Source: Roseiflexaceae bacterium
GTDB lineage: Bacteria; Chloroflexota; Chloroflexia; Chloroflexales; Roseiflexaceae
Length of the DNA: 64,000 nucleotides
Reading direction: 5' to 3'
NCBI GenBank assembly: GCA_040397035.1
Contig: JBBAWW010000001.1
Location: 16,960 to 80,959, forward strand
The notes below the pieces were generated by a model. That model had not been told where the DNA came from, ran no database searches, and saw only the letters and a list, made by a program, of their open reading frames with translations. This document shows, piece after piece, positions 1 to 64,000 of the stretch; positions within the stretch are counted from its first letter, which is position 1; each line of letters opens with the position of its first letter. The translations under genes were made by a program, and so were the position numbers.

Positions 1-772
1 CGTACGACAGATGATTGAGCACCTTGGCATGTTTGACGAGGCGCGGGTCGGTAGTCATTACGCCATCGACGTCGGTATAAATGTCGACTTCATCGGCGTC
101 TAATGCTTCCCCAAAAATAGCCCCGCTATAGTCACTGCCACCTCGGCCCAATGTGGTTATTGCACCACTGGCGGTGGCGCCGATAAAGCCGGTAATCACT
201 GGCGTGATGCCTTGGGCAAAGAGGGGCAAAATAGCCGCCTGGATTTGGTCGCGGGTTTGGGGGTAAATGGGGGCGCCGTTGCCAAATTCCGCCGTTGTTA
301 GTACCACCGTGTTGGCATCGATGGCTTGGGCTGGCGTCCCTTTGGCGTATAAGGCAGCCGCAACGAGGCGCACACTCATGCGCTCGCCAAGGCTGGCGAT
401 GGCGTCGAGGGCCCGTGGCGAGGCTTCGCCGAGGACACCGACGGCTTGGATAAGGAGTTCGTATTCACTTATCAACGTATTGATTTGTTGGGCAAGCGCC
501 GCACTTGCTGGTGTATCGCCGGCTAATTCGTGCAACGTGGTGATGTGGCGGGAACGCAATGCATCTGCACTGGTGTGGGCACTAGCTTTATCGCCCCGCG
601 CCGCTGCATTGGCTCCATTAATCAAGATATCGGTGACGCCACTCATGGCTGATACCACGACAGCCACATTATCCCATTGTGTTTTTTGATCATGCACAAT
701 CTGACAAAGCATGCCGATGGCTGCGCTACTGCCGACCGACGTGCCCCCAAATTTCATTGCAAGTACGCTCAT
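1..772 (-). CDS. lysC: aspartate kinase (N-terminal ~257 aa; C-terminus lies beyond the window edge)
   Basis: My reverse-strand translation from the ATG at 772..770 reads MSVLAMKFGGTSVGSS...GRGGSDYSGAIFG...TDVDGVMTTDPR, which are classic aspartokinase motifs. The frame stays open to position 1. It is absent from the ORF track because it is truncated. Confidence 0.88.
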   Translation of the reverse strand, partial: MSVLAMKFGGTSVGSSAAIGMLCQIVHDQKTQWDNVAVVVSAMSGVTDILINGANAAARGDKASAHTSADALRSRHITTLHELAGDTPASAALAQQINTLISEYELLIQAVGVLGEASPRALDAIASLGERMSVRLVAAALYAKGTPAQAIDANTVVLTTAEFGNGAPIYPQTRDQIQAAILPLFAQGITPVITGFIGATASGAITTLGRGGSDYSGAIFGEALDADEVDIYTDVDGVMTTDPRLVKHAKVLNHLSY

Positions 773-786
773 ATGATCCTCGTTGT

Positions 787-1833
787 TTATAATCCGAGCC
801 ATTTGACAATGGCATCGAGGTTGGCAGGAATTGCTTCGGGGGTGGCGAATTGTTCCACCGCCGTGTTGGGGTCTTTGAGGCCGTGGCCGGTCACTATTGC
901 CACATAGGTGCCGTCGCGGTCGACTTGGCCGCTCTGCACCAATTTGCGTAGCCCGGCCACGCCGGCTGCCGAGGCTGGCTCAATAAACACCGCTTCTTGG
1001 CGGGCCAAATCTCGCCATGACGCCAAAATCTCGGTGTCGGTGACTTCACCGATGATGCCTTCAGATTCATCGCGGGCGGCCACCGCTTGCTTCCAGCTGG
1101 CGGGATTGCCGATGCGGATGGCAGTGGCAATGGTTTCGGGGTAGGCGATAGGTGTGCCACGTACAATAGCCGCCGAGCCACTGGCTTCAAATCCCAGTAT
1201 GCGTGGCAAGTTTTTGATTTTGCCAGCGGCGTGGTATTGCTTGAAGCCGTGCCAATAAGCGGTAATATTGCCTGCATTACCTACCGGCAGACACAAACCA
1301 TCAGGAGCACGGCCTAGTTCATCACAAATTTCGTAAGCAGCGGTGGCTTGACCATCGATGCGGTAGGGGTTGACGGAATTGACCAGGGTCAGGGGGTGTG
1401 ATTCAGAAATTTCGCGCACAATCCGCAAGGCATCGTCAAAGTTACCATCGATAACTAACAAGCGGGCGCCATACATCAATGCCTGTGCCAATTTACCAAG
1501 GGCGATTTTGCCCGCTGGCACCACCACCACGGCTTCGATGCCGGCGCGGGCCGCATAGGCTGCGGCACTCGCTGAGGTGTTACCGGTCGAGGCACAAATC
1601 ACGCAATTAGAACCGGCTTCGACCGCTTTGGCAACGGCCATCACCATGCCACGATCTTTAAATGAGCCAGTTGGATTCATGCTTTCGAGTTTGACATACA
1701 ACTTGGCGACGCCTACGGCTGCCGCCAAACGGGGTACATCGAGGAGTGGCGTGCGCCCTTCGCCAAGTGTCAACATTGGCGTATTGGCGGTGATAGGCAG
1801 AAACTCTCGGTAGTTTGTGAGTAACATATGCAC
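787..1833 (-). CDS. thrC: threonine synthase
   Basis: 348-aa ORF with the PLP-lysine motif [10 protein letters not shown] and threonine-synthase-like sequence throughout. The start is GTG at 1833 or ATG at 1827 (AAGGTG SD just upstream). It ends 14 nt upstream of lysC. Confidence 0.9.
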
Positions 1834-1842
1834 CTTTCATAC

Positions 1843-1870
1843 AAAAACCCCCCTCCTTGTGGGAGGGGGG
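1843..1870 (-). terminator. intrinsic terminator (attenuator) between the Thr leader peptide and thrC
   Basis: The minus-strand RNA reads CCCCCCUCC-CACAA-GGAGGGGGG followed by UUUUU. This is a 9-bp almost pure G:C stem ending ~10-16 nt before the thrC start. Confidence 0.8.
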
Positions 1871-1910
1871 GGGCGACACCGGGTCGACCGAAACACCACT
1901 CACCACAACC

Positions 1911-1988
1911 CTATGCCACACCTGTAGTGGTGCGGCTGCGAGTAGTAGTAGTAGTGGTGACCATCCGGCAAATCGTTTTGTTCAACAT
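1911..1988 (-). CDS. threonine-rich leader peptide MLNKTICRMVTTTTTTRSRTTTGVA (alternative internal start at 1964: MVTTTTTTRSRTTTGVA)
   Basis: Hand translation of the C-terminal part of the 81-aa track ORF 1911..2156. It has 10 Thr in 25 codons with a run of six ACC/ACT codons. The first ATG lies 8 nt after the -10 hexamer, so a leaderless start is possible. Confidence 0.7.
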   Translation of the reverse strand: MLNKTICRMVTTTTTTRSRTTTGVA

Positions 1989-1995
1989 GATACTA

Positions 1996-2024
1996 ATAAT
2001 ACGTCCTCTTTTGTGCACTGTCAA
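1996..2024 (-). promoter_or_regulatory. sigma70-type promoter for the thr leader-thrC-lysC transcript
   Basis: Minus strand reads TTGACA (2024..2019), a 17-nt spacer, then TATTAT (2001..1996). Confidence 0.6.
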
Positions 2025-2040
2025 ATGGATAGAGATTGGG

Positions 2041-2046
2041 TATAAT
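2041..2046 (+). promoter_or_regulatory. candidate -10 box (TATAAT) for the divergent dinG-like gene
   Basis: A perfect TATAAT lies 68 nt upstream of the ATG at 2114. I saw no convincing -35. Confidence 0.3.
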
Positions 2047-2113
2047 ATGCTAATGGAATATATGCCTAGGTGTGGGCGATAGCGCCGTTTGTTGAATGAT
2101 AGGTTAGGAAAAA

Positions 2114-4960
2114 ATGATGTACGACGCAACCATGGTTGCCATTGATGTTGAAGCAACCGGTTTAAGTGATATTGACGATGAAGTTATTGAAGTCGCCGCG
2201 GTACGCTTTCGTGGCTTGACTGAAGTCGACCATTACACCACCTTGGTCAAACCGAGCGTTGCAATCCCCTTCAAAATCTCGCGCATCACCAATATTACCG
2301 ATGCCATGGTGGCCGACAAACCCACCTTTGCCGAAGTACGCGCCCAGCTCAAGGCCTTTATCGGCGATGATCCGGTGCTAGGGCACAGTGTCGATTTCGA
2401 TGTACGGATGCTGGCTGGCTCGGGACTACGCCTCAAACAACCCGCCATCGATACCTTTGAGCTCGCCACCTTGGTGACACCCAATGCCGGTAGCTTTAAG
2501 TTGACTGATTTAGTCAAAAAACTAGGCGTGACGGTGCAAGACGACGGTGATGCCCACCGCGCCTTGTACGATGCGCGGCTGGCCCAGCGCCTTTTTTGTC
2601 GCTTGTATGAATTACTCATCGACAATGACATGGCGTTGATTGAAGAAGTACTGCGTATCACCCGCACCCTGCCCAATTGGCCACTACGTCCAATCTTTGC
2701 CCAAGCGTTGAGTGATGTGGCCAAAGCGTCGTTTGGCAAAAACAAGCCCCGCCGCGTGCGCTCGCTCGATGACTACATCCCCCTCGAGCCTACCAATTCG
2801 TCGACACCGATTCGTAATACCACCATCGAAAAAATATTTTCGACCACAGGGGTGTTGGGGCGCATGTTCCCCGGCTACGAACAACGCGAACCACAAGTCA
2901 CCATGTCCACAGCCGTCGCCGAAGCCTTCAATACGGGCGATCATCTCATCGTCGAAGCAGGCACTGGTACTGGCAAAGGCCTAGCCTATCTCGTTCCGGC
3001 TGCTTTGCATGCACTCGAACGTGGCCAACGGGTGGTATTGACCACCCATACGATTAACCTGCAAGACCAATTGTTTTTCAAAGATATCCCCGCCCTCACC
3101 AAAATCTTTGATGCCGAACGGGCAGCCGGCAATACCCAAATCCCCGATATTGATTTGCAATCGGCGCTACTCAAGGGCCGTAGCAACTATCTGTGTATGC
3201 GCCGCCTCGATGAAGCCAAAGTCATTGGCGGTACCACTGATGACGACACCAAATCGTTGCTCAAAGTGGCCATGTGGGCCACCAAAACCGACGCCGGTGA
3301 CCGCAACGAAATTGCCTTGTTTGACCGCGAAATGGTAACCTGGAACCGTTTGCATGCCGGCTTTGATATGTGCAATGGTCCCGCCTGTGCCTATTTCGAC
3401 CAATGTTGGTTCTTTTTGGCGCGCCGCCAGGCCGAAGCTGCCCATTTGGTGGTGGTGAATCATGCCTTGATGTTGATTGATATGGTATTGGAATCTCCCA
3501 TTTTGCCACCCTATGACCACGTGGTCATCGACGAAGCGCACAACCTCGAAGACGTCGCCACCGATCAATTCGGTTGGCGCCTCGATTACAGTGACGTCAT
3601 TACCTTTTTTGACAGTATGATTCACGAAGGTGGCCAGATGCAAGCCGAGGGCTTACTGCTGCGCTTGCCGACGTTCCTTAAGGGCAGTACCGCCGGTCGC
3701 GACGTGAGTGAGCAGATGGCAAGGATTGTGGAGCGTACCAATCCATCCATCGAACGCGCCCGCACCCAGATCCGCGAATTGTTTGATCTGATGAGCATTG
3801 TGATGCTCCAAGAAGCCGAAACCAATAGCTACGACACCCGGCTGCGGATTACCGCTGCCACCCGTCGCTTGAGTAAATGGCAACCTATCCTGCCGGCATG
3901 GGAAAATGTAGCCTTGTCGTTTCGCAGTATTGCCCTGCAACTCAACGACCTCACCCAACTCGTCGATGCCCTCGCCGACGCCAATATCGTCGATTACGAA
4001 GCGCTGGCGAGCCAAACTAAATCGCTCAATCGTTTTGTACTCGACTTCAACATGAATATGGCTAGTTTTATCCATGGCGAAGACACCAATCTGATTACCT
4101 GGATGCTCCAAGCCCGTAATCGCGATGAATTGCAACTCGCCATCGCACCACTCGAAGTAGCCAGTTTGCTCCGTGAGCGCTTGTTTGACAAAAAGAAGAG
4201 CGTAATCCTGACGTCGGCCACCTTGTCAGTCAATAATCGCTTTGACTATGTACAACAGCGTCTCGGGGTAGACACCGACCACCACATCCAACTCGATTCT
4301 CCCTACGACTACGAAGACCAAGTGCTGTTGTATCTCCCCCAAGACATGCCCGAACCCAAAGATTTTGAGTACCAACAAGTCCTCGAACAAGCGATTGTCG
4401 ATACCGCCATTGCGGCGTCAGGACGCACGCTGGTGCTGTTTACCTCGACGAGTTCACTGCGTACCACCTACAACGCCGTCTATGAAAAATTGGCTGAACA
4501 GGGGATTAATCTATTAGGCCAAAATATGGATGGCTCACGTAAATTGATTTTGGAGCGCTTCAAAACTGAACCGCGCAGTGTGTTATTTGGCACGTCAAGC
4601 TTCTGGGAAGGGGTCGATGTGGTTGGTGATGCCTTGTCGGCCTTGATTATCACCAAACTGCCTTTTGCAGTGCCCAGCGATCCCATATATGCGGCCCGGT
4701 CAGAACAATTTAGCGACGCCTTTAACGAGTATTCGTTGCCACAGTCGATTTTGAAGTTCAAACAAGGGTTTGGCCGGCTAGTCCGCGCCAAAGACGACCG
4801 CGGGATTGTCATCGCGCTCGATCGACGTTTGACCAGCAAAAAATACGGGCAACAATTTTTGCAATCGTTGCCCGCAACTACGGTGCGCACAGGTCCTATT
4901 CGAGCGGTCGCCTCGTTGGTGCGCCGCACGGTTACTCCGCCGGCGTCGCAGCCGGAGTAA
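2114..4960 (+). CDS. dinG: DinG-family ATP-dependent helicase with N-terminal DnaQ-like 3'-5' exonuclease domain
   Basis: 948 aa. N-terminal DEDD-type motif VAIDVEATGL...EVIEVAAV...H.ALYDA, Walker A AGTGTGKG, DEAH box VIDEAHNLED, and a four-Cys Fe-S cluster region (CMRR...CNGPACAYFDQC). Confidence 0.85.
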   Translation: MMYDATMVAIDVEATGLSDIDDEVIEVAAVRFRGLTEVDHYTTLVKPSVAIPFKISRITNITDAMVADKPTFAEVRAQLKAFIGDDPVLGHSVDFDVRMLAGSGLRLKQPAIDTFELATLVTPNAGSFKLTDLVKKLGVTVQDDGDAHRALYDARLAQRLFCRLYELLIDNDMALIEEVLRITRTLPNWPLRPIFAQALSDVAKASFGKNKPRRVRSLDDYIPLEPTNSSTPIRNTTIEKIFSTTGVLGRMFPGYEQREPQVTMSTAVAEAFNTGDHLIVEAGTGTGKGLAYLVPAALHALERGQRVVLTTHTINLQDQLFFKDIPALTKIFDAERAAGNTQIPDIDLQSALLKGRSNYLCMRRLDEAKVIGGTTDDDTKSLLKVAMWATKTDAGDRNEIALFDREMVTWNRLHAGFDMCNGPACAYFDQCWFFLARRQAEAAHLVVVNHALMLIDMVLESPILPPYDHVVIDEAHNLEDVATDQFGWRLDYSDVITFFDSMIHEGGQMQAEGLLLRLPTFLKGSTAGRDVSEQMARIVERTNPSIERARTQIRELFDLMSIVMLQEAETNSYDTRLRITAATRRLSKWQPILPAWENVALSFRSIALQLNDLTQLVDALADANIVDYEALASQTKSLNRFVLDFNMNMASFIHGEDTNLITWMLQARNRDELQLAIAPLEVASLLRERLFDKKKSVILTSATLSVNNRFDYVQQRLGVDTDHHIQLDSPYDYEDQVLLYLPQDMPEPKDFEYQQVLEQAIVDTAIAASGRTLVLFTSTSSLRTTYNAVYEKLAEQGINLLGQNMDGSRKLILERFKTEPRSVLFGTSSFWEGVDVVGDALSALIITKLPFAVPSDPIYAARSEQFSDAFNEYSLPQSILKFKQGFGRLVRAKDDRGIVIALDRRLTSKKYGQQFLQSLPATTVRTGPIRAVASLVRRTVTPPASQPE

Positions 4961-6761
4961 CCAAGCTCGCAAATTGGCGTTGATACAAATCGGCGTACAT
5001 GCCACCGGCAGCCATGAGTTGATCATGGCTGCCGATTTCCATGACTTTGCCATGGTCGAGCACCACAATCCGGTCGGCACCACGAATGGTCGAGAGCCGG
5101 TGGGCGATGACGAAGCTGGTACGACCACGCAACAACCGCTCTAGTGCTTGCTGAATCAAGACTTCGGTGCGGGTGTCGACGCTACTGGTGGCTTCGTCGA
5201 GGATCAAAATATTTGGTTTGGCCAAAATCGCCCGCGCAATCCCAATCAATTGCCGTTGCCCTTGGCTGAGTGCTACCCCTTTGGCGCCGAGGATGGTGTC
5301 GTAGCCTTGGGGGAGTGACATGATGAGCTCATGGGCGTTGGCATCTGTAGCCGCGGCGATGACGTCGTCGTCTGTGGCATCGAGTTTGCCGTAACGGATG
5401 TTTTCTTTGACGCTATCCGAAAACAAGAAGGTTTCTTGCAGTACCATGCTCATCTGATGGCGCAGTGGTGTGAGCTGATATTCGCTGACATTGACCCCAT
5501 CAATCGCCACGCTGCCTTGGGTCACATCGTAGAGGCGGGAGATGAGCGACACTAATGAAGTTTTGCCCGAGCCAGTCGGTCCGACCAACGCGATCATTTC
5601 ACCGGGTTTCACCTGTAAGCTGACATCTTGTAGCACCCAATCGGCGTCACCGCTCTGGCCTTGACGGGCGTCGTAGCGGAACCAAACGTGGTCGAAGGTG
5701 ACCGCGCCGTCGATATGGGTAACTGGAAGTTGCGTAGGCAATTCTGGCATGTCGACGGGATGATCGATCAGGTTAAATGTTCGTTCCGCCGCTGCCAAGG
5801 CTGATTGCGCGGTTGTATAAAACTGTGACAACGCTTGGATGGGACGAAAAAAGAAAGCTACGTACGACAAAAACGCCACCACAATTCCTGGGGTGACTTG
5901 ATCCTGCAATACCAAATAGCCGCCGTAGCCGGCCACAATCGCAATCCCGAGGGCAGCTAGTACATCGACGAGCGGTCCAAAGGCGGCGGTGATGGCGGTC
6001 GCGCTGACGTTGGCGTCGCGGTTGGCAGCATTGCGTTGCGAAAAACGCTCACGGTTGACGTCGGTACGGGTAAAGGCTTGGGCCACTTTGACGCCGGCGA
6101 TTTCTTCTTGGATGTCGGACGAGACATCTCCAATCGACTCACGGGTTTTGCGGAAGGCCCGCCGAGCTGAGGCCGCAAACAACTGAGTCATGATAAACAG
6201 TACGGGGATGAGCAAGAAGCTGGCAATCGACAGCCGCCAATCGAGCAATACCATGGCGATGACAATCCCTACCAAGGTAAACAAGTTGCCGATAATCATT
6301 ACCAGCCCTTGGCCCAGCAGTTGGGTGATGACATCGATATCGTTGACGATGCGTGACATCAAGTCGCCGGCCGGGTTTTTGTCAAAAAACCGCAACGACA
6401 ATTTTTGCAGATGACCAAACAATTCACTGCGCATGTGTGCGATGGTGCGTTGGCCGACTTGTCCCATGTATTGAAAGGTCAGGCGTGAGGAAATCGCTCC
6501 CACCACATAAAAAACGAGCAGCACCACCATGTATTGCCACAGCAAGGTGGTGTTTTTGGTGCCAATCGCTTTGTCAACCGTCATGCCAATCAAAATAGGT
6601 GCGCCGGCTTGGGTAATGGCGCCAATAATGGACAAAAAGATAATTCCCACAAAGTTACGCCAATAGGGCGCCAAATATACGCCAAGGCGCTTGGCAGTCA
6701 CACTCGTATTGGCCGCCTTCCCTTCGGGAAGTTCAGCAATGCCTTGTATGCCTCTCCACAT
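4932..6761 (-). CDS. ABC exporter, fused permease/ATPase half-transporter (MsbA/MDR type)
   Basis: 609 aa with six predicted TM segments followed by an NBD: Walker A GPTGSGKTS, signature LSQGQRQ, Walker B ILILDEATS. The start overlaps the upstream stop by 1 nt (TAATG). Confidence 0.88.
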   Translation of the reverse strand: MWRGIQGIAELPEGKAANTSVTAKRLGVYLAPYWRNFVGIIFLSIIGAITQAGAPILIGMTVDKAIGTKNTTLLWQYMVVLLVFYVVGAISSRLTFQYMGQVGQRTIAHMRSELFGHLQKLSLRFFDKNPAGDLMSRIVNDIDVITQLLGQGLVMIIGNLFTLVGIVIAMVLLDWRLSIASFLLIPVLFIMTQLFAASARRAFRKTRESIGDVSSDIQEEIAGVKVAQAFTRTDVNRERFSQRNAANRDANVSATAITAAFGPLVDVLAALGIAIVAGYGGYLVLQDQVTPGIVVAFLSYVAFFFRPIQALSQFYTTAQSALAAAERTFNLIDHPVDMPELPTQLPVTHIDGAVTFDHVWFRYDARQGQSGDADWVLQDVSLQVKPGEMIALVGPTGSGKTSLVSLISRLYDVTQGSVAIDGVNVSEYQLTPLRHQMSMVLQETFLFSDSVKENIRYGKLDATDDDVIAAATDANAHELIMSLPQGYDTILGAKGVALSQGQRQLIGIARAILAKPNILILDEATSSVDTRTEVLIQQALERLLRGRTSFVIAHRLSTIRGADRIVVLDHGKVMEIGSHDQLMAAGGMYADLYQRQFASLVTPAATPAE

Positions 6762-8509
6762 TAGATGACTCCTTCGTGGGCTAATTGATGGCCAAATTGT
6801 GAATCAATGATGTCGCCGTATACCGCATTGTCACGCAACAAATCGTCGTGACTCCCTTGGCCGATAATTTTGCCGCCGTCAAGCAACAAAATAACATCGG
6901 CATTGCGCACCGTGCTGATACGTTGGGCGATGACGAACGAGGTGCGGTTGTGCATTAAATCGTCGAGTGCTTGTTGGATTTTGAATTCAGTCTCGGCATC
7001 GACGGCCGAGGTACTATCGTCGAGGATCAGGATTTTGGGATCAAGCAACAATGCCCGGGCGATGGCAATGCGTTGGCGTTGACCGCCTGACAACCCCACG
7101 CCCTTTTCGCCCACAATCGTATCGTAACCTTGGGGAAGTTCTTGGATGTAGGCGTCGGCTTGGGCCCGCTTGGCGGCCTCGAGCACCTCGGCATCACTGG
7201 CATCGGGTCTGCCATAGGCGATGTTGGCGCGGATGGTGCCACTAAACAACGTCGTTTCTTGGAGTACGATGCCGATTTGACTCCGCAAACTATCGAGCGT
7301 CACGCTGCGCACATCGTGATCGTCGATGATGATGGCACCACTGTTGGCGTCATAGAAGCGGGGAATGAGATTGATGAGTGAACTTTTGCCGCTGCCTGTC
7401 GTGCCAAGGATGGCCACCGTCGTCCCAGCGGGAATATCAAACGACACCCCATCGAGGACTTTATTGGCGGAGCCGGCATAACGCAACGTGACATTGTCGA
7501 AGCGCACATGGCCTTGAACCGCGGGCATCACGATGGCGTTGGGACTGTCTTCGACATCTTGTTTGGTATCGAGCAACTCAAAAATACGCTCGTTGCTGAC
7601 ACTAGCGCGGGTGATTTGGGCAGCAATCATGCCCAGCATGAACAACGGTTGGAACAACAACGACAGGTAGGTGGTAAAGGCAATCAATTCGCCGATACTA
7701 ATTTCGCCACTCATGGTTTTGTAGCCACCAACCCACAAAATCCCCAACGTCCCCAAATTGTTGATGAGAAAAATAATTGGGAATGAGCTGGCGATTGCGA
7801 CCACTGATTTGAGATTCATCTCCAGCAGGGATTCATTTTTGACGGCAAAACGCGCTTCTTCGTGGGCTTCACGACCAAACACTTTCACCAACCGCGCGCC
7901 ACTGATGTTTTCTTGGAGCACGACATTGAGCATACCGAGGCGCTCTTGGATGACCGAAAACATCGGCCGCACCACTTGCATGAAGTAGCCGAGTACCACC
8001 ATCGACGGCGGGATGAAAACCAATGCCACCAGCGCCAATTGCCAATTCATAGAGAAGAGCGCATACAGGCTGCCAACCAAGAGCATCAATGCACTGATGA
8101 ATTGTAACAACGCCGAGGCCACAAACGAGCGTACTTGCTCGACGTCGCTGGTGAGGCGTGTCATCAGTTGCCCGGCTTGGGTGCGGTCGTGATAGGCAAA
8201 GCTGAGGGTTTGGATTTTTTCAAACAAATTGTTGCGCAAATCAAACGCAAATGACTGCGAGACTTTTTCGGACCAATAGCTCTGGGTAAATCCAAACAGG
8301 CCACGGACAATGGCTAACCCGACGAGTAATAGGGTGCCCGACAAAATCGGTGCCCACGCCCGCGCCGATATCCCATCGTCGAGTACAGAACGGAGAATCA
8401 TCGGGCTGACGAGATTGGCACCGGTGCTCAACACGAGACTGAGCCAGGCACCAGTAAACAAAAGCCAATGGGGTTTGAGTAGGCTGAGCATGCGGCGAAA
8501 TAGCAGCAT
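6761..8509 (-). CDS. ABC exporter, fused permease/ATPase half-transporter (heterodimer partner)
   Basis: Walker A GTTGSGKSS, signature LSGGQRQR, Walker B ILILDDSTS. I prefer the ATG at 8509 (MLLFRRML, AAGGAG SD 5 nt upstream) over the track start at 8578. Confidence 0.85.
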   Translation of the reverse strand: MLLFRRMLSLLKPHWLLFTGAWLSLVLSTGANLVSPMILRSVLDDGISARAWAPILSGTLLLVGLAIVRGLFGFTQSYWSEKVSQSFAFDLRNNLFEKIQTLSFAYHDRTQAGQLMTRLTSDVEQVRSFVASALLQFISALMLLVGSLYALFSMNWQLALVALVFIPPSMVVLGYFMQVVRPMFSVIQERLGMLNVVLQENISGARLVKVFGREAHEEARFAVKNESLLEMNLKSVVAIASSFPIIFLINNLGTLGILWVGGYKTMSGEISIGELIAFTTYLSLLFQPLFMLGMIAAQITRASVSNERIFELLDTKQDVEDSPNAIVMPAVQGHVRFDNVTLRYAGSANKVLDGVSFDIPAGTTVAILGTTGSGKSSLINLIPRFYDANSGAIIIDDHDVRSVTLDSLRSQIGIVLQETTLFSGTIRANIAYGRPDASDAEVLEAAKRAQADAYIQELPQGYDTIVGEKGVGLSGGQRQRIAIARALLLDPKILILDDSTSAVDAETEFKIQQALDDLMHNRTSFVIAQRISTVRNADVILLLDGGKIIGQGSHDDLLRDNAVYGDIIDSQFGHQLAHEGVI

Positions 8510-8596
8510 GGTAACTCCTTTGTAAAGCGAAATGACTCTTGTTGCTATTGTAATGAAATATACCGGCGTGTGCCTCAATCGTTTGGATGATTTTTG

Positions 8597-9322
8597 TTAA
8601 TACGGTTGGGCAAGCCTATCGTTACTCCCACTCATCCACCGCTCCCACGGTGACGGACGATGCGCCCGAAATGTACGTCCATACCATTGGTCATGGTCCG
8701 CCTGCGACGGGAATATGGGGGCATAACAGCGCGTACTAAAGATCCGCAAAAACTCCGATCGCGCCAATGTGCGATTGCCCGGGTAGTCTTCGCCAATTCC
8801 GTCGCCATCACGATCCACGTTGTTGGCATCGATTTTGAAGTCACCCAGCGCCGGCCATTGACTGTCAATCAGATAATATTCACGTCGCGCCTGACCGTTT
8901 TTATCAACAAAATAATCACTATACCCCACCAGTACCACCGCATGTTGTCCAAATACCCGCGTAAATCCTACTTGGCGTGCGGTGTAAATATCGATGATAC
9001 AAGGGATGCCCATGTCTATTAGTTGACATAACACAAATTCGCAATTTGTATACCGTAGGTTCCCAAAATGACTACCATAGCCCCGTTTACGCAATTGCCA
9101 GACTTTGAGGGCGGGTACCGTACCCCCCAGATTTGGTTGAAAAAGAGGGCCGACTTCGCGAATAAATTCTGCCGGGGTATGGATAAATGCCGCCGCCCGG
9201 GTATTGAGCACATTGGCAAGTGAAGTAAAACTACAGGCGTTGCGGATTTGGCCGACGACGGGCCAGGTGCTGGTGGGGCCGCTAAATACGCTATGGACGT
9301 AGGGGGGGAATTGGAGCGTCAT
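8597..9322 (-). CDS. papain-fold (C39-like) cysteine peptidase-like protein, cytoplasmic
   Basis: Candidate catalytic residues: Gln/Cys in QIRNACSF, His in GQHAVVLVGY, Asp in YLIDSQWP. No signal peptide. Preferred start is ATG 9322 (AAAGAGGTGA SD). It lies directly upstream of the two ABC half-transporters. Confidence 0.5.
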   Translation of the reverse strand: MTLQFPPYVHSVFSGPTSTWPVVGQIRNACSFTSLANVLNTRAAAFIHTPAEFIREVGPLFQPNLGGTVPALKVWQLRKRGYGSHFGNLRYTNCEFVLCQLIDMGIPCIIDIYTARQVGFTRVFGQHAVVLVGYSDYFVDKNGQARREYYLIDSQWPALGDFKIDANNVDRDGDGIGEDYPGNRTLARSEFLRIFSTRCYAPIFPSQADHDQWYGRTFRAHRPSPWERWMSGSNDRLAQPY

Positions 9323-9399
9323 AGTCACCTCTTTGACAGATGATTGTTTATTCAATTATACTGCCATGGCAGCGAAAGCTGTAACAAGTACATAAATGA

Positions 9400-9520
9400 T
9401 AAAGTGACCCGCTAGCCCGGATGCTAGGGCGTTAAGGTGGAAGACGGTGAGAGTCCGTCGCTGTGCCGCAACTGTAAGTATCGCTCGCCGATACAAGTCA
9501 GGAAACCTGCTTTATCACGT
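9400..9520 (+). promoter_or_regulatory. cobalamin (B12) riboswitch aptamer
   Basis: Conserved core GGTGGAAGACGGTGAGAGTCCGTCGCTGTGCCGCAACTGTAAG and a B12-box-like AGTCAGGAAACCTGC at 9496..9510. It is positioned upstream of a btuFCD-like operon. Confidence 0.8.
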
Positions 9521-9597
9521 ACGTGGATTTGACCTTCTCGCGCGAGGGAGGTGCCATGAAGACACAACACGTCTATGGACGGCGGTTGGTCGCATTG

Positions 9598-9626
9598 CCC
9601 TTGCATTTCTGCAAGGGTGTTTTTAT
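9598..9626 (+). terminator. riboswitch expression-platform terminator
   Basis: CCCTTGCA-TTTC-TGCAAGGG hairpin followed by TGTTTTTATTT, ending 20 nt before the btuF-like start codon. Confidence 0.7.
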
Positions 9627-9645
9627 TTACTTGAAAGGGAATTCC

Positions 9646-10644
9646 ATGAAGTCGTTTTTGCGTGTTGTCCTATTGAGCGTTGCCGTAATCCTCAGTGCCT
9701 GTGCTACTGCACCGGCGCAAGCCCCGACCGCCACGCCCGCTCCCGTAGCAACCATGGTACCAACCGCCGTCCCCACCATTGCTCCCATAGCCGTTGCAGT
9801 CGCATCGGTGACTGATAGTGCTGGCCGTGTAGTGGCTATCCCCACTAGTGTCAGCAAAATCATCTCGTTGGCTCCAAGTACCACCGAAATGATTTATGCG
9901 CTCGGTAAGGGCAGTGCCGTAGTTGCCATTGACATGTATAGTGATTACCCACCCGAAGTGAGTAGCGTTGCCAAAATCTCGAACCCCGATATGACCTACA
10001 ACTACGAGCAAATCGCTGCACTAGCGCCAGACATGGTGTTTGCGGCTGGGATTACCAGCCCTGACGTAGTAACCGCCATCGAAAAGCTCAATATTCCGGT
10101 GGTGGTAGTGGGTTCGGTTAATACCACTTTCGAAAGTATCAAATCAGATATCACCTTGGTGGGGACGCTGCTTGGTGCCACTAGTGAAGCCACGACCCTG
10201 ACCACCCAAATGCAAGTTGATTGGGATGCGTTGATTGCTAAAGTGGCCAATATTGATTCCAAACCGCGCGTTTTTTGGGAGCTTGATGCTACTGATCCTA
10301 GCAAGCCGTATACCATCGGCGCAGGGGGATTTGTCAATGAATTGTTAGTTGCCGCAGGCGGTATCAATGTGTTTGGCGATGTCGAAAACCCTTACCCGCA
10401 AGTGAGTGTCGAACAAGTAGTAGCCGCCGCCCCCGATATTATTATTTTGGCCGATTCGTTGTACGGCGTCACACCAGACATGGTGGCGAACCGGGCAGGC
10501 TGGGAAGGTATTCCTGCAGTCAAAAACCAAAGTGTTTTCCCGATTGATGATAACCTAGTTAGTCGGCCTGGTCCACGGATTGTAGCTGGATTAGCCGCAG
10601 TCATTGCTATAATTGAAGAAGTGCTTGTCGAAGTGAAATATTGA
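9646..10644 (+). CDS. ABC substrate-binding lipoprotein, BtuF/FhuD (cobalamin/siderophore) family
   Basis: Preferred start is ATG 9646 (GAAAGGGA SD), giving MKSFLRVVLLSVAVILSAC with a lipobox. The SLAPSTTEMIYALG motif is typical of periplasmic-binding-protein type 2. The track start at 9523 would overlap the riboswitch. Confidence 0.8.
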   Translation: MKSFLRVVLLSVAVILSACATAPAQAPTATPAPVATMVPTAVPTIAPIAVAVASVTDSAGRVVAIPTSVSKIISLAPSTTEMIYALGKGSAVVAIDMYSDYPPEVSSVAKISNPDMTYNYEQIAALAPDMVFAAGITSPDVVTAIEKLNIPVVVVGSVNTTFESIKSDITLVGTLLGATSEATTLTTQMQVDWDALIAKVANIDSKPRVFWELDATDPSKPYTIGAGGFVNELLVAAGGINVFGDVENPYPQVSVEQVVAAAPDIIILADSLYGVTPDMVANRAGWEGIPAVKNQSVFPIDDNLVSRPGPRIVAGLAAVIAIIEEVLVEVKY

Positions 10645-11693
10645 TGCCGTACGCCGTGTCACAACTAAAGCGGTTGCGCCACTGGCGTGGCACGGCGTAT
10701 CTACTCGGATTGTCGCTGTGTGTCTGTTGTATGCTGGTGGCGACTGTAGTGGGAAGTGTGGCAATCCCCATTGACACGGTAATCCGTGTATTGTGGCATT
10801 GGGTACGCCAGATTCCCGATACAGTAATACCCAGTAATCTCGTTACGATCATCGTCACCATCCGCCTGCCGCGGGTTGTAATGGTGGCGTGTGCGGGGGC
10901 GGCGCTGGGTGGGGCCGGTGCCGCCTACCAAGGACTGTTTCGTAACCCGCTGGCCGACCCCTATGTAATCGGTGTGGCGTCGGGTGCCGGGCTGGGTGCC
11001 ATCAGCGCGGTGGCACTCGGTGGCGCTCTTGCTTTTGCCTGGTACCTAATGCCTTTGGGGGCGTTTATCGGGGCGTTGCTGGTGGTCGGGTTGGTCTATT
11101 TGTTGGCGCGCGGCAATGCCCAATACACCAACAATGATCTGATTTTGGCAGGGGTGGCCTTAGCCGCCCTCGCCAACGCCTTGACGACCTATATCATGCT
11201 TCATATCGGCCGCCAACTCTCGCAATTGCTCGGATTTTTGTTGGGTAGCGCCACGATTGTGGGTTGGGATGCCGTGGGCTTGATGCTTGTCAGTGTCATT
11301 ATTGGCATGACCATGCTCTTGATCGCCGCGCGCGATTTGAATGTGCTGTTATTTCCTGAAGAACAAGCGCGCTTCCTTGGTATCAACGTCGCCCGTATTC
11401 GTGCGTTGGTCGTAATTGGGGCAACGCTGATGACCGCCACCGCCGTGGCCTTCCACGGGTTGATTGGCTTTGTAGGGATTATCGTGCCGCATTCGGTGCG
11501 TTTGTTTGTGGGGGGCGATCATCGCCGCTTGATTCCGTTGTCAGCCTGCTATGGGGCAATATTTTTGTTGCTGGCCGATATGCTGGCCCGTACCATTCAA
11601 TCCCCCCAAGAAATCCCCGTGGGCATTGTCACCGCCTGTTGCGGCGCGCCATTTTTTCTGTGGCAATTACGCACCACCAAAAGAGCAACCTAA
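10644..11693 (+). CDS. FecCD/BtuC-family ABC permease
   Basis: ~350 aa and polytopic, with FecCD-like segments (RLPRVVMVACAGAALG, NPLADPYVIGVASGAG). ATG 10644 overlaps the btuF-like TGA. Confidence 0.85.
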   Translation: MPYAVSQLKRLRHWRGTAYLLGLSLCVCCMLVATVVGSVAIPIDTVIRVLWHWVRQIPDTVIPSNLVTIIVTIRLPRVVMVACAGAALGGAGAAYQGLFRNPLADPYVIGVASGAGLGAISAVALGGALAFAWYLMPLGAFIGALLVVGLVYLLARGNAQYTNNDLILAGVALAALANALTTYIMLHIGRQLSQLLGFLLGSATIVGWDAVGLMLVSVIIGMTMLLIAARDLNVLLFPEEQARFLGINVARIRALVVIGATLMTATAVAFHGLIGFVGIIVPHSVRLFVGGDHRRLIPLSACYGAIFLLLADMLARTIQSPQEIPVGIVTACCGAPFFLWQLRTTKRAT

Positions 11694-11695
11694 CC

Positions 11696-12466
11696 ATGTT
11701 AGTAGACATAAAAAATATTACTTGTGCCTATCAACAGCACATTGCCCTTGCCGACGTATCACTCACTGCTGCTACGGGTGAAATCATCGTCTGTATCGGT
11801 CCCAATGGCGCCGGTAAAAGTACCTTGATTCGGGCAATCGCCGGTACGGTACCATTGCGTGATGGTCAAATTATGCTAGCCGGTGCGGATGTTGCCACAA
11901 TGCCGGCAGCACAGCGGGCCCAACACATTGCGGTCGTACCCCAGACGGTGGTGATGCCGGCGGGATTCACGGTGCGCGAAGTGGTGGCAATGGCTCGCTA
12001 CGCCTTTCATCCCTGGTACCAGCGCCATACTGGACACGATGACCAAATTATCAATTATGCCATGACGCAGGCCGGGGTCGATCACTTTGCTACGACGCCA
12101 GCCAATCAATTATCGGGGGGCGAACAACAGCGGGTAGCCTTTGCCCGCGCCATCGCCCAGCAACCCAAGGTGCTGTTGCTCGACGAAACCACGGCTCATC
12201 TCGATTTACACCACCAACATGCAATTATTCGTTGTATAAAAGAACTCGCACAGTGCGGCGTCCTCATAATTGCCGCCATGCACGACATCAACCTTGCAGC
12301 GTCGTTTGCCAGCCGCATTTGTGTGCTCCAACAGGGTCATTTACTGGCAGATGGCGTACCAGCGACGGTGCTCAATCAAGCATTCCTCGAGCAGATTTAC
12401 CACACGCCCCTCAAAGTGGTGCCCCAATCCGACCACCCCACACCGCTCTTTTTGATTCAGCATTAG
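11696..12466 (+). CDS. ABC ATPase of the BtuD/FecE type
   Basis: Start at ATG 11696 (MLVDIKNI). Walker A GPNGAGKST, signature LSGGEQQR, Walker B LLLDETTAHLD. Confidence 0.85.
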   Translation: MLVDIKNITCAYQQHIALADVSLTAATGEIIVCIGPNGAGKSTLIRAIAGTVPLRDGQIMLAGADVATMPAAQRAQHIAVVPQTVVMPAGFTVREVVAMARYAFHPWYQRHTGHDDQIINYAMTQAGVDHFATTPANQLSGGEQQRVAFARAIAQQPKVLLLDETTAHLDLHHQHAIIRCIKELAQCGVLIIAAMHDINLAASFASRICVLQQGHLLADGVPATVLNQAFLEQIYHTPLKVVPQSDHPTPLFLIQH

Positions 12467-12499
12467 TAGTAGTGGCGTCATTGCATGGCGCCACTACTA
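12467..12499. terminator. hairpin between convergent genes (bidirectional terminator candidate)
   Basis: TAGTAGTGGCG (12467..12477) pairs with CGCCACTACTA (12489..12499), an 11-bp stem with an 11-nt loop. Confidence 0.5.
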
Positions 12500-14069
12500 T
12501 GACTTTAATTTTCCATCAATCCATGTTTCCATCACCCGGTGTTGATCGAGGGACAGCGTAGGATTGTCATCGATAACCACAAAATCGGCACACAAGCCAC
12601 GGCGCAAGTCGCCGTAGCGTTGTTCGGCCTAGAGCGAATATGCTGCGCCGTAGGTGTAGGCGTCGATGGCAGTCTGCCACGAAATAGCTTCGTGTGCGTT
12701 TATCACATTCCCCCGCCAGGTCTGGCGCGTCACGGCAGCAGCAATGCCTTTGAGTGGATGGAAGTCAGTAACCACCGGATTATCGCTGCCAAAAGGCCAG
12801 CACTGCCCCTGCGTCGTGGAGTGTTTTCCAGGTATGAGCATAGGGCAGCAGGTGGTCGGGAATGCGAACCACGTCGCTTTCTTCAAACCACGTACAAAAC
12901 GGTTGCACACTAGCCACAATCTCGAGCTGAGCGCATTGGGCAGCCAACCCCGGCCGCAGGCTTTCGCAATGTTCTAGGCGGTGACGGTGATTGTGGCGTG
13001 GGTATTTCGTGAGCACTGCCGCGAAACAGCGCAAGGCCTGCGCCACCGCCTCGTCACCAATCACATGTACGGCGATTTGATAGCCTTGGCAATGTGCCTA
13101 GGTAAATGCTGCGATGAGTTCTTTGTCGCTATAGAGCGGGTAGCCGCGATTGCCGGGCTCGTCGCGATAATCGGCACTTATCCAGGCGCTGCCGCCACCC
13201 AATGTACCATCACTGAAAAATTTGATAATGGAAGCATGTTGCCACTCATCGGCAGTAATGAGGTGCTGACTAGTCAGCTAGGCATTGGCAACAGCGCCAT
13301 AGCCCATGTAGGCCACCCGGAGCGCGAGATTGGCTGACTGTTTGGCTTGTTGCATCACATGGAGCTCATCGATGCCGTTGATATAACCGAGTGCTGCCTC
13401 GCCGATGGCCGTAATTCCTCGTTTGTGGTATTCGGGTATGGCCAGCGCGATGCCCCGTTGCCAATCAATCGGCGGTTTTTGCACGACTGCTTGCACTAAT
13501 TTAACTGCTGATTCTTCGAGGATGCCGTTTGGTTCACCATCCGTATCCCGCCCAATTCGCCCACCGACGGGGTCAGCGGTTTGAGCCGTAATCCCTGCCA
13601 ATGACAGCGCCTGACTATTGGCGAGGGCAATATGATTATCTGCGCGAATAATAAACAATGGATGGTTGGGGAGCATGGCATCAAGTTCGCGGCGGTGGGG
13701 GTGGCGTTGTTCGTGGTAGCGCCCTTGATCATGCCCTGCCCCGATTATCCATTGTCCCGGGGGGAGTTGCTGAGCGGCAGTTTCTAGCGTATGCCCCAAT
13801 TGCGCAAAACTGGTTACCTGCCACAATGACAGTCGTTCAGATTGCTCACGGACATACATCAGCAAATGCTGGTGGCTGTTGACAAACCCTGGTAGCAAGA
13901 GATGGGCCGGATCGATGTGGTGGATGTGCGTTTGTGCCGATACAAGTGAGGTAATGTCTGATGCGGCACCAACAGCAACGATTTTGCCCTGCCGGATGGC
14001 GATGCCGCCCTGTGCGATATGCCCAGTATGCCGGCTATAGAGCCGCGCGGTAATAATCGTGTCAATCAT
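12497..14069 (-). pseudogene. YtcJ-like metal-dependent amidohydrolase, disrupted (3 in-frame TAG codons plus 1 frameshift)
   Basis: The N-terminal 263 aa are intact (HQH metal motif in FVNSHQHLL). Homology continues in frame across TAG codons at 13278..13280 and 13098..13100 (FFSDGTLGGGSAW, IAVHVIGDEAV, HRLEHCE). It shifts frame at the A4/T4 run 12791..12794 (AVLAF/GSDNPVV), crosses a third TAG at 12629..12631, and ends at ...ADFVVIDDNP...KLKS. Confidence 0.8.
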
Positions 14070-14173
14070 TGGGCTCCTTTGAGATTACGCTATACTATGC
14101 AACCGCGCCATTTATAGCATAGGATAGATTTATCGTCACGGCAACGACGTCACGGTAATACATGGAGGGATGT

Positions 14174-14830
14174 ATGTCACGCTTACGCACGATTTCACTT
14201 GCACTCATTGGGCTAACGATACTAATTAGTACCTGGTTTTATCCCCAACTCCCCGCCCAGGTACCGAGTCATTGGGATATCAATGGTACTATCGATGGCT
14301 GGCAGACACCACTCGAAAGTGCGCTGTTTGTGCCGATTGTCTGTGTGGTGTTGATGACCATATTGTGGCTGGCGGGGCGCTTCGACCCCCGTCCCAGCAT
14401 TGTGGCTGCCATTGATTGGGTGGTAGTCATCATGCTGGTGTTTTTTGTGGGACTACAAGTGACTATCATGTTGATTGGTACGGGAAATCACATTCCTATG
14501 GAGCGAATCATTATGGTCGGCATGGCTGGCTTGTTTGCGGGTATCGGACGGATCATGCGTGATGTCGAACCCAACGGATTTGTCGGCATCCGCACCTTTT
14601 GGACGATGACCAATCCTCAAGTCTGGCGTGAAACGCACCTTTTGGCCTACCGCACGATGGTAATCAGCGCACTAATTACCATCGTGGTAGCCTGTTTGCC
14701 AATTCCGACCGCTTGGCTGTTTGTCGGTGGACTGAGTAGTATCTTGATTGGTGTTATTTGGCCGATGATTTTTGCCTACCGCCGCTATCACCAACTTACG
14801 GACGGAACGTCGCCGTCAAGCCGTTTGTAA
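14174..14830 (+). CDS. SdpI/DUF1648-family integral membrane protein
   Basis: N-terminal TM then the QVPSHWDINGTIDGW motif typical of DUF1648, followed by several more TM segments. The start is taken at the second ATG (MSRLRT). Confidence 0.55.
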   Translation: MSRLRTISLALIGLTILISTWFYPQLPAQVPSHWDINGTIDGWQTPLESALFVPIVCVVLMTILWLAGRFDPRPSIVAAIDWVVVIMLVFFVGLQVTIMLIGTGNHIPMERIIMVGMAGLFAGIGRIMRDVEPNGFVGIRTFWTMTNPQVWRETHLLAYRTMVISALITIVVACLPIPTAWLFVGGLSSILIGVIWPMIFAYRRYHQLTDGTSPSSRL

Positions 14831-15725
14831 CGAGGACTGATTTGGCGATTTTGCAGGCCACTGTATAAGCCGGGTCAAACACATTGCCGATATTGTATTC
14901 GATGGCTTGACTCATTAGGACTGCTGCCGTCGTGGCATCTGCACCACATTCGATTAGCATGCGGTGCATTTCGCTGGTGGCGTGTTGCAAGGCTTGGTCG
15001 AGTGGGCGGGCGTTGCCGATGGCATACAAATGAGTGGCGTCTTCGGCCCGTGGCCAGGTGATTGCGTGCATTGTTGCCCGGGCGAGGGTAACAGTCACGG
15101 CCATGGCAGATTCGACGCCAGTGCCACCGATTTCACCACAGCCTTGGGCCAAATGCCCGTCGCCAATGAAAAATAACGCACCGCTGACGGCGACGGGAAA
15201 ATAAATGGTACAGCCGGTGGTCAAAAACCGGTAGTCCATATTGCCACCATATGGTCCTGAGGTGGCGGTCGAAATTGCTTCGCCGCGACGAGGAGCCACC
15301 CCAAAACAGCCCACCATCGGTGCATAATCGATGGTGAGCGCTTTGCCGTGCGTGCCACGGCTACGGAGTGTGCGCGTGGTGGCGTCGTAATCCCAGTATT
15401 CTTTGGAGCCTAGAGTAGTTGGGAGTTCGAGGATGTATTCGGGGTCGACTACATTCCCTGCGAGGGTAGGATAGCTCCAGCCGTGGCTCCGGAGTGGGGT
15501 GAGGGCATCGAAGGTGACGGCGAGTACATCGCCTTTAGCCACACCAGCCACGGCGATTGGGCCACTCATGGGATTGCCACGGGGGGTGATTTCGATGTCG
15601 TTGCCATCGATACCATGGGCATCGACACAGGCAATGGTGATGCTGTCGCCGCTGGCCACGGTGAGTGCCACGGGATGGGTGCCAATAGTGCGAAAATAGT
15701 GGCTGGGGGTGAAATTGTGGTGCAT
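14796..15725 (-). CDS. acetamidase/formamidase (FmdA/AmdA) family amidohydrolase
   Basis: Family-like sequence (NPMSGPIAVAGVAKGDVLAV, GGNMDY, FFIGDGHLAQGCGE). Preferred start is ATG 15725 (AAGGAA SD). Its 3' end overlaps the convergent gene by 35 nt. Confidence 0.8.
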   Translation of the reverse strand: MHHNFTPSHYFRTIGTHPVALTVASGDSITIACVDAHGIDGNDIEITPRGNPMSGPIAVAGVAKGDVLAVTFDALTPLRSHGWSYPTLAGNVVDPEYILELPTTLGSKEYWDYDATTRTLRSRGTHGKALTIDYAPMVGCFGVAPRRGEAISTATSGPYGGNMDYRFLTTGCTIYFPVAVSGALFFIGDGHLAQGCGEIGGTGVESAMAVTVTLARATMHAITWPRAEDATHLYAIGNARPLDQALQHATSEMHRMLIECGADATTAAVLMSQAIEYNIGNVFDPAYTVACKIAKSVLVTNGLTATFRP

Positions 15726-15754
15726 TGTGGTTCCTTTATGATTTGTTGGGTACA

Positions 15755-15783
15755 TTGACACATTGTACTCTGGGTTTTATACT
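15755..15783 (+). promoter_or_regulatory. sigma70-type promoter for the MgtE_N/CBS-Nramp leader
   Basis: TTGACA (15755..15760), a 17-nt spacer, then TATACT (15778..15783). Confidence 0.55.
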
Positions 15784-15856
15784 TATATACATGGACGACG
15801 ATTATCACTCAGCTCATTTGAATACCTGTTAGCGCACGCACGCCAATGCACGGGGA

Positions 15857-15889
15857 ACACCCGCATGCAGACGTATGCGGGTGTTTTTA
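15857..15889 (+). terminator. intrinsic terminator inside the 5' leader (attenuator or riboswitch expression platform candidate)
   Basis: ACACCCGCAT pairs with ATGCGGGTGT in a 10-bp stem with an 8-nt loop, followed by a T run. It ends ~20 nt before the GTG start at 15910. No plus-strand gene lies upstream for it to terminate. Confidence 0.7.
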
Positions 15890-15909
15890 TTGCATACCAG
15901 AGGTGTGGC

Positions 15910-17166
15910 GTGCTGTTTATCTCACAACTGATGCATCTGCCCGTCAAAGCCCGTGATGGTGGTGATGTTGGCAAAATCATTGATATCATGGTACGAATCG
16001 ACGACCGTAGCTATCCCCCGATTGGGGGGATAATTGTTGCAGATCGCCGGCGTACCTTTTTTATCCCTGCATCACATCTCGCCGAAGTCAGCTTACATAC
16101 GATTCAACTCAATACCACCCAAATCAATCTCGAGCGCTTTATTCGCCGCGACGGCGAAGTATTGCTCAACAAAGACGTGCTCGATCACCAAATCATCGAC
16201 ATCAATGGTCGGCGGATTGTGCGGGTCAATGACATTCAGATGGCATTAATTGACCACGATTATTGTGTGGTGGGTGTCGATGTCAGTCCGCAAGCGTTGC
16301 TTCGCCGCCTCGCACCGCGCTCGGCCTCCCCCCACATCATCGGGCGTCAAGTGATTAGTTGGGCTGACGCACAATATTTGGCTAGTGCGGCTCCAGTGCA
16401 ACTCAAAGTTTCATACAATCGTTTGTCCGAACTTGGTGCTGTCGATTTGGCGCGTATCGTTGATGCCTTGTCGTACCGCGAAAGTGCCGAGATTGTGGCA
16501 GCCCTCGACGACGAAACCGCCGCCCAAACCCTCGAAGAAGTCTCCGACGAACGCTTGGTTGATTTGCTCGAGGGCATGGACCAAGAGCGCGCCGCCGATA
16601 TTTTGGAAGAAATGACCCCCAATGCGGCTGCTGATTTGCTCGAAGACCTCGATGCCGAAGTGGCCAAGCAAATCCTGGCTCGTATGGAGCCCGAAGAAGC
16701 CGAAGACGTCAAAGAATTGCTGGCCTATGCCGAAGACTCGGTAGGGCGAAGCATGATGACCGACCTCGTGCTGGCCTTCCCCGATGATACCGTGGCCGAA
16801 GTAATTGCCGGGTTGCGCGCCCGCCACGAATTGCCGGATCCGTTGACCGAAATCTACATAGTCGAACATTCCGACCATGATTCACTCCAGCACATCGGGT
16901 CACCGCTTGTGGGCATTGTCCGCTTACCTAAATTGTTAGTTAGTGGCGGTGACACACATATGCATGAAATCCTCGAAGAGGTGCCGTCGATTCATGCGAG
17001 TGACCCGTCTGAAATCGCCGCACGCGTGCTTGGAGAATACAATCTGACTGCCGTGCCGGTCATCGACGATGATGGCGCACTTGTCGGCGCGGTCAGTGTC
17101 GACGATGCGTTGGCTGAATTGTTGCCCGATATTTGGCACCGCCGTGGTGCACGGAATTTTGGATAG
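15910..17166 (+). CDS. soluble PRC-barrel / MgtE N-domain / CBS-pair protein (MgtE cytoplasmic sensor module without the channel domain)
   Basis: GTG 15910 is preceded by an AGAGGTG SD. MgtE_N-like acidic helices (LEEMTPNAAADLLEDLDAEVAKQILARMEPEEAEDVKELLAY) are followed by a CBS pair (VIDDDGALVGAVSVDDAL). There is no hydrophobic C-terminal domain. Confidence 0.7.
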   Translation: MLFISQLMHLPVKARDGGDVGKIIDIMVRIDDRSYPPIGGIIVADRRRTFFIPASHLAEVSLHTIQLNTTQINLERFIRRDGEVLLNKDVLDHQIIDINGRRIVRVNDIQMALIDHDYCVVGVDVSPQALLRRLAPRSASPHIIGRQVISWADAQYLASAAPVQLKVSYNRLSELGAVDLARIVDALSYRESAEIVAALDDETAAQTLEEVSDERLVDLLEGMDQERAADILEEMTPNAAADLLEDLDAEVAKQILARMEPEEAEDVKELLAYAEDSVGRSMMTDLVLAFPDDTVAEVIAGLRARHELPDPLTEIYIVEHSDHDSLQHIGSPLVGIVRLPKLLVSGGDTHMHEILEEVPSIHASDPSEIAARVLGEYNLTAVPVIDDDGALVGAVSVDDALAELLPDIWHRRGARNFG

Positions 17167-17204
17167 ACGCTGGGATCGATTTTTGTAACACGAGGTGCCT
17201 GTAT

Positions 17205-18488
17205 ATGTCATTGCCCGCCGCTCTCCCGCTCCATCGCCGCATAGTGCGGTATTTACGCCGCTCGTGGTGGCCCTATATTTTGGCGATTGGTCCGGGTATG
17301 TTGGCGGCGAGTGCCGGCAATGATGCGGGTGGGATTGCCACCTATGCCTCGGCTGGGGCAGCCTACGGCTATTCGTTGTTGTGGGTGATGGTGATTATTA
17401 CTGTGGCAGTGGCGATTGTCCAAGAAATGTCTGCCCGCCTTGGGGCGGTCACCGGCAAAGGTTTTGCTGATCTTGTGCGCGAAAATTTCCCCATCCGCAT
17501 GACCGCCTTTATCATGCTAACCCTGCTTTTGGCGAATGCTGGCATTATTGTGTCGGAATTTGTGGGGATTGCCGCCGCTGCCGAATTATTTGGCGTGAGT
17601 CGCTATGTGGCGGTGCCCCTCGCCGCATTTTTAATGTGGTTTGTGATTACCCGCGGGAGCTACAGCCGCGTTGAGCAATTTCTGCTGGTGCTCAGTGCGG
17701 TTTTTTTGGCGTATGTGGCGTCGGCAATCATGGTCAAACCCGATCCGCAAGATATTTTAGCGGGTCTGCAACCGGTGTTTCATGGTGAAAGTGCCTACAT
17801 CAAAATCATCGTAGCCTTGGTCGGCACCACCATTTCGCCCTATATGCAACTCTATGTGCAATCGTCCGTGGTCGAAAAAGGGGTTAGCATCGGCGAATTC
17901 CGCTATACCCGGGTCGATGTATTTGTCGGTACGTTATTAGCAGGAATTGTGGCCACCTGTATCATTATCGCCACTGCGGCCACCCTGCATCCCCAAGGAA
18001 TTATCATTGAGACCGCCGCTGATGCCGCCATGGCGCTGACTCCGATTGCCGGCAAATACGCCACTGAGCTGTTTGGGATTGGGTTGCTCGGTGCATCACT
18101 GCTCGCCGCCGGAATTCTGCCGCTGTCGACGACGTATATGCTCAGTGAATCACTCGGATTTGAGCGTGGTGTATCGCGGAGCTGGCAAGAAGCCCCGGTA
18201 TTTATGGGTGTATTTACCGTGTTGATTGCTTTTGGTGCCGTAATTGCCCTAATCCCCGGCTTGCCCCTGATTAGCGTGCTGGTGGGTGTCTATGTCATCA
18301 ACGGCTTATTGTTGCCCATCGAGTTACTCGCCATTGTGTCGTTGATAAATAACAAAGAAATCATGGGCAAATATGTCAATGGTCGCTTCCACAACCTGCT
18401 GGTGTGGGCGATTGTGGCGGCAGTCAGTCTGTTGTCACTGGTCTATATCGGCTGGCAATTATTTGAGTGGGTAATTCCGGGTATGTAA
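17205..18488 (+). CDS. Nramp (MntH-like) divalent metal cation transporter
   Basis: Start at ATG 17205 (MSLPAALP). Nramp signature region GPGMLAASAGNDAGGIATYASAGA. Roughly 11 TM segments. Confidence 0.85.
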   Translation: MSLPAALPLHRRIVRYLRRSWWPYILAIGPGMLAASAGNDAGGIATYASAGAAYGYSLLWVMVIITVAVAIVQEMSARLGAVTGKGFADLVRENFPIRMTAFIMLTLLLANAGIIVSEFVGIAAAAELFGVSRYVAVPLAAFLMWFVITRGSYSRVEQFLLVLSAVFLAYVASAIMVKPDPQDILAGLQPVFHGESAYIKIIVALVGTTISPYMQLYVQSSVVEKGVSIGEFRYTRVDVFVGTLLAGIVATCIIIATAATLHPQGIIIETAADAAMALTPIAGKYATELFGIGLLGASLLAAGILPLSTTYMLSESLGFERGVSRSWQEAPVFMGVFTVLIAFGAVIALIPGLPLISVLVGVYVINGLLLPIELLAIVSLINNKEIMGKYVNGRFHNLLVWAIVAAVSLLSLVYIGWQLFEWVIPGM

Positions 18489-18497
18489 TATTCACTA

Positions 18498-18536
18498 AAA
18501 AGTGTCGGTACGTCGTATTGACGTACCGGCACTTTT
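18498..18536. terminator. bidirectional intrinsic terminator
   Basis: AAAAGTGTCGGTACGTC-GTATT-GACGTACCGGCACTTTT, a 17-bp stem (one G:U) flanked by A and T runs, between convergent Nramp and ferredoxin genes. Confidence 0.8.
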
Positions 18537-18552
18537 GGATACGATGAACGGG

Positions 18553-27388: not shown

Positions 27389-28474
27389 TTAGCGTTTTTG
27401 CACAACCACAATCGTAGCACGGCGACCTAACACCACCACATGATGCAAGGTATCGATGTACATGCCGCTGTTGCGCTCAAGGGCGCGGTTGATAGCACGC
27501 ATATCGCTGGTGAGCAAGGCAGCCCGGGCGCCCAGTTGCATCACACGGCGCAGTTCTTTCATCACGGTGGGGTACAAGCGACGATTTTCTTCGGGCGTAC
27601 TAATTTGCACGCCAAACGGGAGATTACACACCACGGCATTCACCGAGTTTTCGTCGAGCGGTAATTCACGGGCATCCCACGGTTTGACGTCGATCGGCTT
27701 GTAGCGGGGACCGATATTTGCCGAGGCTTGCTCGACAGCGTCTTCGCTGATATCGCCACCGAGCAATTGGGCATAGCGGCTATGTAATGCCCGCTCAATC
27801 AACGTGGTACCCGCGCCACACATGGGGTCGAGAAACACATCAGTCGGCTTGGGTTTGGTGAGGAGCACCAAGGCTGCCGCTGCAGTGGGGCGGAGCGATG
27901 CTTCGATGTGGTTGATTTTGTAGGTACGGTGGCGCATCGTTTCGTCGCTGACCCGCAACCCCAATATGGCCATGGTATCGATTTGGGTAATCCAAAACTC
28001 GAGGCCATCTTCTTTGGCGCGCCAGCGGTAATCATCACGCTGTTCGACGGCTTTTTCAATTAGTTCTTGTAAATCGACTCGGCGATAGGGCATTTCGCCT
28101 TGCTGACGGGCAATTACGCGGAAGCGCAATTTGCCTTCACCACCCCGTTTGGGGTAGATGGCGCGCACCATTTTAACCGCTTGGTTGATTACTGGTGAGA
28201 GCACAATTTTGTCACGCAACACTTTGAGTGTGCTATATTTGGGGGGTAAATCGGTATATTGGCCAATCAAAATAAAGACATCGTCGACCGTACGCAATTT
28301 GAGTAAATCATCGACATCGCCATCATAATCAATGATGGTCAGACCATTGCGTCCGGCATGCACCACGTGTTCCTTGATGGTGGCTCGTTCGGGGAGTAGT
28401 TTGAGTTCTTCGCGCACAATCACGTCAAAGCCGGGAAGCGTGTGCAATACATACTGGATGGGTTGGTTTTTCAT
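27389..28474 (-). CDS. THUMP-domain class I SAM-dependent RNA methyltransferase (UPF0020 type)
   Basis: Start at ATG 28474 (MKNQPIQ, GGAAGGAA SD). SAM motif I DPMCGAGT and catalytic-type NLPFG motif. Confidence 0.75.
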   Translation of the reverse strand: MKNQPIQYVLHTLPGFDVIVREELKLLPERATIKEHVVHAGRNGLTIIDYDGDVDDLLKLRTVDDVFILIGQYTDLPPKYSTLKVLRDKIVLSPVINQAVKMVRAIYPKRGGEGKLRFRVIARQQGEMPYRRVDLQELIEKAVEQRDDYRWRAKEDGLEFWITQIDTMAILGLRVSDETMRHRTYKINHIEASLRPTAAAALVLLTKPKPTDVFLDPMCGAGTTLIERALHSRYAQLLGGDISEDAVEQASANIGPRYKPIDVKPWDARELPLDENSVNAVVCNLPFGVQISTPEENRRLYPTVMKELRRVMQLGARAALLTSDMRAINRALERNSGMYIDTLHHVVVLGRRATIVVVQKR

Positions 28475-28531
28475 GGTTCCTTCCTGCCACCCGAGTGCAT
28501 CGCTGCCGGCCAGAGTGGTTGATCGAATCAA

Positions 28532-28564
28532 ACGGTGATTGGTGTATGACACACCAATCACCGT
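28532..28564. terminator. perfect 14-bp hairpin downstream of the aldo/keto reductase gene
   Basis: ACGGTGATTGGTGT-ATGAC-ACACCAATCACCGT. The minus strand continues only weakly U-rich (UUGAUU). Confidence 0.4.
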
Positions 28565-28577
28565 CTGCCAAGCAAAA

Positions 28578-29540
28578 TTAGGCGTTGGGAGCGAGAATCG
28601 TTTCGATACGTGCCATTACATCAGTGGTGAGCAATGGGACTACTTCGAGGGCTTTCATGTTTTCATGGACTTGGGCGGCCCGACTGGCTCCCGTAATCAC
28701 ACTACTCACGTTGGGGTTCTTGAGACACCAGGCCAGTGCCATTTGCGCCAGCGTACAGCCTAGCTCACTCGCAAGTGGGATGAGTTGTTCGACAATGGCC
28801 AAATTGCGCTGATCGGTTAGGCTCTTTTGGAGCCATTCGTAGCCTTTGAGGGCCCCGCGACTATCGCTAGGGATGCCTTGGCGATATTTGCCAGTCAGCA
28901 TACCGGATGCGAGTGGGCTGAAAATCGTGGTGCCATAACCAATGTCACGATACAACAAGGCGTATTCTTTTTCGAAACGCGTACGGTTCAACATGTTGTA
29001 TTGGGGTTGTTCCATGCTGGGGGGCGTCATGCCCAGTTCACGGGCGATGCCGTAAGCCGAGCGGATTTCGTCCGCAGACCACTCTGACGTGCCCCAATAG
29101 AACGCTTTGCCTTGGCGAATGACGATGTCCATGGCGCGGACGGTTTCTTCGATGGGGGTGTTGACATCGGGGCGGTGACAATATACCAAATCGACATAAT
29201 CCATCTGGAAGCGCTTGAGGGCATTGTTCACCCCTTCGATGACATGCTTGTGCGACAAGCCGGTATCGTTGGGACCCGAGCCACCCCAAAAAATTTTGGT
29301 GGAAACCACGAGGTCTTCACGGCGCCAGCCGGCCCGTTTGATGACATTGCCCATCACCACTTCGGCTTGACCGCCGGCATAGCCTTCGGCATTGTCAAAA
29401 AAATTCACGCCGTGTTCAACGGCAGCGGTCATACACTCGTAGGCGATTTCTTCACCGACTTGATTGCCATACGTCACCCATGCCCCCAACGAAAGGGCAC
29501 TGACTTTCATGCCAGCCCGTCCGAGTCGTCGATATTCCAT
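28578..29540 (-). CDS. aldo/keto reductase (Kv-beta/YajO-like)
   Basis: Start at ATG 29540 ([33 protein letters not shown]). AKR motifs [10 protein letters not shown] and LVYCHRPD. Confidence 0.85.
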
Positions 29541-29602
29541 CTCACCCTCCCTGTTTTGGTAGCGAAAATACACACACGACTATTGTAACAAATTCACACT
29601 GC

Positions 29603-30829
29603 TTATGCCGTTGCTGGCTCTGTCTCGTTTTTGACTTCATGAATCGGGTTGACCACAAATAATAATGCGCCGAGTAAACGCAATACCCCGAGGCCAATCA
29701 CCACATATTGCGCCCCCATCCAATCAATGAGTGGTGCCACGGCCAAACTGCTGACAAGCAAGCCGGCATTCATCACCGTCACAAATACCCCCATGGCCAA
29801 GGCGCGCCGTTGTGGAGAGCAGACTTGGAGCAAGATGTTGAAATGGCTCACGTCAATGCCGGGATTAATCATGCCGATCAATAACGAAAAGACAAGAATC
29901 AACGTTAAATTGGGGACAAATCCGATGGCAAAAAAATACAAGCAACTCAGGATAGACGAAATCATCAAAATTTTGCGGAATCCATAGCGCTCCATCAAGC
30001 GTGGCCAAAACAAGTTCCCCAATATGGCGCCACCATTCATAATCGCAAACCAAATCCCCAGCCAAGCATCACTCGCCCCCAGCGTGCGCACAAAATAAAT
30101 AGGCTGGAAGGGAATCGCTGCCCAGGCGGCCAGATTGAAAATCAACGTGTTGATGGTAATTGCCCGGTAAGGCTGACTTTCGGTCAGTAACGACCAAATC
30201 CCCCGCCACGAGCGATCAATATTGACCGTGGTGTCAATCACCACATCTGGGATATGCATTTTGGTGACATACAAGGTACTGAGCAGACTGGTCACCATCG
30301 CAATCACAAACAAAATCTGATAATTACTGGGGAACGGTGCTACCTCGAGAAAACGCCCAAATCCGTAGGTGGCAATCATCATCGTCGCCCCAAGCGTGAC
30401 ATTGCGGGCAGAAAACAAACGGGCGCGGCGGTGAATCGGAATAATTTCGGCAAACATCGGCAGCCAGCCGGCATTAAATAATGCCACCGGCACATTGGCG
30501 ATGAGCAAAATAGCGACAATCGCTTCGGCGCGATAGGCCGGCAACCATGGCACAATAATTAACAATGCATTCAGCATACGAAATGCAATCAGACTACCAA
30601 ACATCCACGGTTTACGATTTGAGGTGCGCTCCATCAGTACGGCAAACGGAATGGTGGTAACCGCATTAACCACCGCCGCGGCAGAGGTAATTAAGCTGAC
30701 AATGAAATTCGACCCACCGAGACGGATGACAAACGCTGCCGCAAATGAATAGGCAGCAGCCGCAATGGCCGCCCATAAAAGCTCAATTACCAGCAACCGA
30801 ATGTTGCGGTCGACAGAAGGTGTATGCAT
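29603..30829 (-). CDS. MFS transporter
   Basis: Polytopic, ~12 TM segments. Start choice (ATG 30829) is uncertain. Divergent from a TetR gene. Confidence 0.7.
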   Translation of the reverse strand: MHTPSVDRNIRLLVIELLWAAIAAAAYSFAAAFVIRLGGSNFIVSLITSAAAVVNAVTTIPFAVLMERTSNRKPWMFGSLIAFRMLNALLIIVPWLPAYRAEAIVAILLIANVPVALFNAGWLPMFAEIIPIHRRARLFSARNVTLGATMMIATYGFGRFLEVAPFPSNYQILFVIAMVTSLLSTLYVTKMHIPDVVIDTTVNIDRSWRGIWSLLTESQPYRAITINTLIFNLAAWAAIPFQPIYFVRTLGASDAWLGIWFAIMNGGAILGNLFWPRLMERYGFRKILMISSILSCLYFFAIGFVPNLTLILVFSLLIGMINPGIDVSHFNILLQVCSPQRRALAMGVFVTVMNAGLLVSSLAVAPLIDWMGAQYVVIGLGVLRLLGALLFVVNPIHEVKNETEPATA

Positions 30830-30919
30830 GGCGCCCCGTCTGTAAAATGATTCTTTTGTAGCATACCATACCCTACTACATTGGTGTTGACACTGCCGTG
30901 TCACTCTTTTATACTATAA

Positions 30920-30935
30920 ATGACTGATTAGTCAT
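30920..30935. promoter_or_regulatory. candidate TetR operator palindrome
   Basis: ATGACT-GATT-AGTCAT inverted repeat, nested within outer CTCTTTT (30904..30910) / AAAAGAG (30941..30947) arms, in the 47-nt or longer MFS/TetR divergent region. Confidence 0.45.
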
Positions 30936-30951
30936 ATACAAAAGAGCAGTT

Positions 30952-31581
30952 ATGCCAAGCGATACCTGGTGGAATCTCGAACTCCCCAAACGTCAATTCA
31001 TCATTGATGCATGCCTCACGGAATTTGCCGTGCACAACATCGAAAGTGCGTCGCTTTCGACGATTGTCAAAGAAATCGGCATTGCCAAGGGTAGCATGTA
31101 CCAATATTTTACGGATAAAGAGAACCTCTATCTCTATATCCTCAAATATGCCCATGACCAATTAGTTACCCAACTGCGCAACCGCATGCCGATTGCCGTG
31201 TTCGCCCAAGGCGATATGTTTATGATTTTGCGGCATTATTTGTATGTCATGCTTGACTTGCAAAAGCTCTATCCACGAGAATATACATTTATTCAGCGGG
31301 CAATGCGTGATAGTGGTAGCCAACTCACTACGGCCAAAACGATTGGCACGCGGATGCAAACAGCATTTGTGGAAGATTTAATCCAAACTGCCATTGCCAA
31401 TCGTTCAATCCGTGATGATATCGCTAGTGAGGTACTCGAATTCCTCGTGCATATAATTATTTCAGCCACCAGCGAATATCTCTATGACCATCCCGCTACT
31501 GATTCCACCCAAGTGATTCATTTTTTTGATCAGTTAGTCATACTTCTTGATCAAGGGATGCGCTATCGGATTCGGAAATAA
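30952..31581 (+). CDS. TetR/AcrR-family transcriptional regulator
   Basis: N-terminal HTH: ASLSTIVKEIGIAKGSMYQYFTDKENLY. Confidence 0.85.
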   Translation: MPSDTWWNLELPKRQFIIDACLTEFAVHNIESASLSTIVKEIGIAKGSMYQYFTDKENLYLYILKYAHDQLVTQLRNRMPIAVFAQGDMFMILRHYLYVMLDLQKLYPREYTFIQRAMRDSGSQLTTAKTIGTRMQTAFVEDLIQTAIANRSIRDDIASEVLEFLVHIIISATSEYLYDHPATDSTQVIHFFDQLVILLDQGMRYRIRK

Positions 31582-31584
31582 CGT

Positions 31585-32223
31585 ATGCCGAATACTCCCA
31601 TGCATGATTTTTTGACAGTAGCCACCAGTCTGGTCATGACCCCCGCAATATATTCGATTTTGCGGACTGCGGAAGTCGGGCAATCTTCCGCAGTCATTGT
31701 CACGACGGTTATTTGTGTGGCCCACAACGTATCGGGGATGCTTTTTTCGCCAGATCTCGATTTAGATTCGCGCATCCACAAGCGCTGGGGGATTTTGTTG
31801 TTTATTTGGAAACCCTACAAGTGGTGTATACCCCATCGTCATTTTTGGAGCCATGGACTGATCATCCCCCCGCTCTTACGGCTTGGCTATTTTTTTGGCA
31901 TGCTGATTATGCTTATTTTTGCGACTGAAGTAATTGCACGTATATTCAGCTTCCCGTTGCCTGCCTATCATCAATCATTTGCCCGCAGTATCATCGATTG
32001 GTTTGTAGTGCATCCCATCATCAGCGTGAGCATGGCGCTCGGATTTATCACCGGTGGTGCAGTGCATTCGATTGCCGATTGGGTAGTGACCGGGGGCAAA
32101 TATGTGTGGCGGGTATTGTTCGTGCCACCCGACCAAGCGGCGCGAGTGGCACGAAAAAGTTATCCATGTTCAATGAAGTGGTTGTTTAATCCGTTTAGCC
32201 GCGTCCGTCCTGACCATTTTTGA
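31585..32223 (+). CDS. DUF2227-like putative metal-binding membrane protein
   Basis: The SPDLDLDSRIHKRWG...HRHFWSHG motif resembles COG2389/DUF2227 as I recall it. It starts 3 nt after the TetR stop. Confidence 0.5.
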   Translation: MPNTPMHDFLTVATSLVMTPAIYSILRTAEVGQSSAVIVTTVICVAHNVSGMLFSPDLDLDSRIHKRWGILLFIWKPYKWCIPHRHFWSHGLIIPPLLRLGYFFGMLIMLIFATEVIARIFSFPLPAYHQSFARSIIDWFVVHPIISVSMALGFITGGAVHSIADWVVTGGKYVWRVLFVPPDQAARVARKSYPCSMKWLFNPFSRVRPDHF

Positions 32224-33187
32224 CCGTGCATTCATAAATATGAATGACCGATCCAGGCTGGCTACTTTCATGGAATCCGAGCGCGTGATTCACTTTGCGA
32301 ATCGGGGCGTTGCTTGTTTCCATCCAAGTGCGCAATTCGCGAATCCCCAGTGACTGTGCTAATTCAATTGCAGCAATTTTGAGTATTTTGGCGACACCCA
32401 AACCCCGAAATGCCGGTAATACGCCGGTGGCGTGCTGCCACATTACCTGACTATCGTCGTCGTCTTCCATCAAAATCGATTCGCCAATCAATTGATCATC
32501 GACAAACGCCAACAAATAGTGAGCAGGGTTGACGTCTTCCCCAAGCAAACGGCGAAACTTGCTTAGTGTCACAATTAATTCGTCTGGCATCGGTACATCG
32601 AGTGAAATCGCCGCATGGAGTGTACACACTTGCTCCATGGCATCACTATCAGATTCCAACAATGTAGCCAGGGTCGTCAACCGAATGTGCGCCGGCATGT
32701 TTTGTGGAATGATTGGCGTCTGAAGTGGCAACGTCAACGCATAGAGTTGTTCTGTGCCGATATGCGCAAACCCATGCCGTGCCAAAAACGCATCACTCGT
32801 ACCTAGATGTGCCATGACCCGTAAGGCTTGGGCTCCCGCCGTAGCGGCCCATTGTTGGACTTTTTGGAGTAATTCTGCACCAATACCAAGGTGTTGTGCA
32901 TGGGGTAATACCCGAATATGCGCCCAAAAGGTATGCCGTGGCGTATTCCAGGTAGCCCGAAAACAAAATGCGACCGCGACCGGATCATCAATTGGACCAA
33001 CAATCCAACGACGAATCGGCACACCAGCATCACGCAAATCGTTATCAAAATGGAGCACTTCTTGGGGGGTATCATACTCATAGTCACACCGTTCATGGGG
33101 GGGGACGGTGGCCACCACGCGGGCATGGGCGTGGGCGGCTTGTTCACCGCGCACAATCTGCGCAGGTGGGGTGGAGGTCGTACTCAT
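32195..33187 (-). CDS. GNAT-family N-acetyltransferase with two acetyltransferase-like halves
   Basis: Two acetyl-CoA-binding-type segments (QHLGIGAELLQKVQQWA and RGLGVAKILKIAAIELA). Start is uncertain. Confidence 0.6.
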   Translation of the reverse strand: MSTTSTPPAQIVRGEQAAHAHARVVATVPPHERCDYEYDTPQEVLHFDNDLRDAGVPIRRWIVGPIDDPVAVAFCFRATWNTPRHTFWAHIRVLPHAQHLGIGAELLQKVQQWAATAGAQALRVMAHLGTSDAFLARHGFAHIGTEQLYALTLPLQTPIIPQNMPAHIRLTTLATLLESDSDAMEQVCTLHAAISLDVPMPDELIVTLSKFRRLLGEDVNPAHYLLAFVDDQLIGESILMEDDDDSQVMWQHATGVLPAFRGLGVAKILKIAAIELAQSLGIRELRTWMETSNAPIRKVNHALGFHESSQPGSVIHIYECTVKNGQDGRG

Positions 33188-33361
33188 ACAGTAATCTTTC
33201 ACTCGAGCGAGATTGTGCAGGCCGCTCCCGTCCGCCGACAACGGATAACATCACCGTCACGTGCGGGAACCAACACCGAATGTTGGGCTCATACACACAA
33301 TTCACTCACGAATCTTCTATAATCATAGCAGAGAATTTTTAATTTGACTAGTAGGGCACAT

Positions 33362-34921
33362 ATGGATGCGATTTCACTGGAAGTTTTCCGCCATCGTTGT
33401 GCCGCGATTGCCGAAGAAATGGGTGCCGCGCTCGAACGCAGCGCTTTTTCTTCAAATATCCAAGAACGCCGTGACTATTCATGCGCACTCTTTGACCATA
33501 CCGGCGCACTCGTCGCCCAAGCTGCCCATATTCCCGTCCACCTCGGTGCGATGCCCCGTAGTGTCGAAGCGGCGATTACGCATTGTAGTCCACTCAATGA
33601 CGGCGATGTCGTGCTCCTCAACGACCCCTTTGCGGGTGGCACCCACTTACCAGATTTCACGAGTGTGGCGCCGGTGTTTGTGGATGGCACCCTCGTGGCC
33701 TATAGTGCTACCCGTGCCCACCACGCCGACGTAGGGGGAATGACTCCCGGCTCAATGCCGCTCAGTCGCTCACTCTTTCAAGAAGGCATCATCATCCCCC
33801 CCATCAAACTCATCGCTGCCGGTCGGCGTAACGACGCCGTATTTGCCCTGATTGTGCGTAATTCGCGCACGAGCGATGAACGTAGCGGCGATCTGGCAGC
33901 CCAACTCGCCTGCCATCATATCGCGGCGGCACGCGTGGCCGAATTAGTCGCCAAAATGGGAATTGCTGCAGTCTCTCAAGGGTTTGACGCGTTAATCGCC
34001 TACGGCGAACAACGCATGCGTCAAATCATCCACGCTATCCCCGATGGCGTCTATGCCGCCACAGAATACCTCGATGATGATGGGGTTGATCTTCAACCCC
34101 TTGCCATCCACGTCACTGTGACGATTAGTGCAGACACCATGCACATCGATTTCACCGGCAGCGCCCCTCAATGCCGTGGGCCACTCAACGCCCCTCAAGC
34201 GGTAACAGAATCAGCAGTACTGTATGCATTACGCTTACTCGACGGTGACGATATGCCGGCTTCGGCTGGTGTCTATCGCCCTCTGACATGGAATATCCCC
34301 GTAGGCTCCATCCTCAATCCACTGCCACCCGCCGCCGTCGCCGGTGGCAACGTCGAAACATCACAACGGGTTGTCGATGCCATGCTCGCTGCCCTCGCCC
34401 ATACCATACCTACCCGCATCCCCGCTCAATCGGCTGGTACCATGAATAACTGGACCATGGGCGGGATGCGCCATGACAATACGCCCTTTGCCTACTACGA
34501 AACACTTGGTGGTGGTATGGGGGCACGTCCGGATGCAGCTGGGCTCGATGCCGTCCAAACCCATATGACCAACACCCGCAATACCCCCATCGAAGCATTT
34601 GAACGCCTCTATCCGGTGCGGGTCAGCCAACTGGCCATCCGACGTGATTCGGGCGGCATCGGATTGTTTAATGGCGGCGCAGGACTCTGCAAATCAATAG
34701 AATTTTTGGTACCCGTCACCGTGACGCTACTCACCGAACGTCGCCAACTTGCGCCGCACGGGGTACTCGGTGGCGGCGATGGCAGCTCTGGTCAAAATAT
34801 GCGCAGTGCGCAGGATGGGGTGATTACACTGTTACCTGGCAAAGGCACATTTGAGCTGCCTGCCCACACCACCTTGCACCTATTAACCCCCGGAGGAGGT
34901 GGCTATGGCGACCCTGCGTAA
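33362..34921 (+). CDS. hydantoinase B/oxoprolinase (HyuB) family protein
   Basis: N-terminus [21 protein letters not shown]...[15 protein letters not shown] is typical of HyuB. No HyuA partner is present in the window. Confidence 0.8.
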
Positions 34922-35723
34922 TTGGTGGTTGACTGCAGTGTGGAACCATCCGGAACGATGGGCGCGACTGACATTCTTGATGTATTGCGCCATGTATCCA
35001 AATAGTGTGATTGCCATACTTGCCAATCTTATCCCCGATGAAGCACGTGGCTTTGGTGGGGTGCTGTTGTTGCTGCAAGGGGTGAGTATTGCGTGTTATC
35101 TCTATACCCACCTCGACCGTACGGCGTGGCGCCCGATTAGCATCATCATGCTCGGTGCATTGTTTGTTGAATACGTTGGTGCCACCTATGATATCCCCTT
35201 TGGTGCCTATGACTATACCACCGTGCTTGGGCCGCAACTCTTTGCGACTGTACCTATCGTGATTTTGTTTGCCTGGCTGATGTCGCTGGTAGGCTCTTGG
35301 TCGCTGACGTATATGGCCTGGCCCACCGCCCCCCGTTGGCTGCGGGCAGCGGGGTGTGGTTTTTTAATCATGCTGTTTGATATTCAAATTGAACCTGTCG
35401 CAACATTGATTAACCAATATTGGATATGGATGCAACCAGGTGTCTATTATGGCGTCCCGCTGGTCAATTTTGCTGGCTGGTGGGCCGTCGGTACACTGCT
35501 TGCTGCCTGGTGTGACCGCGATTTGCTGCGGTTGATGCAGATTACCCGCGGCCAAATCCCATTTGCAATTGCCAATTTGGTCGGCTGTACCGGCATGTTT
35601 ATCGCCATGAATGGCCAACGGGGCTATCTGCTGGCAGTCGCAATGTCAGGTGTTTTTTTGCTGGTATTTGGGATTATTTTATGGCGCTGGCGTGTAGTCA
35701 CTCAACCGGTAAGATCGCAGTGA
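34905..35723 (+). CDS. DUF422/CruF-like carotenoid biosynthesis-type membrane protein
   Basis: Polytopic, with a GATYDIPFGAYDYT motif. ATG 34905 follows a GGAGGAGG SD and overlaps the hyuB end. Confidence 0.55.
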   Translation: MATLRNWWLTAVWNHPERWARLTFLMYCAMYPNSVIAILANLIPDEARGFGGVLLLLQGVSIACYLYTHLDRTAWRPISIIMLGALFVEYVGATYDIPFGAYDYTTVLGPQLFATVPIVILFAWLMSLVGSWSLTYMAWPTAPRWLRAAGCGFLIMLFDIQIEPVATLINQYWIWMQPGVYYGVPLVNFAGWWAVGTLLAAWCDRDLLRLMQITRGQIPFAIANLVGCTGMFIAMNGQRGYLLAVAMSGVFLLVFGIILWRWRVVTQPVRSQ

Positions 35724-36458
35724 TTCAGCCCCAATCAATGCAGTAAGCAGTGCCTCGCTATTGACACCGATGACTCCCTGAGGGGATCCATATTCACTGG
35801 CGGTACTTCCCGTCACACACACATGTCCGTGTGCGATTCCTTTTGTTACTAACGCAGTGATGGTGTCGGGTGTGCCGAATTCAGGGCTCAAATAGAGCGG
35901 GTAGCGATTGAATAATTTCTCGTCGGGGTTACTCGTCACGGGAATCTCAATCAGGGGACGACGAAGAATACCTACATCTGTTGGCCACTCGGATCCTAGC
36001 TGGCGTAATTGCGCCCCAGGCATACGGATTGATGCCCGCGTGAATCCAAGCGTTTGACATAATTCTAGTGTGTCTTGATTCCCCGAATAAAATCCCGTCC
36101 GAATACTTTTGGGCATATGATATAAAAATTGGCCAAATACATCACGGGCTTGCGTAATTGCCAGGTGTTGTTCGCGAATCGTGAGCGTGCCCAGCGGTTT
36201 TTTCTTTGGAAAAATGCTGGACTGGCTGGGTGAAACCAGTAACCCCAGTTCACAGCCCCGCTCCCGGAGTTCTTCGAGCATCGGAGCATGCGCCCGTGCT
36301 GATTCTGGCGACACAAAAATAGTTGGCCAAAACCCCGCCCCAAGCATCAGATTGGCATAGGCATCGAGTGAACGACTGCTAAACTCCCAATCAGGAGGCG
36401 CATCCTTACCCGTGCCAGCGGCTATCGCATTAAATGTACAAAAGAGAGGAATCGTCAT
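35679..36458 (-). CDS. hypothetical protein (possibly a polysaccharide-deacetylase-like fold)
   Basis: Coding-like 259-291 aa ORF with no diagnostic motif recognised. The start is ambiguous (36458, 36488 or 36554). Its 3' end overlaps the CruF-like gene by 45 nt. Confidence 0.4.
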   Translation of the reverse strand: MTIPLFCTFNAIAAGTGKDAPPDWEFSSRSLDAYANLMLGAGFWPTIFVSPESARAHAPMLEELRERGCELGLLVSPSQSSIFPKKKPLGTLTIREQHLAITQARDVFGQFLYHMPKSIRTGFYSGNQDTLELCQTLGFTRASIRMPGAQLRQLGSEWPTDVGILRRPLIEIPVTSNPDEKLFNRYPLYLSPEFGTPDTITALVTKGIAHGHVCVTGSTASEYGSPQGVIGVNSEALLTALIGAESLRSYRLSDYTPAP

Positions 36459-38228
36459 GCTCGCCTCGCATCCTATCAATACCGACATCTGTATTATTGG
36501 GGGTGGTCTGGGTGCAGTGGCTGCGGCGTTGACGGCCCTCGATCTCGGCGCCACAGTCGTATTGCTGGCTCCCCATCAATGGCTCGGTGACCAAATGAGT
36601 AGCCAAGGAGTGAGTGCCCTCGACGAGCATTGCTACAGCGAGACATTTGGAGGTTCGCCATACTACCTACGGCTACGTCAGCTAATTCGCCAGCGGATGG
36701 CTACGCTGTATGGTATCACAATCACTGACGAGGCGACATTTAACCCGGGCAATGCGTGGGTGAGCAACCTCTGCTTTTTTCCTTACGTTGCAGCTGACGC
36801 AATCAACGCACTCATTGCGCCGTATGTTGCGAGCCAGCAGCTGACTGTGTTGTACGATACCCTCCCCATCGCCGTCTCCAAAAAAGATGAAACGATTACG
36901 CGCATCAGCTGTCGTGGTAATGTGCAGGTGTGCGAAATCACCCCACTACAAGTTATTGATGCCAGTGAGCAGGGCGATTTGTTGGTGTTGGCCAATCTCG
37001 CCTATGTCACTGGCGCAGAAGCACACGCAGACACGGGTGAACATAATGCACCCTCGTAGCACGACCCCACGAAATCCAAGGCTTTACCTTTGGCTTTGCG
37101 GTGGAGTTTTGTGTGCACTAATCACACGTCATCGTCAAACCCGAGGGATATCAGACGTTGCGTGATTGCCAGCCATTCACGTTGACGCTCACCAGCCAAG
37201 ATGACGAAGCCCGCCCGTTTCGTATGTTTACCGACGGTCCCACTGGACTACCATCCTTTTGGACGTATCGCCGCCGCTGGGATGGCCAACAGACCACCCC
37301 AGCGACAGCTGACATTGCCCTGATCAATTGGAATAGCAATGATTACCACCACGGCACGATTATCGATGTCGATACGCAGACCGCTGTCCAACACATCGAT
37401 GAAGCCAAACGCTTGTCGCTGGCCTTTCTGTATTGGCTCCAGACCGAAGTTCCTCGCGACGATGGGACTGGATTTGGCTACCCTGAGCTCAAATTACGCC
37501 CCGACATCATGGGCACAAGTGACGGCTTGGCGATGGATCCGTATGTGCGTGAATCGCGGCGCACACAGGGCTTGTCACGGATTGTCGCAGCGGATTTGCT
37601 GGTGGTGAATCAACCATTGGCCCGAGCAAACGCGTACCGAGATAGTGTGGGGATCGGCTGGTACTTCATGGACTTGCATCCTGCGCCAGGGAATTCCCAG
37701 AGTATGTTTGCGCCAACACGCCCCTTTCAAATCCCGCTGGGTGCGCTCATCCCGCCAGATTGTCATAATCTATTGATGGGCTGCAAAAACATTGCCACCA
37801 CCCATTTATCCAATGGCTCATACCGGCTCCATCCTGTCGAATGGAATATCGGCGTGGCGGCGGGGATGATTGCCCAATTGGCCGTTTTGCAACAGGTTGC
37901 TCCGTGTGAAGTTCCGGTTTGGTCTGTGCAAAAAAAGTTGCTGGCGCAGGGGCATCCTGTCACATGGGCAATCGATGTACCGCCAGCACACCCTGCGTTT
38001 ACCGCAACCCAATGGCTCATCATCAATAGCGTACTTGGTCACGGAGCGCGCGCCCAGCGCCTCACAATTACCAGCGATGAAGCGCTAGGCGCAGATGCAT
38101 CCACAATCCTGCGGGAACTCATCCGCACCGCGGGGATTAGCGCTGACGATGCACAAATCGCACAGACCGACTCATGGGAGTCAGTCTGTGCGCGGATTAT
38201 CCAATTAGGGCTTTTGGATTGTGATTAG
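36457..38228 (+). pseudogene. FAD-dependent oxidoreductase (PF12831-like), disrupted by a frameshift and an in-frame TAA
   Basis: N-terminal dinucleotide fold ICIIGGGLGAVAAALTA. The frame ends at TAG 37057..37059. Homology-like sequence continues one frame over from ~37050 (ARPHEIQGFTFGFAVEFCVH), hits TAA at 37119..37121, then continues (SHVIVKPEGYQ...) into the 356-aa ORF 37158..38228. Confidence 0.65.
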
Positions 38229-38652
38229 GCTGGCTGGGTAAGGCTAGTATAGGCCGCGAAATTGTCCAAAATCGCTTGCCAGCCAACGCGTTGCATATCG
38301 ACAGGATTTGTTTGTTCGGCTTCAAATTGCTCAATGACGGTAGTTTCGGCGCCATTGGCCACAAATTGGATGCTGACCTTGCGATCATCGCCGAGGGTAT
38401 AGGCGAGTTCTGTGGGAGGATAAAGGTCGTATATGTCCCCCCAAAATCAAAGCCAAAACTACCGTTTTTGGCTTCCATACGCGATGAAAACGTGCCGCCG
38501 ACCTGCAAATCAACGGTCGAATGAGGCGTATGCCAGTCCGGTGAGGCGGCATTCCACTCGGTGATGTGCGTGGGTGTGGTCCAACATTCCCAGACATGGG
38601 TGATTGGTGCGGCAATGGTGGTTTGGACGGTGATAATCGTTGCAGCAGTCAT
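38225..38652 (-). pseudogene. SRPBCC/AHSA1-family protein with a single frameshift
   Basis: The N-terminal ~70 aa (APITHVWECWTTP...FGFDFGGTY) are family-like. The rest of the track ORF is not. The alternative frame gives ...LYPPTELAYTLGDDRKVSIQFVANGAETTVIEQFEAEQTNPVDMQRVGWQAILDNFAAY, ending at TAA 38225..38227. The shift lies within ~38415..38442, which includes a C6/G6 run. Confidence 0.6.
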
Positions 38653-38894
38653 TTCTTCCCTCGATACAACAATAAAACGCTGTAATTATACAATTGTGGC
38701 GTCATTTATGCGAGGACTAGTGAAGCCCAGCCTACCACCTACATTGCCTTATTTTCAAAACGACATTAGGGATGTAATGTTGCTTTGAAGTGAAAAACAG
38801 GCCAAAAGTGGGAGATTACTCCTGAGGGTGGCTACGTTCACTAGCGCACAATATTCTCGTGTTATGATACAACAAATAATTGCAGGAGCGAATT

Positions 38895-39026
38895 ATGCGA
38901 CACCTCAAACGAATGATTTTTATCATGTTACTGTTGGCCAGCCTCATGACCATCAGTGCCTGTGGGAGCAGCAATCAAGCCTACCCCAACCCCGACGAAT
39001 ATCCGTATCCCTATAGTACTCCCTAA
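38895..39026 (+). CDS. small lipoprotein (43 aa), below the ORF-track cutoff
   Basis: Hand translation gives MRHLKRMIFIMLLLASLMTISACGSSNQAYPNPDEYPYPYSTP. It has a GCAGGAG SD, a signal peptide with lipobox ISAC, and a stop 1 nt before the next ATG. Confidence 0.5.
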   Translation: MRHLKRMIFIMLLLASLMTISACGSSNQAYPNPDEYPYPYSTP

Positions 39027-39027
39027 T

Positions 39028-39492
39028 ATGCGGACGTTGTACCTCATCTTGCTCGTGTGGGGGCTGTGTGCCAGTTGTAGCACGCCACCCCCTACGCCAA
39101 TCAGCACAACCGCTGTACCCCAAGGCACGCTCAGTGGTTGTGGAGTGCCGATGCAGTTGGACATCATGTCCACGCCGGCCTTGCGTAGCCGTGGCTTGAT
39201 GGAACGCCAGACACTGCCCGATCACTACGGTATGCTGTTTGTCTTCCCCGCGCCCACCACACCCAGTTTTTGGATGCACAATACCCCAACAGCTCTCGAT
39301 ATTGTTTGGCTGAGTGACGACGGCACGATTTTGGCCATTGAGTCCATGACTCCCAACACAGACGACAGTCATACCGCCCCGCAACCCGTACGCTATGCCC
39401 TCGAGGTGGCGCACGGCTATTTTGCGCAACAATCAGTGCAGGTTGGCCAACAATGCACCCTTACCATCCCAGCCGATTTGGTTATCGAGTAG
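39028..39492 (+). CDS. DUF192-domain lipoprotein
   Basis: Start at ATG 39028 gives MRTLYLILLVWGLCASCS (lipobox). The DUF192-like core reads RSRGLMERQTLPDHYGMLFVF...FWMHNTPTALDIVWL. Confidence 0.65.
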   Translation: MRTLYLILLVWGLCASCSTPPPTPISTTAVPQGTLSGCGVPMQLDIMSTPALRSRGLMERQTLPDHYGMLFVFPAPTTPSFWMHNTPTALDIVWLSDDGTILAIESMTPNTDDSHTAPQPVRYALEVAHGYFAQQSVQVGQQCTLTIPADLVIE

Positions 39493-40018
39493 GCTGATAG
39501 TGCCAGCAGGCGGTGGTTTGGCGTTCGTGATCACTCACATCGCGCAAAAACTCCCCGGGTACAAAGCCAAATTTGCGTACACTGGCCTGTGACGCGAGGT
39601 TGTGATGGCCAATCAAGGCATATATGGTGGTCACACCGAGCTGCGTGGCGCACAACGGCAAGAGTGCGCTGAGCATTTCAGTGGCGTATCCATTGCGCCA
39701 ATGCGCCTTCCAGACGTCATAGCCGATCTCGACGTGCTTGGCTTCGGCATTGTAGAAATGGTACCCACAGGTGCCGATAAACTCCTCTGTGTCGTGTGTA
39801 AAGACGGCGTAACGCAGATAGCGCGGTTGCCGCATGTCGGCATAGTGGCTGATAATATCGGCTGCTTCGGCCATACTACACGGAGGATCGCTGAAGAACG
39901 CACACATATCAGGATCCGAAAACTGCCGGTAGATTACGTCAACATCACTGGATTGTAATCCACGCCAGCGCAGACGTGGACTGCGAAGTGTGGCAGGGAA
40001 CAAGTGCGTATCTGTCAT
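39482..40018 (-). CDS. GNAT N-acetyltransferase (RimJ/RimL-like)
   Basis: Start at ATG 40018 (AGGAG SD). Contains HWRNGYATEMLSALL and a GNAT fold-like sequence. Confidence 0.7.
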   Translation of the reverse strand: MTDTHLFPATLRSPRLRWRGLQSSDVDVIYRQFSDPDMCAFFSDPPCSMAEAADIISHYADMRQPRYLRYAVFTHDTEEFIGTCGYHFYNAEAKHVEIGYDVWKAHWRNGYATEMLSALLPLCATQLGVTTIYALIGHHNLASQASVRKFGFVPGEFLRDVSDHERQTTACWHYQPTR

Positions 40019-40080
40019 GAGGCGACTCCTATAAAAATCTCCCGTATCATACCGTTTATCCCGTAGAAAGTACACCCACT

Positions 40081-42126
40081 ATGACGAGCCCGAATCGACT
40101 TATCAATGAGCAATCACCATATTTGCTCCAACACGCCCACAATCCCGTCGATTGGTATCCGTGGGGCACTGAGGCATTACACCGGGCCAAATCCGAACAA
40201 AAACCGATTTTGTTGAGTGTGGGTTATTCAGCTTGCCACTGGTGCCATGTGATGGAACACGAATCATTCAGTGATGTCACCATTGCTACCCTGATGAATG
40301 CCCATTTTGTCTGTATCAAAGTCGACCGCGAAGAGCGTCCCGACATCGATGCCATCTATATGGCGGCGGTGCAACGCATGACGGGGCAAGGGGGCTGGCC
40401 AATGACGCTGTTTCTCACCCCAGAAGGGGAGCCGTTCTATGGCGGTACCTACTACCCACCCCACGATCGTGGCCAATTCCCTGGATTTACGCGGGTGTTG
40501 CAAAGTGTACATACGGCGTGGGTCGATCGACCAGAGCAATTACGCACTGCCGCTAGCCAATTGCGCGACGAACTAGTGCAATTGCTCAAACCTCATGGTA
40601 GTAACGATGCATTGTCCGTCCAATCACTCACTACCATTCTGCCAACGCTCCAACAAGACTTCGACAGCACGCATGGTGGCTTTGGCGGTGCACCCAAATT
40701 CCCCCCAGCCATGGTGATTAGTTTTTTATTGCGGCACTATCAACGCACCCAAAGCGCTGATGCGTTGACGATGGCAGAAGTGACCCTTGCCGGGATGGTT
40801 GCAGGGGGGATGTATGACCACGTGGGTGGTGGCTTTGCCCGCTATAGTGTCGATGATCATTGGGAAATTCCCCATTTCGAAAAAATGTTGTACGACAATG
40901 CCTTGTTACTCACCGCCTATAGCGAAGCGTTTCAGGTGACTCGCAACCACCACTATGCCCAGACCTGCCACGAAATCGTGACCTGGCTCAGTCGCGAAAT
41001 GATTCATCCCGACGGTGGCTTCTTTTCGGCCCTCGATGCCGATAGCGAGGGCGAAGAAGGGCGCTATTACGCCTGGAGTGCGAGCGAACTCGACGCATTG
41101 CTCGGGAGTGATGCAGCCCTCTTTCGCACCGCAATGCGGGCAGATCAAACACCGAATTTTGAAGGAACATACATCTTGCATCGCCGTAGCAACGAAACGG
41201 CTTTCTGTGGTGCACTAGGGATTACGCCGGCAATGTTGGCAGAGTGCATCGAACGGTGCGTCGCCAAACTGCTCAGCGTGCGTCAGACCCGCGTCGCCCC
41301 GCAGCGTGACGACAAAATCATTGTGGCGTGGAACGGGCTGATGATTCGGGCACTCGCCCAAGCAGGCCGAATCCTCGGCAAGCCAGAGTGGATTGCCCGT
41401 GCGACCAAGGCTTTTGACTTTATATGCACCCAGATGATGCCCAATGGCCAATTGGTACGCATCTGGAAGGATGGGGTGTGCGGTAATACTCCCGCATTTC
41501 TCGATGATTATGCAGCGCTGGCCAATGCAGCCCTTGAACTCTATACGTCAAGTGCCAACCCGTCACACCTCCAATTTGCCACACAGACGGCCAACATCAT
41601 CTTGCAACGGTTTTATGATGCCGAGACGCAGATTGTCTATGACACATCAGACACCCACGAACAATTAATCGTGCGCCCCAATGACCGCACTGATAATGCG
41701 GTCCCTAGTGGTAATGCACTAACGATTGACCTATTGCTCCGCCTTGATGCCATCGTCAGTGAACCATATTTCACGTTGGTAGCAGAACAATTACTCGGAC
41801 ACTCCGCTACATTGATGCAACGGTGGCCGCAAGGCTTCGGCAAAACACTGAGTGGCCTCGAGTGGTTTACCAACCCAGTGGTGCAAATTGTAGTGGCCGG
41901 TACCGCCGGGAAATTGCTCACCCACACTATGGCAGCGATGCCATTGGATGCAGTAGTGGTATATGCACAGGGAAATGCGCACCTTTCATTATGTCAAAAC
42001 AAAACCGCCATAAATGGCGGTGAAACACTTTATATTTGTGTGAACAATCATTGTGAGTTGCCGGTGTGCGATGACGCAACGTTGCAGTTGCAACTCGCAC
42101 GTATCTTTGCTACACAAAGGCTCTGA
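40081..42126 (+). CDS. thioredoxin-domain (DUF255) / six-hairpin glycosidase-like protein, YyaL/SPATA20 family
   Basis: 681 aa. N-terminus [25 protein letters not shown]...[11 protein letters not shown] is diagnostic of DUF255. Confidence 0.85.
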
Positions 42127-42745
42127 TGGCAGTCTCAGCATCGGGGAAGCAATAATCCACGTAGTCAGGAACGGGCGTGCCAAATTGATGCGGGATGTAG
42201 ACAGTGGTCATCCCAAGTGATTTGGCGGGCCCTAGATTATGTAATGTATCTTCAAAAAACACGGTGCCCGTTACAGGACAGTCGATTGTCTGTAGGGCAA
42301 TCTGGTAGGCCGCTGGGTGCGGCTTTGGTAAAAAATTGAGCATCCGAATATCAATAATTGGCATTTTTAGGTGGGTGAGCCCAAGTGCATCAATGGCTCG
42401 TTCGGCATGTTCACGGGGAGAATTGGTGAAAATCGCCATCGGTACGGAAATAGTTTCCATCAATTCAACCAGTGCCGGGTTTGGTTTGACGAAATGTGGC
42501 ATATCGAAATCGTGGACGGTGTGCAAGTATGTTTCGATATCAACATGATGATGGAGTTGCAATCCCCGCAACGTCGTGCCATAGGTGACAAAGTAGTGTT
42601 GCCGTAGCGCAACTGCTTCTGGGTGGGGCAATCCACTCACCTGTTGCACATATGCATTCATGCGATCTTCCAGCGCTTCGGTTACCCCTGCATGGGCTGG
42701 ATAGAGCGTGTTGTCGAGGTCAAACAAAAAAGCTCGTGCGCGCAT
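42110..42745 (-). CDS. HAD-superfamily hydrolase (pyrimidine 5'-nucleotidase-like)
   Basis: Start at ATG 42745. Motif [11 protein letters not shown] and a later FFEDTLHNL. Confidence 0.75.
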
Positions 42746-42809
42746 TGGGGTTACTTTTCTGTGCGCCGTGGGAATCCCACGGCGCAGCATCGGATTGCGT
42801 AGATGCGGG

Positions 42810-43793
42810 CTACTTGCCTACCACGAAACTCACGTCGTACGCTGTTGTGACATCAAGATCTTGTTTGAGCACCGCAACAGAACGCAATAACTCATGCGTT
42901 TTTACCCATTGAGCCGGTTGAATCAGCCCGAACGTCGTTGTATTGGCTTGCCACATAGCAACAGTCGCCTTGAGGACATCGGTGATTACTGCTTGGTCAC
43001 TAGTTTTGGCTTCTGGAATGTATTTGAGTGACGTAGTATAGGCAGCGGTGGGATCATCGCTGACAGCCTGCATCCCTTTTTGTAACGCACGGGTGAATTT
43101 CGTCACCACATCTTTTTCACCGCTAATCAATGATTCATTGACAATCAGTTGATCTGAGGCCATGGGGTAAAAGTCTGCGACGCGCAACACATTGACCGCC
43201 GTCCCTTGGGCGGCGAGTTGGATTGGCTCATTGTTGGCATAGCCGCTAATGATTTGGACTTTGTCTGACAACAACGCCGGCACTTGGCTGAAGCCGATTT
43301 CTTGGATGGTTACATCCGCTTCGGTCAAACCACCAGCATACAAGAGTGCTTGCAGACCAATATAACTTGCCCCAAATCGGCCCGGAATCCCGATGACTTT
43401 GCCTTTGAGGTCGGCGGGCGTGGCGAGTGGGAGTGTCGATTTGCTCATAAACGCCACAGGGAATTCTTGTGAGGTTGTCATGACTGATTTAATCGGCAAG
43501 CCTTGGGCGCGGGCTAACAAAATCGAATCAGCGCTAGCCAAGGCAAACTCGATTTTGTTTTTGGTGGCAATCCGTTGCACGACGTCGTTTTCGAAATTAT
43601 AGTCAAAGGTGACATCGAGGCCTTCATCGGCAAAATACCCTTTTTCTGCAGCCACATAAAAATGCGCAAATTGCACATTTGGAATATACGGCATCCCAAC
43701 AATGATGGCACGACGTGCCGCAGGTGCAGTCTGACCCGCACAGGCAACTAACACGAATAATGCAACACAGATACTTACAAGTCGCCGAATCAT
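42810..43793 (-). CDS. ABC substrate-binding lipoprotein, NMT1/THI5-SsuA-like
   Basis: MIRRLVSICVALFVLVACAG (lipobox). NMT1-like sequence follows (PNVQFAHFYVAAEKGYFADEGL). Confidence 0.7.
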   Translation of the reverse strand: MIRRLVSICVALFVLVACAGQTAPAARRAIIVGMPYIPNVQFAHFYVAAEKGYFADEGLDVTFDYNFENDVVQRIATKNKIEFALASADSILLARAQGLPIKSVMTTSQEFPVAFMSKSTLPLATPADLKGKVIGIPGRFGASYIGLQALLYAGGLTEADVTIQEIGFSQVPALLSDKVQIISGYANNEPIQLAAQGTAVNVLRVADFYPMASDQLIVNESLISGEKDVVTKFTRALQKGMQAVSDDPTAAYTTSLKYIPEAKTSDQAVITDVLKATVAMWQANTTTFGLIQPAQWVKTHELLRSVAVLKQDLDVTTAYDVSFVVGK

Positions 43794-43892
43794 GCTATTC
43801 TCCACTACAAACTATTAACCAAGAGGTATTATACCAATTTTCCGTTTTAATACACATTATTTGTACATGATTTGTACTGTAAATAGAGACGT

Positions 43893-44630
43893 TCACATTA
43901 TGTAACGCAACACACGTCGTTCGATCAATGTCAAAAATGCCGTCAGTCCGAGTGTAATCGTAATCAACCAGACAATGGCGACAAAGACCAGCGGCGTATC
44001 AAACAAACCACGGGCAATATTTATCAGGGCACCGAGGCCATCACGACCACCAAGATACTCACCGACGACGGCACCGGTGGTGGCGAGCACGATGCTGGTG
44101 CGTAAACCACTAAACATGACGGGTAAGGTGAGCGGGAATTCAACAAACCAGACTCGTTGCGACCGTGATGCCCCAAACAATACGGCAACTTCACGGAGGT
44201 CAGGTTGGATGAGTTGCAATCCGGTATAGGTCGCTGAAAAAACCGGGAAGAAGGTGATGAGGATGGCCACCACTGTGCGCGCCCAAAACACATCATTGAT
44301 CCAAATCAAAATGAGTGGTGCAATTGCCAGGATGGGAATCGATTGGCTGGCCGTCAAGAACCAATTCAATCCCGCGTTAATATGCGGGAATTGGTAAAAA
44401 AGCCACCCAACCAGTGCCCCAAGCAGATAGGCGATAATCACCCCCGTCAACGCCACGCTCGTTGTCGCTTGGACATGATGCCAGAGTTGCGGTGATTGAA
44501 ATTCACTCACAAAGCGAAGCGCGATCACACTGGGTGCGGGCAATAAATAACGAGGGATTTGCAGGCTCGACACCAGCAATTCCCACGTTATAAAAAAGAG
44601 TCCCATTACGGTCAGTCGCGTGGTGGTCAT
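43893..44630 (-). CDS. ABC permease (SsuC/TauC-like, BPD_transp_1)
   Basis: Start at ATG 44630. Six TM segments and an EAA-like loop (LFGASRSQRVWFVEFPLTLP). No cognate ATPase lies adjacent. Confidence 0.75.
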   Translation of the reverse strand: MTTTRLTVMGLFFITWELLVSSLQIPRYLLPAPSVIALRFVSEFQSPQLWHHVQATTSVALTGVIIAYLLGALVGWLFYQFPHINAGLNWFLTASQSIPILAIAPLILIWINDVFWARTVVAILITFFPVFSATYTGLQLIQPDLREVAVLFGASRSQRVWFVEFPLTLPVMFSGLRTSIVLATTGAVVGEYLGGRDGLGALINIARGLFDTPLVFVAIVWLITITLGLTAFLTLIERRVLRYIM

Positions 44631-44646
44631 GCAACCCGTGTTTCTG

Positions 44647-45453
44647 TTAGAGCGACTTCGTTGTGTGGTTTGTGGGACCAAAGATACGTTCACGCAAGAC
44701 ACGAATCGGGAATCGCACCACCGCTGTGAAAATGCGATTGATGCGTTGGGGCTGTACAATCAAGCGAAACAGCCATTTCAGTCCCAATTTATGCATCCAC
44801 AACGGTGCTAAAGGAACGATACCTGCGATTTCATCAAAGGTACCGCCAATCCCAATCGCCACGGGTACATTGAGGAAGGGTTGATTGCGGGCAATCCACA
44901 TATCCTGGGCTGGGTGGCCATAGGCCACGAGCAGAATATCCGGGTTCGCATCGCTAATTTGTGAACGGACATATGGTTCTTCGATTAGACTCGGAGACCC
45001 AGCATAACAGCCAGCCACTTGCAATCCAGCGTAGCGGTGGCGGAGCGTTTGGGCAGCTTTTTCCGCAACACCAGGGGCAGAGCCGAGGAAGAATATCCGC
45101 CAGCCACGAATCACCGATTGTTTGGCCAAGCGTTCAACCAGTGCCACCCCTGTGACACGTTCACGAATCGGTAACCCTTTGAGCACCCGAGAGGCCCACA
45201 AGATCCCGATGCCATCAGGGGTGGCGAGTGAGGCACTATTGAGTACTTTCCGGACTTGGGAATCACGGAGTGCTTCCATCACAAATTCAGGGTTAATCGT
45301 TACCACTTGATGAACGCCCCCATTGCGAATCAGCCCATCAATAACGCGCACCGCCTCATCTTCGGTGACATCATCGACAGTTACCCCCAATATTGACACC
45401 CGTTGTGGGATTAACGGAATTATGACTGAATGTGATTTACGGCTTGCGGTCAT
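44647..45453 (-). CDS. WecB/TagA/CpsF-family glycosyltransferase
   Basis: 268 aa, family-like (LGVTVDDVT...VVTINPEFVMEA...ATPDGIGILWASR...FFLGSAPGVAEKAA). It starts 1 nt after the leuB stop. Confidence 0.8.
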   Translation of the reverse strand: MTASRKSHSVIIPLIPQRVSILGVTVDDVTEDEAVRVIDGLIRNGGVHQVVTINPEFVMEALRDSQVRKVLNSASLATPDGIGILWASRVLKGLPIRERVTGVALVERLAKQSVIRGWRIFFLGSAPGVAEKAAQTLRHRYAGLQVAGCYAGSPSLIEEPYVRSQISDANPDILLVAYGHPAQDMWIARNQPFLNVPVAIGIGGTFDEIAGIVPLAPLWMHKLGLKWLFRLIVQPQRINRIFTAVVRFPIRVLRERIFGPTNHTTKSL

Positions 45454-45454
45454 A

Positions 45455-46549
45455 TTAGGCTACCTGAATCCGATCCACAATCGCAGCCCCAACAATATCG
45501 GTATGCGACGTCGTTTCACCTAGGGCGGCTACGTCTTTTGTTACAATCCCTGCATCAAGGGTGGCATAGACCGCACGTTCCACTGCTTGGGCTTCGGCTT
45601 CGAGGTTGAGTGAATAGCGCAACAACATCGCCACGCTCAAAATCGTTGCCATAGGGTTGGCGATCCCTTTGCCGGCGATATCGGGAGCAGAGCCATGGAT
45701 TGGCTCATATAGTCCCATGCGGGTTGGCCCCGTACTTTCGGCACCGAGTGAGGCCGAAGGCAGCATGCCCATTGAGCCGGCCAGCATTGATGCTTCGTCG
45801 GTCAAAATATCTCCGAACATGTTTTCAGTGACAATGACATCGAAATCAGCGGGACGGCGAATCAAGTGCATGGCACAGGAATCGACCAGCATATGTTCGA
45901 GTGACACATCAGGGAATTCGGCTTGCATGATGCGTGTCGCAGTACTGCGCCACAAGCGTGATGTTTCGAGCACGTTGGCTTTATCGACGGATACCAGTTT
46001 CTTTTTGCGGCCACGGGCAGTGACGGCAGCAGTGCGAATAATCCGCTCGATTTCGCCAGTGGTATAGACGCAAGTATCGATGGCTTGTTCACCAGTCGCA
46101 TGGAGCTCACGCTTTTTTTCACCGAAATAAATCCCACCGGTTAATTCGCGTACCACCACCATATCGACGCCGTGCAATAAATCGGCACGCAATGGTGAGG
46201 CAGCAATCAAACGGGGATGGATGGTGACGGGGCGTAGATTGGCATACAAGCCTAATGCTTTGCGGATACCGAGCAGTCCTTGTTCGGGACGTACCTTGGC
46301 CGCAGGGTTATCCCATTTGGGACCACCCACGGCACCGAGCAGTACCGCGTCAGATGCCTGACAGGCAATCAAGGTAGCCTCAGGCAACGCAGTAGCGGTG
46401 GCGTCGATTGCACAGCCACCGAGGAGGGCAGTATTAATGGTAAATGTGTGGCCAAACACGGCTGCAACACGGTTTAATACGGCAACCCCTTGGGCAACGA
46501 CATCGGGGCCGATTCCATCACCAGGTAAAGTGGTAATTGTGGCGTGCAT
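45455..46549 (-). CDS. leuB: 3-isopropylmalate dehydrogenase
   Basis: 364 aa with [22 protein letters not shown] and [10 protein letters not shown] motifs. Confidence 0.92.
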
Positions 46550-47175
46550 TATAAACCTACCGTATCTACGCGAGTGGCGTGGGTCTGTTCATAGGCACTG
46601 ATATCGCTGTCGGCATTGGCCAAAAATCCAAGTTGGTCGACACCATTCACCACACAATATTTGGCAAATGGTTCAACGGGAAACCACATCGTACTGCCGT
46701 CGGGTAAAGTAACCGTTTGGCTGACCAAATCAACCGACAGGGTGGCGTGACCTGGGTTAGGCGCATCGCTGGCAGCCAGGAGCTGATACGTTTCGGGTGA
46801 AATCACAATCGGCAACAAGCCGTTTTTGAGGGAATTGTTTTGAAAAATATCGGCAAAGTAGGTGCTCAACACCGCTTTGAAGCCAAAGCCTTGGAGTGCC
46901 CACGGTGCATGTTCGCGTGACGAACCACAGCCAAAGTTGGTACCAGCAACGAGGACTTCGACCCCTTTAGTGAAGGGCTTGTTCAACAAAAACTCGGGTT
47001 TGGGTTGACCATTGCCGTCATAGCGCCAGTCAGAGAACAGATTATCGCCCAAGCCGACTTTGTCGGTGGTTTTGAGGAAGCGGGCCGGGATGATTTGGTC
47101 GGTATCGACGTTTTCCATCGCGAGCACGGCATAGCGTGCAGTATACGGAATAAATTTATTCAACGGAAGCCTCAT
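46549..47175 (-). CDS. leuD: 3-isopropylmalate dehydratase small subunit
   Basis: 208 aa with [15 protein letters not shown] and [17 protein letters not shown] motifs. Its stop overlaps the leuB start. Confidence 0.9.
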
Positions 47176-47422
47176 TCTGATTCATGGAGGGAGCGAGATC
47201 CATCAAGGTGCGATGACGCACGGCATCACCAACCACACTAATTCCGCTATTGACAATAACTAACCCAATCGTGCCCCACCAAAACCACGGCTTTCCATGG
47301 CTTTTTTGGCTAATGGCATGGCCAGTCACACTCAGACCGAGCCCCACGAGGAGTAACCCAAGCGGGGCTTTTTTGGCCCACTGTAGGTAATGGTGATTAT
47401 CCCAAGATTTCACGGGGGTCAC
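47156..47422 (-). CDS. small two-TM membrane protein encoded between leuC and leuD
   Basis: 88-aa ORF filling the 221-nt leuC-leuD gap. Two hydrophobic helices ([18 protein letters not shown]; [18 protein letters not shown]). It overlaps the leuC end by 26 nt and the leuD start by 20 nt. Confidence 0.45.
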
Positions 47423-48824
47423 AAATTACTCCTGCAATAGCGGTGGCAGCGGCAGTTAAGGGGCTCGCCAAAAAGGTTCGGCCACCCTTGCCTTGGCGCC
47501 CTTCGAAATTACGATTACTCGTGGAAACGGCATATTGACCAGGTTTGAGTTGATCACCATTCATGGCAATACACATCGAACATCCTGCTTCACGCCATTC
47601 GGCTCCAGCTGCCTTGAAGATTTCGTCAAGGCCTTCGGCTTCGGCTTGTTTTTTGACTTGCTGTGAGCCGGGGACCACCATCATGCGCACACCACTCGCC
47701 ACTTTGCGGTCTTGCATTACTTGAGCCGCCAAACGCAGGTCGGAAATACGTGAATTGGTGCAGCTACCAATAAAGACCACATCGACTTTTTTGCCGATCA
47801 ACGATTGGCCAGGTTCGAGGTCCATGTAGGCCAACGCTTTGGTAAGGCCAGCCCGGGCAGAGTCGTCAGCCATATCATCAGCGGTAGGGACATTGCCCGT
47901 GATGGGGATACCCATGCCCGGATTGGTGCCATAGGTAATCATCGGCGCTAATTCGTCGGCGTGGAGCGCGACTATTGCGTCATAAACGGCACCCTCATCC
48001 GACACGAGGGTTTGCCAATCAGCAACGGCGGCATCCCAGGCTGCGCCGTGGGGGGCACGCGGACGACCTTGGATGTAGTCAAACGTGGTTTTGTCGGGGG
48101 CGATGAGACCGGCCCGGGCGCCACCTTCGATCGACATGTTACATACGGTCATGCGTTCTTCCATGCTGAGCGCGCGAATGGCTTCGCCGGTATATTCGAG
48201 CACATAGCCGGTGCCGCCACCGACACCAATTTTGGCGATGATTGCGAGGATAATATCTTTGGCACCGACACCTTTGGAAAGGCGTCCATTGATGCGAATT
48301 TCCATAGTTTTGGGGCGGCTCTGGAGCAAACATTGGGTAGCAAGCACATATCCGACTTCGGACGTACCAATACCAAATGCCAATGCACCAAAGGCACCAT
48401 GCGTGCTGGTATGACTGTCACCACAGACGATGGTCATACCGGGTTGGGTTAATCCTTGCTCGGGTCCAATAACATGCACAATCCCTTGGTTTTCGCTCCC
48501 CAAGGCAAACAACGGGATACCAAAGTCACGACAATTTGATTCGAGTTGGGTGAGTTGGGCCTGCGCTTGAATATCGAGGACGGGGATGATGCCTTGCGCA
48601 TTGCGGGGAGTTGTGGGAGTTGAATGATCCATGGTAGCGATAGTTTGGCCCGGGCGCCGTACTGTCAAGCCCCGTTGGCGTAATTCAGTGAACGCTTGGG
48701 GGGAGGTGACTTCGTGCACCAAATGCAGGTCGATATACAACACTGCGGGGGTTTCACTCGTTTCGGGGCGCACTTGATGGCGATTCCAGATTTTTTCGAA
48801 TAATGTTTGTGGTGTGGTTGCCAT
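47397..48824 (-). CDS. leuC: 3-isopropylmalate dehydratase large subunit
   Basis: 475 aa with aconitase-family Fe-S motifs ([30 protein letters not shown]). Confidence 0.92.
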
Positions 48825-48907
48825 GCCAACTCCTCATACCTTCAATTGATGATTCATCACGGAGCCATTTATGTGGCGCTGTGTGTTCGCGGGGGCTATC
48901 CAACGCG

Positions 48908-49825
48908 CTACTTCACGTAATCCAACCAGCCATGGTTGTCTGCGACCGAACCATCAAACAAGCCAAAGAAGCGTGATTGAATGGCTTCGGTGAGTTCACC
49001 ACGCATTCCCGCACCGATGATAACTTTGTCGACGGAACGAACAGGGGTAACTTCAGCGGCGGTGCCGGTAAAGAAAATTTCGTCGGCCAAGTACAACATT
49101 TCGCGTTGCATGTTGGTTTCACGCACATCCATTGTGAGATCTTTGGCAATCGTGATAATGGAATCACGCGTAATTCCGGACAAAATACTGGCGGTGGCGG
49201 GTGGCGTGTAGATGACGCCATCACGCACGATAAATAGATTCATGCCGGAACCTTCAGCGACGTAGCCATTGATGTCCATGGCGATGCCTTCGGCATAGCC
49301 GTTGCGCAACGCTTCGCTTTTAATCAGCGTCGATGACAAATAATTCCCACCAGCCTTGGCCATGGTAGGGATGGTATTTGCCGCAAGGCGACTCCACGAC
49401 GACACCATCACATCGACACCGTTTTTGAGGCCGTCCGGTCCAAGGTAGGCATCCCATTGCATCCCTACAACAAGTGCTTCTATTGGATTAGCGCGTCCAT
49501 CGAGCCCGAGTGGACCAACACCACACCAAATGAGTGGCCGGATGAAACATTGTTCGTACTGATGAACGGTAACGATATCTTTACAGGCTTGGCTGATTTC
49601 AGCCATAGAAAAGGGGATTTCCATGCAATATATCTTGCACGAATCCCAAAGGCGGCGCATATGGGGGCCGAGTCGGAAGATGGCCGGCCCGTGTGGGGTG
49701 GCGTAGGCCCGAATCCCCTCAAACACCGAAGACCCATAGTGCAAGGCGTGGGTCATGACATGCACTATGGCTTGTGACCAAGGAACCATCCGTCCGTTGA
49801 ACCAGATTTGTTGTTCAGTGGTCAT
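48908..49825 (-). CDS. ilvE: branched-chain amino acid aminotransferase, copy 1
   Basis: 305 aa of class IV aminotransferase type (HALHYGSSVFEGIRAY, MAKAGGNYLSS, EIFFTGTAAEVTPV). Confidence 0.9.
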   Translation of the reverse strand: MTTEQQIWFNGRMVPWSQAIVHVMTHALHYGSSVFEGIRAYATPHGPAIFRLGPHMRRLWDSCKIYCMEIPFSMAEISQACKDIVTVHQYEQCFIRPLIWCGVGPLGLDGRANPIEALVVGMQWDAYLGPDGLKNGVDVMVSSWSRLAANTIPTMAKAGGNYLSSTLIKSEALRNGYAEGIAMDINGYVAEGSGMNLFIVRDGVIYTPPATASILSGITRDSIITIAKDLTMDVRETNMQREMLYLADEIFFTGTAAEVTPVRSVDKVIIGAGMRGELTEAIQSRFFGLFDGSVADNHGWLDYVK

Positions 49826-49860
49826 CGGTCTACTCCTCTGCCAAACGATTCATCTAGCCC

Positions 49861-49914
49861 GTTGCGGTGTGGTACGTCTCACTCCCCATGCGTACATTCG
49901 TTATCCACCGCAAC
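49861..49914 (-). other. nested inverted repeat in the spacer between the two ilvE copies
   Basis: GTTGCGGTG (49861..49869) pairs with CACCGCAAC (49906..49914), enclosing GTACG (49872..49876) / CGTAC (49891..49895). A third GTTGCGGT copy sits at 49926..49933. Confidence 0.4.
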
Positions 49915-49951
49915 CTCTGTTTAGAAGTTGCGGTAGCAGTACACAGACTGT

Positions 49952-50866
49952 TTAGACGTAATCCAACCAGCCATGGCGGTCTTCGACCGAACCATCAAAC
50001 AAGCCAAAGAAGCGCTCTTGGATGGCTTCGGTGAGTTCACCGCGCATCCCGGTGCCGATGGTGACTTTGTCGACGGACCGCACAGGAGTGACTTCAGCGG
50101 CGGTACCGGTGAAGAAGATTTCGTCGGCCAAATACAACGTTTCACGTTGCATATTGGTCTCAACGACCGGCATCTTGAGTTCTTTGGCAATCGTCATAAT
50201 CGAATCGCGGGTAATACCAGGCAAAATACTAGACGTGGTGGGGGGCGTATAGATCACGCCATCACGCACGATGAATACATTCATGCCTGAGCCTTCGGCG
50301 ATGTTGCCATTGATATCCAAGGCAATGCCGTCGGTATAGCCATTGCGCAACGCTTCGTTTTTGATCAAGTTTGATGACAAATAGTTGCCACCAGCCTTGG
50401 CCATGGTGGGGATGGTGTTGGCCGCAGGGCGATTCCAAGATGACACCATCACATCGACGCCGTTTTTGAGACCCTCAGGTCCGAGATAGGCGCCCCATTC
50501 GACGGCGGCAACCATGGCTTCGATGGGGTTGGCTTTGCCGTCGAGTCCCAACGGTCCTTCGCCACGCCATACGAGCGGACGAATGTAAGAATTACCGTAA
50601 TTGTTGATTCGGACCACATCTTTACAGGCTTGGGTGATTTCTGCCACCGAAAAAGGGATTTCCATGCGATATATCTTGCATGAATCCCAGAGTCGGCGCA
50701 TATGCAACCCTAGACGGAAAATGGCCGGGCCTTTTTTGGTGGGGTATGAGCGAATTCCTTCAAAAATCGATGACCCGTAATGCAACGCATGGGTCATGAC
50801 GTGTACATTGGCTTGTGACCAGGGAATCATCTGTCCTTTGAACCAAATCTGCTTCTCAGTCGTCAT
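49952..50866 (-). CDS. ilvE: branched-chain amino acid aminotransferase, copy 2 (tandem paralog)
   Basis: Start at ATG 50866 (GAAGGAG SD). By eye, roughly four-fifths of residues are identical to copy 1. Confidence 0.9.
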   Translation of the reverse strand: MTTEKQIWFKGQMIPWSQANVHVMTHALHYGSSIFEGIRSYPTKKGPAIFRLGLHMRRLWDSCKIYRMEIPFSVAEITQACKDVVRINNYGNSYIRPLVWRGEGPLGLDGKANPIEAMVAAVEWGAYLGPEGLKNGVDVMVSSWNRPAANTIPTMAKAGGNYLSSNLIKNEALRNGYTDGIALDINGNIAEGSGMNVFIVRDGVIYTPPTTSSILPGITRDSIMTIAKELKMPVVETNMQRETLYLADEIFFTGTAAEVTPVRSVDKVTIGTGMRGELTEAIQERFFGLFDGSVEDRHGWLDYV

Positions 50867-50947
50867 GGGGGTGCTCCTTCGTCGGTGATGGATTTCATGG
50901 GTATTATATATCATTCACTTGACAAACAAATTGTCAGTTGAACCGTG

Positions 50948-52522
50948 CTAGTAGCCGTAGCGTGCTAACGGCAATTCCAAGGCATCCCAGAGTGCTTGCC
51001 AACTGGCCGCCAAAATGTTTTCGGAACAGCCCACCGTGGTCCAACGGGCTTCTCCCCGCGCAGATTCAATGATTACCCGCGGGCGAGCTGCCGTCCCCAA
51101 ATGCTCATCGACGATGCGCACTTTGTAGTCAACTAGCGCCACATTAGCCAGTTGCGGATAAAACGGCGCCAAGGCCTTGCGGATCGCTTGGTCAAGCGCA
51201 TTGACAGGGCCATCTCCGTCAGCAGCAGTATGGATATTGTGACCTTTGACCCGCAATTTGACCATCGCTTGTGAGCGGATGTCGTGGTCGTTTTTGGCAT
51301 CGACAATCACGGTGAAATCGAGTAACTCGAAAGGCGCCACATAACCGGGCGCATTACGGCGGATGAGCATTTCGAACGATCCCTCGGCTGCTTCAAACTG
51401 CAATCCTTGTTGTTCGAGTTCTTTGATTTTTTGCAAAATCACTCGTTCATTGCCGTCGATGTCGAGCCCCAAATGCGCCGCCCGCATGCGGATATTGTTG
51501 CGCCCAGACAATTCACTGACCACAATCCGCATTTCATTGCCTACCAAATTGGGATCAATGTGCTGGTAGCTCGCAGCAAATTTGGCCACTGCTTGGGCGT
51601 GAATCCCCCCTTTGTGGGCAAAGGCGCTGCGTCCCACGAATGGCGCATGATGGTCGAGATTAAGGTTGCAGATGTCGGCGACGACATGCGAAACGATACT
51701 CAGCCGTTGGATTTGAGCCGGGGCGATCCCTTGATACCCCAGCTTGAGATGGGTATTGGCGATCAAGGCAATCAAATCCATGTTGCCACAACGTTCGCCA
51801 ATGCCGTTAATTGTGCCTTGGACGTGACGAGCGCCTGCATCGATAGCTGCCAAGGCATTGGCCACGGCTACTGCGCCATCATTGTGGGTATGGATGCCAA
51901 TCTGCACGTTCAATTGCTGCGCCACAAAATACGATATCACCCGGGTCACAACCCAGGTGATATCGTGCGGCAGTGCACCACCGTTGGTGTCACATAGCAC
52001 AATAGTGTGTGCGCCAGCGTGAGCAGCGGCGGCAATCGTCGCTAGGGTATAGTCGGCATCAAGGGCATAGCCATCAAAAAAATGTTCGGCGTCGTAGATG
52101 ACTTCTTTGCCATGGTCTACAAAGTACGCCACGCTATCGGCGATCATGCGCACATTTTCGTCGCAGGTGGTTTCGAGCACCTGTTCGACGTGCAACACTG
52201 AGCTTTTGCCCACCAACGTCACCACGGGCGTGTTGGCAGCGAGCAAGGCTTGGGTATTGGCATCGTCGGCACAGGTGGATTTGGCGTGGCGGGTACTGCC
52301 AAAAGCAGCGATTTTGGCATGCTGGAGCGTGGTGGATTGCATACGGCGAAAAAACTCAGCGTCTTTGGGATTCGAGCCAGGCCAGCCACCTTCGATGTAA
52401 TGCACCCCTAATTCATCAAGCACATGCGTGATTTTGATTTTGTCTTCAACAGAGAGCGAAATGCCTTCACGTTGCGTACCATCACGCAAGGTGGTGTCAT
52501 AGATTTTGAGCAACATGGTCAT
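50948..52522 (-). CDS. cimA: (R)-citramalate synthase-like member of the LeuA/CimA family
   Basis: 524 aa. N-terminus KIYDTTLRDGTQREGISLS and a C-terminal LeuA-dimer regulatory domain. It is shorter than and distinct from the leuA copy in the same operon. Confidence 0.75.
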   Translation of the reverse strand: MTMLLKIYDTTLRDGTQREGISLSVEDKIKITHVLDELGVHYIEGGWPGSNPKDAEFFRRMQSTTLQHAKIAAFGSTRHAKSTCADDANTQALLAANTPVVTLVGKSSVLHVEQVLETTCDENVRMIADSVAYFVDHGKEVIYDAEHFFDGYALDADYTLATIAAAAHAGAHTIVLCDTNGGALPHDITWVVTRVISYFVAQQLNVQIGIHTHNDGAVAVANALAAIDAGARHVQGTINGIGERCGNMDLIALIANTHLKLGYQGIAPAQIQRLSIVSHVVADICNLNLDHHAPFVGRSAFAHKGGIHAQAVAKFAASYQHIDPNLVGNEMRIVVSELSGRNNIRMRAAHLGLDIDGNERVILQKIKELEQQGLQFEAAEGSFEMLIRRNAPGYVAPFELLDFTVIVDAKNDHDIRSQAMVKLRVKGHNIHTAADGDGPVNALDQAIRKALAPFYPQLANVALVDYKVRIVDEHLGTAARPRVIIESARGEARWTTVGCSENILAASWQALWDALELPLARYGY

Positions 52523-53368
52523 TTAGATAGTCCTTTTTTCATCCTTATGCCAGCATGGATAACTCCCAAATATTTTTAAAAACCCCGTTTGGGCACGCAT
52601 ATGATCTAAGGTGGCTGCAATATGCGGATCGAGACGATGTCCGTTAATGTCAACAAAAAAAACATATTCACCGAGGACCGCTTTGGAAGGACGTGATTCG
52701 AATTTGGTGATATTGATACCAGCATCGGCCAGAATCTGGAGCGGTTTGACAATTTGGCCGGAGCGATCTTCACGATCAAATCCAAAACAGAGGCTGGTTT
52801 TGTCGTCTCCTGTAGGGGCATGATCTGTCGCAGCGAGCACGACGAAGCGGGTGACATTGCTGGCACGATCTTGGATGTCTGGCACCAAGATGACGGCGCC
52901 AGTCAGCTCCGCTGCCCGGGTGGTGCCTATCGCCACCGCCACCCGGGCCGAAGCGAGTGCCTCGGCAGGAGCAGCACTATTGGAAAGCGATGCGATCGTA
53001 GTAACATGAGGCAAATGCGTATCAATGTAATGGCGACATTGACCAAGCGATTGGGGATGGCCATACAACACTTCGACGTGCGTCAAATCCGTCCCCAGCT
53101 TCCCCAACAGTTGATGATTGATGGGGATGACTAGTTCCGCCGTAATCATCAACTGGGTATCATGCACGAGTAGATCGAGTGTCGTGGTGACACTGCCTTC
53201 CAAGACGTTTTCGATTGGTAACATTGCCACATCAGCCAACCCTTGTTCAACTGAATGAACCGCTGCCGGAAAAGTGGGTTGCGGCACAAATACATCGCCC
53301 GTAGCGGCATAGCTAATAGCCGCAATCTCACTGTATGTACCGGCAGGACCAAGATAACTGATGCGCAT
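52523..53368 (-). CDS. pheA: prephenate dehydratase with C-terminal ACT domain
   Basis: 281 aa. MRISYLGPAGTYSE, NVTRFVVL, and an ESRP motif in the ACT region (ITKFESRPSK). Confidence 0.88.
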   Translation of the reverse strand: MRISYLGPAGTYSEIAAISYAATGDVFVPQPTFPAAVHSVEQGLADVAMLPIENVLEGSVTTTLDLLVHDTQLMITAELVIPINHQLLGKLGTDLTHVEVLYGHPQSLGQCRHYIDTHLPHVTTIASLSNSAAPAEALASARVAVAIGTTRAAELTGAVILVPDIQDRASNVTRFVVLAATDHAPTGDDKTSLCFGFDREDRSGQIVKPLQILADAGINITKFESRPSKAVLGEYVFFVDINGHRLDPHIAATLDHMRAQTGFLKIFGSYPCWHKDEKRTI

Positions 53369-53405
53369 AATTACCTACTACCACACGTATGGCCTGAGCA
53401 CGAAT

Positions 53406-55061
53406 TTAGCGTTGTGTATTGGCGAAGTTGTCGACGGCATAGCCTGGGCTATTCGAATCGTAGCCATCCGCATAGGCCGATTTTTCGGCTTGAATAAAGT
53501 GCTCACGGTTTTGCAATAATTTGTTCAACGCCCCCATATAGGCTTCCGCCGCTGCTACCATGGTGTCAGTATGCACGCCATAGCCATTGTACAAATCAAT
53601 GCCAGGTTTGGTACTCGCTTGCTGGGCGGCCGTGGTGTCGCGAATCCGCACAGATACTTCTGCGACGGCGTCGATGCCTTCGGTGACCGAATTGATGGTG
53701 AATTCCAACAATTCCACGGGGCGACCCACCACTTTATCGATGGCCTTGTAGATGGCATCGACAGGGCCGGTGCCATGGGCGGCTTCGAGATGCGTCTGGC
53801 CTTGTTGGTCGATTAAGCGCACCGTCGCAACGGGAGTCAAACTCGTGCCAGTAATCACTTGCACGTGCTCCAGTTTGTAGACTTCGACCGTACGTTGCTG
53901 TTCCCCGGCAATCAAGGCTTCGATATCGCGGTCGTCGATTTTCTTTTTGCGATCGCAGAGCTCTTTGAAGCGTTCAAATAACGCTTGGAACTCTGCTTCG
54001 CTTTCGGCCTCATAGCCCATCGCCACCAACTTGGCCCGGAAGGCGTGACGACCGGAGTGTTTGCCAAGCACGAGCATGTTGCCATCGAGCCCGACGGTTT
54101 CGGCACTCATAATCTCGTACGTCAAGCGATTTTTCATGACGCCGTCTTGGTGAATGCCTGACTCGTGCGCAAAGGCATTGCCACCGACGATGGCTTTGTT
54201 GGGGGGCACCGGAATGCCGATGAATGAGCTGAGCAAGCGGCTCGAGCGTGTCAATTCGGTGGTATTGATTTTGGTGTTGGCTTGATAAAACGACTGGCGG
54301 GTATGCAAAGCCATCACTACTTCTTCGAGTGAGGCATTGCCGGCACGCTCGCCAATTCCATTGAGGGTACATTCCACTTGGCGGGCACCGGCACGCACCC
54401 CAGCCAAACTATTGGCGGTTGCCATCCCCAAATCGTCGTGGCAATGCGTCGAAATAATACACTTTTCGATGCCTACCACATTGGCCAAAATCCCGCGGAT
54501 TAAGTCGGCATATTCTTCACTGGTGGTAAAGCCGACAGTATCGGGGATATTGAGGGTGGTGGCGCCTTCGGCGACGACAGCCGTCAATACCTCGTAGAGA
54601 TAGGCAGGCTCAGAACGGGTAGCGTCCATTGGGGAAAATTCAATATCGTCGCAGAGTGTGCGGGCATAGCGTACCATCTCACGGGCCCGTTCCAACATTT
54701 TGGTGCGAGTCGATTTGAATTGATGTTCGATATGAATGTCTGAGGTCGACAAAAAGGTGTGAATGCGTTTGTTGGCGGCAGGTTGGATGGCAGTCCACGC
54801 TTTGTCGATGTCTTCTTTGATGGCCCGGGCCAAGGCGGCAATCACAGGGCCATCGCTGGTACCCACTTCTTTGGCTATTTGATGGACGGCAGCCCAGTCA
54901 CCGGGGGAGGCAGCAGGGAAGCCCGCTTCGATTATGTCTACACCGAGGCGGTGAAGCTGACGAGCGATTTCGAGCTTTTCTTCGAGTGACATGGTGCACC
55001 CAGGAGCCTGCTCGCCATCGCGCAAGGTGGTATCAAAAATTCGTACGTGACTTTCCTGCAT
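53406..55061 (-). CDS. leuA: 2-isopropylmalate synthase
   Basis: 551 aa. RIFDTTLRDGEQAPG, HCHDDLGMATAN, and a C-terminal regulatory domain. Confidence 0.9.
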   Translation of the reverse strand: MQESHVRIFDTTLRDGEQAPGCTMSLEEKLEIARQLHRLGVDIIEAGFPAASPGDWAAVHQIAKEVGTSDGPVIAALARAIKEDIDKAWTAIQPAANKRIHTFLSTSDIHIEHQFKSTRTKMLERAREMVRYARTLCDDIEFSPMDATRSEPAYLYEVLTAVVAEGATTLNIPDTVGFTTSEEYADLIRGILANVVGIEKCIISTHCHDDLGMATANSLAGVRAGARQVECTLNGIGERAGNASLEEVVMALHTRQSFYQANTKINTTELTRSSRLLSSFIGIPVPPNKAIVGGNAFAHESGIHQDGVMKNRLTYEIMSAETVGLDGNMLVLGKHSGRHAFRAKLVAMGYEAESEAEFQALFERFKELCDRKKKIDDRDIEALIAGEQQRTVEVYKLEHVQVITGTSLTPVATVRLIDQQGQTHLEAAHGTGPVDAIYKAIDKVVGRPVELLEFTINSVTEGIDAVAEVSVRIRDTTAAQQASTKPGIDLYNGYGVHTDTMVAAAEAYMGALNKLLQNREHFIQAEKSAYADGYDSNSPGYAVDNFANTQR

Positions 55062-55081
55062 GATAATTCCCCTTATTGTTG

Positions 55082-55117
55082 TAAAAAATGCTGGCTGGGA
55101 CGAATGCCCCAGCCAGC
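55082..55117 (-). terminator. internal intrinsic terminator-like hairpin between ilvC and leuA
   Basis: The minus-strand RNA reads GCUGGCUGGG-GCAUUCGU-CCCAGCCAGC followed by six U, starting 10 nt after the ilvC stop. Confidence 0.6.
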
Positions 55118-55126
55118 CGGGATGGC

Positions 55127-56149
55127 TTAGGAGCCGCCTTGGCCGGGAATGACTTCACGGGGGTTGACGAACGGCATCATGCGACGCAGATCGCGGCCGA
55201 CCACTTCGATTTCGTGGTCGACATCGGCAGCGCGCATTTTGTTGAAGCGGGGGCGGTTGTTGGCGTTCTCATCGATCCAGTCTTCGGCAAAGGTGCCGTC
55301 TTGGATATTGGTGAGCAATTGCTTCATGGCAGCCCGGGTTTGTTCGTTGATGATTTGTGAACCAGCCACATAATCGCCCCACTCGGCGGTGTCTGATACC
55401 GAGAAGCGCATGTAGTTCATACCACCTTGATAAAAGAGGTCAACAATCAACTTGAGCTCGTGCATACATTCGAAGTAGGCGACTTCGGGTTGGTAGCCGG
55501 CATCGACCAAGGTTTCGAAGCCTGCTTTGACCAAGGCCGACACGCCACCACACAACACGGCTTGTTCGCCGAACAAGTCGGTTTCGGTTTCTTCGGCAAA
55601 GGTGGTTTCGAGCACGCCGGCACGGGTGTTCCCCATACCCTTGGCATAGGCCAAGGCATCAGCCAAGGCATTGCCACTGGCGTCTTGGTGTACGGCGACC
55701 AAGGCTGGTACGCCGCCACCTTGGGTAAAGACTTCACGCACACGGTGGCCGGGGGCCTTGGGGGCGACCATGCTCACATCGATGCCGGCGGGGGGCACGA
55801 TTTGACCGTAACGGATGTTGAAGCCGTGGGCAAACATCAAGGTCTTGCCGGGGGCCAGATTTGGGGCGATATCTTCGCGATATACCTTGGCTTGCACAGT
55901 ATCTGGGGTCAAGTTCATGATAATTTGGGCAGCTTTGGAGGCATCAGCCACGGACATCACCGTGAGGCCGGCAGCTTCTGCTTTGGCCCAGCTTTTGGAG
56001 CCGGGGTACAAGCCAACCACCACATCGACGCCACTTTCTTTGAGATTGAGGGCATGGGCATGACCTTGGCTACCAAAGCCAATGATAGCGACGGTGCGGC
56101 CATTTAGGCGGCCCAAATCAGCCTGATTGTCGTAATACAACTTTGCCAT
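55127..56149 (-). CDS. ilvC: ketol-acid reductoisomerase
   Basis: 340 aa. [23 protein letters not shown] fold and class I KARI sequence. Confidence 0.93.
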
Positions 56150-56168
56150 GATCTACTGATGCTCCTTG

Positions 56169-56720
56169 TTATTGGGCTGCCGCACTTGCGGCACCCGCTA
56201 CGTCATTTTGCCAACCAGTGTCAACCAAATCGGCACCACTATGTCCTCGTGCGCCACGGACCATGGCGATACGCCCAGTACGCATCATTTCTTTGATGCC
56301 AAACGGACGCACCATATCAATGAAGTTGTCGACCTTGGCGGGACCACCGGTCATTTCGATGACCATGGCCGTTACCGATACATCGACAATCTTGGCACCA
56401 AATACTTCGGCAAGCGCCACTATTTCGGCACGTTGCTGACTCGGGACATGCAGTTTCACCAAGGCCATCTCGCGCTCAACCGTCGGATCATCGGTGACGT
56501 CGCTGACTTTGAGCACCTCGACCAACCGATACAATTGTTTGACCACTTGTTCGACATGGTCAGACTCTACCACGACCGTCATTCGGCTGATGCCAGCCGT
56601 TTCGGTATGACCAACTGCCAGACTCGCAATATTATAACCACGCCGGCGAAACATACTGACGGCGCGATTCAACACGCCGGGGTGGTCTTGCATTAACACG
56701 ACCAAAATGTGGGTCTTCAT
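56169..56720 (-). CDS. ilvN: acetolactate synthase small (regulatory) subunit
   Basis: 183 aa. ACT domain HILVVLMQDHPGVLNRAVSMFRRRGYNIASL. Confidence 0.9.
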   Translation of the reverse strand: MKTHILVVLMQDHPGVLNRAVSMFRRRGYNIASLAVGHTETAGISRMTVVVESDHVEQVVKQLYRLVEVLKVSDVTDDPTVEREMALVKLHVPSQQRAEIVALAEVFGAKIVDVSVTAMVIEMTGGPAKVDNFIDMVRPFGIKEMMRTGRIAMVRGARGHSGADLVDTGWQNDVAGAASAAAQ

Positions 56721-56723
56721 CGC

Positions 56724-58445
56724 TTACTCCGTAATCATTTCGCCGATGCTCTTGTTCTGGGGCACCATGGGGAACACATTGACTTCGCGCTCGACGCGGA
56801 AATCAATCAACACCGGACCGTCGGTGGCATAGGCTTGCTGTACCGCTGCCTCGATTTGATCCCCTGACTCAACCGTAATCCCCGTCCAGCCATAGGCTTC
56901 GGCCAGTTTTTGGAAGTTGGGGCTGGTCAATGGCGTCCCACTATAGCGCTTGCCTTCAAACAGCTCTTGCCATTGTCGTACCATCCCGAGGAAGCCATTG
57001 TTGATAATGGCAATCTTGATGTTCTTGATGTTTTCTTGGACAACCACAATCATTTCTTGATTGGTCATCTGGAAACCACCATCACCACAGACCACCCACA
57101 CAGTGTCTTCGGGATGGGCAACGGCCACACCCAAGGCTGCCGGCATGGCAAAGCCCATGGTACCAGCGCCACCGCTGGTGATATGCGTACGGGGACGATA
57201 CCAATCGAGCAACTGGGCAGCCCACATTTGATGCTGACCGACGTCGGTCACCACGCGGTAATTGCCACGCTCGTTCATCTCTTTAGTGAGCACGGCATAC
57301 ACATCGTGAGGCATCATCACCGAGGTATCGGGGCGATTGAGGTATTGTTGTTTGTGTTGGTGTTTAGCTTGTAATTCACGCACATACACCATCCACTCCG
57401 CTGCCACCTGCTGGAATTGCGCCACCTTGGTCTCTTCGGGTTCTTCTTCGAGCATTGACAACAGCACCAACTTGGCGTCGCCGACGATGGGCACATCGAC
57501 TTCGACGTTTTTGCCAATTTCGGAAGGATCGATATCGACATGCACAATCGAGGCATTGGGGGCAAACGTGGACGCCTTGCCGGTGACGCGGTCATCGAAG
57601 CGCCCGCCGATATTGAGCAAGAAGTCGCTTTCTTGGATGGCGCGGTTGACATGCACCCAGCCGTGCATGCCGGGCATGCCCAATGACAAGGGGTGATCTT
57701 GGGGGAAGGCGCCAAGGCCGTGCAACGTGGTGATTACGGGGATTTGGTAGCGCTCCGCAAAGGCCATGACTTCGTCGCTGGCATTGGCCATCATGACGCC
57801 GTTACCAATCATCATGACGGGTTTTTTGCTCTGGAGCATCAATTCAAGCGCAGCTTTGATTTGCTTTTTGCTGCCTTGGTATGTGGGGCGGTAGCCGGGC
57901 AAAAAGATTTTTTTGCTGTAATCAGGCACCATTGAAGCCTGCAATGCATCTTTGGTGATGTCGACAAGCACGGGGCCAGGGCGGCCAGTGGTGGCAATGA
58001 AAATTGCTTCCTTGACGGCATAGGCGATGTCTTCTACCCGTTTGATGAGGTAGTTGTGCTTGGTAATGGGCATCGTGATACCGGTGATGTCGGTTTCTTG
58101 GAAGGCGTCTTTGCCCAACACGGCGCTACTTACCTGACCACAGATTGCGAGCATCGGGGTGCTGTCCATCCAGGCATCGGCAATCGGGGTCACCAAATTA
58201 GTCGTACCTGGGCCACTTGTGCCGATACAGACGCCAATCCGACCGGTCGAGCGGGCAAATCCTTCGGCAGCGTGGCCGGCGCCTTGTTCGTGGCGACACA
58301 AAATATGGCGTAATTCGCTACGGTATTCCCACATAGCATGGTAGAACGGCATGATGGCGCCGCCCGGTAAACCAAACATCGTGTCGACACCATTTTGAAT
58401 CAATGCCTCACACAGAATCTGTGCGCCAGTGCGCTTGTCACTCAT
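56724..58445 (-). CDS. ilvB: acetolactate synthase large subunit (ThDP-dependent)
   Basis: Start at ATG 58445 (GGAGGA SD). ThDP motif GDGGFQMTNQE and a typical N-terminus GAQILCEALIQNGVDTMFGLPGG. Confidence 0.92.
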   Translation of the reverse strand: MSDKRTGAQILCEALIQNGVDTMFGLPGGAIMPFYHAMWEYRSELRHILCRHEQGAGHAAEGFARSTGRIGVCIGTSGPGTTNLVTPIADAWMDSTPMLAICGQVSSAVLGKDAFQETDITGITMPITKHNYLIKRVEDIAYAVKEAIFIATTGRPGPVLVDITKDALQASMVPDYSKKIFLPGYRPTYQGSKKQIKAALELMLQSKKPVMMIGNGVMMANASDEVMAFAERYQIPVITTLHGLGAFPQDHPLSLGMPGMHGWVHVNRAIQESDFLLNIGGRFDDRVTGKASTFAPNASIVHVDIDPSEIGKNVEVDVPIVGDAKLVLLSMLEEEPEETKVAQFQQVAAEWMVYVRELQAKHQHKQQYLNRPDTSVMMPHDVYAVLTKEMNERGNYRVVTDVGQHQMWAAQLLDWYRPRTHITSGGAGTMGFAMPAALGVAVAHPEDTVWVVCGDGGFQMTNQEMIVVVQENIKNIKIAIINNGFLGMVRQWQELFEGKRYSGTPLTSPNFQKLAEAYGWTGITVESGDQIEAAVQQAYATDGPVLIDFRVEREVNVFPMVPQNKSIGEMITE

Positions 58446-58468
58446 ACGTCCTCCATTTGATTGCATAA

Positions 58469-58502
58469 ACAAAAACCTCTCCCGTAGTACTACGGGAGAG
58501 GT
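58469..58502 (-). terminator. intrinsic terminator (attenuator) between the BCAA leader peptide and ilvB
   Basis: The minus-strand RNA reads ACCUCUCCCGUA-GUAC-UACGGGAGAGGU followed by UUUUUGUUU, ending ~23 nt before the ilvB ATG. Confidence 0.85.
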
Positions 58503-58542
58503 GAACTGTACTTCACGTGCGGTTTGGCCGCTCCCTATAGTA

Positions 58543-58617
58543 TCATGTGCTCATAATCGTTAGTACGACTAGAGCGACAGTAATTACTACTAGGTTGAGC
58601 TGACGGCGTTGAAACAC
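58543..58617 (-). CDS. Leu/Val/Ile-rich leader peptide MFQRRQLNLVVITVALVVLTIMST
   Basis: Hand translation; below the ORF-track cutoff. GTG start preceded by a GAGGA SD with a 6-nt gap. 11 of 15 central codons encode L, V or I. Confidence 0.75.
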   Translation of the reverse strand: MFQRRQLNLVVITVALVVLTIMST

Positions 58618-58650
58618 AGTAAATCCTCGTTTTGTGTTGGACCTGAGGGG

Positions 58651-58679
58651 ATTATAGAATGAATCGCACAGAATGTCAA
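58651..58679 (-). promoter_or_regulatory. consensus sigma70-type promoter of the ilv-leu supraoperon
   Basis: Minus strand reads TTGACA (58679..58674), a 17-nt spacer, then TATAAT (58656..58651). Confidence 0.7.
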
Positions 58680-58703
58680 ATACCATCGTGGTATATCAGC
58701 GAA

Positions 58704-60596
58704 CTACGGAGCAATCGTCATTGTCGGGGCGATAGCAAATGTCATCAATGGTTCTCCCAAACTCGACTTTGCTTCGACAGTACGATACCCAACCGGGATT
58801 TGCACATCGGCAAGCCGGACCGTCGGAATAGCGATGACTTGGGCGTCACTCCGTGGTGCAACTCCTTCAGTAATCGCGAGATAATCGAGATGTTTGGTAA
58901 GAAATGGCATCACGCCACTAGCATTACGATTGAGAAAATCTGTTTCGTAGACATCGACTTTTGTCCCTGCCGGGAGTTTTAGCGCAAATTGACCAAGCAG
59001 CGCACAGCTCTGCATTGCAATATCCCCTGCGCCGTCTTCTTTAACCACAAAAGTATTGAAATAGTAATCTATACTTTGATACGCACCAATACACATTACC
59101 CCTGCTAATACCACATGACTGATGTATTGCGCTATTTTTTGCGTAAAAAAACGTTGCCGTACGCGATCAATCGATTGGGCGCCAAACCCAATCAACAACG
59201 CAACGCTCCCCATCATGCTTACCATGCGGTGACCAGCAGCGACTGGGTATGCTAACGATGCAATCAAACACACAAACAAAATATTGAAGACCACAATATA
59301 ACTGTTTGGTGAACGCCAACGCGTAATCATGACCACTAATCCAAGTAAAAACAAGTACGCATAAACTGATGGCAAAATAGCCCCATTCGACCGATACCAA
59401 CCATCAACTGGTCCTGTAATAATTGCATTAAACGATCCTTTGAAGTTATTGCTGATAATTTCAAAGGCAGTCTTGTTTTGCTCTGCCATTTGTCGTGTCA
59501 ACACCGACGACCCATCTGATGCATCAGGCAAAAACAACGACGCCCGTTGCAACGGGGCACGAAAGTTGTTTGGATATTGATAGTAGTGGAATAACAATGG
59601 ACCCGCCACCGCAGCGGTTACCACACCATATAGCACCATGTGTAAAATAGTTGATTTCCATTGTGCCGATAAACGAATCAACTGAATGCCCGTCCAAATT
59701 ATGAGCAATAACGAAAGGTTACGGGCGCTGGCATAACCAAACAACCCAATCCCACTCAACACGCTAATAATGACGATTGAACGATTGTTGAATCCCTTTT
59801 CGCTCCGCAAAATAAGCCCGATAATTCCCAATACACACATCAAGTCAAATATCATGATGTAGTACAACCGTGAGAAGTTAATCAATATCCCGAGAGTCGC
59901 TACTACAAAACCAGCCATTAGTGCATAAGGACGATCAAGGATGGGGCGGACAGTCCAAATCGTCAAAGGAATCGTTATCATTCCAAAAAAGAGTGCCGGG
60001 ATACGCATGGCCCAGATCGACTGCCCAAAAATCTGCACCATCAAACCAGGTAAATACGACATCAATGAGGGAAGCTCAAGCCACCCCGAGATAAACGGAT
60101 TCGAAAAAGTCCCATCAAAATAGGTCATCCCAAAGATCGTAATCGACGCTTCGTCTCCGTTGAGCACCGGGATCTCTGTGATTCGATATACCCGCAGCAC
60201 TAAACCAATCAACGTAATCGCTAGTACCGCACCATAGTAATACTGATTTTCACGCGTAGTGAAATCGAATTTACCCGATATGTCTTTCCGTGTCGTACAA
60301 CTCAAAATTAACATGACAATGGCCACTACCCAGCCAATAACCATTTCGCCGGCATACGGTGGAGTCCATGATTGTGCATTGGTGAAAATCACATAGTCAT
60401 AGCCAATCATGGCAATTGCACCAGCTAATGGAATCGGCCGATTGACAGTAAAATAATAAATCCCCACCGCACTTAGCACCCCGAGTAATGCCACCCATAT
60501 AGGCAATACATCATTTCCAAGTCTAAACAATTGCAAAGGGAAAATTAAGAGCAACAGAAGAAGTATTATCTTTTTAGGAATCATGGCAAACCTCAT
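58704..60596 (-). CDS. GT39/ArnT-PMT-like membrane glycosyltransferase with C-terminal extracytoplasmic domain
   Basis: 630 aa and highly polytopic. An early loop VLRVYRITEIPVLNGDEAS resembles the DE-containing loop of GT-C enzymes. The DNA is visibly more AT-rich than its neighbours. Confidence 0.6.
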   Translation of the reverse strand: MRFAMIPKKIILLLLLLIFPLQLFRLGNDVLPIWVALLGVLSAVGIYYFTVNRPIPLAGAIAMIGYDYVIFTNAQSWTPPYAGEMVIGWVVAIVMLILSCTTRKDISGKFDFTTRENQYYYGAVLAITLIGLVLRVYRITEIPVLNGDEASITIFGMTYFDGTFSNPFISGWLELPSLMSYLPGLMVQIFGQSIWAMRIPALFFGMITIPLTIWTVRPILDRPYALMAGFVVATLGILINFSRLYYIMIFDLMCVLGIIGLILRSEKGFNNRSIVIISVLSGIGLFGYASARNLSLLLIIWTGIQLIRLSAQWKSTILHMVLYGVVTAAVAGPLLFHYYQYPNNFRAPLQRASLFLPDASDGSSVLTRQMAEQNKTAFEIISNNFKGSFNAIITGPVDGWYRSNGAILPSVYAYLFLLGLVVMITRWRSPNSYIVVFNILFVCLIASLAYPVAAGHRMVSMMGSVALLIGFGAQSIDRVRQRFFTQKIAQYISHVVLAGVMCIGAYQSIDYYFNTFVVKEDGAGDIAMQSCALLGQFALKLPAGTKVDVYETDFLNRNASGVMPFLTKHLDYLAITEGVAPRSDAQVIAIPTVRLADVQIPVGYRTVEAKSSLGEPLMTFAIAPTMTIAP

Positions 60597-60761
60597 ATTA
60601 TGACAAGCTTATATGTGCGAATAATTATAGCATATTTTTTGATTTATTAGCCTATTACTACGACATATACATCATTGTAATGCGATTAACTCCGTTGAAT
60701 CATCCCGTAATCCAAATAATCATCACCCTGAAATAGCCAAGACCAATCTCTACATTTATGT

Positions 60762-60811
60762 AGGTTGTGTATTTATTGGGGATGTTGCTATTGAGGTTGT
60801 GCGTTTATTTG
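60762..60811 (+). repeat. two 18-nt direct repeats upstream of the PhyH gene (candidate regulator sites)
   Basis: AGGTTGTGTATTTATTGG (60762..60779) and AGGTTGTGCGTTTATTTG (60794..60811), spaced 32 bp start to start. A CTACAT-TT-ATGTAG palindrome lies at 60750..60763. A TATGAT -10 candidate follows. Confidence 0.45.
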
Positions 60812-60854
60812 CTATGATAGACACACGATTCGTCACAATACATCGGGAGCAACA

Positions 60855-61775
60855 ATGACTACTACATTTCCACATCTCACCAGCATGCAGCACGAAATTT
60901 CCACCGACCCAGCAGCATTCGGCACCCTCCACGATTGCACCGCCCTATTGGGGAATCCCGCAGCGCTCCGTCAATTCATCGCTACCGAAGGCTACATCTA
61001 CCTCAAAGGGGTACTCGATACCACCAAAATCGCCGCTGCCCGCCATGTGATGGCCGAACGCTTGGCCGCCAAAGGGCATATCGACACGAATCACCCCATC
61101 GATGAATGTATCGCCGCTCCCGACACCAAAGTCGCCTTCATGCCTGACCTCGCTAAAGACAACACTCCGCTGATGGAAATCTTGTATGACGGCGCCATGA
61201 TTGATATTTTCGCCCTACTGCTCGAATCAACTGTCCGCCACTATGACTTCACCTGGGTACGAGCCGTTGCCCCCAAACGGGGCACGCCACCGCACATGGA
61301 TGTAGTCTACATGGGGCGTGGCACCAAAAAACTCTATACCGCCTGGACCCCACTCAGCGATATTCCCATCAGCATGGGTGGTTTACTCGTCCTCGAACGC
61401 TCACACCAGCACGACAAACTCAACAACGGCTACGCCAGCAAAGACGTCGACGAATTTTGTGAAAACAAAGTAGGCGAAGGCTATACCAAAATGGGCGGTG
61501 GTGGCAATATTCGTGACGGCGGCTGGTTGTCCGACAACCCTGTCAAGCTCCGTAATGCCCTCGGTGGCCGCTGGCTGACTGCGAATTACGAAGCAGGCGA
61601 CGTGCTCATTTTCAGTGTGTTTACCATCCACACCAGCCTCGACAATGCCTCCAACCGGGTCCGGTTGTCCACCGACACGCGCTACCAACGCGCCGATGAA
61701 CCAATCGACGAGCGTTGGATCGGTGACGAACCTATCGGCCACGGTGCTGCCGGCAAACGGGGCAAAATTTGTTAA
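60855..61775 (+). CDS. phytanoyl-CoA dioxygenase (PhyH) family Fe(II)/2-oxoglutarate oxygenase
   Basis: 306 aa. The facial-triad region PPHMDVVY...(H.D) and a distal IHTSLDN. Family-like overall. Confidence 0.75.
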   Translation: MTTTFPHLTSMQHEISTDPAAFGTLHDCTALLGNPAALRQFIATEGYIYLKGVLDTTKIAAARHVMAERLAAKGHIDTNHPIDECIAAPDTKVAFMPDLAKDNTPLMEILYDGAMIDIFALLLESTVRHYDFTWVRAVAPKRGTPPHMDVVYMGRGTKKLYTAWTPLSDIPISMGGLLVLERSHQHDKLNNGYASKDVDEFCENKVGEGYTKMGGGGNIRDGGWLSDNPVKLRNALGGRWLTANYEAGDVLIFSVFTIHTSLDNASNRVRLSTDTRYQRADEPIDERWIGDEPIGHGAAGKRGKIC

Positions 61776-61853
61776 GCCAGCGATTCTGCTAAGTGCAAAA
61801 GAATCGGGTATGATACAAGTGTTTCTGTTTTTGTAGTGAAGGAACCTCCTACC

Positions 61854-62198
61854 ATGTCTGACATCATTACCACTGCCTCAGGTCTGCAATACCAAGAAAT
61901 CACCGTCGGCACCGGTGCCAGCCCCGTGCGTGGCAAACAAGTCACCGTGCACTACACCGGCACCCTCGTTGACGGCAAGAAATTCGATAGCTCACGCGAC
62001 CGCAACGACCCCTTCACGTTCATCATTGGGGTTGGCCAAGTTATCAAAGGCTGGGACGAAGGCGTTGCCAGCATGAAGGTAGGCGGCCGCCGCACGCTGA
62101 CCATCCCAGCCGAGCTCGGCTACGGCGCACGTGGTGCCGGTGGCGTCATCCCTCCCAACGCCACACTCGTGTTCGATGTCGAATTATTGAGTGTTTAA
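61854..62198 (+). CDS. FKBP-type peptidyl-prolyl cis-trans isomerase
   Basis: [12 protein letters not shown]...[18 protein letters not shown]...[12 protein letters not shown]...[14 protein letters not shown]. Confidence 0.9.
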
Positions 62199-62215
62199 AT
62201 GACTGAGAGTATCCT

Positions 62216-63301
62216 ATGGCCACGCCATTTATATTTGAACCCGATTTAGCCAAAGCCACTACCATCCCCTCCGATTGGTACCGTGATTCGGCGCTGCTTG
62301 CGCAAGAAAAAGAGCTGATTTTTGCCAAAACATGGCAATTGGTTGGCCGGCTTGAACAGCTCAAATTGCCCGGTGATCACTTCACCTGTAGTGTGGTGGA
62401 TGAACCACTCGTCATCACTCGCGATAGCTACGGCAAAATCCATGCCTTCTACAACGTCTGTCGTCACCGCGCCGGTGCCGTCGCCAATGGCGCTGGCCAC
62501 CGCAAGACGTTGCAGTGCATGTACCACGGCTGGACCTACAGCCTCGACGGTAAATTGCTCAATACTCCCGAATTTGAGGGCGTCGAATGTTTCGACCGCA
62601 ATGAATTCGGCCTCAAGCCGGTGCGCGTCGATACCTGGGGACCGTTCATCTTTGTCTGTCTCGATGACCAGACCCCCGATTTACACGCGGTGTTGGCCAA
62701 AATCATCCCCGAAACCGTCCACATGCAAATCGAAAAGATGGGCTTTTACAAGCGCGTCGATTACGAAATCAACTGCAATTGGAAGGTCTACGTCGACAAT
62801 TACCTCGAGGGCTACCACATCCCCATCGCCCATCCCGGTTTGTTCAAAGAAATCGACTACAACCAATACTTGGTCGAACCCGAGCGCTATTATTCCAAAC
62901 AATACGCCCCGATTCGCGCCAAAGACGATTCGTTGTATCGTCGCAATCTCGACGACGGCGCCCCTGCCCAAGCACTCTATTACTGGCTCTTCCCCAATCT
63001 GATGCTCAATATCTACCCCGACAACGTGCAAATCAACATCGTACTCCCGTTAGGGTCCGAGCGCACCGTCACTATCTTTGAATGGTATTTGCGCGATGTC
63101 AATCGTCCCGGTGTGGCCGAAGATTTCGCCAAATCGTTTGCTTTTAGTGACTCGGTGCAACAAGAAGATATCGAACTTTGCGAAACCGTGCAACGCCGCT
63201 TACGCTCACGCTCATACCATACGGGGCGATTTTCGGTGGCCCGCGAAAACGGCGTTCATCACTTTCACGGCCTGATTTGCGAACACCTCAACGCCAAATA
63301 G
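62216..63301 (+). CDS. Rieske [2Fe-2S] non-heme-iron oxygenase alpha subunit (choline/carnitine monooxygenase-like)
   Basis: Rieske motif CRHRAG...CMYHGWTY. Mononuclear iron region NYLEGYHIPIAHP. Confidence 0.82.
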   Translation: MATPFIFEPDLAKATTIPSDWYRDSALLAQEKELIFAKTWQLVGRLEQLKLPGDHFTCSVVDEPLVITRDSYGKIHAFYNVCRHRAGAVANGAGHRKTLQCMYHGWTYSLDGKLLNTPEFEGVECFDRNEFGLKPVRVDTWGPFIFVCLDDQTPDLHAVLAKIIPETVHMQIEKMGFYKRVDYEINCNWKVYVDNYLEGYHIPIAHPGLFKEIDYNQYLVEPERYYSKQYAPIRAKDDSLYRRNLDDGAPAQALYYWLFPNLMLNIYPDNVQINIVLPLGSERTVTIFEWYLRDVNRPGVAEDFAKSFAFSDSVQQEDIELCETVQRRLRSRSYHTGRFSVARENGVHHFHGLICEHLNAK

Positions 63302-63309
63302 TCCCATTA

Positions 63310-63347
63310 GACACGTCCAGCTGACGATGGGGTCAGTTGGACGTGTC
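63310..63347. other. 15-bp hairpin between the Rieske oxygenase and P450 genes
   Basis: GACACGTCCAGCTGA-CGATGGGG-TCAGTTGGACGTGTC (one G:U). No U tract follows. Confidence 0.4.
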
Positions 63348-63365
63348 GCAAAGAAATGTAAAATT

Positions 63366-64000
63366 ATGCCAACCACCCCCATCCCGCAATCCCTTGGTCT
63401 CCCCAAAATCGGCCATATGCTCGGACTCACCATCGACCCCATGGCAGTCATGCAACGCCTGCACCGTCAATTTCCCCAGCTTGTCGAAGTCGCCGTGCCC
63501 CCCCACACCTTTTTTGTGGTGACGAACCCCACGTTGATCGAAGAAGTCCTTGTTACCAAACAAAAACACTTTCACAAAGATGGTTTTTTGAAACACCACG
63601 CCAGCGCCTTGTTTGGCAACGGATTACTCAGTAGCGATGGTGATTTTTGGTTGCGCCAACGCCGGATGGCCCAACCAGCCTTCCATCGCCAACGCATTAC
63701 TGAATATACCGAAATCATCAGCGCCAAAACCGCCGTAGCACTCGCCGCTCTGCCCCACAATCAACCCATCGACATCCTTGCGACGATGATGGAATTGACC
63801 TTGACCATTGTGGCTGAAACGTTGTTTGGGGTAATTACCCCGCGCCAACTTATCACCATCGGGCAAGCGCTCCAGCAATCGATGGATTATTTTGTCAATG
63901 ACCCGCTCCGTGATATTGCCGCCACAATCACCAGATTACCGCTGCATACCGCCAAAAACGCCGCGTATGCAACGGCAATTCAGGCGTTAGACACGGTGAT
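63366..64000 (+). CDS. cytochrome P450 (N-terminal ~211 aa; continues beyond the window)
   Basis: Hand translation from ATG 63366 reads MPTTPIPQSLGLPKIGHML...FGNGLLSSDGDFWLRQRRMAQPAFH, a typical P450 N-terminal region. The frame is open to the window edge, so it is not in the ORF track. Confidence 0.75.
   Translation, partial: MPTTPIPQSLGLPKIGHMLGLTIDPMAVMQRLHRQFPQLVEVAVPPHTFFVVTNPTLIEEVLVTKQKHFHKDGFLKHHASALFGNGLLSSDGDFWLRQRRMAQPAFHRQRITEYTEIISAKTAVALAALPHNQPIDILATMMELTLTIVAETLFGVITPRQLITIGQALQQSMDYFVNDPLRDIAATITRLPLHTAKNAAYATAIQALDTV

What the first reader, a model, noticed from the sequence alone, without database searches (positions are those of the whole stretch)
1843..2024. Threonine-codon leader peptide (possibly leaderless) and G:C-rich terminator upstream of thrC-lysC
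On the minus strand, TTGACA-17 nt-TATTAT is followed by MLNKTICRMVTTTTTTRSRTTTGVA, which has 10 Thr including six consecutive ACC/ACU codons. The first ATG lies only 8 nt after the -10 hexamer, so the leader peptide would be translated from a leaderless mRNA. The internal ATG at 1964 lacks a clear SD.

A 9-bp almost pure G:C hairpin (CCCCCCUCC/GGAGGGGGG) plus U5 follows, ending 10-16 nt before the thrC start. The Thr-codon run CACCACUACUACU is complementary (with G:U pairs) to GGUUGUGGUGAGUGGUG immediately after the stop codon. This gives thrL-like alternative structures. The terminator also contains a C9/G9 homopolymer.
Basis: partly seen in the sequence, partly recalled or inferred. Interest (0 to 1): 0.7.

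Follow-up and report, generated by a model that had tools for sequence, protein, structure and literature searches.

The report
Threonine leader-peptide attenuator before thrC
A short threonine-rich mini-gene followed by a switchable transcription stop signal lies just upstream of the threonine synthase–aspartate kinase genes of a Chloroflexota bacterium; it is a textbook type of amino-acid sensor, apparently undescribed in this phylum and probably translated from an mRNA that has no untranslated 5' end.

Summary
On the minus strand, TTGACA-17-TATTAT (2024-1996) is followed 7 nt later by ATG 1988. This opens a 25-codon ORF with 10 Thr codons, six of them consecutive. A 9-bp G:C hairpin plus U5 (1870-1843) ends 15 nt before the thrC ATG (1827).

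No Rfam family matches. Twenty-one other distinct thrC-aspartate kinase loci from Roseiflexaceae/Kouleothrix-like Chloroflexota carry the same module: a consensus promoter, a Thr-run mini-ORF, an inner hairpin, a G-rich segment and a C-rich terminator. None of 147 more distant thrC loci does, and neither does Herpetosiphon giganteus.

The G-rich segment can pair with the Thr codons or with the 5' arm of the terminator. Both conformations are 85-96% paired across relatives, against about 50% in slid controls. Substitutions in the Thr run fall mostly on third codon positions.

In 13 of 22 loci the start codon lies 6-9 nt after the -10 box, with no room for a Shine-Dalgarno sequence. The other nine have 24-37 nt leaders. 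Leaderless attenuator peptides are already known in Actinobacteria and Deinococcus.

Verdict: a new member of a known kind, of moderate interest. No transcription start, termination or threonine response has been measured.

The parts
2019..2024 (-). -35 hexamer TTGACA of the leader promoter
   Evidence: Found by the consensus scan. TTGACA with a 17-nt spacer is invariant in all 22 leaders.
1996..2001 (-). -10 hexamer TATTAT
   Evidence: Found by the scan. The form TATNNT is present in all 22 leaders.
1986..1988 (-). ATG of the leader ORF, which is also the predicted transcription start (inferred, not measured). It lies 7 nt after the -10 box.
   Evidence: Sequence. The gap is 6-7 nt in 12 loci and 9 nt in one. 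No Shine-Dalgarno sequence is possible in that space.
1911..1988 (-). Leader ORF of 25 codons plus TAG (1913-1911): MLNKTICRMVTTTTTTRSRTTTGVA
   Evidence: Outside the Thr runs the peptide is not conserved among relatives.
1941..1958 (-). Region 1: six consecutive Thr codons (ACC, then ACU x5). This is the proposed ribosome stall site and the 5' strand of the anti-antiterminator helix.
   Evidence: Substitutions fall on third codon positions.
1923..1931 (-). Second Thr cluster (ACC ACU ACA), in the 5' arm and loop of the inner hairpin
   Evidence: A second Thr cluster is present in most relatives.
1915..1936 (-). Inner hairpin (7-8 bp, loop ACUACA) between regions 1 and 2
   Evidence: Present in the MFE fold. 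In alignment A4 it is 98.7% paired, and 4 of its 7 pairs show changes on both sides.
1894..1910 (-). Region 2: G/U-rich segment GGUUGUGGUGAGUGGUG directly after the stop codon. It pairs either with region 1 or with region 3.
   Evidence: Pairing 1:2 is in the MFE fold. Pairing 2:3, from 1908-1894 to 1868-1857, is 12 bp with three single-U bulges and scores -18.7 kcal/mol including the interior hairpin. It is the MFE of 1908..1857.
1872..1889 (-). Small hairpin enclosed by the antiterminator
   Evidence: The homologous hairpin is about 90% paired in A4.
1857..1873 (-). Region 3: the C9 run, UCCC and ACAA. It forms the 5' arm of the terminator (1870-1862) and the 3' strand of the antiterminator (1868-1857).
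1843..1856 (-). Region 4: terminator 3' arm GGAGGGGGG (1856-1848) and the U5 tract (1847-1843)
   Evidence: Found by the scan. The hairpin alone scores -20.6 kcal/mol. The signature is unique in the window.
787..1837 (-). thrC: Shine-Dalgarno-like AAAGGUG at 1837-1831, and the CDS from ATG 1827 to the stop at 787
   Evidence: TIGR00260 at 323.7 bits. Homologues align from residue 1.
2..772 (-). Aspartate kinase gene. It starts at ATG 772 and runs off the window. It is the second gene of the controlled operon.
   Evidence: TIGR00657 at 227 bits. The thrC-ask pair is conserved in the 13 first-round relative loci and in the 10 loci fetched later.

Best explanation
This is a ribosome-mediated (leader-peptide) transcription attenuator that makes expression of the thrC-aspartate kinase operon respond to charged tRNA-Thr.

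Proposed mechanism:
1. Transcription starts from a near-consensus sigma-70-type promoter, at or within a base of the ATG of a 25-codon mini-ORF. The first ribosome therefore loads on a leaderless 5'-AUG.
2. When Thr-tRNA is plentiful, the ribosome runs through the six-codon Thr run and the second three-codon cluster. It reaches the UAG and covers the G-rich region 2, which begins directly after the stop codon. The C-rich region 3 is then free to pair with region 4, and the G:C hairpin plus U5 terminates transcription 15 nt before thrC.
3. When there is no translation at all, region 1 (the Thr codons) pairs with region 2. The outcome is the same: termination.
4. When Thr-tRNA is scarce, the ribosome stalls on the Thr run. 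It masks region 1 but leaves region 2 free. Region 2 pairs with region 3 before region 4 has been transcribed. This antiterminator blocks formation of the terminator, and RNA polymerase reads into thrC and ask.

What is shown by sequence and comparison: the parts, their conservation, and the mutually exclusive pairings. What is inferred: the TSS, leaderless initiation, stalling, termination, and the response to threonine.
For: (1) The anatomy is present.

(2) The module is conserved. The same arrangement precedes thrC-ask in 21 further distinct loci. It is absent from 147 more distant thrC loci. It stays with thrC even where the upstream neighbour differs.

(3) There is a coding signal. In the Thr-run block, non-majority cells at codon positions 1/2/3 number 1/8/29 in alignment A4 and 3/10/22 in A5. 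The peptide outside the Thr runs is not conserved.

(4) The alternative structures are conserved.
- Terminator state (1:2 helix, inner hairpin, terminator): 91.8% paired in A4 and 85.4% in A5. Slid controls give 46-55%.
- Antiterminator state: 96.0% in A4 and 86.1% in A5. The 2:3 helix alone is 96.0% and 90.9% paired.
- The inner hairpin shows compensatory changes.

(5) Folds that imitate co-transcriptional order behave as the model predicts. With the 3' arm of the terminator not yet made and the ribosome footprint masked, helix 2:3 forms in the 13 leaders tested when the ribosome sits on the Thr run. It does not form when the ribosome sits at the stop codon.

(6) In all leaders examined, the stop codon lies just before, inside or just after region 2. 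A terminating ribosome would therefore occlude it.

(7) The controlled genes fit. They are threonine synthase and an aspartate kinase.

(8) Leaderless geometry. In 13 of 22 loci the start codon lies 6 nt (8 loci), 7 nt (4) or 9 nt (1) after the -10 box, and the intervening bases differ. In several loci (L002, L004, L005, L081) this 5'-proximal AUG or GUG is the only in-frame start upstream of the Thr run.

(9) The rare Thr codon ACU is enriched. It makes up 41% of leader Thr codons, against 11% in four window genes.
Against: - There are no experimental data of any kind.
- The terminator and 2:3 helices are almost invariant. Their support is therefore conserved complementarity, not covariation.
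- The window's own antiterminator is irregular, with three U bulges. It is slightly weaker than the terminator: -18.7 against -20.6 kcal/mol.
- In equilibrium folds of the full leader the terminator always survives, even with the ribosome masked. Antitermination therefore has to be kinetic.
- Leaderless genes were predicted to be rare in Chloroflexi: about 4-6%, and in only 4 of 12 genomes (PMC3160421).
- No long ORF in the window shows a strong promoter abutting its start codon.
- Nine relatives have 24-37 nt 5' UTRs without a clear Shine-Dalgarno sequence. How their leader ORF is initiated is unclear.
- Herpetosiphon giganteus, at 73% ThrC identity, lacks the element.
Confidence: 0.8

Rival explanations
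1. The attenuator is real, but the leader peptide is not translated from a leaderless mRNA. Either transcription starts elsewhere, or the TSS is as predicted and initiation uses some other route. In that case the short distance from the -10 box to the ATG in this subgroup is a by-product of a compact intergenic region.
For: - Nine relatives carry the same attenuator with 24-37 nt 5' UTRs, so a leaderless start is not needed for function.
- Leaderless genes were predicted to be rare in Chloroflexi (PMC3160421).
- No other gene in the window shows the geometry with a strong promoter.
Against: - The spacing of 6-7 nt (one case of 9 nt) is kept in 13 loci although the intervening bases differ.
- The sequence upstream of the ATG is the promoter itself and contains no Shine-Dalgarno sequence.
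- In L002, L004, L005 and L081 no other in-frame start precedes the Thr run.
- All 22 loci share a perfect TTGACA-17-TATNNT. The same promoter type sits about 16 nt before a bona fide cobalamin riboswitch in this window.
Confidence: 0.15
2. The element is a transcription attenuator that senses something other than ribosome stalling. Candidates would be a protein, uncharged tRNA-Thr or a metabolite binding the RNA. The ACN repeats would then serve only as one strand of a helix.
For: - The Thr codons are complementary to region 2, so RNA-level selection alone could favour ACY repeats.
- The leader ORFs of the leadered group have no convincing Shine-Dalgarno sequence.
Against: - The ACN triplets are always in frame with a start codon, and no stop codon appears before region 2.
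- Variation concentrates on third codon positions. It includes ACA and ACG, which weaken pairing with G but keep Thr.
- The position of the stop codon relative to region 2 is conserved.
- No T-box or any other Rfam family matches, even at E up to 10.
- There is no conserved unpaired core typical of a ligand pocket.
Confidence: 0.04
3. The mini-ORF encodes a functional Thr-rich micropeptide (for example a modified-peptide precursor) with its own terminator, and it merely happens to lie next to thrC.
For: - A strong promoter, an ORF and a strong terminator together look formally like a small independent gene.
- Thr-rich peptides can be substrates for modification.
Against: - Only the Thr runs are conserved. 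Length varies from 23 to 36 residues, and the N- and C-terminal sequences vary freely.
- thrC has no promoter of its own in the 15 nt after the terminator.
- The element travels with thrC-ask through different genomic contexts.
- No modification enzymes are adjacent.
Confidence: 0.01

Closest known systems
Escherichia coli / enterobacterial thr operon leader (thrL; Rfam Thr_leader RF00506)
   Same: Both have a short leader ORF with a run of Thr codons; some relatives here also have interleaved Ile codons, for example L167 TITTTTTTITT and L168 TTITITT. Both use the four-region logic of 1:2, 2:3 and 3:4 pairings with an intrinsic terminator. Both control an operon that contains an aspartate kinase activity and threonine synthase.
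   Different: There is no sequence or covariance-model similarity: no RF00506 hit even at E up to 10. The phylum differs (Chloroflexota). The operon is thrC-ask, not thrABC. The leader ORF here is leaderless, or lacks a clear Shine-Dalgarno sequence, rather than being SD-led. An extra inner hairpin lies between regions 1 and 2. The origin is most likely independent.
Leaderless leader peptides of attenuators in Actinobacteria and Deinococcus. Examples: Streptomyces lividans trpL, leuL, ilvL and thrL-thrS (PMC8079986); Deinococcus deserti, 14 putative leader peptides (PMC4007540); Corynebacterium glutamicum, as cited in PMC8079986.
   Same: The TSS coincides with the start codon of a short ORF enriched in the cognate amino acid, lying upstream of amino-acid biosynthesis or tRNA synthetase genes. 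In several cases hairpins and a U tract follow.
   Different: Those cases were mapped by RNA-seq, whereas here the TSS is only inferred. The reported S. lividans thrL has 2 Thr codons, precedes thrS and lacks a clear terminator. Here there are 6+3 Thr codons, a canonical terminator and thrC-ask. The phylum also differs.
Mycobacterial polycysteine leaderless short ORFs that attenuate downstream operon expression (bioRxiv 10.1101/834739; PMC4633059)
   Same: A leaderless mini-ORF with a run of codons for one amino acid regulates downstream genes of that amino acid's metabolism.
   Different: Those elements sense cysteine rather than threonine. As far as I recall, that system was not described as working through a canonical intrinsic terminator with an antiterminator; I did not read that paper beyond its abstract. 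The present element has the full classical terminator-antiterminator set.

Membership tests
Rfam Thr_leader (RF00506) | Covariance-model score at or above the family's gathering threshold | tested here: not met
   cmscan of window 1500-2500 on both strands, at E up to 10, lists no Thr_leader match. The whole-window gathering search finds only a cobalamin riboswitch elsewhere.
Ribosome-mediated (leader-peptide) transcription attenuators | A short ORF upstream of the operon, enriched in codons for the amino acid the operon makes | tested here: met
   The 25-codon ORF has 10 Thr codons, six of them consecutive. A Thr run is present in all 22 leaders. The downstream genes are threonine synthase and aspartate kinase.
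Ribosome-mediated (leader-peptide) transcription attenuators | An intrinsic terminator between the leader ORF and the first structural gene | tested here: met
   There is a 9-bp stem (8 G:C pairs) plus U5 at 1870-1843. Terminator helices are 97.3% paired in A4 and 93.6% in A5. Termination activity itself has not been measured.
Ribosome-mediated (leader-peptide) transcription attenuators | An antiterminator helix that shares a strand with the terminator | tested here: met
   Region 2 (1908-1894) pairs with 1868-1857 and overlaps the 5' arm of the terminator. The helix is conserved at 96.0% and 90.9% paired, against about 50% in slid controls. This evidence is in silico only.
Ribosome-mediated (leader-peptide) transcription attenuators | The regulatory codons lie in a strand (region 1) that sequesters the antiterminator strand, and the stop codon is placed so that a terminating ribosome covers region 2 | tested here: met
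   Helix 1:2 is in the MFE fold. It is 80.4% paired in A4 and 79.6% in A5. The stop codon is adjacent to, or inside, region 2 in all leaders. Masked folds behave as predicted.
Ribosome-mediated (leader-peptide) transcription attenuators | Read-through increases when the cognate aminoacyl-tRNA is limiting | not testable with these tools
   This needs in vivo or in vitro transcription-translation assays.
Leaderless mRNAs | The transcription start site lies at, or within a few nucleotides of, the start codon | not testable with these tools
   This is inferred only from promoter geometry. The gap from the -10 box to the start codon is 6 nt in 8 loci, 7 nt in 4 (including the window) and 9 nt in 1.
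Leaderless mRNAs | A 5'-terminal AUG or GUG and no Shine-Dalgarno sequence | tested here: met
   The start codon is AUG in 12 loci and GUG in 1 (L005). The 6-9 nt upstream are variable and form part of the promoter discriminator.

The most novel reading that the evidence does not exclude
One attenuator family exists within a single bacterial lineage in two forms. In 13 loci the start codon sits at the predicted transcription start. In 9 loci there is a 24-37 nt 5' UTR. If the leaderless reading is right, this would be the first ribosome-mediated attenuator described in Chloroflexota. It would also be a natural paired system for asking how a 70S ribosome that loads on a 5'-terminal AUG couples to RNA polymerase right after promoter escape, compared with conventional initiation on the same regulatory RNA.
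Probability: 0.6. Interest if true: 0.5.

Novelty: new member of a known kind. Interest (0 to 1): 0.4.

Why it matters
Leader-peptide attenuation is usually presented as a proteobacterial device, with scattered cases in Actinobacteria and Deinococcus. One comparative survey that included Chloroflexi could only score the four γ-proteobacterial-type Rfam attenuator families, and it suggested that these motifs originated in γ-proteobacteria (PMC3766115).

This element has all the classical parts and is backed by 22 independent sequences. It extends the mechanism to Chloroflexota, probably by independent invention. It gives a ready-made seed alignment for a new RNA family. It implies tight transcription-translation coupling in this phylum. 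It also supplies a leaderless/leadered pair of the same switch.

For genome annotation, it identifies the aspartate kinase downstream of thrC as the threonine-controlled isozyme.

Tried and rejected
- **Rfam.** Searches at a permissive E-value on the region, and at gathering score on the whole window, found nothing for this element.
- **Equilibrium folding with the ribosome footprint masked.** The terminator survived in every sequence. This does not model co-transcriptional order. I replaced it with folds truncated before the 3' arm.
- **One MAFFT alignment of both subgroups (A1).** It misaligned region 2, so the subgroups were analysed separately (A2/A3, then A4/A5). In A4, MAFFT cannot represent the register shift of the window, L001 and L164. 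Their two 'unpaired' columns in the 2:3 helix are really single-U bulges.
- **Other copies of the element.** The terminator signature and Thr runs occur once in the window and once per relative locus, and nowhere else in the first 160 loci fetched.
- **Leaderless geometry at long ORFs in the window.** None was found with a strong promoter. The organism's general use of leaderless mRNAs therefore remains unsupported.
- **ATG 1840 as the thrC start or as a conserved uORF.** Rejected. It is out of frame with thrC, and its ORF length is not conserved: 8 codons in L002, and no ATG in L003.
- **The long in-frame upstream extension (TTG 2156, 81 aa).** Rejected. It runs through the promoter and is not conserved in L003 or L004.
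- **Supplementary table of D. deserti leader peptides.** It is not held as text.
- **Not done.** I did not build a covariance model, because only sequence already fetched could have been searched with it.

Full report
**What is in the sequence**

All features lie on the minus strand of the window.
- A promoter-like site, TTGACA (2024-2019), 17 nt, TATTAT (2001-1996), matches 11 of 12 consensus positions.
- Seven bases later, ATG 1988 opens a 25-codon ORF, MLNKTICRMVTTTTTTRSRTTTGVA, which ends at TAG 1913-1911.
- Ten of the codons are Thr. Six are consecutive (ACC, then ACU x5, at 1958-1941) and three more lie at 1931-1923.
- After the stop codon comes a G/U-rich stretch (1910-1894), then a small hairpin.
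- Next is a C9UCCC tract whose last nine bases form the 5' arm of a 9-bp hairpin (1870-1862 with 1856-1848, 8 G:C pairs). U5 follows at 1847-1843.
- The thrC start supported by homologues is ATG 1827, which is 15 nt after the U tract and is preceded by AAAGGUG. ATG 1840 is out of frame.
- The ORF downstream of thrC is an aspartate kinase that runs off the window. The divergent upstream gene is a DnaQ-DinG helicase.

**Is it more than chance?**
- A run of at least 6 ACN triplets occurs once in 128 kb of strand. Shuffles give 0.02.
- The terminator signature occurs once, with 0 expected.
- Only 12 promoter-like sites with at least 10 of 12 matches exist in the window. One of them sits about 16 nt before a bona fide cobalamin riboswitch. 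This suggests that consensus promoters of this type are really used by this organism.
- The leader RNA folds to -71.5 kcal/mol, z = -3.7 against shuffles.
- No Rfam family matches, even at E up to 10.

**Comparative evidence**

The window belongs to a freshwater Roseiflexaceae-like member of the Chloroflexota. The closest locus, L001, is 96% identical in ThrC. I collected thrC loci in three ways:
- a scan of species-representative genomes;
- a metagenome scan;
- a protein search followed by context look-ups.

Twenty-one further distinct loci with 72-96% ThrC identity carry the same module upstream of thrC-ask. The module is a perfect TTGACA-17-TATNNT promoter, a 23-36-codon ORF with a Thr run, an inner hairpin, a G-rich segment, and a terminator built on CCCCCUCC / GGA(N)GGGGG.

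None of 147 more distant thrC loci has even 4 Thr in 7 residues in a short upstream ORF. Herpetosiphon giganteus, at 73% ThrC identity, also lacks the element. The element stays with thrC-ask when the upstream neighbour changes.

**Evidence that the mini-ORF is read as codons**
- The peptides share nothing but the Thr runs.
- In the aligned Thr-run block, non-majority cells fall at codon positions 1/2/3 as 1/8/29 in A4 and 3/10/22 in A5.
- The variants include ACA and ACG. These keep Thr but weaken pairing with region 2.
- Several relatives interleave Ile codons with the Thr codons (L005, L008, L167, L168), as enterobacterial thrL does.
- ACU is rare in four window genes (11% of Thr codons) but makes up 41% of leader Thr codons.

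**Alternative RNA structures**

Across relatives, two conformations are conserved.

Terminator state (1:2 helix, inner hairpin, terminator):
- 91.8% of cells paired in A4 (11 sequences of the window's type);
- 85.4% in A5 (11 sequences of the sister type);
- 46-55% when partners are slid by 1-3 columns.

Antiterminator state:
- The same G-rich segment also pairs with the 5' arm of the terminator.
- This state is 96.0% paired in A4 and 86.1% in A5. The 2:3 helix alone is 96.0% and 90.9% paired.
- In the window itself, 1908-1894 pairs with 1868-1857. This gives 12 bp with three single-U bulges, at -18.7 kcal/mol including the enclosed hairpin. It is the MFE of that sub-sequence.
- The terminator hairpin alone scores -20.6 kcal/mol.

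Changes on both sides of a pair are seen mainly in the inner hairpin (4 of 7 pairs in A4, 3 of 8 in A5). The terminator and antiterminator strands are almost invariant. That is what one expects of a segment that has to pair with two different partners, but it also means these helices rest on conserved complementarity rather than on covariation.

**Simulated mechanism**
- In equilibrium folds of the full leader, the terminator always survives, even with a stalled ribosome masked. The switch therefore has to be kinetic, as in classical attenuators.
- In folds truncated before the 3' arm, the 2:3 helix forms in all 13 leaders tested when a ribosome footprint is placed on the Thr run.
- The 2:3 helix does not form when the footprint is placed at the stop codon, because the stop lies just before, inside or just after region 2.
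- Without a ribosome, region 1 takes region 2 in most sequences.

This is the four-region logic of the trp and thr attenuators.

**The leaderless question**

In 13 of 22 loci the start codon lies 6 nt (8 loci), 7 nt (4 loci, including the window) or 9 nt (1 locus) after the -10 hexamer. The intervening bases differ. With a 6-nt gap, the A of AUG falls exactly at the canonical +1 position. In L002, L004, L005 and L081, no other in-frame start precedes the Thr run. There is no room for a Shine-Dalgarno sequence.

The other nine loci have 24-37 nt 5' UTRs without a convincing Shine-Dalgarno sequence. The loci with leaderless geometry also have short distances from the U tract to thrC (15-22 nt, against 32-87 nt).

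Caveats:
- No TSS has been mapped.
- Leaderless genes were predicted to be rare in Chloroflexi (PMC3160421).
- No long ORF in this window shows the same geometry with a strong promoter.

I put the leaderless reading at about 0.65, and the attenuator reading as a whole at about 0.8.

**Comparison with what is known**

The mechanism is the classical one of enterobacterial thrL. However, the element fails the only formal membership test for that family, the RF00506 covariance model, and it most likely arose independently.

Leader peptides translated from leaderless transcripts have been reported in:
- Deinococcus deserti, with 14 putative cases (PMC4007540);
- Streptomyces lividans, including a 2-Thr thrL upstream of thrS (PMC8079986);
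- mycobacteria, with polycysteine ORFs (bioRxiv 10.1101/834739).

Full-text searches found no description of a leader-peptide attenuator in Chloroflexi. A regulon survey that included Chloroflexi scored only the four Rfam attenuator families, which it tied to γ-proteobacteria (PMC3766115).

**Verdict**

The finding is a well-supported new member of a known kind: it belongs to a known mechanistic class, but to no existing sequence family. Interest is moderate (0.4). The leaderless/leadered pair within one lineage is the most interesting aspect.

Noticed in passing
window 15755-15935 (+): A second leader of similar style. TTGACA-17-TATACT is followed 7 nt later by ATG 15791, which opens a 13-codon mini-ORF (MDDDYHSAHLNTC). 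A 16-bp hairpin with U5 (about 15853-15895) follows, just upstream of a gene with MgtE_N and CBS domains (start GTG 15910 or ATG 15931). No Rfam family matches, including the M-box. The region folds with z = -3.3.
   Followed up: partly
window 9385-9528 (+): Cobalamin riboswitch (RF00174, 58.5 bits). A TTGACA-18-TATACT promoter-like site ends at 9362, about 16 nt upstream of the aptamer.
   Followed up: partly
window 2018-2046 (+): A promoter-like site, CTGTCA-17-TATAAT, lies on the opposite strand. Its -35 box overlaps the -35 box of the thr leader promoter back to back. It would serve the divergent dnaQ-dinG gene (2114..4960). The two promoters may compete for RNA polymerase.
   Followed up: no
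window 1865-1873 (-) and L001 2955-2966: The C run ahead of the terminator stem is C9 in the window but C6 in the 96%-identical L001 and in the other loci of this type. This is either homopolymer length variation or an assembly error. The three extra Cs lie outside the stem.
   Followed up: partly
window 1838-1840 (-) and homologous positions in type-A loci: The sequence GUAUGA directly after the U tract is conserved in most loci of the window's type. It gives an out-of-frame AUG 11 nt after the GGAGG of the terminator's 3' arm. The ORF it opens is not conserved in length (61 codons here, 8 in L002, none in L003), so it is probably not coding. The freed GGAGGGGGG arm might still act as a ribosome standby site on read-through transcripts.
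   Followed up: partly
L006 2915-3000, L008 2918-3000, L009 2929-3000: In the Kouleothrix/Ribeiella-type loci, the 70-87 nt between the leader terminator and the thrC Shine-Dalgarno sequence consist of long inverted repeats of short tandem units (for example CAATCCA/CAATCTG in L006 and AATTCTC in L008). They could be extra hairpins or REP-like insertions.
   Followed up: no
L161 about 600-800 (Herpetosiphon giganteus JAFBCZ010000003.1): There is no Thr leader here. Instead there is an array of repeats of about 9-10 nt containing TTCGTG or TTCGCG, then a TATAAT-like box, then a 10-bp hairpin with U7 only about 15 nt before the annotated thrC start. This may be a different control region, possibly a protein-binding one.
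   Followed up: no
22 leader ORFs (window 1911-1988 and relatives): Leader Thr codons are strongly biased towards ACU (51 of 123), whereas ACC dominates in four window genes and ACU is only 17 of 149 there. ACU and ACC together make up 77% of leader Thr codons, and from general knowledge both are probably read by the same tRNA-Thr(GGU), so the element may sense mainly that isoacceptor.
   Followed up: partly

What the first reader, a model, noticed from the sequence alone, without database searches (positions are those of the whole stretch)
58469..58679. Leu/Val/Ile leader-peptide attenuator in front of the ilvBNC-leu supraoperon
The minus strand carries a perfect consensus promoter (TTGACA, 17 nt, TATAAT). 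It is followed by a GAGGA SD and a 24-codon ORF, MFQRRQLNLVVITVALVVLTIMST, in which 11 of 15 central codons encode L, V or I.

About 40 nt downstream sits a 12-bp terminator hairpin (ACCUCUCCCGUA/UACGGGAGAGGU) with a U tract, ending ~23 nt before the ilvB ATG. The segment ACUAUAGGGAG just after the leader stop is complementary to the CUCCCGUAGU 5' arm of the terminator. That is the alternative antiterminator pairing expected for ribosome-stalling control.

Neither the peptide nor the terminator appears in the ORF track. The architecture copies the enterobacterial ilvB/ilvGMEDA/leu leaders, but it sits in a genome whose gene content looks non-proteobacterial. It would control a 13-kb operon.
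Basis: partly seen in the sequence, partly recalled or inferred. Interest (0 to 1): 0.75.

Follow-up and report, generated by a model that had tools for sequence, protein, structure and literature searches.

The report
Branched-chain amino acid leader-peptide attenuator
A short upstream reading frame packed with Leu/Val/Ile codons, followed by a terminator hairpin that can refold, very probably switches the ilvBNC (and perhaps leu) genes of a Chloroflexota bacterium on when these amino acids run short; this is a textbook mechanism found in a phylum where I found no report of it.

Summary
The minus strand carries the only 12/12 sigma-70 promoter in the window, a Shine-Dalgarno (SD) sequence, and a GTG-initiated 24-codon ORF (MFQRRQLNLVVITVALVVLTIMST). 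A 12-bp terminator with a U tract follows, ending 21 nt before the ilvB ATG.

The ORF is the most Leu/Ile/Val-dense of 2,403 short ORFs in the window. Three of its four Leu codons are CTA, the rarest Leu codon here (4%).

Five further distinct relatives (ilvB 84-89% identical) keep the start, the 24-codon length, the stop position (TGA/TAA/TAG) and the Leu/Ile/Val positions. Other residues vary.

Folding gives the classical 1:2 / 2:3 / 3:4 set. With a ribosome's A site at codons 6-18, the antiterminator is the best fold of the nascent RNA. With no ribosome, or one near the stop, it is not.

More distant Chloroflexota (Kouleothrix, other Chloroflexales, Anaerolineae, Sphaerobacter) have different Leu/Ile/Val-rich leaders built on the same GGGAG(G)/CCUCCC plan.

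It matches no Rfam, Pfam or NCBIfam leader family. So it is a new member of a well-known kind, not a new mechanism.

Control of ilvBNC is likely. Control of all 13 kb is uncertain, because a terminator-like hairpin follows ilvC. A second, Thr-rich leader sits upstream of thrC in the same window.

The parts
58651..58679 (-). Sigma-70-type promoter: -35 TTGACA (58679-58674), 17-nt spacer, -10 TATAAT (58656-58651). Inferred transcription start at A 58644.
   Evidence: Both hexamers and the A at the inferred start are conserved in six relatives. The start site is inferred, not shown.
58621..58644 (-). 5'-terminal stem-loop that pairs the first 6 nt of the transcript with the leader's Shine-Dalgarno (SD) region (GAGGA 58628-58624).
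   Evidence: A 5' hairpin of this kind is in the minimum-free-energy fold of all six relatives, although the sequence differs. Its role is inferred: 5'-end protection or tuning of leader translation.
58543..58617 (-). Leader ORF: GTG start, 24 codons, TGA stop. Peptide MFQRRQLNLVVITVALVVLTIMST. Regulatory Leu/Val/Ile codons lie at positions 7-21.
   Evidence: Rare CTA and GTA codons are enriched. Frame, length and stop position are conserved in L162, L164, L165, L175 and L177.
58585..58602 (-). Region 1 (CAGCUCAACCUAGUAGUA, codons 6-11): the 5' strand of the long 1:2 hairpin that holds region 2 when no ribosome is present.
   Evidence: The 1:2 hairpin has dG -28.3 kcal/mol.
58549..58575 (-). 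Inner hairpin inside the ORF (GCUCUAGUCGU / ACGAUUAUGAGC), the tip of the 1:2 structure.
   Evidence: There are two compensatory pairs, at alignment columns 70:96 and 72:94 (for example U-A in the window against C-G in the relatives).
58531..58542 (-). Region 2 (UACUAUAGGGAG), starting 1 nt after the stop codon. It pairs either with region 1 or with the terminator's 5' arm (antiterminator).
   Evidence: It lies within the footprint of a ribosome sitting at the stop codon (inferred).
58519..58531 (-). Small hairpin GCGG-N5-CCGC nested inside the antiterminator.
   Evidence: The stem is invariant and the loop varies in six relatives.
58467..58502 (-). Intrinsic terminator: 5' arm (region 3) 58502-58491, loop 58490-58487, 3' arm (region 4) 58486-58475, U tract UUUUGUUU 58474-58467.
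   Evidence: dG -21.4 kcal/mol. It is conserved, with G-U wobble changes only, in relatives.
55127..58454 (-). Regulated genes that are most secure. The ilvB Shine-Dalgarno sequence GGAGG is at 58454-58450. ilvB is 56724-58445, ilvN 56169-56720 and ilvC 55127-56149.
   Evidence: NCBIfam equivalogs. The ilvB start at 58445 agrees with 573-aa homologues.
45455..55117 (-). Possible downstream part of the transcription unit. A hairpin plus U tract lies at 55117-55090. Then come leuA, pheA, cimA, ilvE, ilvE, leuC, leuD and leuB.
   Evidence: Co-transcription past the hairpin is not shown.

Best explanation
This is a ribosome-mediated (leader-peptide) transcription attenuator that senses charged tRNA-Leu, -Val and -Ile.

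**Proposed sequence of events:**
1. Transcription starts near 58644.
2. A ribosome translates the 24-codon leader while RNA polymerase moves on.
3. If branched-chain aminoacyl-tRNAs are scarce, the ribosome stalls within codons 7-18. Many of these are rare CTA or GTA codons.
4. The stalled ribosome covers region 1 and leaves region 2 (UACUAUAGGGAG) free.
5. Region 2 then pairs with the newly made 5' arm of the terminator (CUCCCGUAGUA). The terminator cannot form, and polymerase reads into ilvBNC.
6. If supply is good, the ribosome reaches the stop codon and covers region 2, which starts 1 nt after the stop. The terminator then forms and a transcript of about 175 nt is released.
7. With no translation at all, region 2 is locked in the long 1:2 hairpin, and termination also follows.

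**Shown here:** the sequence elements, their conservation, the alternative pairings and their energies.

**Inferred:** the transcription start, translation of the ORF, stalling, kinetic coupling, and the actual response to amino-acid supply.
For: **The elements are present and unusual.**
- Elements and coordinates.
- Unique perfect promoter.
- The ORF is the most LIV-dense of 2,403 short ORFs. It is the only LIV-ORF-plus-terminator combination in the window.

**Codon choice.** CTA is 4% of Leu codons in the window's genes but 3 of the 4 Leu codons in the leader. It is kept in all six relatives at codons 9 and 16, and in five of the six at codon 19. GTA is 16% of Val codons but 3 of 5 in the leader.

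**The ORF is conserved as a reading frame.** This holds in six distinct sequences with ilvB 84-100% identical.
- The GTG start, 24-codon length and stop position are kept, while the stop triplet varies (TGA, TAA, TAG).
- Variable columns number 8, 4 and 12 for codon positions 1, 2 and 3.
- LIV positions are invariant or swap among L, I and V. Non-LIV positions change freely.

**The element travels with ilvB.** The upstream gene differs or is divergent in L162, L164 and L175.

**Structures.**
- Terminator -21.4 kcal/mol; antiterminator state -19.3 (z = -2.9; 0.8% of shuffles as stable); 1:2 hairpin -28.3.
- In the ribosome-mask model, the antiterminator is the minimum-free-energy fold of the transcript cut before the 3' arm when the A site is at codons 6-18. 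It is not when there is no ribosome or the A site is at codon 19 through the stop.

**Wider Chloroflexota carry the same plan.** L168, L170, L172, L174, L178, L009, L059 and L070 have unrelated LIV-run leaders that end at or near UUGGGAGG, followed by a terminator whose 5' arm is CCUCCC.
- The bases next to the GGGAG core differ between lineages but stay complementary to the terminator's loop-proximal or loop bases. Examples: window UACUAU/GUAGUA, L172 GCCU/AGGC, L070 CGCUU/AAGCG, L168 UUU/AGA.
- The region 2: 5'-arm duplex beats shuffles (p < 0.03) in 6 of 9 lineages.

**Specificity control.** 19 of 172 ilvB upstream regions carry a LIV-ORF plus terminator. None of the 172 reverse-strand controls does.

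**Other points.**
- No T-box or other known RNA family lies here.
- A second leader of the same design (Thr run, upstream of thrC) is in the same window. It suggests that this genome uses the same mechanism at a second operon.
Against: - There are no expression, ribosome-profiling or 3'-end data.
- At equilibrium the full-length RNA always folds into the terminator. The switch therefore has to be kinetic, as in the classical cases.
- Covariation within the close clade is weak. The terminator and the antiterminator core are almost invariant. Only one compensatory pair supports the antiterminator and two support the ORF hairpin, and shuffle controls are not decisive.
- In L162 and L164 the antiterminator shrinks to about 8 pairs (-12 kcal/mol).
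- In three distant lineages the region 2: arm duplex is not better than shuffles.
- Nucleotide-level conservation of CCUAGUAGU could reflect the 1:2 stem rather than codon choice.
- The leader's SD is partly paired in a 5' hairpin.
- There is a cautionary precedent. In Streptomyces coelicolor, changing the candidate regulatory codons of the ilvB leader did not change regulation (PMC1262725).
Confidence: 0.8

Rival explanations
1. The 24-codon ORF encodes a real small hydrophobic (single-helix membrane) protein. The hairpin is simply a constitutive or partial terminator, and the LIV richness reflects a transmembrane helix rather than regulatory codons.
For: The peptide looks like a helix with a basic N-terminus (FQRRQ, then 18 mostly hydrophobic residues). 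Weak sub-threshold Pfam hits go to N-terminal membrane segments (DUF7263 at E 0.019). Hydrophobic character is conserved.
Against: - It always sits directly between a promoter and ilvB or ilvD in many lineages, with unrelated peptide sequences.
- It uses the rarest Leu codon.
- Region 2 is placed exactly at the stop codon and is complementary to the terminator arm.
- A constitutive strong terminator in front of essential biosynthetic genes, with no other promoter, would make little sense.
Confidence: 0.06
2. The terminator/antiterminator switch is real, but it is set by something other than the translating ribosome. Candidates are an RNA-binding protein, an uncharged tRNA, or a small molecule binding the leader RNA. 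On this view the ORF is incidental or only modulates the switch.
For: In S. coelicolor, ilvB leader codon changes had no effect (PMC1262725). The small GCGG/CCGC hairpin and the CUAUAGGGAGCGG block are invariant at the nucleotide level. That could mark a binding site.
Against: - No T-box or riboswitch model matches.
- The reading frame, its length, its stop position and its LIV positions are conserved while the stop triplet varies.
- Distant lineages keep the LIV run but not the RNA sequence.
Confidence: 0.07
3. The leader acts mainly on translation or mRNA stability rather than on transcription termination. Mechanisms could include ribosome-dependent protection of the 5' region or Rho-dependent polarity.
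For: The 5' hairpin and the long 1:2 hairpin could act as stability elements. The mechanism of termination is not shown.
Against: A canonical 12-bp GC-rich hairpin with a U tract is conserved. It does not overlap the ilvB SD or start codon, which lie 21-29 nt downstream. Occlusion of translation is therefore unlikely.
Confidence: 0.04

Closest known systems
Enterobacterial ilvGMEDA (IlvL), ilvBN (IvbL) and leu (LeuL) leader-peptide attenuators
   Same: - A promoter-proximal short ORF with a run of Leu/Val/Ile codons.
- The 1:2, 2:3 and 3:4 alternative hairpins.
- An intrinsic terminator just before the first structural gene.
- Multivalent Leu+Val+Ile composition, like ilvGMEDA.
- Use of rare CUA Leu codons, as in the E. 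coli leu leader (from my own knowledge).
   Different: - No sequence or model similarity. Rfam Leu_leader and the Pfam/NCBIfam leader-peptide families do not match.
- GTG start.
- Region 2 lies just after the stop, so the terminating ribosome itself masks it.
- The host is Chloroflexota.
- The gene set behind it is ilvBNC followed by leuA-pheA-cimA-ilvE-ilvE-leuCDB.
Corynebacterium ilvBNC uORF attenuator (ilvB-II motif; three-hairpin model) and the candidate ilvB leaders of Mycobacterium and Streptomyces
   Same: A non-proteobacterial ilvB leader ORF rich in Ile/Val/Leu, followed by a terminator in front of ilvBNC. It has experimental support in Corynebacterium (PMC10272879, PMC11857589) and computational support in Actinobacteria (PMC1262725).
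   Different: The phylum and sequence differ. In Actinobacteria the ORF overlaps the terminator, whereas here it ends 40 nt before it. The Actinomycetes locus L058 found in my scan has an unrelated peptide.
ilvB-OMG and Leptospira ilvB RNA motifs (Breaker laboratory), re-read as BCAA/Thr-rich uORF attenuators
   Same: Conserved RNA motifs upstream of ilvB that contain a short ORF rich in branched-chain codons and are suggested to work by attenuation (PMC10272879, section 14).
   Different: No Rfam family matched the leader, even at E up to 10. None matched the Chloroflexota relatives at gathering thresholds. I could not confirm which of these motifs are included in Rfam 15.
Firmicute BCAA leader peptides (Staphylococcus aureus ilv-leu attenuator peptide; Listeria Rli60)
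   Same: A Leu- or BCAA-rich leader peptide with a terminator controlling ilv-leu operons in Gram-positive bacteria (PMC5794164, PMC5864092).
   Different: Those systems act together with CodY. In Bacillus the same operon uses a T-box instead. Here no T-box is present. Regulators that bind promoter DNA were not examined.

Membership tests
Ribosome-mediated (leader-peptide) transcription attenuators, as a mechanistic class | A short ORF with its own SD and start codon lies between the promoter and the first structural gene. | tested here: met
   GAGGA, then 6 nt, then GTG, then 24 codons. The ORF lies between the promoter (58679-58651) and ilvB (58445). A purine-rich SD at constant spacing, and the GTG, are kept in six relatives.
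Ribosome-mediated (leader-peptide) transcription attenuators, as a mechanistic class | The ORF is enriched in codons for the amino acids made by the downstream pathway. | tested here: met
   11 of 15 central codons are L/V/I, the top of 2,403 short ORFs. The downstream genes make Val, Ile and Leu. LIV positions are conserved while others vary.
Ribosome-mediated (leader-peptide) transcription attenuators, as a mechanistic class | An intrinsic terminator lies between the ORF and the structural gene. | tested here: met
   A 12-bp stem of -21.4 kcal/mol followed by UUUUGUUU. It is conserved in relatives.
Ribosome-mediated (leader-peptide) transcription attenuators, as a mechanistic class | A mutually exclusive antiterminator exists whose formation depends on where the ribosome sits. 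| tested here: met
   The 2:3 pairing has -19.3 kcal/mol, z = -2.9. It is the best fold only with the A site at codons 6-18. This is an in silico result; covariation within the clade is weak but is supported across lineages.
Ribosome-mediated (leader-peptide) transcription attenuators, as a mechanistic class | Read-through responds to the supply of the cognate aminoacyl-tRNAs and requires translation of the leader. | not testable with these tools
   This needs reporter fusions, Term-seq or coupled in vitro transcription-translation.
Enterobacterial Leu/Ilv leader families (Rfam Leu_leader RF00512; Pfam/NCBIfam IvbL, IlvL and LeuL peptide families) | A match to the family's covariance model or profile HMM. 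| tested here: not met
   There was no Rfam hit at gathering score over the window or at E up to 10 over 58300-58900. No leader-peptide family appeared in Pfam or NCBIfam at E up to 10.
T-box leader (RF00230), the usual RNA control of ilv-leu in Firmicutes | A match to the T-box covariance model (specifier loop, T-box sequence). | tested here: not met
   No T-box was found in the window or in seven related loci.
ilvB-OMG / ilvB / ilvB-II RNA motifs | A match to the motif's covariance model. | tested here: inconclusive
   No Rfam family matched. I could not verify that each of these motifs is among the 4,227 Rfam 15 models, and their alignments were not available to me.

The most novel reading that the evidence does not exclude
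The window's element may be one member of an uncatalogued, phylum-wide Chloroflexota family of classical attenuators, covering ilv and also thr. All members are built on one module: an anti-SD-like CCUCCC terminator arm, and an SD-like GGGAG(G) strand placed at the leader's stop codon.

On the most novel reading, the terminating ribosome does more than cover that strand. It engages it through its own anti-SD sequence, so that SD/anti-SD pairing is part of the switch.
Probability: 0.12. Interest if true: 0.55.

Novelty: new member of a known kind. Interest (0 to 1): 0.33.

Why it matters
It extends classical ribosome-mediated attenuation of branched-chain amino acid synthesis to Chloroflexota. 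I found no description of it for this phylum in the searchable literature, and no database model matches.

Together with the Thr leader in the same window, it suggests that leader-peptide attenuation is a regular tool in this phylum.

In practice it supplies an unannotated small ORF and cis-regulatory RNA that genome annotation misses. It also gives a seed for a new RNA family model, and a compact, well-defined switch of about 175 nt for experiments in a poorly studied group.

It does not change the understanding of the mechanism.

Tried and rejected
- **Collection scans with ilvB.** They returned only distant homologues (47-66% identity). They were useless for close comparison but served later as a scan and control set.
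- **Exact look-up of ilvB.** The window's ilvB was not on record. ilvC was found, but that contig (L081) has an identical leader and adds no information.
- **Known families.** Rfam, Pfam and NCBIfam gave no family for the RNA or the peptide. T-box was rejected.
- **Covariation statistics on the six close sequences.** These were underpowered because the helices are nearly invariant. I do not rest the case on them.
- **Equilibrium folding of the full-length leader under ribosome masks.** It always gives the terminator, so only the co-transcriptional (truncated) model discriminates between states.
- **The hairpin as terminator of the upstream 630-aa gene.** Rejected, because the leader and terminator persist where the upstream gene is different or divergent.
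- **The conserved ~33-aa second ORF.** A tblastn search of the window for the ORF seen in distant relatives gave nothing convincing (best E 0.012).
- **Literature.** Six searches found no report for Chloroflexota. The one survey that might cover it (Lopatovskaya et al. 2010, Mol Biol 44:128) is not held.

Full report
**1. What is there**

On the minus strand the sequence reads as follows.

| Element | Coordinates |
|---|---|
| -35 TTGACA | 58679-58674 |
| spacer | 17 nt |
| -10 TATAAT | 58656-58651 |
| likely start (A) | 58644 |
| SD (Shine-Dalgarno) GAGGA | 58628-58624 |
| GTG start codon | 58617 |
| 24 sense codons | to 58546 |
| TGA stop | 58545-58543 |
| terminator hairpin | 58502-58475 |
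| U tract UUUUGUUU | 58474-58467 |
| ilvB SD GGAGG | 58454-58450 |
| ilvB ATG | 58445 |

- The terminator stem is ACCUCUCCCGUA/UACGGGAGAGGU, 12 bp with a 4-nt loop. It begins 40 nt after the stop.
- The promoter is the only 12/12 consensus match in the 64 kb. Four matches with up to 1 mismatch were found against 0.24 expected.
- The peptide is MFQRRQLNLVVITVALVVLTIMST, and 11 of the 15 codons at positions 7-21 are Leu, Val or Ile.
- Among 2,403 short ORFs (15-40 codons, both strands) it is the single most LIV-dense.
- A window-wide scan for a LIV-run ORF followed by a terminator returns it alone.

The only corrections are that the start is GTG and that the antiterminator needs one bulged A.

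**2. Context**

The genes behind the leader are as follows (NCBIfam).

| Gene | Coordinates |
|---|---|
| ilvB | 56724-58445 |
| ilvN | 56169-56720 |
| ilvC | 55127-56149 |
| leuA | 53406-55061 |
| pheA | 52523-53368 |
| cimA | 50948-52522 |
| ilvE (two copies) | 49952-50914 and 48908-49825 |
| leuC | 47397-48824 |
| leuD | 46549-47175 |
| leuB | 45455-46549 |

- The closest ilvB proteins (73-97% identical) come from Chloroflexota MAGs named Roseiflexaceae, Kouleothrix or Chloroflexaceae.
- No Rfam family covers the leader. In particular there is no T-box.

**3. Comparative evidence in close relatives**

Five further distinct leaders were recovered from contigs whose ilvB is 84-89% identical: L162, L164, L165, L175 and L177. 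L081 is identical to the window.

- All keep the -35 and -10 hexamers, a purine-rich SD, the GTG, exactly 24 codons and a stop at the same place. The stop triplet varies (TGA, TAA, TAG).
- Variable columns by codon position are 8, 4 and 12.
- LIV positions are invariant or swap among L, I and V. The other positions vary freely (K/Q, G/R, Q/R, A/S/T, A/T, M/T, G/S).
- The 5' untranslated part is much more variable: 22 of 27 columns, against 24 of 72 in the ORF.
- The element stays with ilvB when the upstream neighbour changes or is divergent. So it is not the terminator of the upstream gene.

**4. Codon choice**

In the window's long genes CTA makes up 4% of Leu codons and GTA 16% of Val codons. 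In the leader, 3 of 4 Leu codons are CTA and 3 of 5 Val codons are GTA. CTA is kept in all six sequences at codons 9 and 16, and in five of six at codon 19.

By simple binomial reckoning the Leu result alone has a probability of about 2.5e-4. Rare regulatory codons are a known feature of the E. coli leu leader (from my own knowledge).

There is a caveat. The same bases form the 1:2 stem, so RNA structure may contribute to their conservation.

**5. Structures**

- The leader folds far better than shuffles (z = -4.7).
- **State with no ribosome**: a 5' hairpin includes the SD. A long 1:2 hairpin (-28.3 kcal/mol) joins codons 6-11 (CAGCUCAACCUAGUAGUA) to UACUAUAGGGAGC just after the stop. The terminator (-21.4 kcal/mol) also forms.
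- **Alternative state**: UACUAU.GGGAG pairs with CUCCC-GUAGUA of the terminator's 5' arm, enclosing the small GCGG/CCGC hairpin. Its energy is -19.3 kcal/mol, against -11.4 +/- 2.7 for shuffles of the upstream strand. Only 0.8% of shuffles are as stable.
- **Ribosome-mask model**: the transcript was cut before the 3' arm. With the A site at codons 6-18 the antiterminator is the best fold. With no ribosome, or with the A site at codon 19 through the stop, it is not.
- At equilibrium the full-length RNA always prefers the terminator. The switch must therefore be kinetic, as in the classical systems.
- Within the close clade, covariation is too sparse to prove the helices. There are two compensatory pairs in the ORF hairpin and one in the antiterminator.

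**6. Wider Chloroflexota**

More distant relatives carry different LIV-rich leaders in the same position.

| Locus | Source | Leader peptide |
|---|---|---|
| L168 | Chloroflexi AL-W | MNFFAHNFILSLLLVVLIIIKGLQLFGR |
| L170 | Kouleothrix | MVRLNASLLLSLLLVALIIITGL |
| L172 | Chloroflexaceae | MSRASFSIIILLNLVLLLLVGRSHNRLGA |
| L174 | Roseiflexaceae | MNFSAYSFIIILLLVALIILKGYRVLGR |
| L178 | Chloroflexota MAG | MSRSFRGLLLLIVALILKGL |
| L059, L070 | Anaerolineae | LIV-rich leaders |
| L009 | Sphaerobacter | LIV-rich leader |

- In all of them a GGGAG(G) block lies at or just after the end of the ORF. The terminator's 5' arm is CCUCCC.
- The bases flanking the core differ between lineages, yet they stay complementary to the loop-proximal or loop bases of the terminator. 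Examples: window UACUAU/GUAGUA, L172 GCCU/AGGC, L070 CGCUU/AAGCG, L168 UUU/AGA.
- That complementarity cannot be explained by the terminator stem alone. It is the best cross-lineage support for the antiterminator.
- The duplex beats shuffles at p < 0.03 in 6 of 9 lineages.
- In a blind scan, 19 of 172 ilvB upstream regions had a LIV-ORF plus terminator. None of the 172 reverse-strand controls did.

**7. Mechanism**

The best-supported reading is classical multivalent attenuation.

- Stalling at Leu/Val/Ile codons uncovers region 2, which captures the terminator's 5' arm and allows read-through.
- A ribosome that reaches the stop covers region 2, which starts 1 nt after the stop, so termination follows.
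- An untranslated leader locks region 2 in the 1:2 hairpin and also terminates.

The transcription start, translation, stalling and the response to amino acids are all inferred.

Rivals are listed with their weights: a genuine small membrane peptide, a non-ribosomal effector, and a translational or stability effect. The Streptomyces precedent, where leader codon changes did not alter regulation (PMC1262725), is a reason for caution.

**8. Extent of control**

- ilvB, ilvN and ilvC are separated by 3 and 19 nt and are surely co-transcribed.
- After ilvC there is a 12-bp, GC-rich hairpin with AUUUUUU (55117-55090).
- Relatives have different strong hairpins at the same place, without a U tract.
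- No good promoter is seen further down.

The attenuator may therefore set the level of the whole 13 kb, with a step-down after ilvC. This is not shown.

**9. Comparison with what is known**

The mechanism is textbook for enterobacterial ilvGMEDA, ilvBN and leu. ilvB leader ORFs are also documented or proposed in:
- Corynebacterium (PMC10272879, PMC11857589);
- other Actinobacteria (PMC1262725);
- S. aureus (PMC5794164);
- Listeria (PMC5864092);
- Leptospira, and the ilvB-OMG motif from various phyla (PMC10272879).

The element here matches none of the curated RNA or peptide families. Six literature searches found nothing on Chloroflexota. One possibly relevant survey is not held.

**Verdict:** a new member of a known kind. 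It is well supported in silico, of modest interest, and useful for annotation and as a seed for a family model.

**10. Seen in passing**

- The same window holds a second leader of the same design upstream of thrC. It has a promoter-like site at 2024-1996, the ORF MLNKTICRMVTTTTTTRSRTTTGVA at 1988-1911, and a CCCCCCCCUCCC/GGAGGGGGG terminator with a U tract.
- Distant relatives carry a conserved ORF of about 33 aa between the ilv leader terminator and ilvD or ilvB.

Noticed in passing
window 1842-2024 (minus strand), upstream of thrC (787-1833): A second candidate leader-peptide attenuator.
- Promoter-like TTGACA-17-TATTAT at 2024-1996.
- An ATG at 1988, only about 7 nt after the -10, so the mRNA may be leaderless.
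- ORF MLNKTICRMVTTTTTTRSRTTTGVA, with 10 Thr in 25 codons.
- The Thr-codon run pairs with a G/U-rich segment downstream.
- The terminator CCCCCCCCUCCC-ACAA-GGAGGGGGG plus UUUUUGU follows, and then threonine synthase.
- It folds with z = -4.5.
- No Rfam Thr_leader hit.

   Followed up: partly
window 55090-55117 (minus strand), the ilvC-leuA gap: A 12-bp GC-rich hairpin (GCUGGCUGGGGC/GUCCCAGCCAGC) followed by AUUUUUU lies inside the presumed operon. Relatives have unrelated strong hairpins at the same spot without a U tract. It could be a partial terminator or an mRNA processing or stability element that sets the ilvBNC: leu ratio.
   Followed up: partly
L170 485-583, L172 2051-2152, L174 1675-1779, L178 about 2105-2210: A conserved ORF of about 33 aa (for example MLERIKRALEQLLGVSKPAPALQPVPIPVTRRRK) has a helical N-terminus, a PAPVPVPV-like proline-rich middle and an RRRR tail. 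It sits between the ilv leader terminator and ilvD or ilvB in more distant Chloroflexales. It has no Pfam or NCBIfam family and no convincing copy in the window. Its function is unknown; it may be a second regulatory uORF.
   Followed up: partly
window 58621-58644 (minus strand) and the same place in L162, L164, L165, L175, L177: The first 5-6 nt of the predicted transcript pair with the leader's SD region in all six relatives, although the sequences differ. This may protect the 5' end or tune leader translation.
   Followed up: partly
L009 3704-3881, L059 3581-3723, L070 3675-3821, L011 3664-3884, L058 3338-3466: LIV-run leader ORFs with terminators lie upstream of ilvB in Sphaerobacter, two Anaerolineae MAGs, a Gemmatimonadales MAG and an Actinomycetes MAG. 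None has an Rfam match. In L070, 14 nt of the ORF's end are perfectly complementary to the terminator's 5' arm plus loop.
   Followed up: partly
window 48908-53368 (minus strand): Prephenate dehydratase (pheA) is embedded between leuA and citramalate synthase (cimA). Two tandem ilvE paralogues follow, which is an unusual composition for an ilv-leu cluster.
   Followed up: no
window 9385-9528 (plus strand): A cobalamin riboswitch (RF00174, 58.5 bits), the only Rfam hit at gathering score in the window.
   Followed up: no
window 15755-15783 (+) and 30887-30915 (+): Two further 11/12 promoter matches (TTGACA-17-TATACT), with the same -10 variant that the ilv leaders of relatives use.
   Followed up: no
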